In this document: piece by piece, positions 1 to 64,000 of the stretch
How positions within the stretch are numbered: the stretch's first letter is position 1
Layout: every line of letters starts with the position of its first letter
Translations under genes and position numbers: made by a program
The notes under the pieces: generated by a model
The model's input: the letters and a program-made list of their open reading frames with translations, nothing else
Databases searched by the model: none
Told to the model about the DNA's origin: nothing
NCBI GenBank assembly: GCA_028717645.1
Contig: JAQUNK010000001.1
Span: forward strand, 68,794-132,793
DNA: 64,000 nucleotides
Source: Candidatus Omnitrophota bacterium
Lineage (GTDB): Bacteria; Omnitrophota; Gorgyraeia; Gygaellales; JAMWDD01
Direction of reading: 5' to 3'

Positions 1-1437
1 CGAAAATTGTCATTAGGCATTTTTAGCGACCATTATATCATGCGCCCGCTATATTTTATTTTTCTCAATATCTGGTCGCATTTATTCGGCATCAATGAAG
101 TGATCACAAGGTTGCCGTCAGCGATATTCGGGGTTTTAGCCGTGGTGGCAGTATATTTTCTTGCCAAAGAACTATTCGACCATAAGACCGCAAATATCGC
201 TTCTTTCCTCATGGCAATTTCTTATTACCAGATAGCATGGTCTCAAGAGGTAAGATATTATTCCTTATTTTTACTGATGTGCCTGCTTTCTAATCTATAT
301 TATTTCAGGCTCATAAAATTATCGGATGGAAAACATTGTTTTGCTTATCTTTTAACAACAATTATGGCGATTTTTACTTTGCCTATAGCTATCATTATGC
401 CCGTTATTCAACTGGGCCATTATTGTATATTTGCAAGGGGTGCCATTGGCAGGAAGATATGGCTAGTGAATATATTCATTGCTGCCGTAATTCTTATATT
501 GGCCGGCCTGGGGTCAGCGGTAAAGGGGAATATCCTGGAAGATATGCTACTTGCCCCTTCTTTTAAGCTTAGTATTCAGAATATCCTGAAATTGCTTAAT
601 ACCTTTAATAATGGAGGGGGCAACATTGCCCAGGGGGCATTGAGCAATTATATGGGGCAGAATGCCATATATTACCTATTTTTGAATATAATTTTTTATT
701 TCTTTTATCTTGGGGGCATATTTAAAGAAATAGGCGCAAAAAGTACCTTTAAAAATATATTGTTCCTGCTTGCCTGGCAGTGGATCCCTTTTCTAGGGCT
801 ATCTTTTCTTTATTTTTTTGGATTCCACCTGCTGGTAATGAGGTACTTCATATTTACCATGCCGGCGTATTATATAATTGTCGCCCGGGGCATAACTCAT
901 TTGAAATCGCGATTGCTGATAATTCCGCTTCTTATTTGTATCTTGCTTTTGAATATTCCTTCGCTTGCCGCTTACTATCATCCTAAAAATTATTATTCTT
1001 GGAGAGAAGTTTCCGGGAATGTGAAAGAAAAAGGCAGTAAAGACGATATAATAATTTTATCGCCCCTGCAAACACTTGCGCCATTTTGCCTTTATTATTT
1101 AAATGACCTGAAGGATTTCGGGTCGATAGGCAATGGTTATAATGGAAAGGGGATAAAAATCAATGGTAATTGGCAAGACAGGTTCTATGATAAGGGGATC
1201 ATTATCTGGGGGATAAATATGGGCCAGACCGCTAAATTTATCGCTGAATTTTCCTCCTGGAAACAAAAAAGCGCAGGGAGCGGGAATATCTGGATTATCC
1301 TTCAGGGAGACTGGGTCGGAAAGGATGAGTCCGGCCTTTTGAAAAATTATTTCGATTCCTATTCTTGCCTGGCTGAAGAAACCTTTTATCCTTTTGAGGG
1401 CATAAAAGTGTTCAGGTATAAGTTGAAACAGAGATGA
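1..1437 (+). CDS. GT39 / ArnT-PMT-like integral membrane glycosyltransferase. The 5' end is probably truncated by the window edge.
   Basis: 476-aa multi-TM ORF. The N-terminus aligns with an internal TM2-3 region of ArnT/PMT-family proteins, and the reading frame is open back to position 1. The ORF-track start is a TTG. Confidence 0.55.
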   Translation, partial: RKLSLGIFSDHYIMRPLYFIFLNIWSHLFGINEVITRLPSAIFGVLAVVAVYFLAKELFDHKTANIASFLMAISYYQIAWSQEVRYYSLFLLMCLLSNLYYFRLIKLSDGKHCFAYLLTTIMAIFTLPIAIIMPVIQLGHYCIFARGAIGRKIWLVNIFIAAVILILAGLGSAVKGNILEDMLLAPSFKLSIQNILKLLNTFNNGGGNIAQGALSNYMGQNAIYYLFLNIIFYFFYLGGIFKEIGAKSTFKNILFLLAWQWIPFLGLSFLYFFGFHLLVMRYFIFTMPAYYIIVARGITHLKSRLLIIPLLICILLLNIPSLAAYYHPKNYYSWREVSGNVKEKGSKDDIIILSPLQTLAPFCLYYLNDLKDFGSIGNGYNGKGIKINGNWQDRFYDKGIIIWGINMGQTAKFIAEFSSWKQKSAGSGNIWIILQGDWVGKDESGLLKNYFDSYSCLAEETFYPFEGIKVFRYKLKQR

Positions 1438-2201
1438 ATAATATAAAATTGATATCCATTATTATTCCCGTATTTAATGAAGAAGGCAACATCCGAGAAT
1501 CATATCTGAAACTGAAAGATGCCCTTGATCTCTTGGGCTATGATTCCGAAGTAATTTATATAAATGACGGCAGCACTGATAGCGGAGGCAGTATAATTAA
1601 AGAGATCTGCGGTAGCGATCGGTCCGTAAAGGCAATAACTTTTATGAAGAATTACGGCCAGGATGCTGCTTTGGCCGCGGGCTTTAGGCATGCCCGGGGC
1701 GACGTAATAATCGCCATGGATAGCGACCTCCAGGATGACCCTGGAGACATAAAATTATTTTTAGAGAAAATAAATGAAGGGTATGATTTAGTGTGCGGTT
1801 GGCGTAAATCGCGGCCCAGGCGGCACATCCTCAGAGAAATATTGGCTTTTGCAGGGAATAGGTCAGGGATGGCCGTCTTCGGATTGCCTTTTCATGATTT
1901 TAACGCAACTTTTAAGGCTTATAGAAGAACCGCCTTGGATAATTTTTATTTTTTTAAAGGATTCCATCGTTTTATCCCTGTATTGGCAACCATGAATAAC
2001 TTAAATATTAAAGAGATAGAAATAAGGAATAACCCCCGTTTTAGCGGGCATTCTAAATATGCATTTTTTGGCCTAAAGAGAGTATCTATAGTATTAAAAG
2101 ATGCAGTAGCGTTGATCTGTTCCAAACATATCTTTAAAAAGAAAATTGACCTGGTCCTTGCGGAAGTAAAATATGAAATTTCAGAAAAATATAATATATA
2201 A
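1434..2201 (+). CDS. GT2-family glycosyltransferase, similar to dolichol/polyprenol-phosphate mannose or glucose synthase.
   Basis: GT2 motifs IIPVFNEEGNI, YINDGSTD and DSDLQDDP, with a C-terminal TM segment. The start overlaps the previous stop by 4 nt. Confidence 0.8.
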   Translation: MNNIKLISIIIPVFNEEGNIRESYLKLKDALDLLGYDSEVIYINDGSTDSGGSIIKEICGSDRSVKAITFMKNYGQDAALAAGFRHARGDVIIAMDSDLQDDPGDIKLFLEKINEGYDLVCGWRKSRPRRHILREILAFAGNRSGMAVFGLPFHDFNATFKAYRRTALDNFYFFKGFHRFIPVLATMNNLNIKEIEIRNNPRFSGHSKYAFFGLKRVSIVLKDAVALICSKHIFKKKIDLVLAEVKYEISEKYNI

Positions 2202-2210
2202 ATCTTTTCT

Positions 2211-2885
2211 ATGAAAAGAGCGGATAATTTATATATAAAGGCAATAATCTTTGATATGGACGGTGTGATCACGAATACCATGCCGTATCATTTTGACGCC
2301 TGGAAAACCTCTTTGGCCAAGAGAGGGATAGAGGTGAATTGCTACGATGTGTATAAGCGCGAGGGCCAGCGCGGTAAAGAAACAATAAAAGAAATATGCA
2401 GGGAGCATCGTTCTGATTTGAGCAGGGCCGAGCAGGATAAGGTTCTTAGTGAGAAAGAAAGAATATTCAATGCTACTGTGAAAATAAAATTTATTAAAGG
2501 CTCAAGGCCGTTTTTAAGAAAATTAAAAAACAGGGGGTTCTTTCTTTCGATCGTTACCGGGACTTCCAGGAAAGAAGTAAAAAAGATATTGCCAAAGAAT
2601 ATTTACGACCTTTTTGACGTGATCATAACCGCGGATGAAGTATCTTATGGCAAGCCTCACCCTGAACCATTCCTGTTGGCCTTAAATAATCTGGGTATTG
2701 CAAAGAAGGATGCTGTAGTCATAGAAAACGCGCCTTTTGGCATCGAATCGGCAAAGAAGGCTGGCCTTTATTGTATCGCCATAGAAACATCCCTACCTGG
2801 GAAATTTCTTAAAGGCGCGGACAGGGTTTTTAGATCCATCGCGCAATTGCAAGAGAGGGTAAATTTCATTAATTCTAAGAGGTGA
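2211..2885 (+). CDS. HAD-superfamily hydrolase, similar to beta-phosphoglucomutase or phosphatase.
   Basis: HAD motif I (IIFDMDGVITNT), with SIVTGTS and K...ENAPFGIESAKKAG motifs. Confidence 0.75.
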   Translation: MKRADNLYIKAIIFDMDGVITNTMPYHFDAWKTSLAKRGIEVNCYDVYKREGQRGKETIKEICREHRSDLSRAEQDKVLSEKERIFNATVKIKFIKGSRPFLRKLKNRGFFLSIVTGTSRKEVKKILPKNIYDLFDVIITADEVSYGKPHPEPFLLALNNLGIAKKDAVVIENAPFGIESAKKAGLYCIAIETSLPGKFLKGADRVFRSIAQLQERVNFINSKR

Positions 2886-2888
2886 ATT

Positions 2889-3962
2889 ATGTCCAAAGTC
2901 TATTTTATTGCCGCTAAGGATAAAAATAATATTAAAGATAATTCCAGAAAACTTCTTTATTTGGTTGAACAAAGTAAATTATTGGACCTGATCAAGAAAG
3001 AAGACCTCGTAGCCCTAAAACTCCATTTCGGAGAAGATAAAAATACCGGCTATGTCAATCCGGAATACTTGGGATTGCTTGTAGGCGAAGTCAGAAAGAG
3101 AGGGGCCAAGCCATTCCTTACTGATACGAACACGCTTTATAAAGGAAGGCGTGCGAATGCCGTTGACCATTTAGAGATAGCCTTAGAGCATGGCTTTGTT
3201 CCGGATAAGGCCCGGGCGCCGATATTCATTGCCGATGGTTTTATGGGCGAAGATTACGAAGAAGTAGAGATCAGCCAAAAATTCTTTAAAACTGCTTTTG
3301 TCGCTAAAGGAATAAGGAGCGCGGATAGCATGGTAGTTGTTTCGCACTTTAAGGGGCACATCATGACCGGCTTCGGCGGCGCTTTAAAGAACTTGGGTAT
3401 GGGTTGTGCCGCAAGAGTGGGCAAATTAAAACAGCATGCCGATGTTTCTCCTTTTGTAGTAATAGAAAAATGTATTGCCTGCGAGAAATGCGTAGTGAGT
3501 TGCCCGGTATCGGCGATCAAGATGGCCGGCGGCAAGGCGAGCATCGATAATAAAAAGTGTATTGGCTGCGCAAACTGTATCGCGGTTTGTCCGGTAGCGG
3601 CTATAGAGGTGAACTACGCGCATGGCGCGGATACTATCCAGCAGAAAATGATAGAATATGCGAGTGCTGCTTTAAAGGGGAAAGAAAAGAGGTGCGTATT
3701 CATAAACTTTGCGATGAAGATAACCAAGGAATGCGACTGCCTGGCCAAGGATGATCCTTTGATCTGCGAGGATATCGGTATTTTTACGTCTTCCGACCCG
3801 GTGAGCCTGGATAAGGCCTGTGTAGATATAATAAATAAGGTGAACGGAAAGGATATTTTCCGCCAAGCGCATCCGGAAAGGGACTGGTCAATACAGTTGG
3901 CGCACGCTGCTAAGCTCGGCATCGGCTCACTTGATTACGAATTAATAGAATATAAGATTTAA
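2889..3962 (+). CDS. DUF362-domain iron-sulfur protein with 2x[4Fe-4S] ferredoxin domains.
   Basis: The N-terminal ~200 aa resemble the DUF362 family. It also carries CIACEKCVVSCP and CIGCANCIAVCP ferredoxin motifs. A strong SD (AGAGGTGA) precedes the ATG. Confidence 0.6.
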   Translation: MSKVYFIAAKDKNNIKDNSRKLLYLVEQSKLLDLIKKEDLVALKLHFGEDKNTGYVNPEYLGLLVGEVRKRGAKPFLTDTNTLYKGRRANAVDHLEIALEHGFVPDKARAPIFIADGFMGEDYEEVEISQKFFKTAFVAKGIRSADSMVVVSHFKGHIMTGFGGALKNLGMGCAARVGKLKQHADVSPFVVIEKCIACEKCVVSCPVSAIKMAGGKASIDNKKCIGCANCIAVCPVAAIEVNYAHGADTIQQKMIEYASAALKGKEKRCVFINFAMKITKECDCLAKDDPLICEDIGIFTSSDPVSLDKACVDIINKVNGKDIFRQAHPERDWSIQLAHAAKLGIGSLDYELIEYKI

Positions 3963-3973
3963 GTTATTTATCC

Positions 3974-4002
3974 TTGACAACTTTGGCTAAAAGTAGTATT
4001 TT
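3974..4002 (+). promoter_or_regulatory. Sigma70-like promoter (TTGACA-17 nt-TATTTT) upstream of the hydrogenase locus.
   Basis: TTGACA at 3974-3979 and TATTTT at 3997-4002 with a 17-nt spacer, in the 124-bp intergenic gap before the 4087 CDS. Confidence 0.45.
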
Positions 4003-4033
4003 ATTAACCTCCATATTTTTTTTGGGGTATATT

Positions 4034-4049
4034 TGTGATAATTTTCACA
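4034..4049. promoter_or_regulatory. CRP/FNR-family-type palindrome TGTGA-N6-TCACA.
   Basis: Perfect TGTGATAATTTTCACA, about 38 bp upstream of the 4087 start codon and downstream of the predicted -10. Confidence 0.45.
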
Positions 4050-4086
4050 AAGTAGTCCTCCGCAAAGGCTCTGGAAACCTGCTTTA

Positions 4087-5181
4087 ATGGAAACTTATTT
4101 CTTAAAGAACGAAGATATTTTACGCTTTTACGCATTAGTCGCCCGGGATTACGAGCTCTATGTCCCGGTAAAGGCGGAAACTAAGCTTAAGGTCGACTGC
4201 GACTACCAATTTAAGCTGCCTACAGTTGATTACCGCGTTGAATCCTACCCTAAAGTAGATAAAGAAAAAATAGTTTTCAGTGAATACCGCTCGTTTGAGC
4301 CGATACGTAGTTTCTTTACTCGCGCTAAAGAGAAAGTCGCTGATTATTTTGATCCTAGCGCGGATAATGGAACGGAAAGACCGCTGGCTATCTGCGGGGT
4401 CAAGAATTGCGACCTTTTTTCGCTTAAAATACAGGATTTTGTTTTCTTAGGCGGTGAAGAGCCGGATCCGATTTATAAAAAAAGGCGCGAGACCGCCCTG
4501 ATTATTTCCAGCGACTGCCCCAGCTTTAAAGAAGTCTGTTTTTGCCTGGCCTTTGATATCCCACCGCATGTAAGTGAAGGTTTCGATATCAATTTATCTC
4601 CTCTTGATGACGGATACCTCCTGGATTTTGCCTCGGAAAAGGCAAAGAAAGTAGCGGCTACGCTCAAGGATATTCTTGTTAAGGCCGAAAGCAGGCAGCT
4701 ACATCTACGTAATATCAGAAGAGATGCGGTGGTAAAGCGCCTCAAGGAGCATCTTTCCCATCATCAAATTCCCAAAAAAGAAGCTTTACAGGAGATCGTC
4801 GTTTCCGGCCTTGATTCGCCGGTCTGGAAAGAGCAAATGCAGACTTGCGTTGAATGCGGCGGCTGCGTTTTTATGTGCGATACCTGCCACTGTTTTCTTT
4901 TAAGTGATGAACCGATAGGTACGGGTAACCAGAGAGTAAGAAGTTGGGATGGCTGCCTTTATAAGAATTTTACCCGCGTCGCCGGAGGGGCAAACCCTTT
5001 AAAAATGCGTTATATGCGGCTACGCAACCGCTACCTTAAGAAATTCGATTTTTTCATCACAAACATCGGCTTCCAGGCCTGCTGTGGCTGCGGAAGATGT
5101 ATTGATGTTTGTCCGGGAAAAATCGACATCCGTTATATTCTAAGAAAATTATATGAAGAAAAACATCTATCAGCCCATTGA
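4087..5181 (+). CDS. 4Fe-4S cluster protein, similar to sulfhydrogenase beta (HydB) or anaerobic sulfite reductase AsrA.
   Basis: CVECGGCVFMCDTCHC and CCGCGRCIDVCPG cysteine clusters. Its 3' end is coupled to the flavoprotein gene that follows. Confidence 0.55.
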   Translation: METYFLKNEDILRFYALVARDYELYVPVKAETKLKVDCDYQFKLPTVDYRVESYPKVDKEKIVFSEYRSFEPIRSFFTRAKEKVADYFDPSADNGTERPLAICGVKNCDLFSLKIQDFVFLGGEEPDPIYKKRRETALIISSDCPSFKEVCFCLAFDIPPHVSEGFDINLSPLDDGYLLDFASEKAKKVAATLKDILVKAESRQLHLRNIRRDAVVKRLKEHLSHHQIPKKEALQEIVVSGLDSPVWKEQMQTCVECGGCVFMCDTCHCFLLSDEPIGTGNQRVRSWDGCLYKNFTRVAGGANPLKMRYMRLRNRYLKKFDFFITNIGFQACCGCGRCIDVCPGKIDIRYILRKLYEEKHLSAH

Positions 5182-5971
5182 GGCGGTTATTGAAGACGTC
5201 CGGCAGGAAACAGCCGCAATAAAGACTTTTGTCTTTAAGCCGAAATCTCCATTCTCATTCCGTACCGGGCAATTTATCGAGCTTACCGTTCCGGGCTTCG
5301 GAGAGGCGCCCTTTACGCCTTCGTCTGACCCTGCGATAGCGGAAAAATTAGAAGTGACCATTATGAAAGCGGGTAAGGTCACGGCAGTGTTGCATAATAT
5401 GAAGAAGGGCGATGTAGTCGGCATACGCGGGCCTTACGGCAAGGGATACCCCTTGGATAAATTTAAGGGTAAGGATATTCTTATAGTTGGTGGCGGCGTG
5501 GGGCTAGCTCCATTACGGTCATTCTTATACGCGCTTTTTGCCGATATAGATAAATATAATAAAATAATTTTACGCTATGGTTCGCGCACTTCCAATGATA
5601 TTGTCTATAAAGATATTATTCCCGAGTGGTCAAAAAAGAAAAAAGTAGATATCATGACTACCGTCGATATGGGAGATCCTGCCTGGAAGGGCAATGTGGG
5701 GCTGGTTACGACGATATTAAACGACTTGCCGTTGGACCTGAAAAAAGCAGTGGGGGTGGTTTGCGGCCCGCCGATCATGATGAAATTCGTGACGCTAAAA
5801 TTGCTTGAGCTGGGGTTTAAGCCGCAGGATATTTATTTATCCATGGAAAAGAACATGTCTTGCGGGCTGGGTAAATGCGGGCATTGCCGATTGGGTAAAT
5901 TTTATGTTTGTAAGGATGGCCCGGTGTTCGCTTACGAAGACATAAAAAATATGCACGATATCTGGGATTAA
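5153..5971 (+). CDS. FAD/NAD(P)-binding oxidoreductase with a C-terminal [2Fe-2S], similar to PyrK, HydG or AsrB.
   Basis: RTGQFIEL (flavin binding), GGGVGLAPLRS (NAD(P) binding) and a C-terminal CGLGKCGHCRLGKFYVCKDGPVF motif. Confidence 0.7.
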   Translation: MKKNIYQPIEAVIEDVRQETAAIKTFVFKPKSPFSFRTGQFIELTVPGFGEAPFTPSSDPAIAEKLEVTIMKAGKVTAVLHNMKKGDVVGIRGPYGKGYPLDKFKGKDILIVGGGVGLAPLRSFLYALFADIDKYNKIILRYGSRTSNDIVYKDIIPEWSKKKKVDIMTTVDMGDPAWKGNVGLVTTILNDLPLDLKKAVGVVCGPPIMMKFVTLKLLELGFKPQDIYLSMEKNMSCGLGKCGHCRLGKFYVCKDGPVFAYEDIKNMHDIWD

Positions 5972-5978
5972 TATAGAG

Positions 5979-6479
5979 ATGAAGAGATTATTTGTGGATC
6001 TTGAACTTTGCAGCAAATGCGATGAATGTTCGGTCTGTTGCGATTATTTTTATCATCCGCAGAATAACGGCATTGCGTCTTTACGCGAATACGCGACTTT
6101 TGCCACTATCTGCCGGCATTGCGAACAGGCGCCGTGCGTCAATGCCTGTTATCATGATGCATTAGAGCGTGCCAGCGATGGGCACATCAAACGCTATAAA
6201 ATGCGCTGTACCAGCTGTAAATCCTGCTCTGTGGCTTGCCCGTTCGGGATAATTTTTCAGGACTTTATTCCTTATCTGGACTCAAAATGCGATTTTTGTA
6301 TCGGCCGGTCAGATAAATTTCCGGCCTGTATCGCCAGTTGCCCCGAGCACGCTGTTGAAGTAAAAGACGTAGAAGAAAGCCTGGAACAAAATATTTATTT
6401 CGTGGGCGAACACTTGGCTGTGCATAGTTTGAAGTGGTCAAGGGAAGACCTGCAGCCGCCTAAACCGAAGAAGAAATGA
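5979..6479 (+). CDS. Polyferredoxin electron-transfer subunit with four [4Fe-4S] clusters, similar to HycB, HydN or CooF.
   Basis: Four Cys clusters (CSKCDECSVCC, CRHCEQAPCVNAC, CTSCKSCSVACPFG, CDFC...CIASCP), colinear with HycB. Confidence 0.7.
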   Translation: MKRLFVDLELCSKCDECSVCCDYFYHPQNNGIASLREYATFATICRHCEQAPCVNACYHDALERASDGHIKRYKMRCTSCKSCSVACPFGIIFQDFIPYLDSKCDFCIGRSDKFPACIASCPEHAVEVKDVEESLEQNIYFVGEHLAVHSLKWSREDLQPPKPKKK

Positions 6480-7387
6480 AATTATTGCTTAGTTATCTCA
6501 TATTCCCGGGGTTTTTATTCAGTGCATGCATAGGTTTATTCGCCGGTTGGGTGGACAGAAAGGTCACTGCGCGTATCCAATATCGCGTAGGCCCGCCGTG
6601 GTATCAGAATTTCATGGATATCGTAAAGTTATTGCATAAAGAGATCATTATACCTGAGGGCGCGAGGCTTACCTTTTTATTCGCGCCATTCTTAGGGCTC
6701 TTAAGCGTGGTCTTGATGTCTACCATATTGGGCAGGAGTTTAAATATCTACGCTTCGGGTTTTAGCGGTGACCTCATTGTGATCGTTTATTTGTTGGTTA
6801 TGCCGGCGATAGCCATGATCATTGGTGCATCTTCTTCCGAGAATCCACTGGCTTCTATCGGCGCATCGCGTGAGATCAAGGCGGTCCTGGCTTACGAATT
6901 ACCTTTTATCCTTTCGATTATCGCGATCATCGTAAAATCCGGAGGGAGCATCCGGATAGGAAGCATTCTGAACCACCAGGCCTTTGCCGGATCTAACATC
7001 GCTTCTTTTTCCGGGGCCCTGGCTTTTATCGTGGTTTTATTCTCGATACAGGCAAAGCTATGTTTTGTGCCTTTTGATGCTTCTGAGGCGGAGCAGGAAC
7101 TTATGGCCGGTACTTTGATCGAGTATTCGGGCTTGCCTTTGGCGATGTTTAAATTAACCAAGGCGATATTGCTTTATGCGTTGCCGGTATTTTTGATCGT
7201 TTTATTTATGGGCAAGGATATCAGCCCGATATTCCTGATTGGTAAATATATTTTGATCTTAGTGTCGATCATCCTGATCAAAAATACCAACCCGCGTTTG
7301 CGTATCGACCAGACATTAAGATTTTTCTGGGGGCCGATGGCTGTACTAGCGGTATTGGCATTGGGATTGACTTTATTCGGATTATAA
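6476..7387 (+). CDS. Membrane subunit of a group 4 hydrogenase, NuoH-like (also similar to HycD, EchB, MbhM).
   Basis: Eight predicted TM segments. The RIQYRVGPPWYQNF signature is shared with NuoH and HycD. Confidence 0.8.
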   Translation: MKLLLSYLIFPGFLFSACIGLFAGWVDRKVTARIQYRVGPPWYQNFMDIVKLLHKEIIIPEGARLTFLFAPFLGLLSVVLMSTILGRSLNIYASGFSGDLIVIVYLLVMPAIAMIIGASSSENPLASIGASREIKAVLAYELPFILSIIAIIVKSGGSIRIGSILNHQAFAGSNIASFSGALAFIVVLFSIQAKLCFVPFDASEAEQELMAGTLIEYSGLPLAMFKLTKAILLYALPVFLIVLFMGKDISPIFLIGKYILILVSIILIKNTNPRLRIDQTLRFFWGPMAVLAVLALGLTLFGL

Positions 7388-7388
7388 A

Positions 7389-7820
7389 ATGAGCCTGAAA
7401 ATAAAAGCTTTAACTAAATCTCTCTGGGTTTTCCATGCTGCTACTTCACCGTGCAATAACTGTGATATCGAAGTGTTGGATCTTTTTACTCCGCGCCATG
7501 ATATTGAAAGATTCGGGATGACCCTAGTGGGAAGCGTTAGGCATGCGGATGTGCTTGTGGTCACTGGTGTGCCTAATTATAAAACTAAAGAAAGGCTGAA
7601 GAAATTATACAGCCAGGTCTCCAAACCGTGTCTGGTGGTGGCCATAGGAAATTGCGCCTGCGGTAGGATTATGTTCAAGGAATCCTACAATAGCCCTTGC
7701 CCGGTGGATGAAGTGGTGCCGGTCGATGTCTATATCCCGGGCTGCCCGCCGAAGCCGGAGGCGATGATCGCGGGGATCGTAAAGCTGATTAATAAACTTA
7801 AAGCAAAAGAGAAGAAATAA
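7389..7820 (+). CDS. [NiFe]-hydrogenase small subunit, NuoB-like (also similar to EchC, MbhJ, HycG).
   Basis: CNNCDIEV, GNCACGR and PGCPPKPEA motifs typical of NuoB-like proximal-cluster subunits. Confidence 0.8.
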   Translation: MSLKIKALTKSLWVFHAATSPCNNCDIEVLDLFTPRHDIERFGMTLVGSVRHADVLVVTGVPNYKTKERLKKLYSQVSKPCLVVAIGNCACGRIMFKESYNSPCPVDEVVPVDVYIPGCPPKPEAMIAGIVKLINKLKAKEKK

Positions 7821-8263
7821 TGCTTGTCCTAGAAAGAGTAAAAGAAAAGTTAGCCAATAAGGCCTTTGATTGGTACGAACATACGCCAAGACGGGTTTAT
7901 TTTAAAATGGACCCCAAGGATATTAAGCATGTGGCGAATGCCTTGTTCAAGGACCTGGGTTTCAGGTTTATTATTGCCACTGGCTGCGATACGCCGGAAG
8001 GCATTGAGATCCTGTACCATTTTGGTTATGACAAGGCCGGCCTGATCGTTTCCGGACGGACGTTATTAAAAGATAAGAAAAAACCAGAAATAGATTCTAT
8101 CGCCCCGTTATTTGTTGGCGCTGAATGGATAGAGCGGGAGATGTGGGAACTTCTGGGGATAAATTTTATCGGGCATCCTAATTTAAAGCACCTGCTTTTG
8201 ATCGATGAATGGCCAAAGGGAGACTATCCTTTGCGCCACGACCTTAAAGAGGGGTCTAAATAA
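7820..8263 (+). CDS. NuoC-like 30-kDa subunit of the hydrogenase (also similar to EchD, MbhK).
   Basis: Overall similarity and length match the NuoC/HycE N-terminal domain. Its position between the small and large subunit genes agrees. Confidence 0.65.
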   Translation: MLVLERVKEKLANKAFDWYEHTPRRVYFKMDPKDIKHVANALFKDLGFRFIIATGCDTPEGIEILYHFGYDKAGLIVSGRTLLKDKKKPEIDSIAPLFVGAEWIEREMWELLGINFIGHPNLKHLLLIDEWPKGDYPLRHDLKEGSK

Positions 8264-9450
8264 TGTCAAAAAAAGTAATTATACCCATAGGGCCGTATCA
8301 CCCGCTGCAAGAAGAACCGGAATTTTTCCGGCTTTTTGTAGAGGGAGAGAAGGTCGTGGATATAGATATCGTCCTGGGTTATATGCACCGTGGCATCGAA
8401 GAGCTGGCTGAGCACAAACATTACGACCAGGTGGCCTTTTTGGTCGAGCGCATCTGCGGGATCTGTTCGAATTCGCATCCTTTTGCTTATGTCAATGCTG
8501 TAGAGAATATAGGTAAGATGGAGGTGCCGGAAAGGGCGCTCTACATCCGCACGATCATCGCGGAGTTGGAAAGATTGCATAGTCATTTATTATGGCTGGG
8601 CCTGGCCGGGCACTTTATCGGTTACAATACCGTCTGGATGTGGTCATGGCGTTATCGCGAGCCGGTGTTGGATTGTTTTGAAATGATCACCGGTAACCGC
8701 CAGCATTACGGAATGATGAAGATAGGCGGTGTCAGGCGTGATATCAAAGATGAAGATGTACCGGTGTTAAAAAAGACCCTTGATGAGTTGGTCCCGGCGT
8801 TAGATATGTTTAAGGGTGCGGTGATGGATGACCCGGTGATCCAGGCGCGGCTTAAGGGCGTGGGCGTGCTTACCAGGAAGCAGGCTATTGAATGGTGCGC
8901 GGTAGGGCCGACTGCCCGGGCGTCGGGAGTGGATATAGATATTCGTAGGGACGATCCTTATGGTGCGTATGATAAAGTAGATTGGAACGTGATCGTAGAA
9001 AAAGACGGCGATATATTTTCTAAAACAGTAGTGCGCATATTGGAGATGTATGAATCAGTAGGTATCATCCGTCAGTGCCTGGACAGGATGCCGAAGGGCG
9101 AGATCGATGCCAATGTCAAAGATATCCCTCCCGGGGAAGGTATCGGTAGAGTTGAGGCGCCGAGGGGCGAATGTTTCCATTATGTAAAAAGCGACGGGAC
9201 CAACCGGCCCCTGCGGCATAAGATCAGAGCGCCCAGTTATATGAATGTGGCAACTAACAAAGTGGCTGCAGTGGGCCAGACGATTTCCGATACGACGATC
9301 ACCCTGGCTGCGGTTGACCCTTGCTACTGCTGTACAGAGAGGGTGATGGTTGTAGACAAGAAGACCAACGGCAAGATCATGGATGGCTTGGACCTGGTAA
9401 GATTGTCCCAGGAAAAGACGGAAAAAATTAAAAAGGCGCTTAAGCAATGA
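8263..9450 (+). CDS. Group 4 [NiFe]-hydrogenase large subunit, NuoD-like (also similar to EchE, MbhL, HycE).
   Basis: N-terminal RICGICSNSH (L1 CxxC) and C-terminal DPCYCCTER (L2 DPCxxC) nickel-iron ligand motifs are both present. Confidence 0.85.
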   Translation: MSKKVIIPIGPYHPLQEEPEFFRLFVEGEKVVDIDIVLGYMHRGIEELAEHKHYDQVAFLVERICGICSNSHPFAYVNAVENIGKMEVPERALYIRTIIAELERLHSHLLWLGLAGHFIGYNTVWMWSWRYREPVLDCFEMITGNRQHYGMMKIGGVRRDIKDEDVPVLKKTLDELVPALDMFKGAVMDDPVIQARLKGVGVLTRKQAIEWCAVGPTARASGVDIDIRRDDPYGAYDKVDWNVIVEKDGDIFSKTVVRILEMYESVGIIRQCLDRMPKGEIDANVKDIPPGEGIGRVEAPRGECFHYVKSDGTNRPLRHKIRAPSYMNVATNKVAAVGQTISDTTITLAAVDPCYCCTERVMVVDKKTNGKIMDGLDLVRLSQEKTEKIKKALKQ

Positions 9451-11117
9451 CCACTAGCCGCTTTTATCCATTACTGAGATTGGACGCCCTGAACAGTTTT
9501 GTGGTTCTGGCCATAGCGTTGTTCTCTGCCCTCACAATAATTTATTCTTTGAAATTCATAAAAGAAAAGCGGCTGCAATATTATACCTATATTATCCTGA
9601 CTGCTTTCGCCTCAATCGGGGTGGTCCTGGCGAACAATCTTATCCTGCTTCTGGTTTTCTGGGGATTTCTGGGCCTGACATTGTATCTATTGGTTAGCAT
9701 GGGCCAGGGCTCGACCGATGCGGCCAAAAAGACCTTGATCATCGTAGGCGGGTCAGACGCCTTGATGCTTTTGGGTGTGGCTATAATTTATTTTCTCACC
9801 GACACCTTTTATCTGGACGCAATAAGGCTGGAGTTTAACAGTAGCCTGGCGGTTATTTCCTATATCTGTATCGCCCTGGCTTGTTTTGCGAAAGCAGGGG
9901 CAATACCGCTACATACTTGGATACCCGACGCTGCTAAGTCAGCGCCTGCTCCGGTAGCCGCCTTTCTGCCTGCATCTTTGGATAAATTATTGGGGATCTA
10001 TTTATTAGCCCGCCTGAATCTGGACCTGTTCACGATGAATACGGCAATGAATACTTTCCTTATGGTTATTGGTGCAGTGACCATAATCACGGCGGTAATG
10101 ATGGCTTTGGTACAGCATAATTTAAAAAGGCTTTTGGGTTATCACGCGGTTTCACAGGTCGGTTATATGGTTTTAGGTATTGGTACGGGAAATCCCATTG
10201 GTATCGCCGGCGGGATATTCCATATGCTGAACCATGCCGTATACAAATCCTGTTTGTTCTTTACCGCGGGTAACATTGAATACCGCGCGAAAACGTCCGA
10301 ACTTGATGAATTAGGGGGATTGGCTAAATTGATGCCGGTTACTTATATTTCCTGTCTGGTAGCCAGCTTTTCCATATCCGGCGTACCGCCTTTTAATGGT
10401 TTCTTCTCTAAATGGATGATCTATCAGGGCCTGGTTACCCAATTACAGAGTGCGGATTACAGGATACAGGCGATAAATATCTTGTGCCTGGCAGCGGCTA
10501 TGTTCGGCTCAGGGCTTACCCTGGCCAGTTTTATGAAGCTAATTCATGCGGCATTTCTTGGCCAACCGAACAATGCGCTCATCCGGCGCTCGTTGCAAGG
10601 AGGGCATAAAGATGAGGTGCCATTCTCCATGTGGCTGCCGCCCTTGATATTAGCGGTTATCTGCGTTGTATTCGGTGTATTCGCTTATCAAATCCCGCTC
10701 AGGGTTTTTATTTTTCCCGCTGTGCCGGGAGTAGATTTTATCGGGACGTGGTTTGCCGGGTTATCTACTTTATTGATTGCTTCAGGACTTGTTTTAGGAT
10801 TATTTATATTTAGATCAAGAGGCCTGGGGTCTTTCATCCGGCAGGATGCGGCCTTTATGGGTTGTGAACCGGAAGACCTGGATAAACACCGGATCACCGG
10901 AATAGAATTTTATAACACGATAAAAGAATACGGCATATTAAAAGGGATTTATCAGAAGGCCGAATCAGGAGTTTATGATATCTACGAACAGGTCAAGAAG
11001 GTTTTGTCCGGCGCAGGCAGGTTCCTGCAATATCTGCATAACGGAGTACTGCCTTCGTATCTGATCTGGGCGCTTTTGGGAATGATCGGTTTATTCCTTA
11101 TTCTGATGAAGGGTTAA
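9447..11117 (+). CDS. NuoL/MrpA-like proton- or sodium-pumping antiporter subunit (also similar to MbhH).
   Basis: 556 aa with about 14 predicted TM segments. Conserved HAVYKSCLFF...GVPPFNGFFSK antiporter-domain motifs. Confidence 0.75.
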   Translation: MTTSRFYPLLRLDALNSFVVLAIALFSALTIIYSLKFIKEKRLQYYTYIILTAFASIGVVLANNLILLLVFWGFLGLTLYLLVSMGQGSTDAAKKTLIIVGGSDALMLLGVAIIYFLTDTFYLDAIRLEFNSSLAVISYICIALACFAKAGAIPLHTWIPDAAKSAPAPVAAFLPASLDKLLGIYLLARLNLDLFTMNTAMNTFLMVIGAVTIITAVMMALVQHNLKRLLGYHAVSQVGYMVLGIGTGNPIGIAGGIFHMLNHAVYKSCLFFTAGNIEYRAKTSELDELGGLAKLMPVTYISCLVASFSISGVPPFNGFFSKWMIYQGLVTQLQSADYRIQAINILCLAAAMFGSGLTLASFMKLIHAAFLGQPNNALIRRSLQGGHKDEVPFSMWLPPLILAVICVVFGVFAYQIPLRVFIFPAVPGVDFIGTWFAGLSTLLIASGLVLGLFIFRSRGLGSFIRQDAAFMGCEPEDLDKHRITGIEFYNTIKEYGILKGIYQKAESGVYDIYEQVKKVLSGAGRFLQYLHNGVLPSYLIWALLGMIGLFLILMKG

Positions 11118-11118
11118 G

Positions 11119-11637
11119 ATGGAAGTACATATTCTTTTGATATTCATGATTATCGGCGCAATAGTGGCTTTGGAGGCTAGAGACTTATTGTCGAGCGTGA
11201 TCGTGCTGGGGGTGGTGAGCTTTGCCCTCTGCTTGGCTTTTCTTATCCTTAAGGCACCGGACTTGGCTATTACGCAACTGGTGGTTGAGATTTTGTGTTT
11301 GATTATCCTGATCAGGGCAACGATCAAGCGGGACTTACCTCTGGCCATAGAAGGCCGCTGGATCTTTAATACCATTTCCACGGTAGTCTTTATTTGCGTG
11401 TTCCTTTATTTTGTCATGCTTGCCTTAAGAGAACTGCCTGTTTTCGGCGAGCCGATAATGGCCGTAGTGAGAGAATACCTGGAAAAAGGCAAGACCGAGA
11501 CCGGAGCGGTGAATCTAGTGACTGCGGTGGTCCTGAATTTCCGCGCCTACGATACGCTCGGTGAGGCGGCAGTCTTATTTACTTCTATCATCGGGATAGT
11601 GGCGGTTTTACGCAGCCCAGGGAAGAAGAAAGATTAG
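11119..11637 (+). CDS. Mrp-complex membrane subunit, MnhB-like DUF4040 domain (similar to MbhD/E).
   Basis: APDLAITQLVVE motif and four predicted TM segments. Confidence 0.6.
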   Translation: MEVHILLIFMIIGAIVALEARDLLSSVIVLGVVSFALCLAFLILKAPDLAITQLVVEILCLIILIRATIKRDLPLAIEGRWIFNTISTVVFICVFLYFVMLALRELPVFGEPIMAVVREYLEKGKTETGAVNLVTAVVLNFRAYDTLGEAAVLFTSIIGIVAVLRSPGKKKD

Positions 11638-12087
11638 ATGGAAAATAAACCAAAGACAGGTATGAGCCTGATAGTCAAGACGATCACCCGCTTGATCGTG
11701 GGTTTAGTTTTGCTTTTCGGCATATATATTGTTTTGCACGGGCATCTTTCTCCGGGTGGTGGTTTTTCCGGAGGGGTGATCGTGGCCTTGTCCTTTGTGC
11801 TGATGATGCTTGCTTTCGGAGAAGACGTGGCTGTGGCAAAAATTTCCAGGAATCTTGCCTCTAACCTGGAAAGTATCGGCGCGCTGATGTTTTTATTCAT
11901 CGCTATTTTAGGTTTTCTGGGCGGTTCATTCTTCTTGAATATATTATCTACGGGAACACCTTTTAAATTATTTAGCGCAGGCACGATTATTTTAAGCAAT
12001 ATTTCTATCGGGATAAAAGTAGGCATAGGATTATTTGCCATATTCCTGGCTTTAGTAATTTTGGAAAAGACAAAGAGGGAAAGGTAA
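11638..12087 (+). CDS. Na+/H+ antiporter subunit B (MnhB/MrpB).
   Basis: HLSPGGGFSGG motif characteristic of the MnhB domain, in a small membrane protein. Confidence 0.65.
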   Translation: MENKPKTGMSLIVKTITRLIVGLVLLFGIYIVLHGHLSPGGGFSGGVIVALSFVLMMLAFGEDVAVAKISRNLASNLESIGALMFLFIAILGFLGGSFFLNILSTGTPFKLFSAGTIILSNISIGIKVGIGLFAIFLALVILEKTKRER

Positions 12088-12091
12088 TTAA

Positions 12092-12430
12092 ATGAGCCTC
12101 TATATATTGTGCATGATATTGTTTTGCATAGGCATTTACGGAGTGCTGCGCAAGCGTAATTTAGTAAAAATTATCATCGGCTTGGCTATTATGGGCTATT
12201 CCATAAATTTATTTCTTGTTCTTTTAGGCTATCGCTTCCACGGCCGGGCGGCTATCGAGGCAGAAACCCAGGATATCTTAAGCATGGTTGACCCGTTGCC
12301 ACAGGCCATGGCGCTTACTTCGATCGTAATCAGTCTGGGGATCCTCGCTTTGGTTATTTCCATCGCCATCAGGATCTACGAAAAATACGGCACGTTCGAT
12401 ATTACCAAGATAAAGAGGCTGAAGGGTTAG
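12092..12430 (+). CDS. Na+/H+ antiporter subunit C (MnhC/MrpC, NuoK-like).
   Basis: 112 aa with three predicted TM segments and NuoK/MnhC-like sequence. Confidence 0.65.
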   Translation: MSLYILCMILFCIGIYGVLRKRNLVKIIIGLAIMGYSINLFLVLLGYRFHGRAAIEAETQDILSMVDPLPQAMALTSIVISLGILALVISIAIRIYEKYGTFDITKIKRLKG

Positions 12431-13939
12431 ATGAAAGACGTAAATATCATTCCTTTATTTGTGATCATTCCGCTTTTGACGGCTTTTTTGATCGCGCTGC
12501 TCGGTAAAACAATAAAAAACTTTTCCGAGAAGATAATTGTCGCAAGCAGCAGTTTGCTCCTGGCTTTTTCTTTGTATTCGCAGATATTGCTTAGGCACAC
12601 TCCGTTAAAGACCTTAGTTTACAATGTCGGCGGATGGCTTCCGCCTTTTGGGATATCCATGGTCTTGGACGGATTAAGCAGTTTTATGCTCATAGTCGTC
12701 AATTTGATCGCTTTCTTCGTGGCCGTATATTCCTTAAGCTATATGGAAAAATATACGGATAAGCCGAAATTCTTCACCTTATTTGCTTTGATGGTTTCTG
12801 GCTTAAATGGCGTAATCGTTACCGGGGATATATTCAATCTTTTCGTATTTTTGGAGATCGCTTCAATTGCCAGTTACGCGCTGGTTGCCTTTGGCACGCA
12901 AGCAGAGGAACTCGAAGCTTCGTTCAAATATACGATCATGGGTACAGTTGCTTCCAGTTTCATATTTCTCGGGATCGTTTTTCTCTATGGTTTTGCCTCG
13001 ACACTGAATATGGCGCACATGGCTTCGGTATTGAATTCTAAATTAAGCATCTGGCTCCTGCCTTTCGTAAGCGTTCTATTTCTGGCGGGTTTTAGTTTGA
13101 AAGCGGCAATGGTCCCTTTCCACGGTTGGCTTCCCGACGCACATTCATCGGCGCCCGCTTCAATTTCCGCTATGCTTTCTGGCGTGTTGATCAAGACGTT
13201 GGGTATTTATGCGATGATGAGAATCTTCTTCAATGTCTTAGGGATAACCCAGGCCCAGTTGAGCATACTGATGTTTTTAGGCTCGCTTTCTATAATTACA
13301 GGCGCGATACTGGCTTTTTCGCAGTGGGATTTCAAAAGATTATTGGCTTATTCTACCATTAGCCAGGTCGGCTATATTGTTTTAGGCCTTGGCTTGGGCA
13401 CGCCGTTGGGAATATTCGGCGCGTTATTCCATTTATTCAACCATTCGGTGTTTAAATCACTGCTTTTTTTAAATTCCGGAGCAGTAGACTATGCCGCCAG
13501 CACCCGAGACCTAAGAGAAACAGGGGGGTTAAACAAAGTAATGCCTGTGACTACCAAGACCAATTTTATCGCCTCGATGTCCATTTCCGGCATACCGCCA
13601 TTCAGTGGATTTTTCAGTAAGCTGATCATTATTTTTGCTTGTATCCAAAAGGGCCATATCGGATACGGCTTATGCGCGGTAATAGGGAGCATTTTAACCT
13701 TGATCTATTTTATGAAATTGCAAAAGTTCGTCTTTTTAGGCGAGCTGAAAGATAAATTTAAGCAGATAGCAGAAGTTCCTTACCTGATGAGGTTTTCTAT
13801 GATTTGCCTCGCTGCCATCTGTATTTTGGCAGGTTTTCTGCTTCTTCCTGCCTTAAGGCCATTTTTGGACAGGGCCTCGGATGTTTTATTGGGCGGTACT
13901 AATTATGCGGCCGCTGTTATGGGGGCTGCTCTAAGATAA
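12431..13939 (+). CDS. Na+/H+ antiporter subunit D (MnhD/MrpD, NuoM/N-like).
   Basis: 502 aa with about 14 predicted TM segments. WLPDAHSSAPASISAMLSGV and GIPPFSGFFSK antiporter motifs. Confidence 0.75.
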   Translation: MKDVNIIPLFVIIPLLTAFLIALLGKTIKNFSEKIIVASSSLLLAFSLYSQILLRHTPLKTLVYNVGGWLPPFGISMVLDGLSSFMLIVVNLIAFFVAVYSLSYMEKYTDKPKFFTLFALMVSGLNGVIVTGDIFNLFVFLEIASIASYALVAFGTQAEELEASFKYTIMGTVASSFIFLGIVFLYGFASTLNMAHMASVLNSKLSIWLLPFVSVLFLAGFSLKAAMVPFHGWLPDAHSSAPASISAMLSGVLIKTLGIYAMMRIFFNVLGITQAQLSILMFLGSLSIITGAILAFSQWDFKRLLAYSTISQVGYIVLGLGLGTPLGIFGALFHLFNHSVFKSLLFLNSGAVDYAASTRDLRETGGLNKVMPVTTKTNFIASMSISGIPPFSGFFSKLIIIFACIQKGHIGYGLCAVIGSILTLIYFMKLQKFVFLGELKDKFKQIAEVPYLMRFSMICLAAICILAGFLLLPALRPFLDRASDVLLGGTNYAAAVMGAALR

Positions 13940-14433
13940 TGAAAAACAAAATTACTTTATTTATTATCTGGTATATCCTTTGGATGTGCTTAACCTGGCC
14001 GTTCGACCCTGAGCACGCGATAGTAGGTATCGCCGTTGCGGGATTCATTACCTTTATTACTAGTGATCTATTTACGCCGAGGCTGGAACATTTTGGCCAG
14101 ATAAACAGGTATTTATGGTTTTTCTATTTCGTATTTTTGTTCCTCGGGGAGTGTTTAAAGGCAAATATCAATGTGGCAATAAGGGTTCTTAACCCAAAAT
14201 TACCTATTCATCCCGGTATTGTTAAGGTAAAGACAGATTTGAAATCGGAGATAGGCATCACCTTTTTGGGAAATTGTCTTACACTTGCCTCGGGCACACT
14301 CTGTGTAGATGTTGACCAGGAAAGAAGATTTCTTTATGTCCACTCACTTGATGTCAAATCTCAAGATACTGGAGAATCAGCGCAATTGATCGTAAATAAG
14401 TTTGAAAAAGTTCTAGAGAGGATTTTTGAATGA
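13939..14433 (+). CDS. Na+/H+ antiporter subunit E (MnhE/MrpE).
   Basis: Size, N-terminal TM pair, and position between the mrpD and mrpF homologs. Confidence 0.55.
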   Translation: MKNKITLFIIWYILWMCLTWPFDPEHAIVGIAVAGFITFITSDLFTPRLEHFGQINRYLWFFYFVFLFLGECLKANINVAIRVLNPKLPIHPGIVKVKTDLKSEIGITFLGNCLTLASGTLCVDVDQERRFLYVHSLDVKSQDTGESAQLIVNKFEKVLERIFE

Positions 14434-14792
14434 TGAAGACCCTACGTTATTTCCTGGGCATGATCTTACTATTAGCGGCGTTATTATTGGTGAGCCTTTA
14501 CCCGTTACCGTCGCTATTGAATTGGCAGTCGCCTTTTTTGGCGCACTGTTTTTTCATCTTCATGCTTTGTTTCCTGATCTGTATTATTAGGATAATTATC
14601 GGGCCGACCTCTGCGGACAGGGCGGTGGTCATCAATACTTTGGGGATCTTTATTGTCGGTTTCTGCGCCATATTAAGTATTCCCACGGGCAGGGATTGGT
14701 ATCTGGATATTGCCATTGCCTGGGCGCTGCAGAGCTTCGTGGGGGCCCTCGCCTTTGCCAAGTATTTAGAGGGAAGGGGGTTCGATGAATAA
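14430..14792 (+). CDS. Na+/H+ antiporter subunit F (MnhF/MrpF).
   Basis: 120 aa with three predicted TM segments, at the MrpF position. Confidence 0.55.
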   Translation: MMKTLRYFLGMILLLAALLLVSLYPLPSLLNWQSPFLAHCFFIFMLCFLICIIRIIIGPTSADRAVVINTLGIFIVGFCAILSIPTGRDWYLDIAIAWALQSFVGALAFAKYLEGRGFDE

Positions 14793-15108
14793 TATTATCG
14801 GCACCGTATTTATTATTATAGGGTTGGTATTCGATGTTATCGGCTGTATCGGGCTTATTCGTTTTCCCGATGTCTACAGCCGTTTGCAGTCCAGTACCAA
14901 ATGCGCTGTTTTAGGCACTGTAAGCATTCTTCTCGGTACTTTTATTATCAGAGGGGTGAGCCCCACGGGCGTCAAGGCGTTTTTAACCGCGGTATTTTTG
15001 TTGCTTACTGCACCCGTAGCAGCGCATGCACTGGCGCGAGGCGCATATAAGTCTGCGGCAAGGCTTTGGGAAAAATCTGTTTGCGACGATTACGCTGAAA
15101 ATAAGTGA
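14785..15108 (+). CDS. Na+/H+ antiporter subunit G (MnhG/MrpG).
   Basis: GLIRFPDVYSRLQSSTK matches the MnhG signature (RFPD.Y.RLHA). Confidence 0.7.
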   Translation: MNNIIGTVFIIIGLVFDVIGCIGLIRFPDVYSRLQSSTKCAVLGTVSILLGTFIIRGVSPTGVKAFLTAVFLLLTAPVAAHALARGAYKSAARLWEKSVCDDYAENK

Positions 15109-15118
15109 GGACACAATC

Positions 15119-15718
15119 TTGAGATATCCTAAATTACGTGAATTAAAAGAAGCGATCAAGGCCCTGATCAAGGGGCCATATACGTCCAAGTTCCCCTTAA
15201 AGGCGCATAAACCTTTCCCGCGGTTCAGGGGCAGGCCCGAATACCATGAAGAGGATTGCGTAGGTTGTGGCGCCTGTTTTCAGGTCTGTCCGGCCAAAGC
15301 CATTGAAATGCAGGATATCGGAACAAAGAGGATCCTGACCGTACATTGGGATATGTGCGTTTTCTGCGGGCAATGCCAGGCAAATTGCATTACGGAGAAA
15401 GGTATTATGCTTTCAAACGAATTCGATCTGGCTACTACTGAGAAGAGGGAAGACCTTAAGCAGGAAATAGAAAAAGAATTCGTAGTTTGCACTTGCTGTG
15501 GTGAAAGGATCGTGCCGCGCGACCATATTTTATGGGTGGCCAAAAAGGTTGGTCCGCTGGTATTTTCAAACGCTTCTTTAATGCTTTTCTATTTAGAGAA
15601 CCTTGGAGTATCTGAGGAAAGCAAATCTTCTAAACCATCTGCGCAGGAATTTTCACGCGCCGACAGGATAAAAGTGCTTTGTCCCAAGTGCCGGCGCGAG
15701 GCAGTGATCCAATCCTAA
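15119..15718 (+). CDS. NuoI-like 2x[4Fe-4S] ferredoxin subunit (similar to MbhN), with a C-terminal CxxC...CxxC zinc-ribbon extension.
   Basis: CVGCGACFQVCP and CVFCGQCQANC motifs, plus C-terminal CTCCGER...CPKC. The ORF-track start at 15026 overlaps mnhG by 83 nt. A TTG at 15119 preceded by GTGAGGA (SD-like) is the more likely start. Confidence 0.6.
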   Translation: MRYPKLRELKEAIKALIKGPYTSKFPLKAHKPFPRFRGRPEYHEEDCVGCGACFQVCPAKAIEMQDIGTKRILTVHWDMCVFCGQCQANCITEKGIMLSNEFDLATTEKREDLKQEIEKEFVVCTCCGERIVPRDHILWVAKKVGPLVFSNASLMLFYLENLGVSEESKSSKPSAQEFSRADRIKVLCPKCRREAVIQS

Positions 15719-15740
15719 GCGAATCTAACCTTATTTTAAA

Positions 15741-16919
15741 ATGTGTTATTCTATTCCCGGTAAAGTTATCGCGATCAAAGAAAACATCGTTTCGGTCGAC
15801 TATTTTGGCGAAGATAAGAAAGCAAAAAATGATTTTTTCACGCTAAAATTAGGCGACTATGTTTATGCGCAGGGCGGCTTTGTGGTGCAGAAGATCTCTG
15901 AACGAGAGGCGCTGCCGGTTCTGGAAAGCTGGAAGGAGCTCTTTGTTAAACTCCAAGAGGCGGACCTTAAGCTTTCGCAAAACCCCAAGACGCTTTATCA
16001 GCGGGCAAACTATATCCGCAATAAATATCTGGGCAATGCCTGTTGTATCCACGGGATCATTGAATTTTCCAATTATTGCCGTTCGGATTGCCTTTATTGC
16101 GGGATAAGAAAAAGCAATACCGTGCTTAAGCGCTACCGCATGGAACCAGAGGAGATAGTAAAGACGGCGGTGGATGCGGTAAAAACTTTAGGTTTTAAGG
16201 CGCTGGTGCTACAATCCGGCGAAGATACCTGGTATGATGACGATAAGCTTGTGGAGATAGTCAAAAAAATAAGGGAAAAAGCCGCGGTCCTCTTGGTTCT
16301 AAGCATCGGAGAAAGGGGCATAAAAACATATCAGAAACTTTATGATGCTGGGGCACGCGGAGCGCTCCTGCGTTTTGAAACAAGCAATCCGGCTTTGTAT
16401 GAGAAGATGCGGCCGGCTCACAAACTAGCGGAGCGTGTGGAATTGCTTAAAGAATTACGTGAAATGGGTTATCTGACCATGACCGGATTCCTGATCGGCA
16501 CACCCGGCCAGACAGATGAAGATATCCAAAATGATATCAAGCTTACCGCTAGCCTCGGTACGGATATGTTTTCCTTTGGCCCGTTCATCCCACATCCGGG
16601 CACACCCTTAGGTAAAAATTCTGCGCCTGGGCTAGACCGCGTTTTAAGCGTAATTGCCAATACCCGCCTAAGCTACCCAGAGGCAAAGATCCTGGTGACC
16701 ACGGCCATGGAGACACTGGATAAAGAGAATGGGATGAAGTTCGGGCTTTTATCTGGAGGCAATTCGCTGATGGTAAATTTGACTCCTGCCCAATACCAGC
16801 GGCTCTACGATATCTACCCGGATCGGGCAGGTGTCGCAGAAGACGTTGTCCAAAGAATCAATTCTGCAATAAAATTACTCTATTCCCTTGGCCGCGCACC
16901 GGCTGACCTCGGCCTCTAA
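15741..16919 (+). CDS. Fusion protein with an N-terminal HypC/HupF-like domain joined to a HydE-type radical SAM enzyme ([FeFe]-hydrogenase maturase family).
   Basis: The N-terminus MCYSIPGKV...GDYVYAQGGFVVQKISEREA matches the HypC fold (MCxxxP, GD.V.V..GFA...EA). The remainder is colinear with HydE: IIEFSNYCRSDCLYCGIRKSN...RYRMEPEEIV, LVLQSGED, FIPHPGTPL, NLTPAQYQRLYDIYP. Confidence 0.7.
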   Translation: MCYSIPGKVIAIKENIVSVDYFGEDKKAKNDFFTLKLGDYVYAQGGFVVQKISEREALPVLESWKELFVKLQEADLKLSQNPKTLYQRANYIRNKYLGNACCIHGIIEFSNYCRSDCLYCGIRKSNTVLKRYRMEPEEIVKTAVDAVKTLGFKALVLQSGEDTWYDDDKLVEIVKKIREKAAVLLVLSIGERGIKTYQKLYDAGARGALLRFETSNPALYEKMRPAHKLAERVELLKELREMGYLTMTGFLIGTPGQTDEDIQNDIKLTASLGTDMFSFGPFIPHPGTPLGKNSAPGLDRVLSVIANTRLSYPEAKILVTTAMETLDKENGMKFGLLSGGNSLMVNLTPAQYQRLYDIYPDRAGVAEDVVQRINSAIKLLYSLGRAPADLGL

Positions 16920-16990
16920 AAGCTAATCAAAACACGCCGCTCGAAATCAGCCCAAGCCACCCGCCCCTGACCCGTGCATATTAATATTTC

Positions 16991-17020
16991 TTGCAAGACT
17001 TATCCGGCCGAGGTTATAAT
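16991..17020 (+). promoter_or_regulatory. Sigma70-like promoter (TTGCAA-17/18 nt-TATAAT) for nadE.
   Basis: TTGCAA at 16991-16996 and TATAAT at 17015-17020. The SD AAGGAG lies 6 nt before the ATG at 17047. Confidence 0.5.
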
Positions 17021-17046
17021 ATAGGTTAAATTATGAAGGAGACGGA

Positions 17047-18735
17047 ATGATTTTACGCATCGCTATGGCCCAGATCAACAGCTGGTTGGGCGATTTTAAG
17101 TATAATACGGACAAGATCTATAACTTTATCAATAAGGCTAAGGCCGCGCAGTGCGATATCGTAATATTCCCTGAATTAGCCATACCGGGTTATCCTCCTG
17201 AAGACCTCATCTACAAAAAAGATTTCTTGAGGGAAAATAAACATTATCTGGATTTGATCCGGGATTTTAGCAAAGATATCGGTGTGGTGGTTGGTTTTGT
17301 CGAAGAAGAGAAGGGTAAAATTTATAATAGCGCCGCATTCATCTATAACAGGCGACTCTGCGGGGTTTATAGAAAAATGCACTTGCCTAATTATGGCGTG
17401 TTTGATGAAAAGCGTTATTTTTCATCCGGGGCGGATTTTAAAATTTATGATTTTGGCGGCGTAAAGATCGGCCTGGATATCTGCGAAGATATCTGGGAGG
17501 GTGGGCCGATACCGGAGCAGGCAAAGGCAGGCAGCTCAATAATTTTTGCCATTAACGCCTCGCCCTTTCATCAGGGCAAGATGGACTTACGTATGGATAC
17601 CCTAAAAGAGCAAGCTAAAGAGAACAAAGTCTATATCGCCTATACGAACTTAGTCGGCGGGCAGGATGAATTGATCTTTGACGGCAGAAGCATCCTGATC
17701 GATACGAAGGGGAAAACATTGGTCCAGGGGAAAGCATTTGCAGAGGATTTATGCCTTTATGATATCGACCCTAAAAGTTTACCTAAGAAAAAAGTGAATC
17801 ATAAAAAATTAGTCAGGATTCCGGTAAAGAGATCGGTCATAGAAGCTGTTAAAGAGCCGTTGACGATTAAAGAAAGTGCCAAGCTCGACCCAGCTGAGGA
17901 AATTTATAAGGCATTAGTTTTGGGACTGCGAGATTATGTGTTAAAGAACAGTTTTAAGAAAGTGGTTTTAGGTTTAAGCGGCGGCATCGACTCTGCTTTA
18001 GTCTCGGCATTAGCTATGGATGCGTTAGGCAAAGAAAATGTCATTGGTGTATTTATGCCGTCCCAATTTACCTCAGGAGAAAGTAAGGAAGACGCGCTGG
18101 CCGTGGCGAATAATTTAGGGATCAATATCCACACGATCTCTATCCAGGATATTTTCTTAAAATATCTGGAAGGGTTAGCGCCGCAGTTCCAAGGTACTAC
18201 CAGGGGCATTGCCGAAGAAAATGTGCAGGCGCGTATCAGAGGGAATATCTTGATGGCGCTTTCTAACAAATTCGGCTGGTTGGTTCTGACCACTGGAAAT
18301 AAAAGCGAAATCAGTGTCGGGTATACTACTTTATACGGTGATGCCGCAGGAGGCTTTGCGCCGATCAAGGACGTACCCAAGACATTGGTCTATGAATTAG
18401 CCAGGTATAGAAATTCTCTTTCCCGCCCGATAATCCCTGAAAGGGTTTTTAGCAAAGCGCCGACCGCGGAACTAAGGGAGAATCAAAAGGACCAGGATAC
18501 GCTTCCGCCCTATGAGGTCCTAGACCCGATATTAAAGGCTTATATTGAGGATGAGAAGTCTTTGGACAAGATCGTCGCTTCAGGTTTTGATAGAGAGGTC
18601 GTAAAACTGACCATTGAGATGGTTGATAAAAATGAATATAAACGCCGGCAGTCCGCTCCGGGGATCAAGATTACGCCCAAGGCCTTTGGCCGTGACCGCC
18701 GCATGCCGATCACGAATAGATTCAAACAATTCTAA
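17047..18735 (+). CDS. nadE: Glutamine-dependent NAD+ synthetase.
   Basis: N-terminal CN-hydrolase domain (MAQINSWLGD...FPELAIPGYPPED) plus a C-terminal NAD-synthetase PP-loop (GLSGGIDSALV). Confidence 0.9.
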   Translation: MILRIAMAQINSWLGDFKYNTDKIYNFINKAKAAQCDIVIFPELAIPGYPPEDLIYKKDFLRENKHYLDLIRDFSKDIGVVVGFVEEEKGKIYNSAAFIYNRRLCGVYRKMHLPNYGVFDEKRYFSSGADFKIYDFGGVKIGLDICEDIWEGGPIPEQAKAGSSIIFAINASPFHQGKMDLRMDTLKEQAKENKVYIAYTNLVGGQDELIFDGRSILIDTKGKTLVQGKAFAEDLCLYDIDPKSLPKKKVNHKKLVRIPVKRSVIEAVKEPLTIKESAKLDPAEEIYKALVLGLRDYVLKNSFKKVVLGLSGGIDSALVSALAMDALGKENVIGVFMPSQFTSGESKEDALAVANNLGINIHTISIQDIFLKYLEGLAPQFQGTTRGIAEENVQARIRGNILMALSNKFGWLVLTTGNKSEISVGYTTLYGDAAGGFAPIKDVPKTLVYELARYRNSLSRPIIPERVFSKAPTAELRENQKDQDTLPPYEVLDPILKAYIEDEKSLDKIVASGFDREVVKLTIEMVDKNEYKRRQSAPGIKITPKAFGRDRRMPITNRFKQF

Positions 18736-18742
18736 CAATTCA

Positions 18743-19567
18743 ATGGAAGAAAAATTAGCCAAATTAAAAAATATTTTAGGCCGTATAGATTCTGCGTTGG
18801 TTGCTTATTCCGGCGGAGTAGACAGTACCTTTTTACTCAAGGTTGTTTGTGATTGTTTAAGAAAAGAAAGAGTATTGGCTGTAACTGCGAATTCCGAGAC
18901 TTATCCCAGTGATGAATTAAAACTTGCCAGGCGCCTGGCCGATAAATTCAGGGTTAGGCATTTGATTATCGAGACGAGCGAATTACATAATCCGAAATTC
19001 AGCAATAACCCGGTTAACCGCTGTTATTATTGCAAGCGCGAACTTTTTTCCAGGCTCAAAGAGATCGCCCGGGATGAAAAAATAGAATATGTTTTGGATG
19101 CAACGCAGGCTTCGGATAGTTTTGATTTTCGTCCCGGAGACAAAGCCAAAAAAGAATTAGGCATTCGTTCGCCATTAAAAGAAGCAGGCTTTACTAAAGA
19201 AGACGTCCGGCAATTAAGCAAAAAATTCAAACTTCCTACCTGGGATATGCCGTCAAAAGCATGCCTGGCATCCAGGTTCCCTTATGGGATGAGGATAACC
19301 CGGGATGGTCTGCGCCGCGTTGAGAAAGCAGAAAAGATCATAAGATCCCTGGGCTTTTCGCAGGTCAGGGTACGTAATTATGACAGTACCGCGAAGATAG
19401 AAGTGGAAAAAGGCAAAGTTCCTTTTTTGATTTCAAAGTTGAGGCCAGAGAACTTGGCCAAAATCAAGAAAATAGGCTATAAATATATTACCGTGGATTT
19501 AGAAGGCTACAGAACCGGCAGTATGAACGAGGGTATAAAATTCGAAGCACGAAATCCTAAATCCTAA
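18743..19567 (+). CDS. larE: LarE-like ATP-dependent sulfur transferase (PP-loop ATP pyrophosphatase, TIGR00268 family).
   Basis: PP-loop AYSGGVDSTFLL, with three conserved Cys (RCYYCKR and KACLASR). The in-frame ATG at 18743 is preferred over the ORF-track start at 18614, which overlaps nadE. Confidence 0.6.
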   Translation: MEEKLAKLKNILGRIDSALVAYSGGVDSTFLLKVVCDCLRKERVLAVTANSETYPSDELKLARRLADKFRVRHLIIETSELHNPKFSNNPVNRCYYCKRELFSRLKEIARDEKIEYVLDATQASDSFDFRPGDKAKKELGIRSPLKEAGFTKEDVRQLSKKFKLPTWDMPSKACLASRFPYGMRITRDGLRRVEKAEKIIRSLGFSQVRVRNYDSTAKIEVEKGKVPFLISKLRPENLAKIKKIGYKYITVDLEGYRTGSMNEGIKFEARNPKS

Positions 19568-19610
19568 GCAAATCACAAATCCAAAATCTCAATGGTCCAA
19601 ACTAAAATGT

Positions 19611-19675
19611 TTAGAATTTGGAAAATTAGAATTTCGAATTTGTTTCGGGTTTCGATATTAGAATTTCGAATTTGT
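19611..19675. repeat. Direct repeats of ATTAGAATTTCGAATTTGT upstream of the cysteine desulfurase gene.
   Basis: Perfect 19-bp copies at 19625-19643 and 19657-19675, plus a partial copy (TTAGAATTTGG) at 19611-19621. Each contains the TTCGAA core. Confidence 0.6.
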
Positions 19676-19714
19676 CCAATAATTTAAAGCAATACATTAT
19701 AAAGTGAGGTTAAA

Positions 19715-20878
19715 ATGAAGCGTATATATTTTGATTATGCCGCCACTGCACCTACGGATCCGGAAGTTCTAAAAGCAATGCAGCCGTATTTTACCGAAAA
19801 GTTCGGCAATCCTTCCAGTATCCATTCTTTTGGGCAGGAGGCAAAAAAAGGTATTGAAGACGCGCGCGAGATCCTGGCTAATTTTATTGGCGCTAGCCCG
19901 GATGAAATTATTTTTACTTCCGGCGGGACAGAATCGGACAATTTTGCCCTGGAAGGCGTGGCTTATGCCCTGAAGGCAAAAGGAAACCACATTATTACCA
20001 GTGCCATCGAGCATCATGCGATCACCGAGGTAGCGAAATTCATGGAAAAGCACGATTTTAAGGTTACCTTGGTGGGTGTGGATAAATACGGCATGGTCAA
20101 TCCTGATGATATCAGGAAGGCAATTACGGATAAAACCATCCTTATTTCCGTAATGCATGCAAATAATGAAATCGGTACGATCCAGCCGATCGCGGAAATA
20201 GGAAAGATCGCCAAGGAAAAGGGGATCGCTTTCCATACCGACGCAGTCCAGACCATAGGCCATATTCCGGTTAACGTGAATGATCTCGGCGTAGATCTAC
20301 TTTCGCTTTCTGCGCATAAATTTTACGGGCCAAAAGGAGTAGGTGCGCTTTATGTCAGGAAAGGCACGCGCATAAACCGGTTCTTGCATGGCGGCGACCA
20401 GGAAAAAGGCAGGCGCGCTTCTACGCAGAATACTCCCGGTATTGTCGGCTTGGGCAAGGCGATCGAGATCTGCAAATTAAAGATGAGTGAGGAAACGGCT
20501 TTACAGAGCAAATGGCGGGATAGGTTGATCAAAGAGATCCCCGCCAGGATCCCTGATGTATTGCTCAATGGCCATCCGACCTCGCGGCTGCCGAATAATG
20601 TCAATTTCTCGATCAAGTACGTCGAAGGCGAGTCCATGATCCTGCATTTGGATATGCTTGGCGTGGCGGTATCTACCGGTTCAGCCTGTACTTCCGGTTC
20701 GCTTGAGCCGTCGCATGTGCTTCTGGCCACGGGCCTGACCCATGAATTGGCCCACGGTTCGGTGCGCATTACCTTAGGCAGATACAATACAGATAGTGAA
20801 ATAGATTATTTTCTAAATAACTTTCCGCAAATTGTAGAAAACCTGCGTAAGATGTCTCCGCTTTACGAAAAGAAATAA
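19715..20878 (+). CDS. iscS: Cysteine desulfurase (IscS/NifS class, class V aminotransferase).
   Basis: PLP-lysine motif SAHKFYGPKGVGALYV and an active-site Cys loop (STGSACTSGS). Confidence 0.85.
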   Translation: MKRIYFDYAATAPTDPEVLKAMQPYFTEKFGNPSSIHSFGQEAKKGIEDAREILANFIGASPDEIIFTSGGTESDNFALEGVAYALKAKGNHIITSAIEHHAITEVAKFMEKHDFKVTLVGVDKYGMVNPDDIRKAITDKTILISVMHANNEIGTIQPIAEIGKIAKEKGIAFHTDAVQTIGHIPVNVNDLGVDLLSLSAHKFYGPKGVGALYVRKGTRINRFLHGGDQEKGRRASTQNTPGIVGLGKAIEICKLKMSEETALQSKWRDRLIKEIPARIPDVLLNGHPTSRLPNNVNFSIKYVEGESMILHLDMLGVAVSTGSACTSGSLEPSHVLLATGLTHELAHGSVRITLGRYNTDSEIDYFLNNFPQIVENLRKMSPLYEKK

Positions 20879-21834
20879 TGCGTGATAGGATCTTAGAGTA
20901 TCTAAAAAAGACCGACAGTTATATTTCAGGCGAAGAATTGAGCCGGCATCTGAAGGTAAGCCGCGCTGCCGTCTGGAAACATATCCAGGAGTTGCGGCTT
21001 TCCGGCTACGAGATCGTCGCTGTACCGCATCTGGGGTATCATCTCACTGCCTGCCCGGATAAGCTTCTTCCCCAGGAAATTTCTTTCGGCCTGGAGACAA
21101 AATCATTCGGCAAAAAGATCTATTATTATGACACTATCGGCTCGACCATGGACGCAGCTATGGAGGCGGGATTAAAGGGTGCCCTAGAAGGCACGGTAAT
21201 TATCGCCGAAACGCAGACCAAGGGCCGCGGCAGGCTCGCTCGCCATTGGCTTTCGCCCAAATACAAAGGAATTTATTTTTCTTTGATCCTGCGGCCGAAA
21301 TTATTGCCCCAGGAAACACCCCGTTTAACGCTGCTGAGCGCCGTAGCGGTTTGCGAAGCGATAAAAGAGGTAAGCCGCCTGGATGTTAATATCAAGTGGC
21401 CCAATGATATTCTCATTAATGAGAAAAAACTCGGCGGGATATTGACTGAATTAAGCGCAGAAACCGATGAAGTGCGCTTCATTGTTATCGGTATCGGCAT
21501 TAATGTGAATACGGATAAAACTCAAGCCCTACCGCATGCCACATCCCTTAAGGAAGAAAATGGAGAAACGATCAGCCGTGCGGCGCTAGTGAAGGCAATA
21601 TTAAAAAGGCTGGAAATAAATTACCAAATTTTTAAAAAACAGGGCTTCCATCCGATAATCGATAAATGGAGGCACTTTTCCAGCACCTTAGGTTCGCGGA
21701 TCAAGGTAACTTGTCAGAAGGAGCACATCGAGGGCGAGGCAATAGATATAGACATGGACGGCGGGCTCCTGGTGCGCAAGGACTCCGGTTTTATCGAAAA
21801 GGTTATGGCTGGAGACGTGGTGAAATTGGGTTGA
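20878..21834 (+). CDS. birA: Bifunctional biotin--[acetyl-CoA-carboxylase] ligase and biotin operon repressor.
   Basis: N-terminal HTH (ISGEELSRHLKVSRAAVWKHI), GRGRLARHW ligase motif and a C-terminal SH3-like domain. Confidence 0.85.
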   Translation: MRDRILEYLKKTDSYISGEELSRHLKVSRAAVWKHIQELRLSGYEIVAVPHLGYHLTACPDKLLPQEISFGLETKSFGKKIYYYDTIGSTMDAAMEAGLKGALEGTVIIAETQTKGRGRLARHWLSPKYKGIYFSLILRPKLLPQETPRLTLLSAVAVCEAIKEVSRLDVNIKWPNDILINEKKLGGILTELSAETDEVRFIVIGIGINVNTDKTQALPHATSLKEENGETISRAALVKAILKRLEINYQIFKKQGFHPIIDKWRHFSSTLGSRIKVTCQKEHIEGEAIDIDMDGGLLVRKDSGFIEKVMAGDVVKLG

Positions 21835-21858
21835 CAAAGCCACGTTTGGTGTTATAAT
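21831..21858 (+). promoter_or_regulatory. Sigma70-like promoter (TTGACA-16 nt-TATAAT) driving the FMN riboswitch and rib operon.
   Basis: TTGACA at 21831-21836 overlaps the birA stop codon. TATAAT lies at 21853-21858. Confidence 0.6.
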
Positions 21859-21865
21859 ATAAATA

Positions 21866-21982
21866 ATCTTCGGGGCAGGGTGTAAATCCCGACCGGCGGT
21901 AAAGCCCGCAACCCCCGGCAATAAGCTGGGGCTGATCTGGTGAGATTCCAGGGCCGATGGTATAGTCCAGATGGAAGAAGAT
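21866..21982 (+). ncRNA. FMN riboswitch (RFN element) aptamer.
   Basis: CTTCGGGGCAGGGTGTAAATCCCGACCGGCGGTAAAGCCCGCAA...GGTGAGATTCCAGGGCCGATGGTATAGTCCAGATGGAAGAAGA matches the conserved RFN core, and the P1 strands pair (TCTTC/GAAGA). It lies upstream of ribBA and ribH. Confidence 0.85.
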
Positions 21983-21994
21983 AAAAAGGATAAC

Positions 21995-22030
21995 TGTCCC
22001 CGAAGTCTATTTCGGGGATTTTTTTTTAAT
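21995..22030 (+). terminator. Intrinsic terminator (riboswitch expression platform).
   Basis: TCCCCGAAG-tctat-TTCGGGGA hairpin followed by a T9 run. Its 5' strand CCCCGAAG is complementary to CTTCGGGG at the aptamer 5' end, which would allow an antiterminator to form. Confidence 0.75.
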
Positions 22031-22046
22031 GAGCAGATGACTTACG
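22028..22046. repeat. Left copy of a 19-bp inverted repeat (AATGAGCAGATGACTTACG) bracketing ribBA.
   Basis: An exact reverse complement is found at 23526-23544. The left copy also forms a local hairpin with GGCGTAAGTC at 22062-22071. Confidence 0.7.
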
Positions 22047-22227
22047 CCCTTTTATTAAGTCTAAGGCGTAAGTCATAGGCCGTAAGGCCGTCTGCGAATA
22101 AACCCCGCACCTTTTATTTATTCAAATGTTTTATTTTTTGAAAACAAATACTAGAAAGGTGCGGGGTAAGTTCGGACACATAAGTTATGTCGCTTATATG
22201 TCTTCAGAAAAAAGAGCTCCATAACTT

Positions 22228-23466
22228 ATGTCCTCACTTATGTTTAATTCCATTGAAGAAATAATCGCAGAGTTAAAGCAGGGCAGGATGGTTATCGTGG
22301 TTGATGATGCTGACCGCGAGAACGAGGGCGACCTGATCATGTCCGCTACGCATATCCAGCCGCAGGATATAAATTTTATGGCCAAATTCGCCCGCGGGCT
22401 CATCTGTGTACCAATGGAAAAGGCGCGCCTGGATAAATTGGGGCTGCATCCGATGTTGGATGACGCAGCTTCCGCTACTTTAAAAAAAGATGCCTATTCT
22501 ACTGCTTGGATGATCTCAACCGATGCGGCCTCCGGGATCACTACGGGTATTTCTGCTTATGACCGGGCGCATACGATAAAAGTATTGATCGACCCCCAAG
22601 CAAAGGCTGAAGACCTCATCCGGCCTGGGCACTTGTTTCCTTTACAGGCATCCGACGGCGGAGTCTTGGTGCGTGCCGGGCATACCGAAGCCTGTGTAGA
22701 TCTGATGAAATTATCCGGCCTTTATCCGGCAGGCGTGATCTGTGAGATCATGAATGAGGATGGTTCTATGGCCCGTTTACCGGAGTTGAAGAAATTTGCG
22801 TTGGCACACGGCCTTAAGATGATCTCCATCGCTGACCTGATCGAATACCGCCGCAGGCACGAAAAGCTCATCGAGAAAGTTACCGAGACGAACCTGCCTA
22901 CGGAATTCGGCGAGTTTAAATTAATGATTTACCGTGATTCTATCACTGGGCAGAGCCACTTAGCACTTTCTATCGGCATGGAAAATTTAGGCGTTGATGC
23001 TGAGCCGGTCCTGGTACGCGTGCATTCCGAGTGCCTTACCGGTGATGTGTTCGGGTCTTTGCGTTGTGATTGCGGGAAGCAATTGAAAGAGGCCATGCGC
23101 CTGATCGGCGAAACGCACAGGGGCGTTATCCTTTATATGAACCATGAAGGAAGGGGTATTGGCCTGGAAAATAAGATCCGCGCCTATAATCTTCAGGAGC
23201 AGGGCCTGGATACGGTCGAGGCGAATGAGGCCCTGGGTTTTAAACCGGACCTGCGTGATTACGGGATAGGCGCTCAGATACTCGTGGACCTGGGGATAAA
23301 AAATATCAGTTTGCTTACGAATAATCCGCGCAAGATCGTGGGCTTGGAAGGTTTTGGGCTAAAAGTAACCGAGCGCGTGCCACTGGAGATAGAGCCGAAT
23401 CCGAAAAATTACAAGTACTTAAAGACGAAGAAAGAGAAATTAGGGCACCAGATTAATATCAAATGA
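22228..23466 (+). CDS. ribBA: Bifunctional 3,4-dihydroxy-2-butanone-4-phosphate synthase / GTP cyclohydrolase II.
   Basis: DHBP synthase motifs (VVDDADRENEGDL, RAGHTEA) plus GCH-II motifs (CLTGDVFGSLRCDCG, NHEGRGIGL). Confidence 0.9.
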   Translation: MSSLMFNSIEEIIAELKQGRMVIVVDDADRENEGDLIMSATHIQPQDINFMAKFARGLICVPMEKARLDKLGLHPMLDDAASATLKKDAYSTAWMISTDAASGITTGISAYDRAHTIKVLIDPQAKAEDLIRPGHLFPLQASDGGVLVRAGHTEACVDLMKLSGLYPAGVICEIMNEDGSMARLPELKKFALAHGLKMISIADLIEYRRRHEKLIEKVTETNLPTEFGEFKLMIYRDSITGQSHLALSIGMENLGVDAEPVLVRVHSECLTGDVFGSLRCDCGKQLKEAMRLIGETHRGVILYMNHEGRGIGLENKIRAYNLQEQGLDTVEANEALGFKPDLRDYGIGAQILVDLGIKNISLLTNNPRKIVGLEGFGLKVTERVPLEIEPNPKNYKYLKTKKEKLGHQINIK

Positions 23467-23525
23467 AGACGCATTAACAGTCAAACAAGCGAGCTATGGC
23501 TTGCGTCTCCGCCTACGGCGGATTC

Positions 23526-23544
23526 CGTAAGTCATCTGCTCATT
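23526..23544. repeat. Right copy of the 19-bp inverted repeat (CGTAAGTCATCTGCTCATT), immediately upstream of the ribH SD.
   Basis: Reverse complement of 22028-22046. It is followed by the GAAGGAGG SD and the ribH ATG at 23559. Confidence 0.7.
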
Positions 23545-23558
23545 GAAGGAGGAAGAAA

Positions 23559-24023
23559 ATGGTTAAAAGCATCGAGGGAGAATTGATCGCAAAAGGGAAA
23601 TCATTCGGCGTGGTGATCTCGCGTTTCAATGATTTTATCACTAAGGAGCTGGTATCCGGATGCCTGGATACTTTAATCAGGCACGGTGCAAACGACAAAG
23701 ACATATCTTTGTTCTGGGTTCCCGGCGCTTTTGAGATCCCGCAGGTCGCCCAGCGTATCGCCAAGTTAAAAAAATACGATGCTATAATTTGTTTGGGTGC
23801 GATAATCAGGGGTGCCACTCCGCATTTCGAGTATATCGCTTCCGAGGCGGCAAAGGGTGTGGCTAAAGTAGCTTTGGATACTGCCATACCAGTAGTCTTC
23901 GGCGTAATTACCGCGGATACCATTGAACAGGCCATTGAACGCGCCGGCACAAAGGACGGAAATAAAGGCAAGGACGCCGCGTTAAATGCGATTGAAATGG
24001 CAAATCTGGTAGACAAGATCTGA
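23559..24023 (+). CDS. ribH: 6,7-dimethyl-8-ribityllumazine synthase.
   Basis: 154 aa with [10 protein letters not shown]...[11 protein letters not shown]...[13 protein letters not shown] lumazine synthase motifs. Confidence 0.9.
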
Positions 24024-24030
24024 TCTAAAA

Positions 24031-24441
24031 ATGAGAAAAAGAACCCAGGCCAGAGAATTTGCTTTGCAGATCCTCTATAAAATAGATATTACCAAAGACG
24101 GCTGTACAGAGTCCTTGAGTGAATTTTGGTCGAATGCCGAAAAAAAGACCGATGGCCAAATGAAGGAGTTTACCGAACGGCTGGTCAAGGGAGTAATGGG
24201 GCATGTCGCAGATATCGATAGCCAGATCAGCAAGTATGCCCAGAATTGGCAGCTGAAGCGCATGGCCGTAGTAGACAGGAATATTTTACGCCTGGGCTGT
24301 TTTGAACTTCTCTACTGTGAAGATGTCCCTCCTAAGGTATCCATCAACGAAGCCATTGACCTGGCAAAAAAGTATTCCGGGCTTGAAGCAGGAAAATTTG
24401 TCAACGGGATACTCGATAAAATAAAATCCAGTAAAAATTGA
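24031..24441 (+). CDS. nusB: Transcription antitermination factor NusB.
   Basis: 136 aa NusB-like sequence (REFALQILY...AVVDRNILRLGCFELLY). The ribH-nusB pairing is conserved. Confidence 0.85.
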   Translation: MRKRTQAREFALQILYKIDITKDGCTESLSEFWSNAEKKTDGQMKEFTERLVKGVMGHVADIDSQISKYAQNWQLKRMAVVDRNILRLGCFELLYCEDVPPKVSINEAIDLAKKYSGLEAGKFVNGILDKIKSSKN

Positions 24442-25271
24442 TGAAATTCGCAGACCTGCACTTGCATACCAATTATTCCGACGGCACATCCGAGCCCGTA
24501 GAGCTCGTCAGAGAGGCCAAAAAAGCGGGCCTGGATTGTATCGCGCTGGCGGACCACGATACCATTGAGGGTATTAATCCGGCGCTGGAGGCAGCGGCTC
24601 AGGAAGGCATTGAGCTGATCCCCGGCATAGAGCTAAGCTGCGAATACAATGATGCGGAAGTGCACATCCTAGGATATCTTATAGACTATAAGGACAAACA
24701 ATTCATCGAGAAGCTGGCCGCAATCAGGAAGATAAGGGAATCGCGCCTTCATGAGATGATCGAGAAACTTAAAGGCCTAAAAGTGGATATCCAGATCGAG
24801 GATGTATTGAAATTATGCCGCACAAATAATGTCGGCAGGCTCCATCTGGCCCGGGCGATCGTGAAAAAAGGTTATGCGCAATCTATTTCAGAGGCCTTTC
24901 AAAGATTTATCGGTGATAATTCTCCTGCTTATGTCTGTGGTTTTAAGCTTAAGCCCGAAGAGGCGATCAAGATCATTTTAAGCGCCAGGGGTATTCCGGT
25001 GTTGGCCCATCCCTATATCTTAGGTAACGACGGGCTGATCACGCAATTTATCGGGTACGGCTTAAGAGGCATTGAGGTCTACTATCCTGAACATACCAAA
25101 AACAAAACCCTGCTTTACGAAAAATTAGCAAAAGAACGCGGCCTCCTGATCACCGGTGGTTCGGATTACCACGGTGCATCGAAACCGGAAATAAATATCG
25201 GCATTATCAAGATCCCCTACGCATTAGTAGAAAAATTGAAAGAAGAAAAGGCGAAAATTGAAACGAGATAA
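24438..25271 (+). CDS. PHP-domain metal-dependent phosphoesterase (TrpH/YciV-like).
   Basis: N-terminal ADLHLHTNYSDG and ALADHDT motifs of the PHP family. Confidence 0.7.
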   Translation: MMKFADLHLHTNYSDGTSEPVELVREAKKAGLDCIALADHDTIEGINPALEAAAQEGIELIPGIELSCEYNDAEVHILGYLIDYKDKQFIEKLAAIRKIRESRLHEMIEKLKGLKVDIQIEDVLKLCRTNNVGRLHLARAIVKKGYAQSISEAFQRFIGDNSPAYVCGFKLKPEEAIKIILSARGIPVLAHPYILGNDGLITQFIGYGLRGIEVYYPEHTKNKTLLYEKLAKERGLLITGGSDYHGASKPEINIGIIKIPYALVEKLKEEKAKIETR

Positions 25272-26367
25272 TAACTATTATATGGATCTGGCTATAAAGC
25301 TTGCTTTAAGGGCAAAAGGCAAAACTTCACCTAACCCTTTGGTTGGAGCCTTGGTGCTGAAGAAGGGTAAGGTCATAGGAAAGGGTTATCATAAGGCTGC
25401 TGGCTTGCCTCATGCTGAAGTTGTTGCTTTGGATCAGGCAGGTAAAAACGCTCAGGGCTCGATATTATTTGTTACGCTTGAACCTTGCACGCACTTCGGC
25501 AGGACACCGCCCTGCGTGAACAGGATCATTAAGGCCGGGGTCAAGAAAGTAGTCGTAGGCATGGAAGACCCCAACTCCATAAATAACGGTAAAGGCATCG
25601 AGGCCTTGCGTAAAAGCGGCATTAGCGTTGAATACGGTTTCCGGCAGGAGAAATTAAAAAAGATCAATGAAGTTTTCTTAAAATACATCACTAAAAAAAT
25701 ACCTTTTGTCACGGTAAAAGTAGCCGAGTCCTTAGACGGTAAAATTGCCACGCGCGCCGGTTCATCCAAATGGGTTACCGCGGATGCCTCGAGGGCCTAC
25801 GCGAATAAGATGCGCCAGGATTTTGATGCAGTAATGGTGGGCGTAAATACTGTTTTAAGGGATGATCCTGAACTTACCTGCCGCGTTCCACGGAAGGTAA
25901 AAGATCAGCCGGTAAGGATAATAGTAGACAGCCATCTAAGTACGCCGCAGAATGCCAAGATTTTTCAAGGCCCAGGAAAGGTAATTATCGCTACTTTAAA
26001 GAGCCAGAGCGGGCAGGAAACCGATAACCGCCTGATACTGGCAGAAAAAGCAACGATCCTGGAAGTAAAAGAAAAGAACGGGCAGATCAACCTCTACGAC
26101 CTGATGAAAAAATTGGCTAAAATGGAAATAACCAATATTCTGGTTGAGGGTGGTGGTTCTTTGATCGGTTCTTTGTTTGACGAGAGCCTGGTAGACAGGG
26201 TATTTTTCTTTCTTGCCCCTAAGATCATCGGAGGTAGAGGAGCGGTTGGTTCAGTGGAAGGCAATGGCATAAGAGAGCTAACCAGGGCGCCGTTCATAGA
26301 AAATATCCTTTTTAAGAAATTAGGTGATGACTTTTTGATCGAAGGCTACGTTAAATATCATAAATAA
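25258..26367 (+). CDS. ribD: Bifunctional diaminohydroxyphosphoribosylaminopyrimidine deaminase / 5-amino-6-(5-phosphoribosylamino)uracil reductase.
   Basis: Deaminase zinc motifs (HAEVVAL, PCTHFGRTPPC) plus a C-terminal RibD reductase domain. Confidence 0.9.
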   Translation: MKRDNNYYMDLAIKLALRAKGKTSPNPLVGALVLKKGKVIGKGYHKAAGLPHAEVVALDQAGKNAQGSILFVTLEPCTHFGRTPPCVNRIIKAGVKKVVVGMEDPNSINNGKGIEALRKSGISVEYGFRQEKLKKINEVFLKYITKKIPFVTVKVAESLDGKIATRAGSSKWVTADASRAYANKMRQDFDAVMVGVNTVLRDDPELTCRVPRKVKDQPVRIIVDSHLSTPQNAKIFQGPGKVIIATLKSQSGQETDNRLILAEKATILEVKEKNGQINLYDLMKKLAKMEITNILVEGGGSLIGSLFDESLVDRVFFFLAPKIIGGRGAVGSVEGNGIRELTRAPFIENILFKKLGDDFLIEGYVKYHK

Positions 26368-26418
26368 TCCTCCTGTCCCTTTAAGTTCACCCGCCGGAAA
26401 ACTCCCCATAACAAATGC

Positions 26419-27234
26419 TTGATAAACAGAATAAAGAGTGTTAAACTTAAATTTATGTATAAGTCTAAGAATAATAGTATGTTAAGAGCCATTGCTATAG
26501 CGGTATTATTCCTTATTATCCGTTTCCTATTCCTGCAAAATAATGCCTGGCAGTCAAATATATTATTATTGATAGCCTTAGGCCTGATCACGATCGTCGC
26601 GACATACCGTTATCCTTTGATCAAGGGCCTGGTTATCGCCACAGCCTTACTTTACGCGTTCATCCTTCTTTCTTTTTATACCCTTTGGGCCGGGGCTAGA
26701 TTCCATGACTATTTAGCTCCTGCCAGCGTTATTCTGGTTACTTATGCCTGCGTTGCTTTATATAAATATTTTTCCTGTTTTGCCAAAGGTATCCAGCTTA
26801 AGGACAAGGCCCTTATCGATACTTCGACCGGCTTATATATACAGAGATACTTTGAAGTAAGGCTGGAAAGTGAATTTAACCAGGCCATGCGCAGGTGTTA
26901 CCCTTTTTCTGTAGTGGCGGTATCTTTTGATGCAGACCTGAAAAGCGTAAGCTTGATCATAAAAAATTATTCGCGTAAACAGGACTTCGTCGCTTATTGC
27001 GGAAAAGAGAAGATCTACGCATTGCTTCCCGGGACAAAAGAAAAAGGGGCATTGGTCTACGCCGAGAAACTTAAAAAGGCCGTAGAAAACACCTTGAAAG
27101 TAAACATCAGTTTGGGTATAGTCAATTATCCGGACGCAGACGCAGGCTCATGGCAGAAAATTTTAGAATACGCCGAAGAGGCCTTACGCAAATCCCAAGA
27201 AACACGCGCCATATATGTTTACCGGAATCATTGA
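26419..27234 (+). CDS. Membrane protein with a degenerate GGDEF-like C-terminal domain, probably not catalytic.
   Basis: Four N-terminal predicted TM segments, then TGLYIQRYF...FSVVAVSFDAD...DFVAYCGKEKIYALLPG. The GGDEF signature is replaced by CGKEK. The true start could be an internal Met at 26455 or 26479. Confidence 0.5.
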   Translation: MINRIKSVKLKFMYKSKNNSMLRAIAIAVLFLIIRFLFLQNNAWQSNILLLIALGLITIVATYRYPLIKGLVIATALLYAFILLSFYTLWAGARFHDYLAPASVILVTYACVALYKYFSCFAKGIQLKDKALIDTSTGLYIQRYFEVRLESEFNQAMRRCYPFSVVAVSFDADLKSVSLIIKNYSRKQDFVAYCGKEKIYALLPGTKEKGALVYAEKLKKAVENTLKVNISLGIVNYPDADAGSWQKILEYAEEALRKSQETRAIYVYRNH

Positions 27235-27808
27235 AGAGCTAGGGAAGGTAAAAAGCTTTTCCAGAAGGGCCACTTTCTCATTATTGGAAGTTGATTGTGA
27301 GAAAATACTGGAAGACACCAAAATAGGCGATAGTATTTCGGTCAATGGTGTCTGCCTTACCGTGATTGAGAAAAAATCCCCGTTGATCGATTTTGAGGTA
27401 ATGCCTGAGACGCTTAAAAAGAGCAATTTAGGCAAGCTAAAGATAAATGCGCCGGTTAATTTAGAGCGTGCTTTAAAATTCAATGACAGGGTCGGCGGGC
27501 ATTTTATCAGCGGCCATGTTGATTATTTAGGCGTGATCCGGAAGAAAAGCCAAACTAGTGAAGGCACTATTTTTGAAATTGGTATACCCGCTGAATTTAC
27601 GCCGTTTATCGTAGCTAAGGGTTCAGTGGCGGTCGACGGGATAAGTTTGACCGTAATAGAAAAAAATGCAGGTAGTTTTACCGTCGGTATTATCCCGCAT
27701 ACGTTGAACAATACTACGTTAAAGGTAAAAAATATTTCAGATACGGTAAATATTGAGTGCGACATGCTTGCGAAGTTCGCAAAGTCAGCGCTTGAAAATT
27801 CAAAATAA
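27215..27808 (+). CDS. ribE: Riboflavin synthase alpha subunit.
   Basis: MFTGIIEELGKV N-terminus and duplicated lumazine-binding repeats (SVNGVCLTV / SVAVDGISLTV). Confidence 0.9.
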   Translation: MFTGIIEELGKVKSFSRRATFSLLEVDCEKILEDTKIGDSISVNGVCLTVIEKKSPLIDFEVMPETLKKSNLGKLKINAPVNLERALKFNDRVGGHFISGHVDYLGVIRKKSQTSEGTIFEIGIPAEFTPFIVAKGSVAVDGISLTVIEKNAGSFTVGIIPHTLNNTTLKVKNISDTVNIECDMLAKFAKSALENSK

Positions 27809-27822
27809 TTTATTAGGCAATA

Positions 27823-27877
27823 CGGGGCGTGGCTCGGTTTTCAGCCGAAGGCTGATCCGCCTGCGGCGGAGGCTAGA
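27823..27877 (+). other. tRNA-like fragment: a partial duplicate of the 5' acceptor and D-arm of the downstream tRNA-Pro, interrupted by a 35-nt structured insert.
   Basis: CGGGGCGTGGCTC (13/13 identical to the tRNA 5' end), then GGTTTTCAGCCGAAGGCTGATCCGCCTGCGGCGGAG (two short hairpins), then GCTAGAGCGCC, which matches the tRNA D-stem. Confidence 0.5.
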
Positions 27878-27912
27878 GCGCCTTACAAAATTTTAGAATA
27901 AAAAAGATAATT

Positions 27913-27991
27913 TCGGGGCGTGGCTCAGTTTGGCTAGAGCGCTTGGTTCGGGACCAAGAGGTCGACAGTTCAAGTCTGTCCGCCCCGACCA
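27913..27991 (+). tRNA. tRNA-Pro (anticodon CGG).
   Basis: CGGGGCG acceptor stem, GCTCAGTTTGGCTAGAGC D-arm, anticodon stem-loop CTTGG-TTCGGGA-CCAAG, GTTCAAGTC T-arm and a 3' CGCCCCGACCA with encoded CCA. Confidence 0.85.
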
Positions 27992-28009
27992 AATTTTAAG
28001 GAGGATCGC

Positions 28010-28489
28010 TTGATGGAGCATTCCCAGAAGACCGGAATAAGCTTCGGTATCACTTCTGCGACCATTACCACCTTAGGGTTGATGGTGGGCCTGGATTCCA
28101 GCACACATTCTAAGATGGTGGTCATCGGCGGTGTATTGACCATTGCCATAGCCGATGCCTTTTCCGACGCCTTAGGCATACACATTTCCGAAGAGTCGGA
28201 AAATGTGCATACTTCAGCACAGATCTGGCAGGCGACCATTTCTACCTTTTTGGCTAAATTTATTTTCGCTATGACCTTCCTCGTCGCAATTTTACTACTT
28301 AGTTTGCCGGTTGCGATCATCGTTAATATAATCTACGGGCTTACCTTACTGGGTTTGTTCAGTTTTTATATCGCTAAGGACCAGGGTGCTAAATGCTGCG
28401 GCGTCATTGCGGAACACCTGCTTATTGCCGTTATCGTCATTGTGACTACGCATTACGTCGGCCATCTGATCGGCAAGTTATTTAATTAA
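28010..28489 (+). CDS. Small membrane protein, similar to the VIT1/CCC1 family (iron/manganese transporter domain).
   Basis: GISFGITSATITTLGLMVGL...AIADAFSDALGIHISEESE resembles the VIT-family TM core, in a 159-aa hydrophobic protein. Confidence 0.4.
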   Translation: MMEHSQKTGISFGITSATITTLGLMVGLDSSTHSKMVVIGGVLTIAIADAFSDALGIHISEESENVHTSAQIWQATISTFLAKFIFAMTFLVAILLLSLPVAIIVNIIYGLTLLGLFSFYIAKDQGAKCCGVIAEHLLIAVIVIVTTHYVGHLIGKLFN

Positions 28490-28794
28490 TGCTAAAAAGG
28501 TGCGGGGTGAAGAGAGAAACATCCTCTCATTGCGTTCACGTATTGTACAAGGGTATGGTCCAGGGCGTAGGTTTCCGTTTCACTGCTTCAAGCCTGGCGC
28601 AAAATCTAAGGATAAAGGGCTGGGTGAAGAATTTGCCCGGCGGCGATGTTGAACTGGTGGCAGAGCAGAAAAAAGAAGTTTTAGAAGAATTTTTGTCCCA
28701 GATCAACCGTTATTTTTCCAGGTATATCCATTCCGCGCAAATAGACTGGGAGATCGCGAGTTCGGGGTTCAAGGATTTTCAGATAAAGTTTTAA
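28489..28794 (+). CDS. acyP: Acylphosphatase.
   Basis: VQGVGFRFT...GWVKNLPGGDVELVAEQ acylphosphatase signatures. The true start may be the internal Met at 28555. Confidence 0.75.
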   Translation: MLKRCGVKRETSSHCVHVLYKGMVQGVGFRFTASSLAQNLRIKGWVKNLPGGDVELVAEQKKEVLEEFLSQINRYFSRYIHSAQIDWEIASSGFKDFQIKF

Positions 28795-28884
28795 TGACGA
28801 CACAACTTATGGAGCAAGGCGACATAAGTTGTATGTTGGAATTAAGTTCTCCCGCCAATAATTTTATGGCGGGCGGGATCACTT

Positions 28885-31654
<2,770 letters not shown>

Positions 31655-31682
31655 ATGATGGGGTGGAAAAGGAGATGATTAA

Positions 31683-32171
31683 ATGAGGCGTAAGTTCTTT
31701 TCAATATTTGTCAGTTGTTTATTGATTGTTATTCTTACCGGATGCGAGGCATTTGTACGTAAATTTACCAGGAAGCCTAAAGAACAAAAAAAAGAGGAAA
31801 TGGTCTTGGCGCCCGAAGAGTACAAAGATAAGACCACTCCCGAGCAGCGTTATCGGCAGTACTTTCTATTCTGGGAGTCATGGCAGGAAGAGCTGACCAC
31901 TTCTTTTCTAGAACATAGGAGCCTGCAAAAAAAGGTTGACTGTATGGAACAGGCGATCAAGAATTTACAAGAAATGCGTAAACTTATCGCAAATGAAGCC
32001 AAGCAAAAATCGCTGGATAAATACCTACAACAGTCGATACGCTTAAGAGATATGATCGCAGATGATATTTATGGCAGGAATGACGATGAGAACAGGGAAC
32101 GCGGTGAGTCCATCCGGAGGACCGTTTCTCGGTATTTTGATTATCCGGCCGTTAAGAATTTTGTAAAATGA
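31683..32171 (+). CDS. Hypothetical lipoprotein.
   Basis: Signal peptide with an LTGC lipobox, then a charged, probably helical region. No recognisable family. Confidence 0.45.
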   Translation: MRRKFFSIFVSCLLIVILTGCEAFVRKFTRKPKEQKKEEMVLAPEEYKDKTTPEQRYRQYFLFWESWQEELTTSFLEHRSLQKKVDCMEQAIKNLQEMRKLIANEAKQKSLDKYLQQSIRLRDMIADDIYGRNDDENRERGESIRRTVSRYFDYPAVKNFVK

Positions 32172-32791
32172 TTTTTAGAAAAATTGTAGTCGGCCCGATA
32201 CAGGCGAATTGTTATATTTTGGCCGATGAACTGACCAGGTGTGCGGTGATCATCGATCCCGGAGCAGATGTGAAGAAAATAAATGCGGTTCTGGAAGAGC
32301 TGAATTTAAAGCCGGAGATAGTGATCAATACGCATGGGCATTTCGACCATATCGGCGCGGACGGTGAATTCGGCGTGCCGGTATATATCCATAAAAAAGA
32401 CGCGTCGTGTTTAAGCGATAGCAATAAGAACTTTTCCGCCTGGATGGGGCATCCTCTAAAAGTGAAGGCGCAGGAGATAAAGTTCCTGGAGGATAATGAG
32501 GATATAAGTGTCGGGGAGATCAGCCTTCAGGTGCTCCATACTCCGGGGCACACCCCGGGAGGGATATCTTTGGCCTTAAAGGGGCATGAACCGAAGGTCA
32601 TTTTTACCGGAGATACATTATTCAGGGGCAGCATCGGCAGGACGGACATGCCGGAGGCATCAGAAAAGGTCTTATTGGATTCTATCAGGAATAAAATTTT
32701 AAAATTTACGGATGATACGATAATTTATCCGGGCCATGGCCCGGAGTCGAGCATCGGCACGGAGCGGAAAGAGAACCCGTATTTAACGTAA
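32168..32791 (+). CDS. MBL-fold metallo-hydrolase (similar to hydroxyacylglutathione hydrolase, GloB).
   Basis: THGHFDH metal-binding motif and GHTPG. Confidence 0.75.
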   Translation: MIFRKIVVGPIQANCYILADELTRCAVIIDPGADVKKINAVLEELNLKPEIVINTHGHFDHIGADGEFGVPVYIHKKDASCLSDSNKNFSAWMGHPLKVKAQEIKFLEDNEDISVGEISLQVLHTPGHTPGGISLALKGHEPKVIFTGDTLFRGSIGRTDMPEASEKVLLDSIRNKILKFTDDTIIYPGHGPESSIGTERKENPYLT

Positions 32792-32792
32792 A

Positions 32793-33680
32793 ATGCGCGA
32801 ACTGATAGATCTTTTTCTTAATTATTTATCCGTAGAAAGGAACCTGGCAAAGAATACCCTGGTTGCCTATAAAAAGGACCTGGAGCGTTTTATGGATTAT
32901 CTGGAAAGTCAGCGTATAGCCGTGTTGTCCAAGACTAAAAAAGATGATATCACCGGTTTTATGCTTACCCAAAAAGATAAGGGCATTTCCTCCAGTTCCA
33001 TTTCCCGCCGCCTGGCCGCGATAAAAGTATTTTATCGTTTTTTGGTCAGGGAAAGGGTTCTATCAGCCGATCCGACCAGCCTGATGGAATCGCCCAAGCT
33101 ATGGAAAAAAATTCCCAATGTATTGTCTTTAAGCGAAATAGATTCCTTGCTTATCCAGCCGGACACTAAGACCAAACAAGGGGTGCGGGACAGGGCTATT
33201 CTGGAAACGATGTATGCCACGGGTATGCGCGTTTCCGAGGCCGCGGATCTAAAGTTAGAAGATGTAAATTTAGAAGTAGGGTTCTTGCGCTGTTTGGGAA
33301 AAGGCAGCAAGGAGCGGATCATCCCTTTGGGAAAAAAGGCGATTGAGTCCCTGAACAAATATATTAAAGAAGCGCGGCCCGCTTTTTTGGGAAAGAAAGA
33401 AAGCACGTATTTGTTCCTCAGCCGTTCTGGAAAAAGGATTTCACGTCAATCGCTGTGGAAATTGATAAAAAAGTACGCGCGGCAAGCTAAAATCAAGACG
33501 CAGATTAAGCCGCATATACTACGGCACTCTTTTGCCACACATCTGTTGGAAAGAGGGGCGGACCTGCGTTCCGTGCAGGAGATGCTCGGGCATTCGGATA
33601 TTTCCACCACCCAGATCTATACGCATATAAACAAAGACAGGTTAAAGACGATACACAGAACATATCATCCCAGGCCATAA
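32793..33680 (+). CDS. xerD: Site-specific tyrosine recombinase of the XerC/XerD family (chromosome dimer resolution).
   Basis: 295 aa. The catalytic region has R...HILRHSFATHLL...LGHSDISTTQIYTH with the tyrosine in YTH. Assigning XerC versus XerD is ambiguous. Confidence 0.8.
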   Translation: MRELIDLFLNYLSVERNLAKNTLVAYKKDLERFMDYLESQRIAVLSKTKKDDITGFMLTQKDKGISSSSISRRLAAIKVFYRFLVRERVLSADPTSLMESPKLWKKIPNVLSLSEIDSLLIQPDTKTKQGVRDRAILETMYATGMRVSEAADLKLEDVNLEVGFLRCLGKGSKERIIPLGKKAIESLNKYIKEARPAFLGKKESTYLFLSRSGKRISRQSLWKLIKKYARQAKIKTQIKPHILRHSFATHLLERGADLRSVQEMLGHSDISTTQIYTHINKDRLKTIHRTYHPRP

Positions 33681-33683
33681 AAT

Positions 33684-34964
33684 ATGGAAAAATATCTCAG
33701 GCTTTTGCCAGCGGAACTAAAAGAAGTGATCTCCTACGCCCAGAATATTTCCGGTCAATTAGAATACCGGGCATATCTGGTGGGAGGTTTTGTCAGGGAT
33801 TTGATCTTAGACGTTCCCAACCTGGATATGGATATCGTGGTTGAAGGAGACGGGCTTAAGTTCGCCGAGGCACTTTGTAATTGTATGGACGGAAAACTTA
33901 CCAAGCACCGCCGTTTTGGCACGGCGACGGTAATTTTACCCAATAAAATAAAGATAGACGTTGCCACGGCAAGAAAAGAAACCTATGCACATCCTGCAGC
34001 ACTCCCCGTGGTTTCTCCGGGAGATATCAGAGATGATCTTGCCCGCCGCGATTTTACCATTAATGCCATGGCGATCAATATTTCTTCAGCTGGTTTCGGG
34101 AATTTCATCGATTTTTTTCACGGCAAAGACGACCTTTTGCTTAAACGTATCCGTATCCTGCATGACCTGAGTTTTATCGATGATCCGACAAGGATATTGC
34201 GGGCCATCAGGTTCGAACAGCGCTATGGCCTGAAGATAGAGCCGCATACCTACAGTTTATTAAGGCAGGCATTGAAAAAGGGAGTCCTGGAAAAAGTGGA
34301 TAAGCAAAGGATTAGGGACGAAATGATCCTTACTTTAAAAGAACGGGAGCCGGTAAAGTATATAAAGCGTATCAGTAAACTTATCGGCTTGTCTTTTTTC
34401 AGCCCTAAATTGAGGCCGGCACAAGCCAAGTTCCTATATCTGGCAAAGGCCAAAAAAGAGATCGCCTGGTTCAAGAAGTCTTTTCCCAAAAAGAGGATGC
34501 TCGACGCCTGGCTTATTTATCTGATGGCCATGCTCAAAGACGCTGACAGGGCCGAGCTCTTATCTCTATGCAGAAAATTTGCTTTTCGGATGGGAGAAAC
34601 CAAAAGGATCCAATCTTACGCGCACGCCTTTAACAAGGCAGATACATTATTGGCTAAAAAAGATATCGCGCCAAGCAAGGTCTATCAGCTGCTTGAGCCG
34701 TTGAGCTACGAAGTGATCATACTGATAAGAGCATTGACCAGGAAAAAAGAAGTGAAAATGAATATCGAAGATTTTTTCCGGGTCTATAACGGCACACGTA
34801 TCCATGTTAATGGCGATGACTTAAAGAGCCTGGGTATAAAACCCGGGCCGGCCTTTAAGAACATACTTATAAAGTTGCTGTATGCCAAAATAGATTACCA
34901 GTTTAAAAGCAAAGAAGAGGAACTGGCTTTTGTCAGGACCTTATCGATTAAGAAATGGAGTTGA
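33684..34964 (+). CDS. tRNA nucleotidyltransferase / poly(A) polymerase family protein (CCA-adding enzyme-like).
   Basis: N-terminal pol-beta-type head GGFVRDLIL...DMDIVVEG and an RxxRF(E) motif (RAIRFEQRYG). Confidence 0.7.
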   Translation: MEKYLRLLPAELKEVISYAQNISGQLEYRAYLVGGFVRDLILDVPNLDMDIVVEGDGLKFAEALCNCMDGKLTKHRRFGTATVILPNKIKIDVATARKETYAHPAALPVVSPGDIRDDLARRDFTINAMAINISSAGFGNFIDFFHGKDDLLLKRIRILHDLSFIDDPTRILRAIRFEQRYGLKIEPHTYSLLRQALKKGVLEKVDKQRIRDEMILTLKEREPVKYIKRISKLIGLSFFSPKLRPAQAKFLYLAKAKKEIAWFKKSFPKKRMLDAWLIYLMAMLKDADRAELLSLCRKFAFRMGETKRIQSYAHAFNKADTLLAKKDIAPSKVYQLLEPLSYEVIILIRALTRKKEVKMNIEDFFRVYNGTRIHVNGDDLKSLGIKPGPAFKNILIKLLYAKIDYQFKSKEEELAFVRTLSIKKWS

Positions 34965-34969
34965 TCTAA

Positions 34970-35350
34970 ATGAGCCGTGCAGAAAGAGTTTCCCAGATGT
35001 TAAAAGAAGAAGTAAGTAATATCATGCATAATGACCTGAAGGACCCGCGCATCGGTTTTATTACGGTCACGCGGGTGGAACTGACGGATGATCTGCGTTA
35101 TGCAAAGATTTATTTCAGTATTCTAGGTACGGACATAGAACAGGAAAATACGAAAAAGGCGGTGAATAATTCTTTGGGTTTTATCCGCAGGCTGGTCGCC
35201 GAGAGGATGAATTTAAGGTTCGTGCCGGAAATTGTTTTTAAGCAGGACAGGTCTGCGCAATACAGCTTCGAGATCGAAGAGGCATTAAATAAAATAAAGG
35301 AATTGAAAAATGAGCCTAGAAAAGTGCGTCGAGTGCATAAGAAAAAATAG
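34970..35350 (+). CDS. rbfA: Ribosome-binding factor A.
   Basis: 126 aa with the RbfA KH-like fold signature DPRIGFITVTRVELTDDLRYAKIYFS. Confidence 0.85.
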   Translation: MSRAERVSQMLKEEVSNIMHNDLKDPRIGFITVTRVELTDDLRYAKIYFSILGTDIEQENTKKAVNNSLGFIRRLVAERMNLRFVPEIVFKQDRSAQYSFEIEEALNKIKELKNEPRKVRRVHKKK

Positions 35351-36272
35351 ATCCTTTCTTATTACCACCCATATCAATGTAGAAGGCGACGCGTTGGGTT
35401 CGGAACTTGCCTTCGCGGGCCTGCTTAAGGCAAAAGGGAAAAAGGTCTTTATCCTGAATCAGGATAAAGTGCCGCAGGAGTATAGCTTTCTGCCGGGGAC
35501 AAAAAGTGTCAGGACCGAACTGAACAATTTTAATTTTGATGTCGCAGCCATCCTTGATTGCTCCGACTTGAACCGCTCGGGAGAAATACGCAAGGTATTC
35601 AAGAAAGATACGTTTATCCTTAATATCGACCATCATATCAGTAACAGCCGTTTTGCTCAGATAAACTGGGTAAAGCCGCATGCCTCATCTACCGCGGAGA
35701 TGGTTTATGAGCTCTTTAAGAAAATGCGCGTACCTTTGAATAAAAATGACGCGATGGCACTTTACGCGGGAATACTTACCGATACCGGGTCATTCCGCTA
35801 TTCGAATACCACTTACAAGACCCATGCGATGGCCGCTGAGCTTTTAAAGCACGGCATTATCCCCAAAGAAGTTTATAAGCACATTTATCAATCCAATACT
35901 TTCGAGGACATGAAGGTCCTGGCCGGGATGCTCTCTTCGGCCGAACGCGACAAAAGAGGCGGGTTGATCTGGTTTACCATTCCACAGAAGGTCCTTAGGC
36001 AGGCTAATCCGCATTTTGACTTTACGGAACACGTTTTGTCATTTGGGCGTAAAATCAAAGGAGCCGAAGTAGTGGCGTTATTTAAGGAAAATCTGGGTAA
36101 TAAATATCAGATCAAGGTTAATTTAAGGTCCCAGGGAAAATGTGATGTCAATAAAATCGCGAAATATTTCGGCGGAGGCGGACATCGCAGTGCCAGCGCC
36201 TGTACCATAAATGGCAGGCTTGCTGTAGTCCGCAGGGATGTTTTAAGCAAGATTAAAGAGGTCCTCTATTGA
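35310..36272 (+). CDS. nrnA: DHH/DHHA1 phosphoesterase (NrnA-like oligoribonuclease / pAp phosphatase).
   Basis: DHH motifs (ITTHINVEGDALGS, DHH at IDHHISN) and a C-terminal GGGH (DHHA1). It overlaps the rbfA 3' end. Confidence 0.75.
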   Translation: MSLEKCVECIRKNRSFLITTHINVEGDALGSELAFAGLLKAKGKKVFILNQDKVPQEYSFLPGTKSVRTELNNFNFDVAAILDCSDLNRSGEIRKVFKKDTFILNIDHHISNSRFAQINWVKPHASSTAEMVYELFKKMRVPLNKNDAMALYAGILTDTGSFRYSNTTYKTHAMAAELLKHGIIPKEVYKHIYQSNTFEDMKVLAGMLSSAERDKRGGLIWFTIPQKVLRQANPHFDFTEHVLSFGRKIKGAEVVALFKENLGNKYQIKVNLRSQGKCDVNKIAKYFGGGGHRSASACTINGRLAVVRRDVLSKIKEVLY

Positions 36273-36937
36273 TGCCGGACGGCATATTTATCGTCAATAA
36301 ACCTCAAGGCCTTACTTCTCATGACGTAGTGGATTGCGTGAGGAAGAGCCTCAAGATCAAGCGCGTGGGCCATGCAGGGACCTTGGACCCTTTAGCTACG
36401 GGCGTATTGATAATCCTCGTAGGCAAGGCCACAAAATTCTTCAATAAATTTTCAGGCATGGATAAAGAGTATGTTGCTACGGTAACCCTGGGCAAGGTTA
36501 CTACTACGGGAGATTGCCAGGGTGGTACCAAACTTGAGCAAAATTTTTCCCACATTACCGAAGCCATGGTCAGCGAAGCCTTGAATTCTTTCCTCGGCGA
36601 ACAAGAGCAGGTCCCACCGATGTTCTCGGCAGTTAAATATAAGGGAAAAAAATTATACCAGTTTGCCAGGCGGGGAATTGAGGTCCCCCGCAAACCGCGC
36701 AAGATCAATATCAAAGAATTAAAGCTGATGTATTTTAAGCCTCCGGACGTAGAAATTTATCTACGTTGTTCCAAGGGCACGTATGTAAGGAAACTGGCGG
36801 AAGACATCGGTGAAAAGCTCGGTTGCGGAGGATGTGTTTCCAAGATTGAGAGAGTGGGGATAGGCGAATTTAACATAAAAGATGCGATCACAATAGATAA
36901 GATAAATGAAAGTTATCTCAAGCCCTGGAAAAATTAA
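36269..36937 (+). CDS. truB: tRNA pseudouridine(55) synthase.
   Basis: HAGTLDPLATGVL catalytic-Asp motif. The rbfA-nrnA-truB-ribF neighbourhood is conserved. Confidence 0.9.
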   Translation: MMPDGIFIVNKPQGLTSHDVVDCVRKSLKIKRVGHAGTLDPLATGVLIILVGKATKFFNKFSGMDKEYVATVTLGKVTTTGDCQGGTKLEQNFSHITEAMVSEALNSFLGEQEQVPPMFSAVKYKGKKLYQFARRGIEVPRKPRKINIKELKLMYFKPPDVEIYLRCSKGTYVRKLAEDIGEKLGCGGCVSKIERVGIGEFNIKDAITIDKINESYLKPWKN

Positions 36938-37805
36938 ACACAGGTTCAATCGTCCGGCCGTAGCCATTGGTATTTTTGATGGTCTTCATCGCGGCCATAT
37001 CTTTGTTATAAAAAAACTGGTTAAGTTCGCCAGGCAGGCGAAGGCCAGGAGCATCGTTGTTACTTTTCATCCGCATCCTGCGAAAGAAAAAAGCCTGCTT
37101 TCTTTAAGGCACAGGATAAAATTGATCAAAGGCCTGGGCGTTGATATCTGTGCGGTGATTGGTTTTACCAAAAAATTCTCCGAGATCGCTCCGCAAGATT
37201 TTATCAGGAACGTTCTGGTAAAAAAGTTCAATCCTCAGGCAGTGTTCGTAGGCGAAAATTTTACCTTCGGTAAAAACGCATCCGGCAATGTGAAATTCTT
37301 AGAAAGTATATCTGCAAAATATGATTTCAATTTATTTTCCATCCCTGTCGTCAAATCAAACAACAGGATAATCAGCAGTACTTATATCCGCGCACTGATC
37401 AGGAGGGGCAGGATAGCGGCCGCACATAGGTTATTGGGCCGTCCGGTAGCGGTGCTGGGTACCGTCGTAAAAGGCAGCGGTTTGGGCAGGCTTTGGAATG
37501 TACCTACGGCGAATATCGACCCACACCACGAGGTTTTACCCGCTGACGGCGTTTATGCGGTCAAGGTCAAACTGGGTGACAAGCTTCTGAACGGGGTTTG
37601 CTATATCGGGAAAGTTTCCGTGGTAAAAAAACGTCCGTATCATATCGAAGTATATATTTTTAATTTTCACAAAAGGATTTACGGCAAAGACTTGGAAATA
37701 CTTTTCGTCAAAAAAATGCGCGATGCCCGTCGGTACGCTGAAAAAGAACAGTTGATCAGGCAGATAAAAAAAGACATAGGCAAGGCAAAAAAAGCCGTAA
37801 AATAA
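36906..37805 (+). CDS. ribF: Bifunctional riboflavin kinase / FMN adenylyltransferase.
   Basis: N-terminal FAD synthetase (GIFDGLHRGH) and C-terminal riboflavin kinase (PTANI...GVYAV) domains. Confidence 0.9.
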   Translation: MKVISSPGKIKHRFNRPAVAIGIFDGLHRGHIFVIKKLVKFARQAKARSIVVTFHPHPAKEKSLLSLRHRIKLIKGLGVDICAVIGFTKKFSEIAPQDFIRNVLVKKFNPQAVFVGENFTFGKNASGNVKFLESISAKYDFNLFSIPVVKSNNRIISSTYIRALIRRGRIAAAHRLLGRPVAVLGTVVKGSGLGRLWNVPTANIDPHHEVLPADGVYAVKVKLGDKLLNGVCYIGKVSVVKKRPYHIEVYIFNFHKRIYGKDLEILFVKKMRDARRYAEKEQLIRQIKKDIGKAKKAVK

Positions 37806-37921
37806 CAGATTTTCCGCCGTTTGTGGGATTTATCCAACCCGCCATAACCACAACAGCTATGGTTTCACCCATCTAAAATACACAATTTATTGTAATCGCA
37901 GAGGTTAAGGAAAAAAAATCC

Positions 37922-37950
37922 TTGACAGTATGGGCATTTTTGACTATACT
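37922..37950 (+). promoter_or_regulatory. Sigma70-like promoter of the dcw cluster (TTGACA-17 nt-TATACT).
   Basis: TTGACA at 37922-37927 and TATACT at 37945-37950, preceded by an A-tract (AAGGAAAAAAAATCC). Confidence 0.6.
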
Positions 37951-37960
37951 TTGATTACAA

Positions 37961-37986
37961 AGTGGTGATAAGTGGAGTAAAGTGGA
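37961..37986 (+). promoter_or_regulatory. Probable MraZ operator: three direct repeats AGTGG(T/A) at exactly 10-bp spacing.
   Basis: AGTGGTgataAGTGGAgtaaAGTGGA lies between the -10 and the mraZ ATG at 37994. MraZ is known to bind phased direct repeats in its own promoter. Confidence 0.55.
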
Positions 37987-37993
37987 GAAATAG

Positions 37994-38431
37994 ATGTTTT
38001 ACGGTGAATACAAACATACTATTGATAGGAAGGGTCGTATAATCCTTCCGGCGAAATTCAGAGAAGCCGCTAAGTCGAACTTTATCGAAAAGTTTTTTGT
38101 TACGCGCGGCCTGGATAAATGTCTTTTTATGTTTTCCGAGGAAGAATGGCGCTCGCAGGAACAGAAATTTAAGGCCATGTCTTTTACCCATCAGCAGTCG
38201 CGCGTTTTTAACCGCATATTTTTTTCCGGAGCCGTTGAGATTATCCCTGACCGGCAGGGAAGGATCCTCTTGCCCCAATATCTTAAAGACGACGCCGGGA
38301 TCAAAAGAGACGTTCTTATTGTGGGTGTGTCGAATCGTATCGAGATCTGGGCACAGGATGAATGGAACAAATTCTACGGTAATTCCAGGCAGTCTTTTGA
38401 AGAGATTGCCGAGAAATTAATGGAGAGTTGA
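37994..38431 (+). CDS. mraZ: Transcriptional regulator MraZ.
   Basis: MFYGEYKHTIDRKGRIILP, with a duplicated DUF-MraZ repeat (second copy ...DRQGRILLP). Confidence 0.9.
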   Translation: MFYGEYKHTIDRKGRIILPAKFREAAKSNFIEKFFVTRGLDKCLFMFSEEEWRSQEQKFKAMSFTHQQSRVFNRIFFSGAVEIIPDRQGRILLPQYLKDDAGIKRDVLIVGVSNRIEIWAQDEWNKFYGNSRQSFEEIAEKLMES

Positions 38432-39330
38432 GTTGTGTGGAAATTCATTACCATATCCCTGTAATGTGTAAAGAAGTAGTAGAATATCTAAATTTGAGGC
38501 CGGGTAGCGTTGTAATAGACGCTACTATCGGTACAGCCGGCCATTCTGTAGAGATCTTAAAAAAGATCCTGCCTGGCGGCCTGCTTATCGGCATCGATAA
38601 GGATGAGGAAACTTTATCGGTAACGAGAGAACGGCTGAAGGAATTCCGAGACAGGCTGATATTGGTCCACGAAGATTTCCGTAATATCGATAACGTGGTC
38701 AGGAACCTTAAGCTCGGCGGTGTTGATGCCATACTTTTCGATTTGGGTATCTCCAGTTTTCAGTTGGATAATCCCGAGCGCGGGTTTAGTTTTACGAATG
38801 AGGGGCCGCTGGATATGCGCATGGACAGGCAAAATTTTATTTCTGCGTATGACCTGGTAAACAATCTCAATGCCGATGAGATATCCAATATACTCTGGTC
38901 TTTTGGCGAAGAACACTGGCACAATCGCATCGCCCGGCACATGGTTGAAGAGAGAAGAAAAATTCCTATTGCAACTACGCGACAATTAAGTAATATAGTT
39001 GTTAATTCAATTCCTGAAAAAGCAAGGCACAAGAAGACCCATGCCGCCACAAAGACGTTTCAGGCCTTACGCATCGCGGTAAACAGGGAGCTGGAAGCGG
39101 AAGAAGAGGCCCTGAAAAAATCCGTAGGCCTGTTGAACCGCGGTGGCAGGATCTGCGTTCTGGCGTTCCATTCTTTAGAAGATCGCCTGGTGAAGGTAAA
39201 TTTCAAGAATTTTTCCAATACAGGCGAGCTGAAGATCATCACGCCCAAGCCGCTGGTCGCTTCAGAAGAAGAAAAATATGCGAACCCTTTGAGCCGGAGC
39301 GCTAAATTAAGGGTAGCGGAGAGGTTATAA
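38428..39330 (+). CDS. rsmH: 16S rRNA (cytosine1402-N4)-methyltransferase.
   Basis: HIPVM...DATIGTAGHS...DLGISS SAM-methyltransferase MraW signatures. Confidence 0.9.
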   Translation: MSCVEIHYHIPVMCKEVVEYLNLRPGSVVIDATIGTAGHSVEILKKILPGGLLIGIDKDEETLSVTRERLKEFRDRLILVHEDFRNIDNVVRNLKLGGVDAILFDLGISSFQLDNPERGFSFTNEGPLDMRMDRQNFISAYDLVNNLNADEISNILWSFGEEHWHNRIARHMVEERRKIPIATTRQLSNIVVNSIPEKARHKKTHAATKTFQALRIAVNRELEAEEEALKKSVGLLNRGGRICVLAFHSLEDRLVKVNFKNFSNTGELKIITPKPLVASEEEKYANPLSRSAKLRVAERL

Positions 39331-39334
39331 TTAG

Positions 39335-39694
39335 ATGAGATTCAATAGGTTCTTATCAGGCGCGTTTTTCGTTACTGCGGTAAGCCTTTTTTATGTTTAC
39401 CAGCAGACGAGCATCTATACCCTGGCTTATTCAGGCGAAAAGAAACAGCGCGTCTATCAGGATTTGCTTGATAAGAACAACCTCTTGAGATATAATCTAA
39501 ATGTAGTCACTTCTTTATCGGCCATGGGCAATAAGGTCCTGGAAGCTTCCGAGTTCGAAATGCCTGCCGAAAACAGAATAGTAAAATTAGAATACCCTAG
39601 AGAGAAAGTGGTTATCGCAAAGAATAAAATTGCCGAAATCTTTAACATCTTTGGATTTAAGTCACAGGCAGAAGCTAGGACCGTTAACCACTAA
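39335..39694 (+). CDS. ftsL: FtsL-like cell division protein.
   Basis: 119 aa with a single N-terminal TM segment, then a coiled-coil. Sits in the canonical rsmH-ftsL-ftsI position. Confidence 0.6.
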   Translation: MRFNRFLSGAFFVTAVSLFYVYQQTSIYTLAYSGEKKQRVYQDLLDKNNLLRYNLNVVTSLSAMGNKVLEASEFEMPAENRIVKLEYPREKVVIAKNKIAEIFNIFGFKSQAEARTVNH

Positions 39695-39748
39695 GCCCTA
39701 CGCATTTCTTCTAACTGTTAAATTATCGCTACGGATTTCTAGACTGAC

Positions 39749-41470
39749 GTGTATATAAAGGAATTTTCCCGCAGGTTCTATATTGTTTTTCTATCTTTCC
39801 TCGTATTCTTTACCTTTATTATTGCCCGTCTTTTTTTTATCCAATTTTTCCATGGCCGCTATTTAAGCGCCATTGCCGAAAAACAGCAGAGCCTTTATAT
39901 TGAGCTTGAGCCCCAAAGAGGAATAATCTATGATTCAAGCGCTAGGCCCCTGGCGATCAATATCGCGGCGCAATCATTATACGCCGTGCCTAGAGAAATA
40001 AAGGATAAAGAAAAAATCATAGCGGCTCTCGCGCCGATATTGAATGCAGATTACAGTTATCTCAAAGATAGGCTTTACCGCAATAAGTCTTTTGTTTGGT
40101 TAGCCAGAAAGATCACTCCTCAGCAAACAGAAAAAATCAAGGCGCTTAAAATCAAAGGATTAGGGTTTATCCGGGAAAATAAGCGCGCTTATCCCAATGG
40201 CTACCTCGCCAGCCACATAGTTGGTTTTACGGACATAGACAATCATGGCTTGAGCGGAGAGGAGTTGGCCTACGATAAATATTTAAAAGGCGTATCGGGA
40301 TGGGCATTTTTTTTAAGGGATGCGCGGCAGAATAGGCTTGATATCGCCGCACAGATGGTTTCTCCCCGGGACGGGTTGGATATTGTCCTGACCATAGATG
40401 AAGTGATACAATACATAGCGGAAAAGGAGCTGGACAAGGCCGCTAAAGATTATAATGCCAAGGGCGCTTCGCTTGTTGTGTTGGATCCTTATACGGGAAG
40501 GGTTCTGGCGCTAGTTAACCGGCCGACCTTTGACCTGAATTATGTTTCTTCGACTTCTTCAGATGTCAGGCGTAACCGCGCGATCTGCGATTTATTCGAA
40601 CCTGGTTCGGTTTTTAAAATTGTCACTGCTTCCGCGGCCCTGGAGGAAAATAAGGTCAATGAGAACGATAAATTTTTCTGCGAGAACGGCAGCTATCGCG
40701 TGGCCAATCACATCCTGCACGACCACCAATCGCACGGCTGGCTCACTTTTAGAGAAGTCATCGAACAATCCAGCAATATCGGCACGACCAAGGTCGCTCA
40801 GATACTCGGCCCGGAAGTGGTTTATCGTTATGCAAAACTTTTTGGTTTTGGAAGCGACACGGGCATAGACCTGCCGGGTGAAATAAGGGGCATGCTTAAG
40901 GAACCCCGATTTTGGTCAAAAACGTCCATTGGTGCCGTGCCCATAGGCCAGGAAGTGGGTGTCAATGTGCTTCAGCTGGCTACTGCCATAGCTGCTATTG
41001 CCAACGGCGGTTACCTGATGAAGCCGTTTGTCGTCAGTGCCATACAGGATAAACAGCAGCATGTGCTCCGCCAGTATAAGCCCATGGCCATACGCAGGGT
41101 CATTTCCGTGAATACGGCCGAACGCATGAAGATGATATTAAAAGGCGTAGTGAATGATGGTACAGGAAAGCTGGGTAAGCCGGCGAGTTTTACTGCGGCC
41201 GGTAAAACCGGTACCGCGCAGAAATTAGAACCGGATGGCAGGTATTCCCACAATAAATTCGTTGCTTCTTTTATCGGCTTTGCTCCGGCAGAAGAGCCGT
41301 TGATAGTCATTGCAGTAGTAGTAGATGAGCCGCATCCATATTATTTCGGCGGAGTAGTCGCAGCGCCGGCGTTTAAAAATGTGGCCGAAGAAGTTATAAA
41401 ATATCTTAAGGCAAAGCAGTTGAATGCGAACAGGCTTACGGGGATAAATGAGATTACGAGAATTAATTAA
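39749..41470 (+). CDS. ftsI: Peptidoglycan D,D-transpeptidase FtsI (PBP3).
   Basis: N-terminal TM segment, PBP dimerisation domain and transpeptidase motifs (SVFK = SxxK, SSN = SxN, KTGT). Confidence 0.9.
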   Translation: MYIKEFSRRFYIVFLSFLVFFTFIIARLFFIQFFHGRYLSAIAEKQQSLYIELEPQRGIIYDSSARPLAINIAAQSLYAVPREIKDKEKIIAALAPILNADYSYLKDRLYRNKSFVWLARKITPQQTEKIKALKIKGLGFIRENKRAYPNGYLASHIVGFTDIDNHGLSGEELAYDKYLKGVSGWAFFLRDARQNRLDIAAQMVSPRDGLDIVLTIDEVIQYIAEKELDKAAKDYNAKGASLVVLDPYTGRVLALVNRPTFDLNYVSSTSSDVRRNRAICDLFEPGSVFKIVTASAALEENKVNENDKFFCENGSYRVANHILHDHQSHGWLTFREVIEQSSNIGTTKVAQILGPEVVYRYAKLFGFGSDTGIDLPGEIRGMLKEPRFWSKTSIGAVPIGQEVGVNVLQLATAIAAIANGGYLMKPFVVSAIQDKQQHVLRQYKPMAIRRVISVNTAERMKMILKGVVNDGTGKLGKPASFTAAGKTGTAQKLEPDGRYSHNKFVASFIGFAPAEEPLIVIAVVVDEPHPYYFGGVVAAPAFKNVAEEVIKYLKAKQLNANRLTGINEITRIN

Positions 41471-42899
41471 ATCATTGGATCTGAACATTTCCGACGCGCA
41501 GGATTTTGAGGTAAAGGGCATAACTTGTGATTCGCGTCAGGTGAAAAATGATTTTATCTTTGTGGCGATAAACGGCAATAAAATGAACGGCAATCTGTTT
41601 ATCCCTGAAGCGGTGAAAAACGGGGCACGGCTGGTCATCTTGGATGCCGCGACAGAAGAGGTTAAAGGTATTACTTTTATCCGCGTGAATGACAGCCGTA
41701 TTGCACTCGCCACGCTTGCTGCGGATTTTTACGGTTATCCTTCCCGAAAAATGAAGGTCGTGGGAATAACCGGGACCAATGGTAAAACTACCATCACCTA
41801 CCTTATCGAACATATCTTAAGACAGGCCGGATACAAGGCCGGGGTTATCGGTACGATAAATTATCGTTTCCAGAATAAGGTTATTTCTGCCAAAAATACC
41901 ACCCCGGGAGCGGAAGCGATACAATCTTTACTCGCCCAGATGTATAATGAAGATATCCGTTATGTGGCTATGGAAGTTTCTTCGCATGCGCTGGACCAGG
42001 GAAGGGTCAAAGGGGTGGACTTTTCTACCGCCGTATTCACCAATCTTACCCAGGACCATCTGGATTACCACAAAGATATGGAGGAATATTTCAGGGCGAA
42101 ATCACTGCTTTTCAAAAATCTGAATTCCGGGGCCCTGGCGGTGATCAATAAAGATTCTCCTTTTTCCCAGAGATTGATAAATTCAACCAGCGCCAGGGTC
42201 ATTACCTATAGTTTAAGGCAGGGAGCGGATATAGCTGCTTCTAAGATCAAATTAGGCGTATACGGCACCAGTTTTTATATTACCTCATCAGAAATAAAGA
42301 CGGAAATAAACACGAAACTTATCGGTAGGCACAATGTTTATAATATCCTGGCCGCATTCGCCTTTGCCCTCCAGGAAGGTTTGGATGCACAGGATATAAA
42401 GAAATCAATAGAAGGCTTTAGCTGTGTTCCGGGCAGGCTCGAGGAAATAGACCTGGGCCAACCATTCAAGGTCTTTGTGGACTATGCCCATACCGAAGAT
42501 GCATTGTTTAACGTTATCACCAGCCTGAAAGAAATAGCGCATAATAGGATCATTGTAGTCTTTGGCTGCGGCGGAGACCGCGATGCAGCCAAGAGGCCGA
42601 AGATGGGCCGGGTCACCACGGAATTGGCAGACAAGGTGATCATTACCGCGGATAATCCGCGCAGCGAAAATGCCGAAGATATCATCAAAGACATATTAAA
42701 AGGCGTTAAGAGGGATAATTATAAGATCGTCGTTGACCGGGGCCTGGCGATAAAAGAGGCCCTGACCATGGCGCGGAATAATGATATAGTTTTACTTGCA
42801 GGCAAAGGGCATGAGGATTACCAGGTATTTAAGGATAGGACAATAAATTTTGATGACCGAGAGGAAGCGAGGAAATGCTTACTGTCCCTGATATCCTAA
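41448..42899 (+). CDS. murE: UDP-N-acetylmuramoyl-L-alanyl-D-glutamate--2,6-diaminopimelate ligase.
   Basis: Mur ligase P-loop GITGTNGKTT and the DAP-selecting DNPR motif (ADNPRSE). Confidence 0.9.
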   Translation: MRLRELIKSLDLNISDAQDFEVKGITCDSRQVKNDFIFVAINGNKMNGNLFIPEAVKNGARLVILDAATEEVKGITFIRVNDSRIALATLAADFYGYPSRKMKVVGITGTNGKTTITYLIEHILRQAGYKAGVIGTINYRFQNKVISAKNTTPGAEAIQSLLAQMYNEDIRYVAMEVSSHALDQGRVKGVDFSTAVFTNLTQDHLDYHKDMEEYFRAKSLLFKNLNSGALAVINKDSPFSQRLINSTSARVITYSLRQGADIAASKIKLGVYGTSFYITSSEIKTEINTKLIGRHNVYNILAAFAFALQEGLDAQDIKKSIEGFSCVPGRLEEIDLGQPFKVFVDYAHTEDALFNVITSLKEIAHNRIIVVFGCGGDRDAAKRPKMGRVTTELADKVIITADNPRSENAEDIIKDILKGVKRDNYKIVVDRGLAIKEALTMARNNDIVLLAGKGHEDYQVFKDRTINFDDREEARKCLLSLIS

Positions 42900-44236
42900 A
42901 GGCGACCGGCGGGAAGCTCCTGCAGGGTAGGACCGATTCCCTGATGATCGGAGTTTCCATAGATTCGCGCACCCTCAAACAGGGCGATTTATTTATTGCG
43001 CTAAAGGGCAAAAATTTTAACGGCCATAATTTTGTGCGCCATGCGCTCCAGAAGCGTGCTGCAGGGATCATCAGCCAGGCGGATATAACAACGACCAATG
43101 CCTACGCGCATATACCGGTGATCAAAGTAAAGGATAGCACTAAGGCCTTGGGTGACATAGCCAGGTATCACCGCAGCAGGTTTGACCTACCGGTCGTGGC
43201 GGTCACTGGCTCAAACGGTAAGACCACTACCAAGGATATGCTTGCCTGGATATTGGGCGGCAGTTTTTCTGTTCTAAAAAATACAGGCACCAAAAATAAC
43301 GCCATTGGCGTACCTCTTACGTTGTTGGGCCTGGGCCCGCGGCATGATATTTGCGTTTTGGAAATGGGTACGAACCATTTCGGCGAGATCGCGCATCTGA
43401 CTAAAATAGCCAATCCCAATATCGGTCTGATCACCAATATCGGCCCTTCGCACCTGGAATTTTTTAAAGATAAAAAGGGGGTTTTAAAAGAAAAAAGCGA
43501 TCTGATCAAAGGCCTGGCTTCTCCGGCGATCAGCCTGATAAATGCGGATGATGAGTTTCTGGGTAAGGCCAGGCAATTATATGGCTCTCGGCCCCTATTT
43601 AAGTTCGGGCTGAAAAATATTACTGAATTCCGCGCCTCGTCCATAAGATGCCGGGCCGCGGAAAAAATAGAATTCCTGGTAAATAGAGAACATAAATTCG
43701 TTTTACGTACCTGCGGCCTGCATAATGTCTATAATGCGCTCGCGGCAATAGGAGTAGCAAGGTTATTTGGCCTGGAATACCGGGACATGGCCAAGCGTTT
43801 GAATAATTTTAGTTTTCCCGAAGGCAGGCTTAAGTTCATCCGGATGGATAAAATAAATTTTATCGACGATACCTATAATTCTAATCCGCTTTCTTTGGAT
43901 TGGGCGCTGAGCGCCTTAAAAAATATGGAAATAAAAGGCAGGAAGATTTTTATCATGGGCGATATGCTGGAGCTGGGTGCGGGCGCCAGCGCATTGCATC
44001 GGCAGGCAGCGGAGAAGATCGGGCCAGTGTGCGATTATTTTATTTCCGTAGGAAAACTGGCCAGGCTGTCGGCGGAAGTGCTTAGGGAAAAAAAGAGAGC
44101 CGCGGATCGGGTCTTTAGCTGTAGTTCTCCCGGCGAAGCGAGGGATGTCCTCTTGAATAAAATAATCCCCGGTAGGCATGATATAGTCTTGGTCAAGGGC
44201 TCGCGCGGGTTAACTATGGAGAAGGTTTTTAGATAA
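42875..44236 (+). CDS. murF: UDP-N-acetylmuramoyl-tripeptide--D-alanyl-D-alanine ligase.
   Basis: Mur ligase P-loop GSNGKTTTK, in the murE-murF-mraY context. Confidence 0.9.
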   Translation: MLTVPDILKATGGKLLQGRTDSLMIGVSIDSRTLKQGDLFIALKGKNFNGHNFVRHALQKRAAGIISQADITTTNAYAHIPVIKVKDSTKALGDIARYHRSRFDLPVVAVTGSNGKTTTKDMLAWILGGSFSVLKNTGTKNNAIGVPLTLLGLGPRHDICVLEMGTNHFGEIAHLTKIANPNIGLITNIGPSHLEFFKDKKGVLKEKSDLIKGLASPAISLINADDEFLGKARQLYGSRPLFKFGLKNITEFRASSIRCRAAEKIEFLVNREHKFVLRTCGLHNVYNALAAIGVARLFGLEYRDMAKRLNNFSFPEGRLKFIRMDKINFIDDTYNSNPLSLDWALSALKNMEIKGRKIFIMGDMLELGAGASALHRQAAEKIGPVCDYFISVGKLARLSAEVLREKKRAADRVFSCSSPGEARDVLLNKIIPGRHDIVLVKGSRGLTMEKVFR

Positions 44237-45327
44237 TGCTTTATTATTTACTTTTTCCTTTCCACGATATATTACCGGTCTTCAATGTCATCAGGTACAT
44301 TACTTTTCGTGCCGGCATGGCTGCCTTAACCGCATTTTTGTTGAGCCTTCTTATCGGCCCGCGCCTTATTCATAAACTAAAAAAAATGCATATCGGCCAG
44401 GAAGTGAGAAAAGAAGAAGACAGCGCCCAGCTTTATGATTTGCACAGGAAAAAGCAGGGCACGCCGACAATGGGCGGTTTACTGATATTGTTGTCGATAG
44501 TAAGCGCCAACCTGCTTTGGGCGGACATACTCAACAAATACCTGATCATTGCCTGCCTGGGTACGGTCTGGTTAGGCGCGGTAGGTTTTTACGATGATTA
44601 TCTAAAGATCATCAAAAAACAATCCAAGGGTCTGAGCGCTAAAAATAAACTTGCCTGGCAGATGTTTTTAGGGTTGGTTTTAGGGATAATTTTTATGTTG
44701 GACCCGAACCTGAGTACGAAGTTAGATATCCCTTTTTTAAAAGACGTTGCCATAAATTTAGGTTATTTTTATATTCTTTTTGTCATCCTGATCATAGCCG
44801 GTTCTTCGAATGCGGTCAATCTTACCGATGGGCTGGATGGCCTGGCCATCGGCATAGTGATCATGGTAGCCATTGCCTATAGTGTTCTCGGTTACGTTAC
44901 CGGAAATGCTCTTTTCAGCAAATACCTGCTTGTTCCTTTTATTCCTGGTACTGCCGAGCTCACTGTTTTCTGCGCCAGCATTGTTGGCGCGGGCCTGGGT
45001 TTCCTATGGTTCAATTGTTATCCGGCTACCGTCTTTATGGGCGATACCGGATCCTTGGCCCTGGGCGGAGCGCTGGGCCTGGTGGCTATTATGATCAAAA
45101 AAGAATTGCTTCTGGTGATCGTGGGCGGGGTACTAGTGCTGGAGGCGTTTTCAGTGATACTGCAGGTAGGTTCCTTTAAATTGAGGAAGAAAAGGATATT
45201 CCAGATCGCACCATTGCACCATCATTTTCAGTTTTTAGGCTGGTCGGAAACAAAGGTGATCGTACGTTTCTGGATCGTTGCCGCACTATTCGCATTGTTC
45301 ACCCTGGTGACGCTAAAGTTGAGATGA
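44236..45327 (+). CDS. mraY: Phospho-N-acetylmuramoyl-pentapeptide transferase.
   Basis: Ten predicted TM segments. NAVNLTDGLDGLA and FMGDTGSLALGG MraY signatures. Confidence 0.95.
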   Translation: MLYYLLFPFHDILPVFNVIRYITFRAGMAALTAFLLSLLIGPRLIHKLKKMHIGQEVRKEEDSAQLYDLHRKKQGTPTMGGLLILLSIVSANLLWADILNKYLIIACLGTVWLGAVGFYDDYLKIIKKQSKGLSAKNKLAWQMFLGLVLGIIFMLDPNLSTKLDIPFLKDVAINLGYFYILFVILIIAGSSNAVNLTDGLDGLAIGIVIMVAIAYSVLGYVTGNALFSKYLLVPFIPGTAELTVFCASIVGAGLGFLWFNCYPATVFMGDTGSLALGGALGLVAIMIKKELLLVIVGGVLVLEAFSVILQVGSFKLRKKRIFQIAPLHHHFQFLGWSETKVIVRFWIVAALFALFTLVTLKLR

Positions 45328-46589
45328 AGAACCCCGGTTATTTTAAAGGAAAGAAAGTTACGGTAGTAGGCCTGGCCAGAAGCGGCGAGGCCGCTTCTTT
45401 ATTATTGAAAGACCTGGGCGCTGAAGTTTGCATTACAGATGCCAAAGATAACGAGGCCTTAAGAAAAACTGCCGATACCCTTAAGGCGCGCGGCATTAAA
45501 GAAATAGAATTAGGCAAGCATACGCAAAGGCTTATCCAGGGCCAAGACCTGGTAGTGATCAGCCCCGGCGTAAGCGATAAGTCGCCGGCAATTATCTGGG
45601 CGGACGAATTGAAAATACCGGTGATCAGCGAAATAGAACTTTCTTATCTGGCGTGTCCGGCAAAAATCATTGCCACTACGGGGACCAATGGTAAGACCAC
45701 GGTAGCTACCTTGATCGGGAAAATTATTCAGGCTTCCGGTAAAAATGCGGTGATCTGCGGTAACATCGGCAATCCTTTTGCCGGAGAAATAAATAAATTA
45801 AAAACGGGCGACTTTGTTTCTCTGGAGGTAAGTTCTTTTCAGCTGGAAAGGATCAGGGAATTTAAGCCGTTCATTGCGCTGATTTTGACCTTCACCCCGG
45901 ATCATTTAGACAGATATAAGGATATTACAGAATACCTGGCGGCAAAAAAGCGCATCTATATGAACCAGGATAAGAATGATTACCTAGTTTTAAATGATGC
46001 GGATCCTGCCTTAAGGGCCTTAGGTAAAGAGGCCAGGGCAAATGTGCGTTATTTTAAAGAAGGTCCGGGACTGAATCCCAATCAGGCGGCGGTAATGGAG
46101 GTAGCAAATATCCTGGGACTGGATAGGAAATTGTGCTTAGAGGTCCTGCGTAATTTTAAAGGCATGGAACACCGCCTGGAATGGGTCTCTGAGCTGAATG
46201 GTATAGAATTTATCAATGATTCTAAGGCAACGAACGTAGAATCAGCGATTTGGGCGCTGAAGAACATAGATAAGCCCGTTATTTGGATCGCCGGAGGCAG
46301 GGATAAAGGCATAGATTATTCATCTATTGCTGGGTTGGCAAAGGAAAAGATCAGGGCACTTATTTTGATCGGCGAGGCCAAGGATAAGATAAAGAATGCT
46401 TTAGGTAAATTTGTTCCGTACGAAGAAGCCGTGTCCATGAAAAACGCCGTAGAGATCGCTTATAAAAAAGCCAAGCGTGGCGATTGTGTCTTGCTTTCTC
46501 CCATGTGCGCAAGTTTCGATATGTTCTTAAATTATGAAGACCGGGGCAGGGTGTTTAAGCAGGTAGTAAAAGATCTGGTTAAGGGATAA
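45324..46589 (+). CDS. murD: UDP-N-acetylmuramoylalanine--D-glutamate ligase.
   Basis: N-terminal Rossmann motif (VVGLARSG) and P-loop GTNGKTT. Confidence 0.9.
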   Translation: MKNPGYFKGKKVTVVGLARSGEAASLLLKDLGAEVCITDAKDNEALRKTADTLKARGIKEIELGKHTQRLIQGQDLVVISPGVSDKSPAIIWADELKIPVISEIELSYLACPAKIIATTGTNGKTTVATLIGKIIQASGKNAVICGNIGNPFAGEINKLKTGDFVSLEVSSFQLERIREFKPFIALILTFTPDHLDRYKDITEYLAAKKRIYMNQDKNDYLVLNDADPALRALGKEARANVRYFKEGPGLNPNQAAVMEVANILGLDRKLCLEVLRNFKGMEHRLEWVSELNGIEFINDSKATNVESAIWALKNIDKPVIWIAGGRDKGIDYSSIAGLAKEKIRALILIGEAKDKIKNALGKFVPYEEAVSMKNAVEIAYKKAKRGDCVLLSPMCASFDMFLNYEDRGRVFKQVVKDLVKG

Positions 46590-46591
46590 AG

Positions 46592-47683
46592 ATGCGCAGT
46601 TTACGCATATCATTAAGTATTATTACCGTGATGCTTATTTGTATAGGCATCGTGATGATCTATAGCGCCTCCAGTATTTATGCTTTGGATGTCTATCACG
46701 ACAGCACCTTTTTCCTGAAGAGGCACTTGGTGTTTGTATCCATAGGGCTTATCTTGACTTTTTTCGCCATGGCTTTTGATTACCGTAAATTAAAAAAGGC
46801 AGCTAAGCCTCTTTTGCTGGTTGCCTTGGTGCTCTTGGCTTTGGTCTTAGTGCCCGGACTGGGCCGGCAGGTAGCCGGAGCAAGAAGGTGGTTCAGATTC
46901 GGCATTATCAGTTTCCAGCCCTCGGAGCTACTGAGCCTGGCAATGATCATTTATATAGCGGATTTTCTGACGCGTAAAAAAGACCAGCTAAGGAATTTTT
47001 GGACGGGCTATGTGCCTCCGATGATGATCATGGGCGGTAGTGTTCTTTTGATCCTCTTGCAGCCGGACTTGGGCTCAGCCCTGGCCTTAAGCATCGTGGT
47101 TTTCCTTATGCTTTTTGTCGCCGGGGTAAGTGTAAAACATTTGGGCCTGGCGCTGGTCGCGATCATCCCCGTATTATATGTACTTATCTTTAGTGTGCCT
47201 TACCGCAGGGCGCGTATAGTTTCATTCCTGAATCCGTGGGCAGATCCACATGGAAGCGGTTTTCAGATCATCCAGTCCCAGGTGGCCCTGGGTTCGGGAA
47301 AGTTTTTGGGCCTGGGCCTGGGTCACAGCATACAAAAATTATTTTATCTGCCGGCGGCACACACTGATTTTATATTTTCGATTATCGGGGAAGAGATGGG
47401 CCTCTTGGGTACTCTGGCCCTGGCTGCGCTATTTATCCTTTTCGTCGTTAAGGGATTAAAGATCGTCAGTTTGACTGAAGATAGATTCGGATATTTCTTG
47501 GGATTAGGGATCGTGTTGATGATCGCGCTTAAGACAGTAGTGAATATGGGTGTTTCTACAGGGATACTGCCGACGAAAGGCCTACCTTTGCCTTTTATCA
47601 GCTACGGTGGTTCGTCCCTGGTACTGGATATGGTGGGCGTGGGCCTGCTTTTGAATATTTCGCGTTCCGGAGAATATCCATGA
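46592..47683 (+). CDS. ftsW: Peptidoglycan glycosyltransferase FtsW (SEDS family).
   Basis: Ten predicted TM segments. Conserved SEDS region RWFRFG...QPSE and the PLPFISYGGSS tail. Confidence 0.9.
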   Translation: MRSLRISLSIITVMLICIGIVMIYSASSIYALDVYHDSTFFLKRHLVFVSIGLILTFFAMAFDYRKLKKAAKPLLLVALVLLALVLVPGLGRQVAGARRWFRFGIISFQPSELLSLAMIIYIADFLTRKKDQLRNFWTGYVPPMMIMGGSVLLILLQPDLGSALALSIVVFLMLFVAGVSVKHLGLALVAIIPVLYVLIFSVPYRRARIVSFLNPWADPHGSGFQIIQSQVALGSGKFLGLGLGHSIQKLFYLPAAHTDFIFSIIGEEMGLLGTLALAALFILFVVKGLKIVSLTEDRFGYFLGLGIVLMIALKTVVNMGVSTGILPTKGLPLPFISYGGSSLVLDMVGVGLLLNISRSGEYP

Positions 47684-48765
47684 GAATTTTTATCGCCTGC
47701 GGCGGGACAGCCGGGCATTTCCTGCCTGCGCTTAGTTTTGCCGAGGCATTGCGCAGAAAAGCGCCGGATGCGGATACCTGGGTGGTCCTAACCAGGAGAA
47801 AAGTGGAACAAGAAGCTGATCTGGGCGGTCTTAAGGTATTACGCTTATCGCTAGTCCCGGTATCCAAGGATTTAAGCATAAAGAACCTGGCGGCAATATT
47901 GAAATTTATTTTTGGCTGTCTGCAAAGCCTGTATCTAGTGCTCCGGTTCAATCCCGATACGGTGATCGGTTTTGGCGGGTATGCCAGTTTTCCGGTTGTT
48001 TTCTTTTCTTCCTTATTGGGTAAAAAGACATTTATCCACGAACAAAATGTATCTGCCGGCATTTCAAATAAATTTTTAGCGCTCTTGGTAAGCAGGGTTG
48101 CGGTAAGTTTTCCACAGAGTGCGGGATCTTTTTACTGCAAAAAAAATAAGATTGTTTTTACCGGTAATCCTATAAGAAAAGACCTGTCCAGAGTGGATAG
48201 GAAAGAGGCGCTGGCTTATTTTAATTTGCCTGAAAATAAATTTACGCTTTTGGTCATGGGCGGCAGCCAGGGCAGCCGCAAGATCAATACGGAACTTATC
48301 CGCGCGTTAAACGCCTTGGACCTGGAGGATACTTTGCAGATCGTTCATTTAAGTGGTGCATTAGATTACGCGCAGCTTAAAGAAGAATACGGAAAAATGA
48401 AATACCGGGTGCATTTATCCGCTTTTTTAAAGGAAATGAAATTCGCTTACAGCGCGGCGGACCTGGCTATCTCCCGGTCCGGAGCCAGCAGTATAAATGA
48501 GATCATTTATTACCACCTGCCGGCAATACTCGTGCCTTATCCTTATGCCGCAAAGCATCAAAGAGAGAATGCGAAAGTTTTGCAAGATGAGGATGCTTGT
48601 ATTATAATAGAGAACGAAGATTTTAATTCGGAAAGGGTAAAGAATGAACTGGCAGGTCTCTTGAGAGATGATGAGCGCCTGGCTAATCTGCGCTCCAGGC
48701 TGAGCAATATCTTTCGGCCGAACGCCGGAGAAAATCTGGCGGACCTGGTCCTATCTTTAAATTAA
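47680..48765 (+). CDS. murG: UDP-N-acetylglucosamine--N-acetylmuramyl-(pentapeptide)-pyrophosphoryl-undecaprenol GlcNAc transferase.
   Basis: GGTAGH N-terminal motif and a GT28 C-terminal domain (ISRSGASSINE). Confidence 0.9.
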   Translation: MRIFIACGGTAGHFLPALSFAEALRRKAPDADTWVVLTRRKVEQEADLGGLKVLRLSLVPVSKDLSIKNLAAILKFIFGCLQSLYLVLRFNPDTVIGFGGYASFPVVFFSSLLGKKTFIHEQNVSAGISNKFLALLVSRVAVSFPQSAGSFYCKKNKIVFTGNPIRKDLSRVDRKEALAYFNLPENKFTLLVMGGSQGSRKINTELIRALNALDLEDTLQIVHLSGALDYAQLKEEYGKMKYRVHLSAFLKEMKFAYSAADLAISRSGASSINEIIYYHLPAILVPYPYAAKHQRENAKVLQDEDACIIIENEDFNSERVKNELAGLLRDDERLANLRSRLSNIFRPNAGENLADLVLSLN

Positions 48766-48768
48766 AAT

Positions 48769-50151
48769 ATGCAAGATAAAAAAGAAAATAAAAATATTTA
48801 CTTTATCGGTATCGGCGGCATCGGGATGAGCGGCATTGCGCTTATCCTGCTTAAAAAAGGATACGTAGTAGAGGGCTCTGATGTAAAAGATAGCAATATT
48901 ATCAATCAATTGCGCAGGGCCGGTGCTAAGATCTATATCGGCCACAACGCTGAGAACCTCAAGGAAGGCACAAACATAGTGGTTTATTCTTCGGCGATAA
49001 AAGAAGATAACCCGGAACTGAAGGAGGCCCGCAGGCGGCACCTGACCGTGATGCGCAGGGCCGAAAGCCTGGCGCGCCTGATGGAAGACAAGACCGTGAT
49101 CACGGTGACCGGAGCACACGGCAAGACCACTACTACTTCTTTGGCTTCCTACCTTTTGTTCAAGGCAAATCTTAATCCTACGGTGGCGGTAGGGGGCATA
49201 TTGCGTAACCTGGATAACAATGCCCTCTTAGGCAGCGGCAAGTTCTTCGTTGCTGAAGCGGATGAGTCTGACGGATCATTCCTGCACTATAAGCCGGACT
49301 ACTCTATTATCACCAACATAGATTACGAGCATATGGATTTTTACAAGGATTGGCCAAACCTCATAAGTACCTACAGGAAATTTATCAATAATACGAAAGA
49401 AAGCGGCATGGTATTCTGCTGCGGAGACGATATCAACCTCAAAGATATCCTGAAGACCTGTAAAAATAAGCATCTTCTTTTCGGCCTGACCAAAGATTCA
49501 GATATCCATCCCAAAGACATAAAAATGCGGGACTGGCTCACCGAATACGAATGTATCTACAAGAATAAATCGCTGGGGAAATTTTCCCTGCCGTTAATGG
49601 GTACGCATAATGTTTCGAATTCGCTTGCCGTGATCGGGCTGGGTATGGAACTGGACCTGGACCTGAAGGTGATAAAAGAAACGCTGTCCACCTTCAAGGG
49701 TTCCGAGCGCAGGCTACAGATAAAACTCGAACAGGACGGGATATTAGTGGTGGATGATTATGCGCACCATCCTACCGAGATCAGGGCGGTGCTTAACGCT
49801 ATCAGGAATTTGAACAATAGAAGGATCGTGACTATTTTCCAGCCGCATCGCTATTCGCGCACGAAATTGCTTATGGATGAATTCGCTACCTGTTTTGACC
49901 TTTCCGATTATAACATTATCACGGATATTTATCCTGCCAGCGAAGAACCCATCGAAGGGATAAGCGGCAGGAGCATTTACGAAAAAGTAAAACAGAGCGG
50001 ACATAAAGAAACCCATTTTCTGCCCAAGGAAGAGATCGTAGATTATGTATGTAAGATCCTTAAACCCCAGGACCTGGTGATCACCCTGGGGGCAGGAGAT
50101 ATTTATAAGGTAAACAATGACCTGGTCTCAAAACTTAAGAAAGCGCCTTAA
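48769..50151 (+). CDS. murC: UDP-N-acetylmuramate--L-alanine ligase.
   Basis: YFIGIGGIGMSGIA N-terminus and P-loop GAHGKTTTTS. Confidence 0.9.
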   Translation: MQDKKENKNIYFIGIGGIGMSGIALILLKKGYVVEGSDVKDSNIINQLRRAGAKIYIGHNAENLKEGTNIVVYSSAIKEDNPELKEARRRHLTVMRRAESLARLMEDKTVITVTGAHGKTTTTSLASYLLFKANLNPTVAVGGILRNLDNNALLGSGKFFVAEADESDGSFLHYKPDYSIITNIDYEHMDFYKDWPNLISTYRKFINNTKESGMVFCCGDDINLKDILKTCKNKHLLFGLTKDSDIHPKDIKMRDWLTEYECIYKNKSLGKFSLPLMGTHNVSNSLAVIGLGMELDLDLKVIKETLSTFKGSERRLQIKLEQDGILVVDDYAHHPTEIRAVLNAIRNLNNRRIVTIFQPHRYSRTKLLMDEFATCFDLSDYNIITDIYPASEEPIEGISGRSIYEKVKQSGHKETHFLPKEEIVDYVCKILKPQDLVITLGAGDIYKVNNDLVSKLKKAP

Positions 50152-50998
50152 ATCGGGCGTTTTCCTTTCTCGTTATACGACTTTTCGGATCGGAGGGAAA
50201 GCGCGCTTTTTTATCGAGCCGAAAAACGTAAAAGAATTAACAGCCGTAATAAAAGAAGCGCGTAAGGCGAAGGTCCCTTACTATATTTTGGGTAACGGAA
50301 GCAATCTCTTAGTCAGCGATAAGGGCATAAACGGCGTAGTGATCAAATTATCCAGCCCTTATTTTAAAAAGGCCAGCTTCAAGAAAAATATTATAGATGC
50401 CGGCGCGGGATTGAACCTGGGGCAGATGATCGAAAAGGCCAGGAACAAGGGCCTGGGAGGCTGTGAATTCTTATCCGGTATACCGGCAACAGTGGGTGGC
50501 GCAGTAATGATGAACGCAGGTGCCAGGGGAGATTCTATCAGCGGCCTGATAAAAGAGGTCAAGGTGCTCGATAAAAATGGAAAGGTGGGTACCTTAGGCA
50601 AAGGTAAGCTTAAATTCGGTTACCGTAAGTCTAACCTCTCCCAATATATTTTATTAAGCGCCAAAATAAAATTAGAAAAGAGGCCAAAAGGAGAGATCGG
50701 CCAAAGGATCAGTGATTACCTGAGTGTGCGTAGGCAAACGCAGGATACGGGTAAACCCAACGCAGGTTGTGTATTTAAAAATCCCGCCGGTGATTCGGCA
50801 GGGAGACTGATCGACCTTTGCGGCCTCAAGGGAAAAAGGGTCCGGGATGCCCAGGTATCTTTCCGGCACGCTAATTTTATCGTCAACCGCGGCCGGGCAA
50901 AGGCAGAAGACGTGCTAAAGCTGGCATCTTTTGTCAAGCAAAGGGTAAAAGAAAGATTCGGCGTGGCACTGGAGGAAGAGATAAAAATATGGCAGTGA
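50117..50998 (+). CDS. murB: UDP-N-acetylenolpyruvoylglucosamine reductase.
   Basis: FAD-binding domain (TTFRIGG, GNGSNLL) and a C-terminal MurB domain. Confidence 0.9.
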   Translation: MTWSQNLRKRLKSGVFLSRYTTFRIGGKARFFIEPKNVKELTAVIKEARKAKVPYYILGNGSNLLVSDKGINGVVIKLSSPYFKKASFKKNIIDAGAGLNLGQMIEKARNKGLGGCEFLSGIPATVGGAVMMNAGARGDSISGLIKEVKVLDKNGKVGTLGKGKLKFGYRKSNLSQYILLSAKIKLEKRPKGEIGQRISDYLSVRRQTQDTGKPNAGCVFKNPAGDSAGRLIDLCGLKGKRVRDAQVSFRHANFIVNRGRAKAEDVLKLASFVKQRVKERFGVALEEEIKIWQ

Positions 50999-51933
50999 AT
51001 AATTTTGGAAAAATCGGCGTTTTATTAGGCGGGCCTTCTGCGGAAAGAGAGATCTCTCTTAAGTCCGGAAGGGCAGTCTATAAGGCCTTGAGCGATGCGG
51101 GTTACGATGTAGTTTTGATAGATATAGTAGACGACGATATCAAATCGAATGCCATACTTTTAAAAGAAAGCGCTATTGATGTGGCCTTTATTGCTTTGCA
51201 CGGCCATTTTGGCGAAGACGGACCGATGCAATCGATCTTGGAGGAACTAGATATACCTTACACAGGCTCAGGGCCGATGGCAAGCAAATTGGCCATGGAT
51301 AAAATTGCCTCTAGAAAAATATTCAAGAGCCGCGGCCTCTCTGTGCCAAAATGCCTGGAGGTAGATGATAAAGCCTATCGGATGGATGATGCGCTGTCCC
51401 TGCCTGTAGTGGTCAAGCCGGCAACCAATGGCTCAAGTATCGGGCTTTCCATTGTGGAAAACAAAAATGATTTTGCTAAGGCCCTGGAGACGGCGCTTAG
51501 CCTGGACAGCCGCGCGATAGTGGAAGAATATATCAAGGGAAGGGAATTTACCGTAGGTATCCTGAATGAAAAGGCCCTACCGGTGATAGAAGTAAAACCG
51601 CATAACAAATTCTTCGATTTCGAGGCAAAATATAAATCAGGGATGACCGATTATATCGTGCCTGCCCAGATCGATGAACGATTGAGCGAGCGTGCCAAGG
51701 AGGTAGGGTTGGCGGCGCATAGGGCCTTGGGTTGCCGGGGATTTTCCCGGGTCGATATGATCCTGGGGTCAGATGATAATTTTTATGTACTGGAGCTAAA
51801 TTCCATACCGGGCCTGACCGAAACCAGCCTTTTACCGAAGGCAGCAAGATGCGTGGGGATAGATTTCCTGAAACTATGTTTAATCTTAATCGAAGGTGCA
51901 TATGAAAAAAATAAAGATAGGGCCGTTAATTAA
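50989..51933 (+). CDS. ddl: D-alanine--D-alanine ligase.
   Basis: KIGVLLGGPSAEREISL N-terminus and ATP-grasp motifs (VVKPATNGSSIGLS, LELNSIPGLT). Confidence 0.9.
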   Translation: MAVNNFGKIGVLLGGPSAEREISLKSGRAVYKALSDAGYDVVLIDIVDDDIKSNAILLKESAIDVAFIALHGHFGEDGPMQSILEELDIPYTGSGPMASKLAMDKIASRKIFKSRGLSVPKCLEVDDKAYRMDDALSLPVVVKPATNGSSIGLSIVENKNDFAKALETALSLDSRAIVEEYIKGREFTVGILNEKALPVIEVKPHNKFFDFEAKYKSGMTDYIVPAQIDERLSERAKEVGLAAHRALGCRGFSRVDMILGSDDNFYVLELNSIPGLTETSLLPKAARCVGIDFLKLCLILIEGAYEKNKDRAVN

Positions 51934-52639
51934 ATTTTCCATTGCGTTCGCCGTACTCATCGCGCTTTTGGTCTATTTGGGTATTGCAGTATGCAATTTC
52001 CTGAAAGGTTCGGATTATTTTAAGATAAAAGATATCGTTGTAATCAATAACTATGTGGATTTCCCCACCCTAAAAGGGATAAATATATTTTCGTTGAACC
52101 TGAAAAACGTTTCTCAGGCCATACAGAACAAATGCCCCGACCAGAAACTGGTCAGGGTTTCCAAGGTAATGCCGAACCGCCTGATCATAGAATTTCAGAA
52201 GCGCGTGCCTTTGGCGGCTGTGCGGCTGGATAGGCTCTATTTTTTTGACAGCCAGGGTATTCTTTTTGAGATGCCGCAGGAGACCACCGCTTCCGCTTAC
52301 CCTATGATCACAGGCCTGAAGATCTCCAATCCCCGGCTGGGCGTAAAATATAATCTTAAGGATCTGGATGATGCGTTGCGCCTGGTAATACAGTCGGCGC
52401 GCCTGGGCTTATCCGGAAGGTATCCGATAAAGATGATCGATGTATCCAATCCGGATTACCTGACGTTCTCCATACTGAATAATCTCAAGATCAAGATACC
52501 CAACGACGGGATGCAGGAGAAACTGAGTGTTTTTATTTCCTTGATCTCCCAGGTAAATATGGATTTAAACAGAGTAGAATATATTGATTTAAGGTTTAAG
52601 GATCCGACGATCAAATTGAAAGGGGTCAATGAAAAATAA
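51896..52639 (+). CDS. ftsQ: Cell division protein FtsQ/DivIB (POTRA domain).
   Basis: N-terminal TM segment followed by a POTRA-like region (IKDIVVINNYVDFPT). In the ddl-ftsQ-ftsA position. Confidence 0.7.
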   Translation: MHMKKIKIGPLIKFSIAFAVLIALLVYLGIAVCNFLKGSDYFKIKDIVVINNYVDFPTLKGINIFSLNLKNVSQAIQNKCPDQKLVRVSKVMPNRLIIEFQKRVPLAAVRLDRLYFFDSQGILFEMPQETTASAYPMITGLKISNPRLGVKYNLKDLDDALRLVIQSARLGLSGRYPIKMIDVSNPDYLTFSILNNLKIKIPNDGMQEKLSVFISLISQVNMDLNRVEYIDLRFKDPTIKLKGVNEK

Positions 52640-53888
52640 TTTTATCTGTGCCGTAGATTTGGGTTCAAGTAAGCTTAGCGCCATAGTTTGTGTATTCAAT
52701 AAGCAGGGAAAAATAATCGATATGTCCATGGAGAGTGCTCCCTCCCGGGGCATCAAAGGCGGCCGGATCGTCGATTTTTCGGATTTATCCTCTAACCTGG
52801 AAAGCCTGCTTAAGAAGCTGGAGAAAGCTCAGGGCTCCAGGATCAAAGAGTTCTATACCAATGTTTCGGGCAATGAAATTTCTACGGCGCATTCTCGCGC
52901 GATTATTCCTTTGGCAGAGAGGGGCAATCGCGTGATTACCGACGCGGATATCTTTCGCGTGAAAGAACAGGCCAGGATACTCGGCACCAGCCTCCAGGAA
53001 GAAATTATCCACGAGATACCTTTTGGTTACATAGTCGACACGGATAATTTTTGTTCCGACCCGCGCGAACTGTATGCGCACAGGCTGGAGATAGATCTTT
53101 ATTTAATCTATGCCAAGCTTTCGCATATTCAAAGCCTGACGCGCATGGCGCACCAGCTGGGTTTTTCCATAAAAGGTATTTTTTATTCCGGTTTGATCAG
53201 CGCTAAGTTGGCCTTAGGCGAAAGTATCAGGCGTGCCACGGATATATTTTGCGATATTGGAGCCGATATGACGGACCTGGTATTCTTCAAGAACAACATT
53301 CTGCAAAGCCTCCAGGTACTGCCGATAGGCGGCGATGAGATTACCAGTGCCATTGCCAGGGGCCTCAGTATCCCTTTCGAACTGGCAGAAGAGATCAAGC
53401 GTAGTTCTGCGGTGATCGGCAAACCCGAAGATCTTCCGGCAGGAAAAGAGGTCATGGTAAATAAAGGCAGTAATTATATGCCCATAAAGCAGAGAGAGAT
53501 CTCCCGCATTGCCACTGAATCTGCCGCGGGTATGTGCCGCCAGATAAAGGAAGCGATAGATAAGGTTGCTCCGGCCAATACGATAAATAACCTTTTTATT
53601 TCTGGCAGGACGGTAATTCAGGAGGGATTTTTAGAAAAACTGGAAGAAGTTACCGGTATTCCCACGCGCCTCGTTCGTATTCCCGGCCACTTATTCATCA
53701 ATAATGAAATACATAACGAGCTCACATCTTCCTATATGAAAATGCTGACATACCTTAATGCCTTTGGCCTGGTCACGCATGCCGCCGAAAGCACACAGGA
53801 GAATAATATCTTGCGCCAGGTGCCTACCCTAAAGCCTTTATCCGGCGTAATCAATAAAGTAAAACAAGTATACCAGCAGTATTTTTAA
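52629..53888 (+). CDS. ftsA: Cell division protein FtsA (actin-like ATPase).
   Basis: ICAVDLGSSKLSAIV phosphate-1 motif, DIGADMTDLVFF and GGDEITSAIA motifs of the FtsA/actin fold. Confidence 0.85.
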   Translation: MKNNFICAVDLGSSKLSAIVCVFNKQGKIIDMSMESAPSRGIKGGRIVDFSDLSSNLESLLKKLEKAQGSRIKEFYTNVSGNEISTAHSRAIIPLAERGNRVITDADIFRVKEQARILGTSLQEEIIHEIPFGYIVDTDNFCSDPRELYAHRLEIDLYLIYAKLSHIQSLTRMAHQLGFSIKGIFYSGLISAKLALGESIRRATDIFCDIGADMTDLVFFKNNILQSLQVLPIGGDEITSAIARGLSIPFELAEEIKRSSAVIGKPEDLPAGKEVMVNKGSNYMPIKQREISRIATESAAGMCRQIKEAIDKVAPANTINNLFISGRTVIQEGFLEKLEEVTGIPTRLVRIPGHLFINNEIHNELTSSYMKMLTYLNAFGLVTHAAESTQENNILRQVPTLKPLSGVINKVKQVYQQYF

Positions 53889-53911
53889 TCTCGCTTTCCC
53901 TCCAAGACTTG

Positions 53912-53940
53912 TTGACACTATTTTTGTTTTGTGTTAATGT
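53912..53940 (+). promoter_or_regulatory. Possible sigma70-like promoter (TTGACA-17 nt-TAATGT) for yggS-proC.
   Basis: TTGACA at 53912-53917 and TAATGT at 53935-53940, in the 60-bp gap after ftsA. Confidence 0.35.
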
Positions 53941-53948
53941 TTTAGGCA

Positions 53949-54602
53949 ATGGTTAAGGATAATATCTCTAAAATAAAGGCCCAGATCGCGCATGCCTGCG
54001 CAAAGTCCGGCCGTAATGCCAATGAGGTAAGCATAGTTGCGGTAACCAAGGCTAGGGCGCCAGAGGATATTGAAGAGGTCCTGCGTGCAGGCCTCACTGA
54101 CGTCGGAGAAAACAAGATACAAGAGGCCGTTGCCAAGCAGGCTAAAGTAAAAGGTGCCCGCTGGCATTTTATCGGGCATCTGCAGACCAATAAAGTAAAA
54201 GAGGCGGTAAGGATATTCGATCTGATCCAATCTGTGGATAGCATTCATCTTGCCGAAGAGATAGACCGCCAGGCACAAAAGATCGGCAAGGTCCAGGATA
54301 TATTAGTAGAGATAAAGACATCCGCTGAGGCGACTAAATTTGGTTTCTTGCCCTTAGATCTGCCGCGGGCCATAGAAGAAATAACCAAGCTAAAAAACAT
54401 AAATCTGGCAGGGTTGATGACCATCGCAGCTCTTACAGGGGCAGCTGAAGGCAGCCGGCCGTATTTCCGTATTTTAAGGGAATTAAGGGATAAGATAAAT
54501 AAGGATTGGATCTTATCTATGGGCATGAGCGATGATTTCAAAATAGCGATAGAAGAAGGCTCGACCATGGTGAGAATCGGCAGGGCCATTTTTGAAGGTT
54601 AA
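53949..54602 (+). CDS. yggS: YggS/YlmE-family PLP homeostasis protein.
   Basis: 217 aa with the alanine-racemase N-terminal TIM-barrel fold and a PLP-lysine region (VSIVAVTKARAPEDI). Confidence 0.8.
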   Translation: MVKDNISKIKAQIAHACAKSGRNANEVSIVAVTKARAPEDIEEVLRAGLTDVGENKIQEAVAKQAKVKGARWHFIGHLQTNKVKEAVRIFDLIQSVDSIHLAEEIDRQAQKIGKVQDILVEIKTSAEATKFGFLPLDLPRAIEEITKLKNINLAGLMTIAALTGAAEGSRPYFRILRELRDKINKDWILSMGMSDDFKIAIEEGSTMVRIGRAIFEG

Positions 54603-55422
54603 GATGAAAAAGAGTGTCGGCATAATCGGTTGCGGGAATATGGGCAGGGCAATAGCTGAGCGTATTAGCCGGCATTATAAAGTCCATATCTTTGATAAAG
54701 ACAAAAATAAAACCAGGAATTTTAAAAAGGTAACCGTTGAAGAGAGTGCTAGAGGTTTGAGTATCAATAGCGACGTGATAATCTTAGCGGTTAAGCCCCA
54801 GGATTTTGATGTTGTCTTGGCTGCAATCAAAGATTATGCAGAGGATAAGATGGTAATTTCCATTGCTGCAGGGATATCCGCTAAATATATCGAAAAAAGA
54901 TTGGGAAAGGTGAAGGTAATCAGGGTCATGCCTAACCTGCCGGCAAAGATCGGTAAAGGCATGATCTGTTTAGCCAAGGGAAAGTTCGCTAAAGGTAAAG
55001 ACTTGGCTTTCGCCCGGCAGATATTTAATTATTTAGGTAAGACACTGGTTATTCAAGAAAAAATGATGAACGCTGCGACTGCGGTTTCAGGCAGCGGGCC
55101 GGGATTTCTTTTTGCTAAATTGGAAAACAAACCTAAGAAACAATGGTCGAAATATTGCAATGAATATTTTATTCCCGAGCTCCGAGAAGCTGCGATCAAC
55201 GTTGGTTTTAGTCCTGCGCAGGCAAGCTTATCCGCAATAATTACTACAAAGGGAAGCCTTGAATTATTAAAGAAAACTTATTATTCGCCAGGTGTTTTAT
55301 GTTCAAAAGTTGCTTCTAAGGGCGGGACTACAGAGGCGGGATTAAGGGTTTTGGATAAAAAAGGTTTAAATGCTGCGGTTGAAGCAGCAGTCAAAAGGGC
55401 TGTAGAATTATTAAGGAGTTAA
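54592..55422 (+). CDS. proC: Pyrroline-5-carboxylate reductase.
   Basis: VGIIGCGNMGRAI Rossmann motif and a P5CR C-terminal dimerisation region (GSGPGF...TSKGGTTEAG). Confidence 0.85.
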   Translation: MKVKMKKSVGIIGCGNMGRAIAERISRHYKVHIFDKDKNKTRNFKKVTVEESARGLSINSDVIILAVKPQDFDVVLAAIKDYAEDKMVISIAAGISAKYIEKRLGKVKVIRVMPNLPAKIGKGMICLAKGKFAKGKDLAFARQIFNYLGKTLVIQEKMMNAATAVSGSGPGFLFAKLENKPKKQWSKYCNEYFIPELREAAINVGFSPAQASLSAIITTKGSLELLKKTYYSPGVLCSKVASKGGTTEAGLRVLDKKGLNAAVEAAVKRAVELLRS

Positions 55423-55423
55423 T

Positions 55424-56296
55424 ATGGGCAGGATAGGAATTATCGGCGGAAGCGGTTTATACAGGATGGAAGGGTTGAAGCATTTAGAAGAGACAAATGT
55501 AGATACGCCTTTTGGAAAACCGTCTGATGCATTTTTATTGGGGGAAATAGAAGGTAAAGAGATCGCCTTTCTGCCGCGCCACGGCGTCGGCCATCGCATT
55601 TCACCGTCTGAAATAAATTACCGCGCCAATATCTACGCCATGAAAAAACTGGGCGTGGACAGGATCATTTCGGTTGCTGCCTGCGGGAGCCTTAAAGAAG
55701 AGATAAAACCTTTGGATTTTGTGGTAGTGGACCAGTATGTCGACCGCACCAACCATGCCCGCGAGATGTCTTTTTTTAATCAGGGCATAGTCGCGCATAT
55801 TTCTTTTTCGCATCCGGTCTGCAAGGAATTAAGCGAAATATTATATGACGTCGGGTACGAATCGGGGCGGGACATGAAAATAAAGATGCATAAGGGCGGC
55901 ACGTATATCAATATGGAAGGGCCGGCATTTTCGACGCTGGCTGAATCGAACCTTTACCGCAGCTGGGGTATGGACATCATCGGTATGACCAATATGGCCG
56001 AGGCCAGGCTTGCCCGTGAGGCGGAAATTTGTTATGCCACGTTAGCCGCGGTGACCGATTATGATTGTTGGCACCCGCAATACGAAACCATTACAGTAGA
56101 GATGGTGATAAAGAACCTGCAGAAGAATATCGACAATGCCAAGAAGATACTGCAGGCGACGCTGAAAAGATTACCCAAAGAAAGGACCTGTGCCTGCCGC
56201 GAGGCGTTAAAGAATGCCATTATCACCGACCCTAAACTTATACCTTTAGAGGTTAAAAAGGACCTGCAGGTCATTATCGGAAAATATATTAAATAA
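55424..56296 (+). CDS. mtnP: S-methyl-5'-thioadenosine phosphorylase (PNP/MTAP family).
   Basis: MGRIGIIGGSGLY N-terminus and the MTAP-type GMTNMAEARLAREAEICYA motif. Confidence 0.8.
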   Translation: MGRIGIIGGSGLYRMEGLKHLEETNVDTPFGKPSDAFLLGEIEGKEIAFLPRHGVGHRISPSEINYRANIYAMKKLGVDRIISVAACGSLKEEIKPLDFVVVDQYVDRTNHAREMSFFNQGIVAHISFSHPVCKELSEILYDVGYESGRDMKIKMHKGGTYINMEGPAFSTLAESNLYRSWGMDIIGMTNMAEARLAREAEICYATLAAVTDYDCWHPQYETITVEMVIKNLQKNIDNAKKILQATLKRLPKERTCACREALKNAIITDPKLIPLEVKKDLQVIIGKYIK

Positions 56297-56307
56297 AACT
56301 TATAAAA

Positions 56308-59115
56308 ATGGAATACAAAAATACCTTAAATCTGCCCAAGACCGATTTCTCCATGAAAGCGGACCTGGCAAAAAACGAACCCGGCTTTTTAAAAAAGTGG
56401 GAAGAGATCGGCCTGTATGATTTGATCAAGGCCCACTCAGCTACCCGGCCGAAATATATCCTGCATGACGGCCCGCCCTACGCCAACGGTGATATCCATA
56501 TCGGGCATGCCCTGAACAAAACCTTAAAAGATATCATTATCAAATATAAGACCATGAGCGGATTCTCTTGTAGTTATGTGCCTGGTTGGGACTGCCACGG
56601 CCTGCCGGTGGAGCATCAGCTATTTAAGGAATTAGGCATAACCAAGCACCAGATCGATCAGGTAGAATTCCGCAAAAAGGCCTATGCTTATGCCATGAAG
56701 TTCGTGAATATCCAGAAAGAACAATTCAAGCGGCTGGGTGTGACCGGCGATTGGGAGAGCCCATACCTTACCTTAGATAAGCAATATGAAGAGGCGATCG
56801 TGCGTTCTTTCGCCGAATTGGTCGAAAAAAAATATATTTATCGCGGGCTAAAACCGGTCAACTGGTGTTTTAAATGCGAAACTGCGCTTGCCGAGGCGGA
56901 AGTAGAATATGAAGACGACGCTTCCCCTTCGGTTTATCTAAAATTTGAACTGTTGGCTGCGCAGAAAAATTTACCGGCTATCCCGCAAGGGAAAAAAGTT
57001 TATGCTATTGTCTGGACGACTACGCCCTGGACATTGATCGCCAACGTAGCCATTGCCGTGCATCCTAATTTTGAATATGCGCTGGTTGAAACCGGGAATG
57101 AGATCTGGATAATCCAAAAAGACCTGGCCACTTCAGTTTTAGAAAAATTAGGCATCAAAGACTATAAGATAAAAAGTTATGTTTTAGGAAAGGATTTGGA
57201 CAGCGCGCAATATAACGATATCTTTAAGCCGGCCAGGCGCACAAATTTTAGATTCGTCCTGGCAGATTATGTTTCCAAAGAAGAAGGGACCGGCTGTGTG
57301 CATACCGCACCCGGCCACGGCCAGGAAGATTATTTAAGCGGCCAGCGTTATAATCTTGAAACAGTCATGCCGGTGAATGGCAAGGGCGAATTCTTCCAGG
57401 ACATTGCTATGGAATTTAAGGGACAGCATGTGTTTTCCGCCAACGAAAAGATCATCACGAAATTAAAACAACAAGGAAGCCTGCTTTATTCCGGAGAGAT
57501 CGCGCATACCTACCCGCACTGCTGGCGTTGCAAGACCCCGATCATCTTCAGGGCCACTGAGCAGTGGTTTTTAAAGATCGACCACGAGGGCTTGAGGAAA
57601 AAACTTCTTGCGGCCATAGCCAACCAGGTAAAATGGGTTCCTCCGGCCGGTAAAGAAAGGATTTCCGCGATGGTCGAATTAAGGCCGGACTGGTGCCTTT
57701 CGCGGCAGAGGTTATGGGGAGTACCCATACCTGCTTTAATTTGTACGCATTGCACTAAAGAGTTCCTGGATATAAAAGTAATTGAAAAATTCGCAGATAC
57801 CGTGGCAAAAGAGGGTTCGGATAGCTGGTTTACCAAAGATGTCAAAGAATTTTTACCCGCGGGTTTAAAATGCCCGCATTGCGGTGCCGAAGGATTTCTG
57901 AGATCCAGCGATATCCTTGATGTCTGGTTTGATTCTGGGGTGAGCAGTCAGGCCGTGCTTAAAAAGAGAAAGGAACTGGAATTTCCCGCTGCGCTTTATC
58001 TAGAGGGCTCTGACCAGCATCGGGGATGGTTTCAATCATCGCTGATCCCCGCAATGTGCATTGACGGTAAACCGCCTTTTAAAAGTGTACTCACACACGG
58101 ATTCGTAGTTGACGGAGAAGGAAAAAAGATGTCTAAGTCCCAGGGTAATGTCATTTCGCCCCAGGACATCATCCATAAATACGGCGCGGATATATTAAGG
58201 CTGTGGGTTGCCTCTAGCAATTACAATGAAGATATCCGTATTTCCGAAGAGATATTGAAGAATCTTATAGATGCATACCGTAAGATCCGTAATACCGCCA
58301 GGTTCCTGCTGGGCAATCTTGCGGACTTCGATCCTGTCAAAGACGCAGTAGATTATGAAAAACTGGATGATCTGGATAAATGGGCTTTGTACAGGCTTGA
58401 GGTAGTGCGCCAGGAAGTAGAGAAGGCCTATGAAAGTTTTGATTTTTGCCGGGCATTCCAGGAAATTTATAATTTTTGTAATATCGATCTCTCCAGTTTC
58501 TATCTGGATATCTTAAAGGATAAGCTTTATACCTTTAAGCGCAATTCTCTCTCTCGGCGCGCCTCGCAAACGGTACTCTGTGAAATCCTTTCTTACCTGG
58601 TGAGGCTTATTGCACCGATCCTTGCCTTTACTGCGGAAGAACTATTTAAGCACCTGCCCAAAAAACATGACTATGTAAATACCGAAAGCGTCCATCTTCT
58701 TTCCTGGCCCAAGCCCGAAGCCCGCTGGTTGAACCGGGAAGTGAGCGAGAAGCTGGATATCCTTTTTAAGATAAGGCCGCATATCCTGAAGCAGATAGAA
58801 GAACTACGCACGCAGGGCGGCATCGGCAGTTCCCTGGAGGCACAATTAATTTTGTTGACAAACAACGCAAAACGGTATACATTCTTAGCAAGTTATAAAG
58901 ATATTTTGTCCGCTGTTTTTATCGTTTCTAGCGTTAAAATAGAAAAGGTAGAGGTTTTAGAAAAACCTTTAAGCGAGGAATTGAACGACCTGGCAATAAA
59001 AGTAGCGCGTTCAGATGGTGAAAAATGCGCACGCTGCTGGAACTGGCGGCCGTCTGTTGGAGGGAATAAGGAACATCCTACGTTGTGTGACAGGTGCCTG
59101 GAAGCGATTAAGTAA
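56308..59115 (+). CDS. ileS: Isoleucine--tRNA ligase.
   Basis: HIGH (PYANGDIHIGH) and KMSKS motifs, a CP1 editing domain and a C-terminal zinc-binding CARCWNW...CDRC. Confidence 0.95.
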   Translation: MEYKNTLNLPKTDFSMKADLAKNEPGFLKKWEEIGLYDLIKAHSATRPKYILHDGPPYANGDIHIGHALNKTLKDIIIKYKTMSGFSCSYVPGWDCHGLPVEHQLFKELGITKHQIDQVEFRKKAYAYAMKFVNIQKEQFKRLGVTGDWESPYLTLDKQYEEAIVRSFAELVEKKYIYRGLKPVNWCFKCETALAEAEVEYEDDASPSVYLKFELLAAQKNLPAIPQGKKVYAIVWTTTPWTLIANVAIAVHPNFEYALVETGNEIWIIQKDLATSVLEKLGIKDYKIKSYVLGKDLDSAQYNDIFKPARRTNFRFVLADYVSKEEGTGCVHTAPGHGQEDYLSGQRYNLETVMPVNGKGEFFQDIAMEFKGQHVFSANEKIITKLKQQGSLLYSGEIAHTYPHCWRCKTPIIFRATEQWFLKIDHEGLRKKLLAAIANQVKWVPPAGKERISAMVELRPDWCLSRQRLWGVPIPALICTHCTKEFLDIKVIEKFADTVAKEGSDSWFTKDVKEFLPAGLKCPHCGAEGFLRSSDILDVWFDSGVSSQAVLKKRKELEFPAALYLEGSDQHRGWFQSSLIPAMCIDGKPPFKSVLTHGFVVDGEGKKMSKSQGNVISPQDIIHKYGADILRLWVASSNYNEDIRISEEILKNLIDAYRKIRNTARFLLGNLADFDPVKDAVDYEKLDDLDKWALYRLEVVRQEVEKAYESFDFCRAFQEIYNFCNIDLSSFYLDILKDKLYTFKRNSLSRRASQTVLCEILSYLVRLIAPILAFTAEELFKHLPKKHDYVNTESVHLLSWPKPEARWLNREVSEKLDILFKIRPHILKQIEELRTQGGIGSSLEAQLILLTNNAKRYTFLASYKDILSAVFIVSSVKIEKVEVLEKPLSEELNDLAIKVARSDGEKCARCWNWRPSVGGNKEHPTLCDRCLEAIK

Positions 59116-59121
59116 GGCTAC

Positions 59122-59529
59122 GTGGATATTCAAGGAGGCTTGATTAAAGTGAAAAAGAAACTGGATAAAAAAGAATTATTAGAGTTTAAGAAATTGGTCT
59201 TGAAGAAAAAAAGCGAGCTCATTGAGCAGATAAACCATATCTCCGAAGATACCCTGAAAAAGTCTCCCAAGGAGGCCTCCGGCGATATCTCCAGCTATAC
59301 CTACCATATGGCAGACGTAGCCACGGATACCTATGACCGCGAGTTCAGTATGTCTCTGGCTTCTAATGACAGGGCGATATTCTATGAAATCGAGGACGCC
59401 TTAAAAAAGATAGAAGACGGCACCTATGGCATTTGCGAAGAATGCAAAGACTTCATTGCAAAGGTAAGGCTAAGGGCGATCCCTTATGCGCGCCTTTGCC
59501 TGAAATGCCAAGAAAAGAAAGAAAAATAA
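59122..59529 (+). CDS. DksA/TraR-family C4-type zinc-finger protein.
   Basis: C-terminal CEECKDFI...CLKCQ four-Cys zinc finger preceded by a coiled-coil. The ileS-dksA-like-lspA arrangement occurs in several lineages. Confidence 0.7.
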   Translation: MDIQGGLIKVKKKLDKKELLEFKKLVLKKKSELIEQINHISEDTLKKSPKEASGDISSYTYHMADVATDTYDREFSMSLASNDRAIFYEIEDALKKIEDGTYGICEECKDFIAKVRLRAIPYARLCLKCQEKKEK

Positions 59530-59541
59530 CCCCCTTACTTT

Positions 59542-59988
59542 ATGGCCATTGTAAGCATAATCATCTTTGGCCTCATTCTTGATCAATCCACTAAATTTCT
59601 TGCCTTAAGGAATCTGGCCGTAAATGAATCCATCCCGGTGCTGAAAGGCATCTTTCACCTCACTTTGGTTTTTAATCGGGGTGCCGCTTTCGGCATATTC
59701 AAGAATTATACCACCTTTTTAATTATTGCTTCCTGTGCTACCATTCTTTTCATCGTCCTGAGCCTTAAGGAAAGTAGAAAGGTCAATCTGGTAAATATTT
59801 CTTTAAGTTTGATCTTAAGCGGGGCAATAGGAAATTTAATAGATCGGCTCAGGCTTGGCCTGGTCGTGGATTTCCTGGATTTCCGCGTTTGGCCCGTGTT
59901 TAATGTTGCGGACAGCATAATTACCATAGGCGCCTTATTATTGGCGTTCTCTTTATTCAGGCCCGGCAATGCAACCCATAATTTGTGA
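59542..59988 (+). CDS. lspA: Lipoprotein signal peptidase II.
   Basis: NRGAAFGIF, GNLIDR and FNVADS conserved SPase II boxes. Confidence 0.9.
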   Translation: MAIVSIIIFGLILDQSTKFLALRNLAVNESIPVLKGIFHLTLVFNRGAAFGIFKNYTTFLIIASCATILFIVLSLKESRKVNLVNISLSLILSGAIGNLIDRLRLGLVVDFLDFRVWPVFNVADSIITIGALLLAFSLFRPGNATHNL

Positions 59989-60706
59989 TATCGGCCCAAT
60001 ACATATTTTTTCTTACGGCCTGCTGCTAGTCTTGGCTCTTTTTACCGCTACGTTTTTAGCGGAGAAAGAAGCGGCAAGAGTGGGCATAAGCACGGATTTG
60101 ATCTGGAATATCGCGTTTATTTCCATCGTATCCGGCATCATCGGAGCACGCATATTCTATGTCCTTGAAAATATACAATTTTATTCCAAGCATACCCTGG
60201 AAATAATTCTATTGCAACATGGTGGATTGAGCTGGTTCGGGGGGCTGGGCCTGGGGCTTTTCAGCGCGTTCTATTACATGAAAAAGAAGTCCCTGCCGGT
60301 GGTCAAGATGCTTGATTTTTGGGCACCGTACCTTGCGCTTGCACACGCGATCGGTAGGATCGGTTGTCTCTTAAATGGGTGTTGCTATGGCAGGCCTTCA
60401 CCTTACGGCATTTATTTCCCGGTGCACGATAAAGTGCTCATACCCATCCAGATGTATTCGAGCCTGGCGCTTCTTTCCATCTTTATTATCCTCAGATTAT
60501 TACAGAAAAAACCCCGCCCCACAGGATTTATTATCTATACGTACCTTTTCCTGTATTCGATAGAAAGATTTATTATTGAATTTTTCCGCGCGGATAATAA
60601 GCAGATCATTTACGGCCTGACCTTATTTCAGATTATCGCCGCCGCTATATTTTTATTTTCGGCGGCAAAACTTTTTTTCTTAAGCAGGCCAAAGGTCTTA
60701 AAGTGA
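59969..60706 (+). CDS. lgt: Phosphatidylglycerol--prolipoprotein diacylglyceryl transferase.
   Basis: Lgt signature GRIGCLLNGCCYG with a multi-TM topology. Confidence 0.9.
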   Translation: MQPIICDIGPIHIFSYGLLLVLALFTATFLAEKEAARVGISTDLIWNIAFISIVSGIIGARIFYVLENIQFYSKHTLEIILLQHGGLSWFGGLGLGLFSAFYYMKKKSLPVVKMLDFWAPYLALAHAIGRIGCLLNGCCYGRPSPYGIYFPVHDKVLIPIQMYSSLALLSIFIILRLLQKKPRPTGFIIYTYLFLYSIERFIIEFFRADNKQIIYGLTLFQIIAAAIFLFSAAKLFFLSRPKVLK

Positions 60707-61605
60707 AGGAATATAAACTTAAGGTTTCCGAACAAGACTCAGGCAAGCGCCTCGATGCTTATATCCTGGAATCCTGCCGAAAGCACGAACTCGAATTTTC
60801 CCGCACGCACATCCAGAAGCTCATCCGTCAGGGCTATGTGGCTATAAACGAAAAGAAGCTTACGCCTAATTATAAGGTAAAGACGGGCGAGCTCATCAAT
60901 TTAAGCCTGGAAGAAAAAAAGCCTTTCCCGATAAAAGCCGAAAAGATACCCTTAGATATTGTCTATGAAGATGATGATGTGATCGTGGTGAATAAGCCTA
61001 TAGGCCTGGTGGTGCATCCTGCGGCGGGAAATCTGGAACATACCCTGGTGCAGGCCCTGCTTTTTCATAGTTCCAGGCTCTCCGATGTTAATCCCGAACG
61101 GCCCGGCATCGTGCATCGTTTGGACAAAGATACCTCGGGGCTTCTTCTGGTGGCGAGGACCAATGACGCGCATCAAAAATTGGTTAAACAATTCAGTAAA
61201 CATACCGTTAAGCGCCGTTACGTTGCCCTCGTCAAGGGCAGGGTGGAATTTGACGAAGGCAGCATTGATCTGCCTATAGGCAGGCACAGGATCAACCGCG
61301 AAAAAATGTCGGTGAGTTTCTTGCCCGAGGCCAAGGATGCGGTCACCCATTATCGTACACTTAAGCGGGGCAGGGATTATAGCCTGCTAGAACTTACTCC
61401 TTATACCGGCAGAACCCACCAACTGCGTGTGCACCTGGCTTCTTTGGGGCATCCTATCTGCGGCGATAAAAAATACGGCAAGACAGATACCTTTAAAAGG
61501 CTCATGCTGCATGCCCGATACATCGGATTTATACATCCCAAGAGTAAAAAATTCCTGGAATTCTCGACCGACATACCGCAGGAGTTCTCACAGCTGTTTA
61601 AGTGA
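60703..61605 (+). CDS. rluD: RluA-family 23S rRNA pseudouridine synthase (RluD-like) with an N-terminal S4 domain.
   Basis: S4 RNA-binding N-terminus (RLDAYIL), catalytic HRLDKDTSGLLL motif and GRTHQLRVHL. Confidence 0.85.
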   Translation: MKEYKLKVSEQDSGKRLDAYILESCRKHELEFSRTHIQKLIRQGYVAINEKKLTPNYKVKTGELINLSLEEKKPFPIKAEKIPLDIVYEDDDVIVVNKPIGLVVHPAAGNLEHTLVQALLFHSSRLSDVNPERPGIVHRLDKDTSGLLLVARTNDAHQKLVKQFSKHTVKRRYVALVKGRVEFDEGSIDLPIGRHRINREKMSVSFLPEAKDAVTHYRTLKRGRDYSLLELTPYTGRTHQLRVHLASLGHPICGDKKYGKTDTFKRLMLHARYIGFIHPKSKKFLEFSTDIPQEFSQLFK

Positions 61606-61612
61606 GGAAATT

Positions 61613-61640
61613 CTTGATTTTTAAATTTATGTTGTTATAA
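61613..61640 (+). promoter_or_regulatory. Sigma70-like promoter with an extended -10 (TTGATT-16 nt-TGTTATAAT).
   Basis: TTGATT at 61613-61618 and TG-n-TATAAT at 61632-61640, upstream of the coiled-coil protein gene. Confidence 0.45.
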
Positions 61641-61727
61641 TCAAATGAAGGCTTGATCTAGCGAGCGATAACGAAGCTAAGTCACGGGTCAAATTGCGCA
61701 TTAAAAAATATTTAGAGGGAGGAAAAA

Positions 61728-62525
61728 ATGTTTGGTTCAGAGAAATCGATGAAGCAAGCACTAATCGCCGCCGCGATCTTATTGGTGGTTTTTGGTTTTC
61801 TTTTCTTTGGCGAACATTCAAAAAGAAGTTCTTTGGAAAGGCAGCTTAATGAAGTAAACACGAAGTTAGCCTCGACGCAGGCCGCATTGAGCAGCGCGAA
61901 CAAAGAGGTAGACACCCTTGCGCAAAAACTGCAAATGACGGATATAAATTTACGCAATACTACCGAAGAGCTGAATAACCTGAAAGAAACCAAAAAAGAA
62001 CTGATGGCTCAGCTTGACCAGGTACGCGAGGAATTACAAAAACAGGTTTATGAAAAACTGGATCTGAAGCAGCGCCTGGATAAGGCAAAGGAAGAAGTCA
62101 AGTCGATCCAGGATGAATTGGGTAAGATGGAGGCAGTAAGGGCCGATCTAGAGGCGAAGATCAAAGATATAGAAGCAACGAGCACTTCGATAAAATCCAA
62201 TTCTAATATAGAACTTGGCCAGGTAGTCGTAGGCGGAGAAGGTGTTGCCAAGGCTGTTCCTGCGCAGCCCAGGGTAAAACCCACGCAACCCCTGAATGGG
62301 ACGGTCCTGGTAGTAAATAAAGAATACAATTTTGCCGTAATAAATTTAGGTAATAAGGATGGCCTGGGCCCGGATGATACTATCGCTGTGTACGACAAAG
62401 AAAAATTCATCGGAGACGTGAAAGTAGAAAAACTGCAGGAGGCAATGGCTGCGGTGAACTTCCTTACCCCCAGGTTAAAAGACAAGTTGGTTGCAGAAAA
62501 GGAATATGTTTTCAAGGTAAAGTGA
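61728..62525 (+). CDS. Hypothetical membrane-anchored coiled-coil protein.
   Basis: N-terminal TM segment, a ~130-aa heptad-rich coiled-coil (LERQLNEVNTKLAST...LEAKIKDIE), and a C-terminal ~90-aa beta-rich domain (VLVVNKEYNFAVINLGNKDG). Confidence 0.45.
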   Translation: MFGSEKSMKQALIAAAILLVVFGFLFFGEHSKRSSLERQLNEVNTKLASTQAALSSANKEVDTLAQKLQMTDINLRNTTEELNNLKETKKELMAQLDQVREELQKQVYEKLDLKQRLDKAKEEVKSIQDELGKMEAVRADLEAKIKDIEATSTSIKSNSNIELGQVVVGGEGVAKAVPAQPRVKPTQPLNGTVLVVNKEYNFAVINLGNKDGLGPDDTIAVYDKEKFIGDVKVEKLQEAMAAVNFLTPRLKDKLVAEKEYVFKVK

Positions 62526-63853
62526 TCCCTTTTTCCGTCAGGCATTCGGGGCATTTAAAGGGAGAGCTTAAGCTTTCCGGCGATAAGTCCATAACTCACC
62601 GCGCGATAATCGCCGGCGCAATTTCCGTCGGAAAAACCAGAATAAATAACCCCGCCGTAAATCTCGATTCTTTCCACACCACCCAAGCTTTTCGTAAACT
62701 TGGTATCCGCATTGTTCAACACTCTGCAAAATATATTACTGTTTTCGGCAATGGCCTGAGGGGGTTGCGCCAGGCGGCTGGGCCGGTCTATGTCGGTGAT
62801 TCCGGCACGACCATCAGGCTGCTGAGCGGTCTTTTGGCCGGCCAGGCATTCGATTCTACACTTACTGCAGGAAGATCTTTATCTGGCCGTCCGATGAAAA
62901 GGGTAATAGCGCCTATCCGTTTGATGGGCGGTGATATTTCTGCCAGGCACTTAAAAGGCAGCACGGAACTTTATCCTCCGCTTAAGATAAAAGGCAGGGC
63001 TTTAAAAGGGGTCGTTTATAAATTACCCGTAGCCTCTGCGCAGGTAAAATCGGCGATTATTTTGGCTGCGCTCTATGCAAAAAATAAGACCCGGATCATC
63101 GAGCCGATCAAGACGCGCGACCATACCGAAAGGATGTTGAAACTATTTAAGGCGGATATAAAAGTTAGCGGAAAGGCGATTACGGTTAAACCCGCCGAGG
63201 AACTTATTTCGCCCGGTTCGATCGTAGTACCCTCGGATATTTCTTCGGCAAGTTTCTTTATCGTGGCCGCACTGCTTTTACCCGGCTCAAGGATCAGGAT
63301 CAGGTCTGTCAGCCTTAATCCTACGCGCACGGGTTTTCTGCGCGTATTAAAACGTATGGGTGCGGATATTACTATTTATCCTTCAACACTTCATCCTTCT
63401 TTCGGCGAGCCGCGGGGCGATATCTTAGTAAGAAGCAGCCGGCTTAAAGGAACCATCGTTAAGAAAGAGGAAATACCTTCTTTGATCGACGAGCTGCCTA
63501 TTTTGATGACCGCGGCCTGTTTTGCCCAGGGTAAAACCCGTTTTATCGGCGTAAAAGAACTGAGGGTGAAGGAAACAGACCGGGTCAATTCGCTGGTGGC
63601 GAACCTGAAGAAGATGGGCGCTAAAATAGGGGTCGTGCGGGTAAGAGGCAAAGATGAAACGGTCCTGGTCCATGGCTCAGGGGCCCTGAGCGGGGCAAGG
63701 GTGAAGAGTTACGGCGACCATCGCACGGCAATGAGCTTGGTGGTCGCAGGCCTGGCGGCAAGAGGGAAAACCGGTATTGATGATATCTCTTGCATAGAAA
63801 AGTCTTTTCCTGATTTCACGCGGAAGTTGAGACATTTATTAAAGAAAGTTTGA
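62522..63853 (+). CDS. aroA: 3-phosphoshikimate 1-carboxyvinyltransferase (EPSP synthase).
   Basis: LSGDKSITHRA and VGDSGTTIRLL motifs. 443 aa. Confidence 0.9.
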   Translation: MIPFSVRHSGHLKGELKLSGDKSITHRAIIAGAISVGKTRINNPAVNLDSFHTTQAFRKLGIRIVQHSAKYITVFGNGLRGLRQAAGPVYVGDSGTTIRLLSGLLAGQAFDSTLTAGRSLSGRPMKRVIAPIRLMGGDISARHLKGSTELYPPLKIKGRALKGVVYKLPVASAQVKSAIILAALYAKNKTRIIEPIKTRDHTERMLKLFKADIKVSGKAITVKPAEELISPGSIVVPSDISSASFFIVAALLLPGSRIRIRSVSLNPTRTGFLRVLKRMGADITIYPSTLHPSFGEPRGDILVRSSRLKGTIVKKEEIPSLIDELPILMTAACFAQGKTRFIGVKELRVKETDRVNSLVANLKKMGAKIGVVRVRGKDETVLVHGSGALSGARVKSYGDHRTAMSLVVAGLAARGKTGIDDISCIEKSFPDFTRKLRHLLKKV

Positions 63854-63902
63854 TTATCCTGATCCGTAGGCTTGCTAGCCAATTTTTGTCATAAATTTTT
63901 AT

Positions 63903-63931
63903 TTGACATTGAGTTAAAACTTTGGTAATAT
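63903..63931 (+). promoter_or_regulatory. Sigma70-like promoter (TTGACA-17 nt-TAATAT).
   Basis: TTGACA at 63903-63908 and TAATAT at 63926-63931, followed by an ATG at 63939. Confidence 0.4.
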
Positions 63932-63938
63932 GCCTTCA

Positions 63939-64000
63939 ATGATTACTTTTAAACAAATCCAACACTTAATAAAGAAAGCTGCAGACAAAGTCCTTTCGCT
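63939..64000 (+). CDS. 5' end of an unidentified CDS truncated by the window edge.
   Basis: ATG at 63939 with an open frame (MITFKQIQHLIKKAADKVLS...) running to the window end. It sits close to the promoter, so it may be leaderless. Confidence 0.25.
   Translation, partial: MITFKQIQHLIKKAADKVLS

Follow-up and report, generated by a model that had tools for sequence, protein, structure and literature searches.

FtsZ is regarded as a near-universal organiser of bacterial cell division, tethered to the membrane by FtsA. In the canonical dcw cluster of E. coli and B. subtilis, the genes from mraZ to ftsA are followed by a terminal ftsZ. Two FtsZ-less lineages are among the closest comparisons for the Omnitrophota locus described here, which matches the canonical cluster gene for gene from mraZ to ftsA but has no ftsZ at the end. 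Planctomycetes, which divide by budding or binary fission without FtsZ, are like Omnitrophota a large lineage that belongs to the PVC group or lies close to it and that has lost ftsZ. However, they generally lack ftsA and ftsB as well, their dcw cluster is broken into fragments, and in several of their orders ftsW and many mur genes have gone too, whereas the Omnitrophota cluster analysed here is complete and colinear. Chlamydiae are likewise PVC-related and FtsZ-less and, like Omnitrophota, keep the peptidoglycan genes together with FtsQ, FtsW and FtsI; their septal peptidoglycan synthesis is directed by MreB/RodZ. Chlamydiae have lost FtsA too, whereas Omnitrophota retain a conserved FtsA, encoded by the final gene of an intact, unfragmented dcw cluster.

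Omnitrophota, an uncultured phylum, are mostly ultra-small cells. That they lack ftsZ while keeping FtsA is already known from the literature. Supplementary Note 1 of Seymour et al. (2023) reports no ftsZ in the phylum other than one archaeal-like contaminant, whose product is 89% identical to an archaeal protein. In the source data of that study, the entry for genome 58, the one full Pfam list available for a check of the tubulin family, includes PF02491, PF14450, PF06723 and K03587-K03590 but not PF00091, PF12327, PF13809 or K03531; the same data place MreB in at least one Omnitrophota genome. Pende et al. (2021) class Omnitrophica as FtsZ-less and FtsA-positive: of the four Omnitrophica genomes other than OLB16 given there, three have FtsA without FtsZ and the fourth has neither. 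These published absence calls are HMM or marker detections on metagenome-assembled genomes (MAGs), which a very divergent tubulin homologue could escape. Statements in PVC reviews that Omnitrophica possess FtsZ rest on the bin OLB16, the only FtsZ-positive 'Omnitrophica', which was later shown to be misclassified. A 2025 iScience paper describes dcw genes as conserved in Omnitrophota, and its supplement contains no Omnitrophota rows. The published record of the absence of FtsZ is confined to one supplementary note and one figure legend, and PVC reviews that drew on a misclassified genome contradict it, so the fact is under-appreciated.

The sequence analysed here, referred to as the window, is a 64-kb stretch of a contig of about 135 kb. 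It comes from a bacterium of the candidate phylum Omnitrophota. A Candidatus Omnitrophica MAG encodes a protein 100% identical to the FtsA of the window, the named proteins among the 120 best matches of this FtsA all belong to Omnitrophica or Omnitrophota except for one "Deltaproteobacteria" entry, and 26 kb of synteny is shared with GTDB Omnitrophota species. A sequence-only reading of the window had described its dcw cluster as complete and colinear apart from ftsZ. Pfam searches of the window ORFs bear this out for every gene but the ftsL-like ORF, which is assigned by position only. The cluster lies on the forward strand at 37994-53888, in the order mraZ-rsmH-ftsL-ftsI-murE-murF-mraY-murD-ftsW-murG-murC-murB-ddl-ftsQ-ftsA.

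The first gene, mraZ (37994-38431; PF02381 MraZ, E = 2.9e-42), is followed by rsmH (mraW; 38428-39330; PF01795, E = 1.4e-103) and by the ORF for the ftsL-like small membrane protein (39335-39694), which encodes 119 aa with a hydrophobic N-terminal segment and has no Pfam or NCBIfam match. Next come ftsI, encoding a PBP3-type transpeptidase (39749-41470; PF00905 at 1.1e-74, and PF03717), murE (41448-42899) and murF (42875-44236), both with Mur ligase domains, mraY (44236-45327; Glycos_transf_4 with MraY_sig1), murD (45324-46589; Mur ligase domains and MurD-like_N) and ftsW, which encodes the SEDS glycosyltransferase (46592-47683; PF01098, E = 1.2e-114). Pfam matches also identify murG (47680-48765), murC (48769-50151), murB (50117-50998) and ddl (50989-51933). 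The end of ftsQ (51896-52639; PF03799 FtsQ_DivIB_C, E = 6.4e-10) overlaps by 11 nt the start of ftsA (52629-53888; PF14450 and PF02491), the last gene of the cluster.

Immediately 3' of ftsA, at the expected place of ftsZ, the sequence reads as a spacer of 60 bp (53889-53948), which is much too small to contain a gene remnant. A search around it revealed no site resembling a terminator or promoter, and the base composition is even through the junction. The next gene is yggS (ylmE), encoding a PLP-binding protein (53949-54602, forward strand; PF01168), whose product passes the TIGR00044 cutoff (183.3 bits against 106.25). Both the gap and the identity of the neighbour are therefore as first read. 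The accompanying remark that yggS follows ftsZ in most bacteria is too general: in Firmicutes, Actinobacteria and Cyanobacteria, yggS is found one or two genes downstream of ftsZ, but the gene next after ftsZ is lpxC in many Proteobacteria, E. coli among them. Further downstream, on the same strand, lie proC (54592-55422; P5CR_dimer with F420_oxidored), MTAP (55424-56296; PNP_UDP_1; TIGR01694, 319.8 bits against a cutoff of 274.85) and a block identified by Pfam (56308-63853) that comprises ileS, a dksA/traR-like gene, lspA, lgt, rluD, a gene for a membrane-anchored coiled-coil protein (61728-62525) and aroA.

No FtsZ or tubulin homologue was detected anywhere in the 64-kb window by tblastn, motif, phmmer or Pfam searches, in agreement with the sequence-only reading. 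The best tblastn match of E. coli FtsZ had an E value of only 1.3, the GGGTG[ST]G-type motif is absent from every frame, and phmmer --max with FtsZ against window ORFs of at least 50 aa gave no match under E = 0.77. Likewise, no window ORF scanned matched the Tubulin or FtsZ_C families of Pfam, both of which recognise the E. coli FtsZ query (8e-52 and 2.9e-37, respectively). Genes of the zapA, sepF or minE type were sought among the short ORFs of the window; those scanned encode hydrogenase/Mrp subunits, NusB, RbfA and acylphosphatase, and none is of these types.

Three distant relatives, with contigs as long as 1.19 Mb, have the same arrangement, ftsQ-ftsA-yggS-proC-MTAP-ileS. We further surveyed the ftsA loci of 80 other Omnitrophota species (1.22 Mb), whose FtsA proteins are 41-60% identical to that of the window; 67 of these loci were informative. 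In all 67 the dcw cluster terminates at ftsA, and in none is there an ftsZ. At 52 of the 67, yggS lies within 32-676 bp of ftsA (median spacer 126). Unrelated insertions of 0.9-5.7 kb separate the two genes at five loci; these were considered as divergent ftsZ genes and rejected, as their products are unrelated and some of the genes run in the opposite direction. The remaining 10 loci, which lack yggS downstream, were rejected as ftsZ carriers because other genes, and no ftsZ, occupy that position. A phmmer --max search for FtsZ against 4,490 ORFs of the Omnitrophota loci gave a best E value of 0.77, and no FtsZ was found across 1.28 Mb of Omnitrophota DNA surrounding the cluster. Upstream, ftsQ is directly 5' of ftsA in all three gene-called loci and in every species locus with a recovered upstream flank, and the order of the block from ileS to aroA is identical in 35 of the 37 loci with sufficient flank. 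The survey shows that the ftsA-terminated cluster is an old, phylum-wide arrangement.

The FtsA of the window exceeds the Pfam gathering thresholds for PF14450 (64.7 bits against 31.8) and for the SHS2 insertion, PF02491 (51.6 against 25.4). It falls narrowly, by about 2 bits, under the NCBIfam equivalog cutoff of TIGR01174 (173.6 against 175.85), consistent with the name 'FtsA domain-containing protein' that NCBI gives to the matching protein, and its profile matches include weak similarity to PilM. An AF2 model (pLDDT 88.3, pTM 0.85) contains subdomains 1A, 1C, 2A and 2B and a predicted C-terminal helix (404-418) after a low-confidence linker (394-403), so the four-subdomain fold and the 1C insertion are those of canonical FtsA, and the C-terminal helix is a putative counterpart of its amphipathic membrane-targeting helix. 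In Foldseek searches the best matches of the model were FtsA structures (TMq 0.75-0.81, TMt 0.82-0.89), and it was nearer to these than to PilM (TM 0.57-0.75 over both normalisations) or MreB (about 0.45-0.68). Highest among them were PDB entries 7Q6F and 7Q6I, antiparallel double filaments of FtsA with FtsN (TMt 0.87-0.89); in their source organisms FtsA works with FtsZ. These structures set a precedent for an FtsA that assembles with itself on membranes and brings in late divisome proteins by way of 1C.

An alignment of 119 sequences has a mean column identity of 65% and shows no variation at D10, K15, D209 and G211, which belong to the nucleotide site. The two regions of lowest entropy are 1C (blocks 91-100 and 151-160) and the final ten residues, the C-terminus being strongly conserved (..EVYQEYF). 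The adenosine motif reads G-[RK]-T in Omnitrophota, in contrast to the canonical G-G-[AS]. Judged by the model together with this alignment, the protein is a divergent yet structurally complete, real and probably functional FtsA under constraint. FtsA, FtsQ, the FtsL-like protein, FtsW, FtsI and the Mur enzymes are all kept under purifying selection.

A different picture is obtained for the surface to which the FtsZ tail binds. A motif common to the FtsA proteins of E. coli and S. aureus, from two phyla, IE[PA]R..E, includes R300 and E303 of the E. coli protein, which we take to be important for binding of the FtsZ tail. It falls within residues 294-304 of E. coli FtsA, which, with residues 234-245, a published account implicates in this interaction. 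In the Omnitrophota alignment, which is of low confidence in subdomain 2B, the R300 column contains S56 K36 E7 G6 A5 R4 and the E303 column L55 S26 A8 E8. The predicted FtsZ-tail-binding helix has an entropy of 1.74, compared with an FtsA mean of 1.27, and is the least conserved structured part of the protein. Within the limits of the low-confidence 2B alignment, these sequence data are suggestive of the disappearance from Omnitrophota FtsA of the IE[PA]R..E motif that canonical FtsA carries in this helix.

We consider it probable, at roughly 0.8, that the common ancestor of the sampled Omnitrophota, or an earlier one, lost ftsZ and that these bacteria divide by means of a tubulin-free divisome. 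The gene order, the absence of ftsZ from 67 loci, the FtsA fold and its conservation come from the present analysis, the genome-wide absence of FtsZ comes from the literature, and the mechanism is one that we infer. As a consequence of such a loss, the dcw cluster would stop at ftsA, usually abutting yggS-proC-MTAP-ileS. An FtsZ-less lineage was one of two possibilities raised by the sequence-only reading, and membership in Omnitrophota, together with the surveys of Seymour et al. (2023) and Pende et al. (2021), which in the parts cited above report FtsA without FtsZ, favours it over the other. The same reading called loss of FtsZ with retention of ftsA, ftsQ and ftsW unusual; this is apt, since according to Pende et al. 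(2021) Planctomycetes and Chlamydiae have also lost FtsA, which in the organism of the window is present and conserved.

The other possibility, that ftsZ is still in the genome but has been relocated outside the 64-kb window, is improbable. The window covers only part of the genome, FtsA, best known as the FtsZ tether, is kept and conserved, and some reviews call Omnitrophica FtsZ-positive. However, the phylum survey in the supplement of Seymour et al. (2023) records no ftsZ bar one archaeal-like sequence, Pende et al. (2021) list FtsZ in none of four genomes other than OLB16, and OLB16 itself is misclassified; moreover, the 1.28 Mb around the cluster contain no FtsZ, and the FtsZ-tail-binding motif of FtsA is degenerate. 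This phylum-level evidence makes relocation in the window genome unlikely rather than directly disproving it. To a similarly small degree one may suspect that FtsZ was replaced by a tubulin-superfamily protein too divergent for HMM or BLAST searches, to which FtsA would still act as a tether. The absence of PF00091, PF12327 and PF13809 from the Pfam list of genome 58 in the Seymour et al. source data, the failure to find anything tubulin-like inside the cluster or next to it across 80 species, and the position of the FtsZ-tail-binding helix as the least conserved structured part of FtsA all argue against such a protein, even though FtsA keeps a complete 2B subdomain and the published absence calls are marker or HMM detections.

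A little less probable still is a repurposed FtsA, serving as a PilM-like or other actin-fold scaffold while division depends on MreB or unidentified factors, as in Chlamydiae. The score slightly below the NCBIfam equivalog cutoff with the matching 'FtsA domain-containing' name, the weak PilM similarity and the MreB listed for at least one genome in the Seymour et al. source data are in line with this proposal, but the gene is the last of the dcw cluster, after ftsQ, in every species examined and its start overlaps ftsQ in the window, the predicted structure is clearly nearer to FtsA than to PilM, and the FtsA-specific SHS2/1C insertion is present and is the most conserved part of the protein. 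Finally, faulty assembly or binning could have removed ftsZ from the ftsA-yggS junction or placed it elsewhere. The sequence-only reading named misassembly as a concern, and a MAG source and a gap of just 60 bp speak for such an artefact, but it is excluded for practical purposes because the cluster ends alike in independent assemblies of other species from many studies and samples (junction at 52 of 67 loci, ftsZ at none), and the composition is even across the junction.

If ftsZ was lost in this way, division would be run by FtsA, FtsQ, the FtsL-like protein, FtsW and FtsI without a tubulin. FtsA would act as a membrane-anchored actin homologue kept on the membrane by its C-terminal helix. 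Through its strongly conserved 1C subdomain, and possibly in concert with MreB, it would bring in or switch on the FtsQ/FtsL-FtsW/FtsI peptidoglycan synthase, while the former FtsZ-tail-binding surface would have been freed from constraint. We propose, tentatively and as somewhat less than an even bet, that membrane-bound FtsA polymers stand in for the Z-ring as organiser and act directly on FtsQ/FtsL-FtsW/FtsI to position or activate them. A new role of FtsA would then be mirrored in the freed 2B face and in the G-[RK]-T nucleotide motif specific to the clade.

For annotation, a missing ftsZ in Omnitrophota MAGs should not be counted as incompleteness or misassembly. For the biology of division, a phylum without FtsZ yet with an intact dcw cluster and a conserved FtsA separates the roles of the two proteins in nature and suggests that FtsA has a core function independent of FtsZ, the recruitment or activation of the septal peptidoglycan synthase. 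If FtsA is indeed at the centre of the Omnitrophota divisome, these bacteria would provide the first example, at the level of a phylum, of FtsA acting without FtsZ.

The dcw cluster of the window is complete and colinear, as the sequence-only reading had described it, and both the ORF listing and the Pfam and NCBIfam scans agree that it ends at ftsA. All of its genes lie on the plus strand, in the order mraZ (37994–38431), rsmH (38428–39330), an ftsL-like ORF of 119 aa (39335–39694), ftsI (39749–41470), murE, murF, mraY and murD (41448–46589), ftsW (46592–47683), murG, murC, murB and ddl (47680–51933), ftsQ (51896–52639) and ftsA (52629–53888). The ftsL-like ORF, which matched no Pfam or NCBIfam family, is assigned by position and hydrophobic N-terminus only. 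A 60-bp gap, in which no terminator-like or promoter-like site was found, separates ftsA from yggS (53949–54602, plus strand; TIGR00044, 183 bits against a cutoff of 106), and beyond yggS lie proC, MTAP, ileS, a dksA/traR-like gene, lspA, lgt, rluD, a gene for a membrane-anchored coiled-coil protein, and aroA. The one departure from a textbook dcw cluster is that its terminal gene is missing. The coiled-coil protein (61728–62525, 265 aa) combines a hydrophobic N-terminal segment with a long coiled coil, and its only matches are generic coiled-coil ones; a homologue at 25–42% identity stands between the same two genes, rluD and aroA, at 35 of 37 loci from Omnitrophota, which makes it a candidate scaffold of the envelope or of division.

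The earlier claim that the window contains neither an FtsZ-like ORF nor a tubulin signature was borne out by every search. The best tblastn match of E. coli FtsZ to the window had an E-value of only 1.3; this query was recognized by Pfam as Tubulin (8e-52) and FtsZ_C (2.9e-37). The tubulin signature motif is absent from all six frames, an unfiltered phmmer search of the window ORFs of at least 50 aa reached no better E-value than 0.77, and no tubulin-family Pfam model matched any of the approximately 70 ORFs scanned.

Our own searches covered the window and the cluster loci, and the genome-wide absence of FtsZ is based on the literature. In an analysis of 421 Omnitrophota genomes, Seymour et al. 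2023 (PMC10066038, Supplementary Note 1) found no ftsZ except for one sequence, which is 89% identical to an archaeal protein and points to contamination or recent transfer; Ratteibacteria, once placed within the phylum, possess ftsZ and were left out. In the portion of their annotation table used here, one Omnitrophota genome (genome 58) has PF02491, PF14450, PF06723 (MreB), K03569–71 and K03587–90 (mreBCD and ftsI/W/Q/A) and is listed without PF00091, PF12327, PF13809 or K03531; the same portion contains TIGR01174 three times and TIGR00065 not at all. Pende et al. 2021 likewise counted Omnitrophica as an FtsZ-less phylum: of the Omnitrophica genomes in their table, three have FtsA but lack FtsZ, one lacks both proteins, and "Omnitrophica bacterium OLB16" is the single one to have both. 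Statements on this point conflict (PMC5147048, PMC5945725, PMC8178401, PMC10066038), and the positive claim can be traced to that single bin: Rivas-Marin et al. 2016 and 2017 stated Omnitrophica to be FtsZ-positive from OLB16 alone, whose OLB16/SURF_12 lineage was misclassified as Omnitrophica according to Seymour et al. (PMC10066038), which accounts for the contrary statement. The ftsA and ftsZ accessions of OLB16 are adjacent. In a 2025 paper, the dcw genes of Omnitrophota are described, as a set, as "highly conserved". Supplementary Note 1 of PMC10066038 also gives ftsY and ribosomal protein L30 as absent lineage-wide, labelling ftsY a ribosome assembly protein where it is the SRP receptor; loss of FtsY, if true, would be no less surprising than loss of FtsZ.

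Given these reports, this genome likely lacks FtsZ anywhere. A move of ftsZ to another place in this genome, beyond the reach of our own searches, is improbable in view of the near-uniform absence across 421 genomes. There is similarly little chance of a cryptic, highly divergent tubulin homologue, which might evade family models; unfiltered phmmer gave no sign of one in the window.

The retained FtsA is, judging from its predicted structure, a divergent yet complete FtsA. It is 17–21% identical to solved FtsA structures and scores 173.6 bits on the NCBIfam equivalog TIGR01174, just below the cutoff of 175.85; the guarded name given to it by NCBI ("FtsA domain-containing") is in keeping with this. 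An AlphaFold2 model built with 119 sequences (mean pLDDT 88.3, pTM 0.85) has its best structural matches in FtsA of E. coli, Vibrio, S. aureus and T. maritima (TMq 0.75–0.81, TMt 0.82–0.89), and PilM ranks behind these (0.57–0.75, both normalisations). Within the phylum, mean column identity is 65%, D10, K15, D209 and G211 of the nucleotide site do not vary, and entropy is lowest in the 1C/SHS2 subdomain (blocks 91–100 and 151–160) and the last ten residues (..EVYQEYF). The predicted C-terminal helix comes after a disordered linker, a layout that in the model is that of the FtsA membrane-targeting sequence. At residues 326–328, the adenosine-binding motif of the actin fold, 114 of 119 Omnitrophota sequences have G-[RK]-T, whereas the motif is G-G-[AS] in FtsA of E. 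coli and S. aureus; G-[RK]-T is a signature of the clade.

The least conserved structured segment is the helix of subdomain 2B at 288–313 (entropy 1.74; mean of the whole protein, 1.27). The FtsZ-tail contact on E. coli FtsA has been assigned to 2B residues 234–245 and 294–304. E. coli and S. aureus FtsA share the motif IE[PA]R..E, which holds R300 and E303, residues that we take to be important in FtsZ binding. The Omnitrophota columns aligned to them, in a region where the alignment is weak, read S/K/E/G/A and L/S/A/E. Alignments of the window FtsA with E. coli or S. aureus FtsA by phmmer end near residue 263, whereas that between the latter two continues through 2B. A conserved 1C and C-terminus with a degenerate 2B helix is the pattern expected if FtsZ binding had lapsed while polymer, membrane and 1C functions persisted, and serves only as supporting evidence for such a lapse. 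Repurposing of FtsA outside division appears quite improbable beside the conserved 1C and the place of ftsA within the cluster.

A protein with 100% identity to the window FtsA is encoded on a contig of 134,972 bp in an NCBI MAG that carries the label Candidatus Omnitrophica. Among the best 120 matches, the next relatives are 60–69% identical and the other top matches 41–47%, those named being Omnitrophica/Omnitrophota except for one Deltaproteobacteria. The exact order ftsQ-ftsA-yggS-proC-MTAP-ileS-dksA-lspA recurs in three distant relatives, in one case on a contig of 1.19 Mb. A survey of one genome per species, a set that does not include the genome of the window, was searched with an Omnitrophota FtsA alignment and yielded 80 loci (1.22 Mb in total) whose FtsA is 41–60% identical to that of the window. 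Among the 67 loci that extend at least 1.5 kb beyond ftsA, yggS lies 32–676 bp (median 126) after ftsA in 52, unrelated ORFs separate the two genes in five, other genes are found downstream in ten, and ftsZ is downstream of ftsA in none; the block through aroA is conserved in 35 of the 37 loci with sufficient flank. Lineage-specific interruptions of this otherwise rigid cluster include a Peptidase_MA_2 gene between murG and murC (locus L003, 1323–2096) and, between ftsA and yggS, a 1,717-aa ORF (L070, 11353–16506) and, in opposite orientation, the gene of a 475-aa membrane protein (L060, 11291–12718, minus strand). Since ftsZ follows ftsA in none of the 67 loci, the end of the dcw cluster at ftsA predates the diversification of the sampled Omnitrophota. 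Because yggS-proC usually comes directly after ftsA, a simple deletion of ftsZ from an ancestral ftsA-ftsZ-yggS order seems plausible from gene order. Misassembly at this junction, which the sequence-only reading had allowed for, is excluded by its presence in the three distant relatives and the species survey.

Elsewhere in the window, all credible genes (about 70) are on the plus strand and GC skew is positive in every 2-kb bin, as expected if the segment belongs to the leading strand; the uniformity of gene orientation is unusual. A membrane-bound hydrogenase/complex-I-like module joined to Mrp antiporter subunits (6476–15108) comprises NuoH-like, NuoB-like (7389–7820), NuoC-like (7820–8263) and NuoD/NiFe large-subunit-like (8263–9450) proteins, two Proton_antipo_M proteins, MbhD/E, MnhE and MrpF, and is an Mbh/Mrp-type energy-converting complex. 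Adjoining it, a single 392-aa ORF (15741–16919) combines an N-terminal HupF/HypC hydrogenase-maturation domain with radical SAM, an uncommon fusion. A 317-aa ORF (18614–19567) has weak PP-loop ATPase similarity (NAD_synthase, QueC, ATP_bind_3; E approximately 1e-4 to 1e-5); as listed, with a TTG start, it shares 122 nt with the 3' end of nadE, and its true start probably lies downstream of that TTG. The riboflavin operon ribBA, ribH, nusB, ribD, ribE (22228–27808) is broken by genes for a PHP-domain protein (24438–25271) and a GGDEF-domain protein (26419–27234).

Phylum-wide loss of ftsZ explains the observation with a probability of about 0.9; the gene would have been lost in the Omnitrophota ancestor, and division would then run on the retained machinery. 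Tentatively, this mechanism may centre on FtsA, which would be held on the membrane through its C-terminal helix and engage the FtsQ/FtsL-like/FtsW/FtsI synthase through 1C, with MreB possibly contributing. Chlamydiae and Planctomycetes are FtsZ-less like Omnitrophota, but Omnitrophota keep FtsA and an unfragmented cluster. The absence of ftsZ in Omnitrophota was already known, though its publication was confined to one supplementary note and one figure legend and other papers contradict it; the present analysis adds a synteny survey of 80 species, structural confirmation of the FtsA fold, the degenerate motif for FtsZ binding and the G-[RK]-T adenosine motif. Though not new, the ftsZ-less cluster of these uncultured organisms is real and biologically odd.
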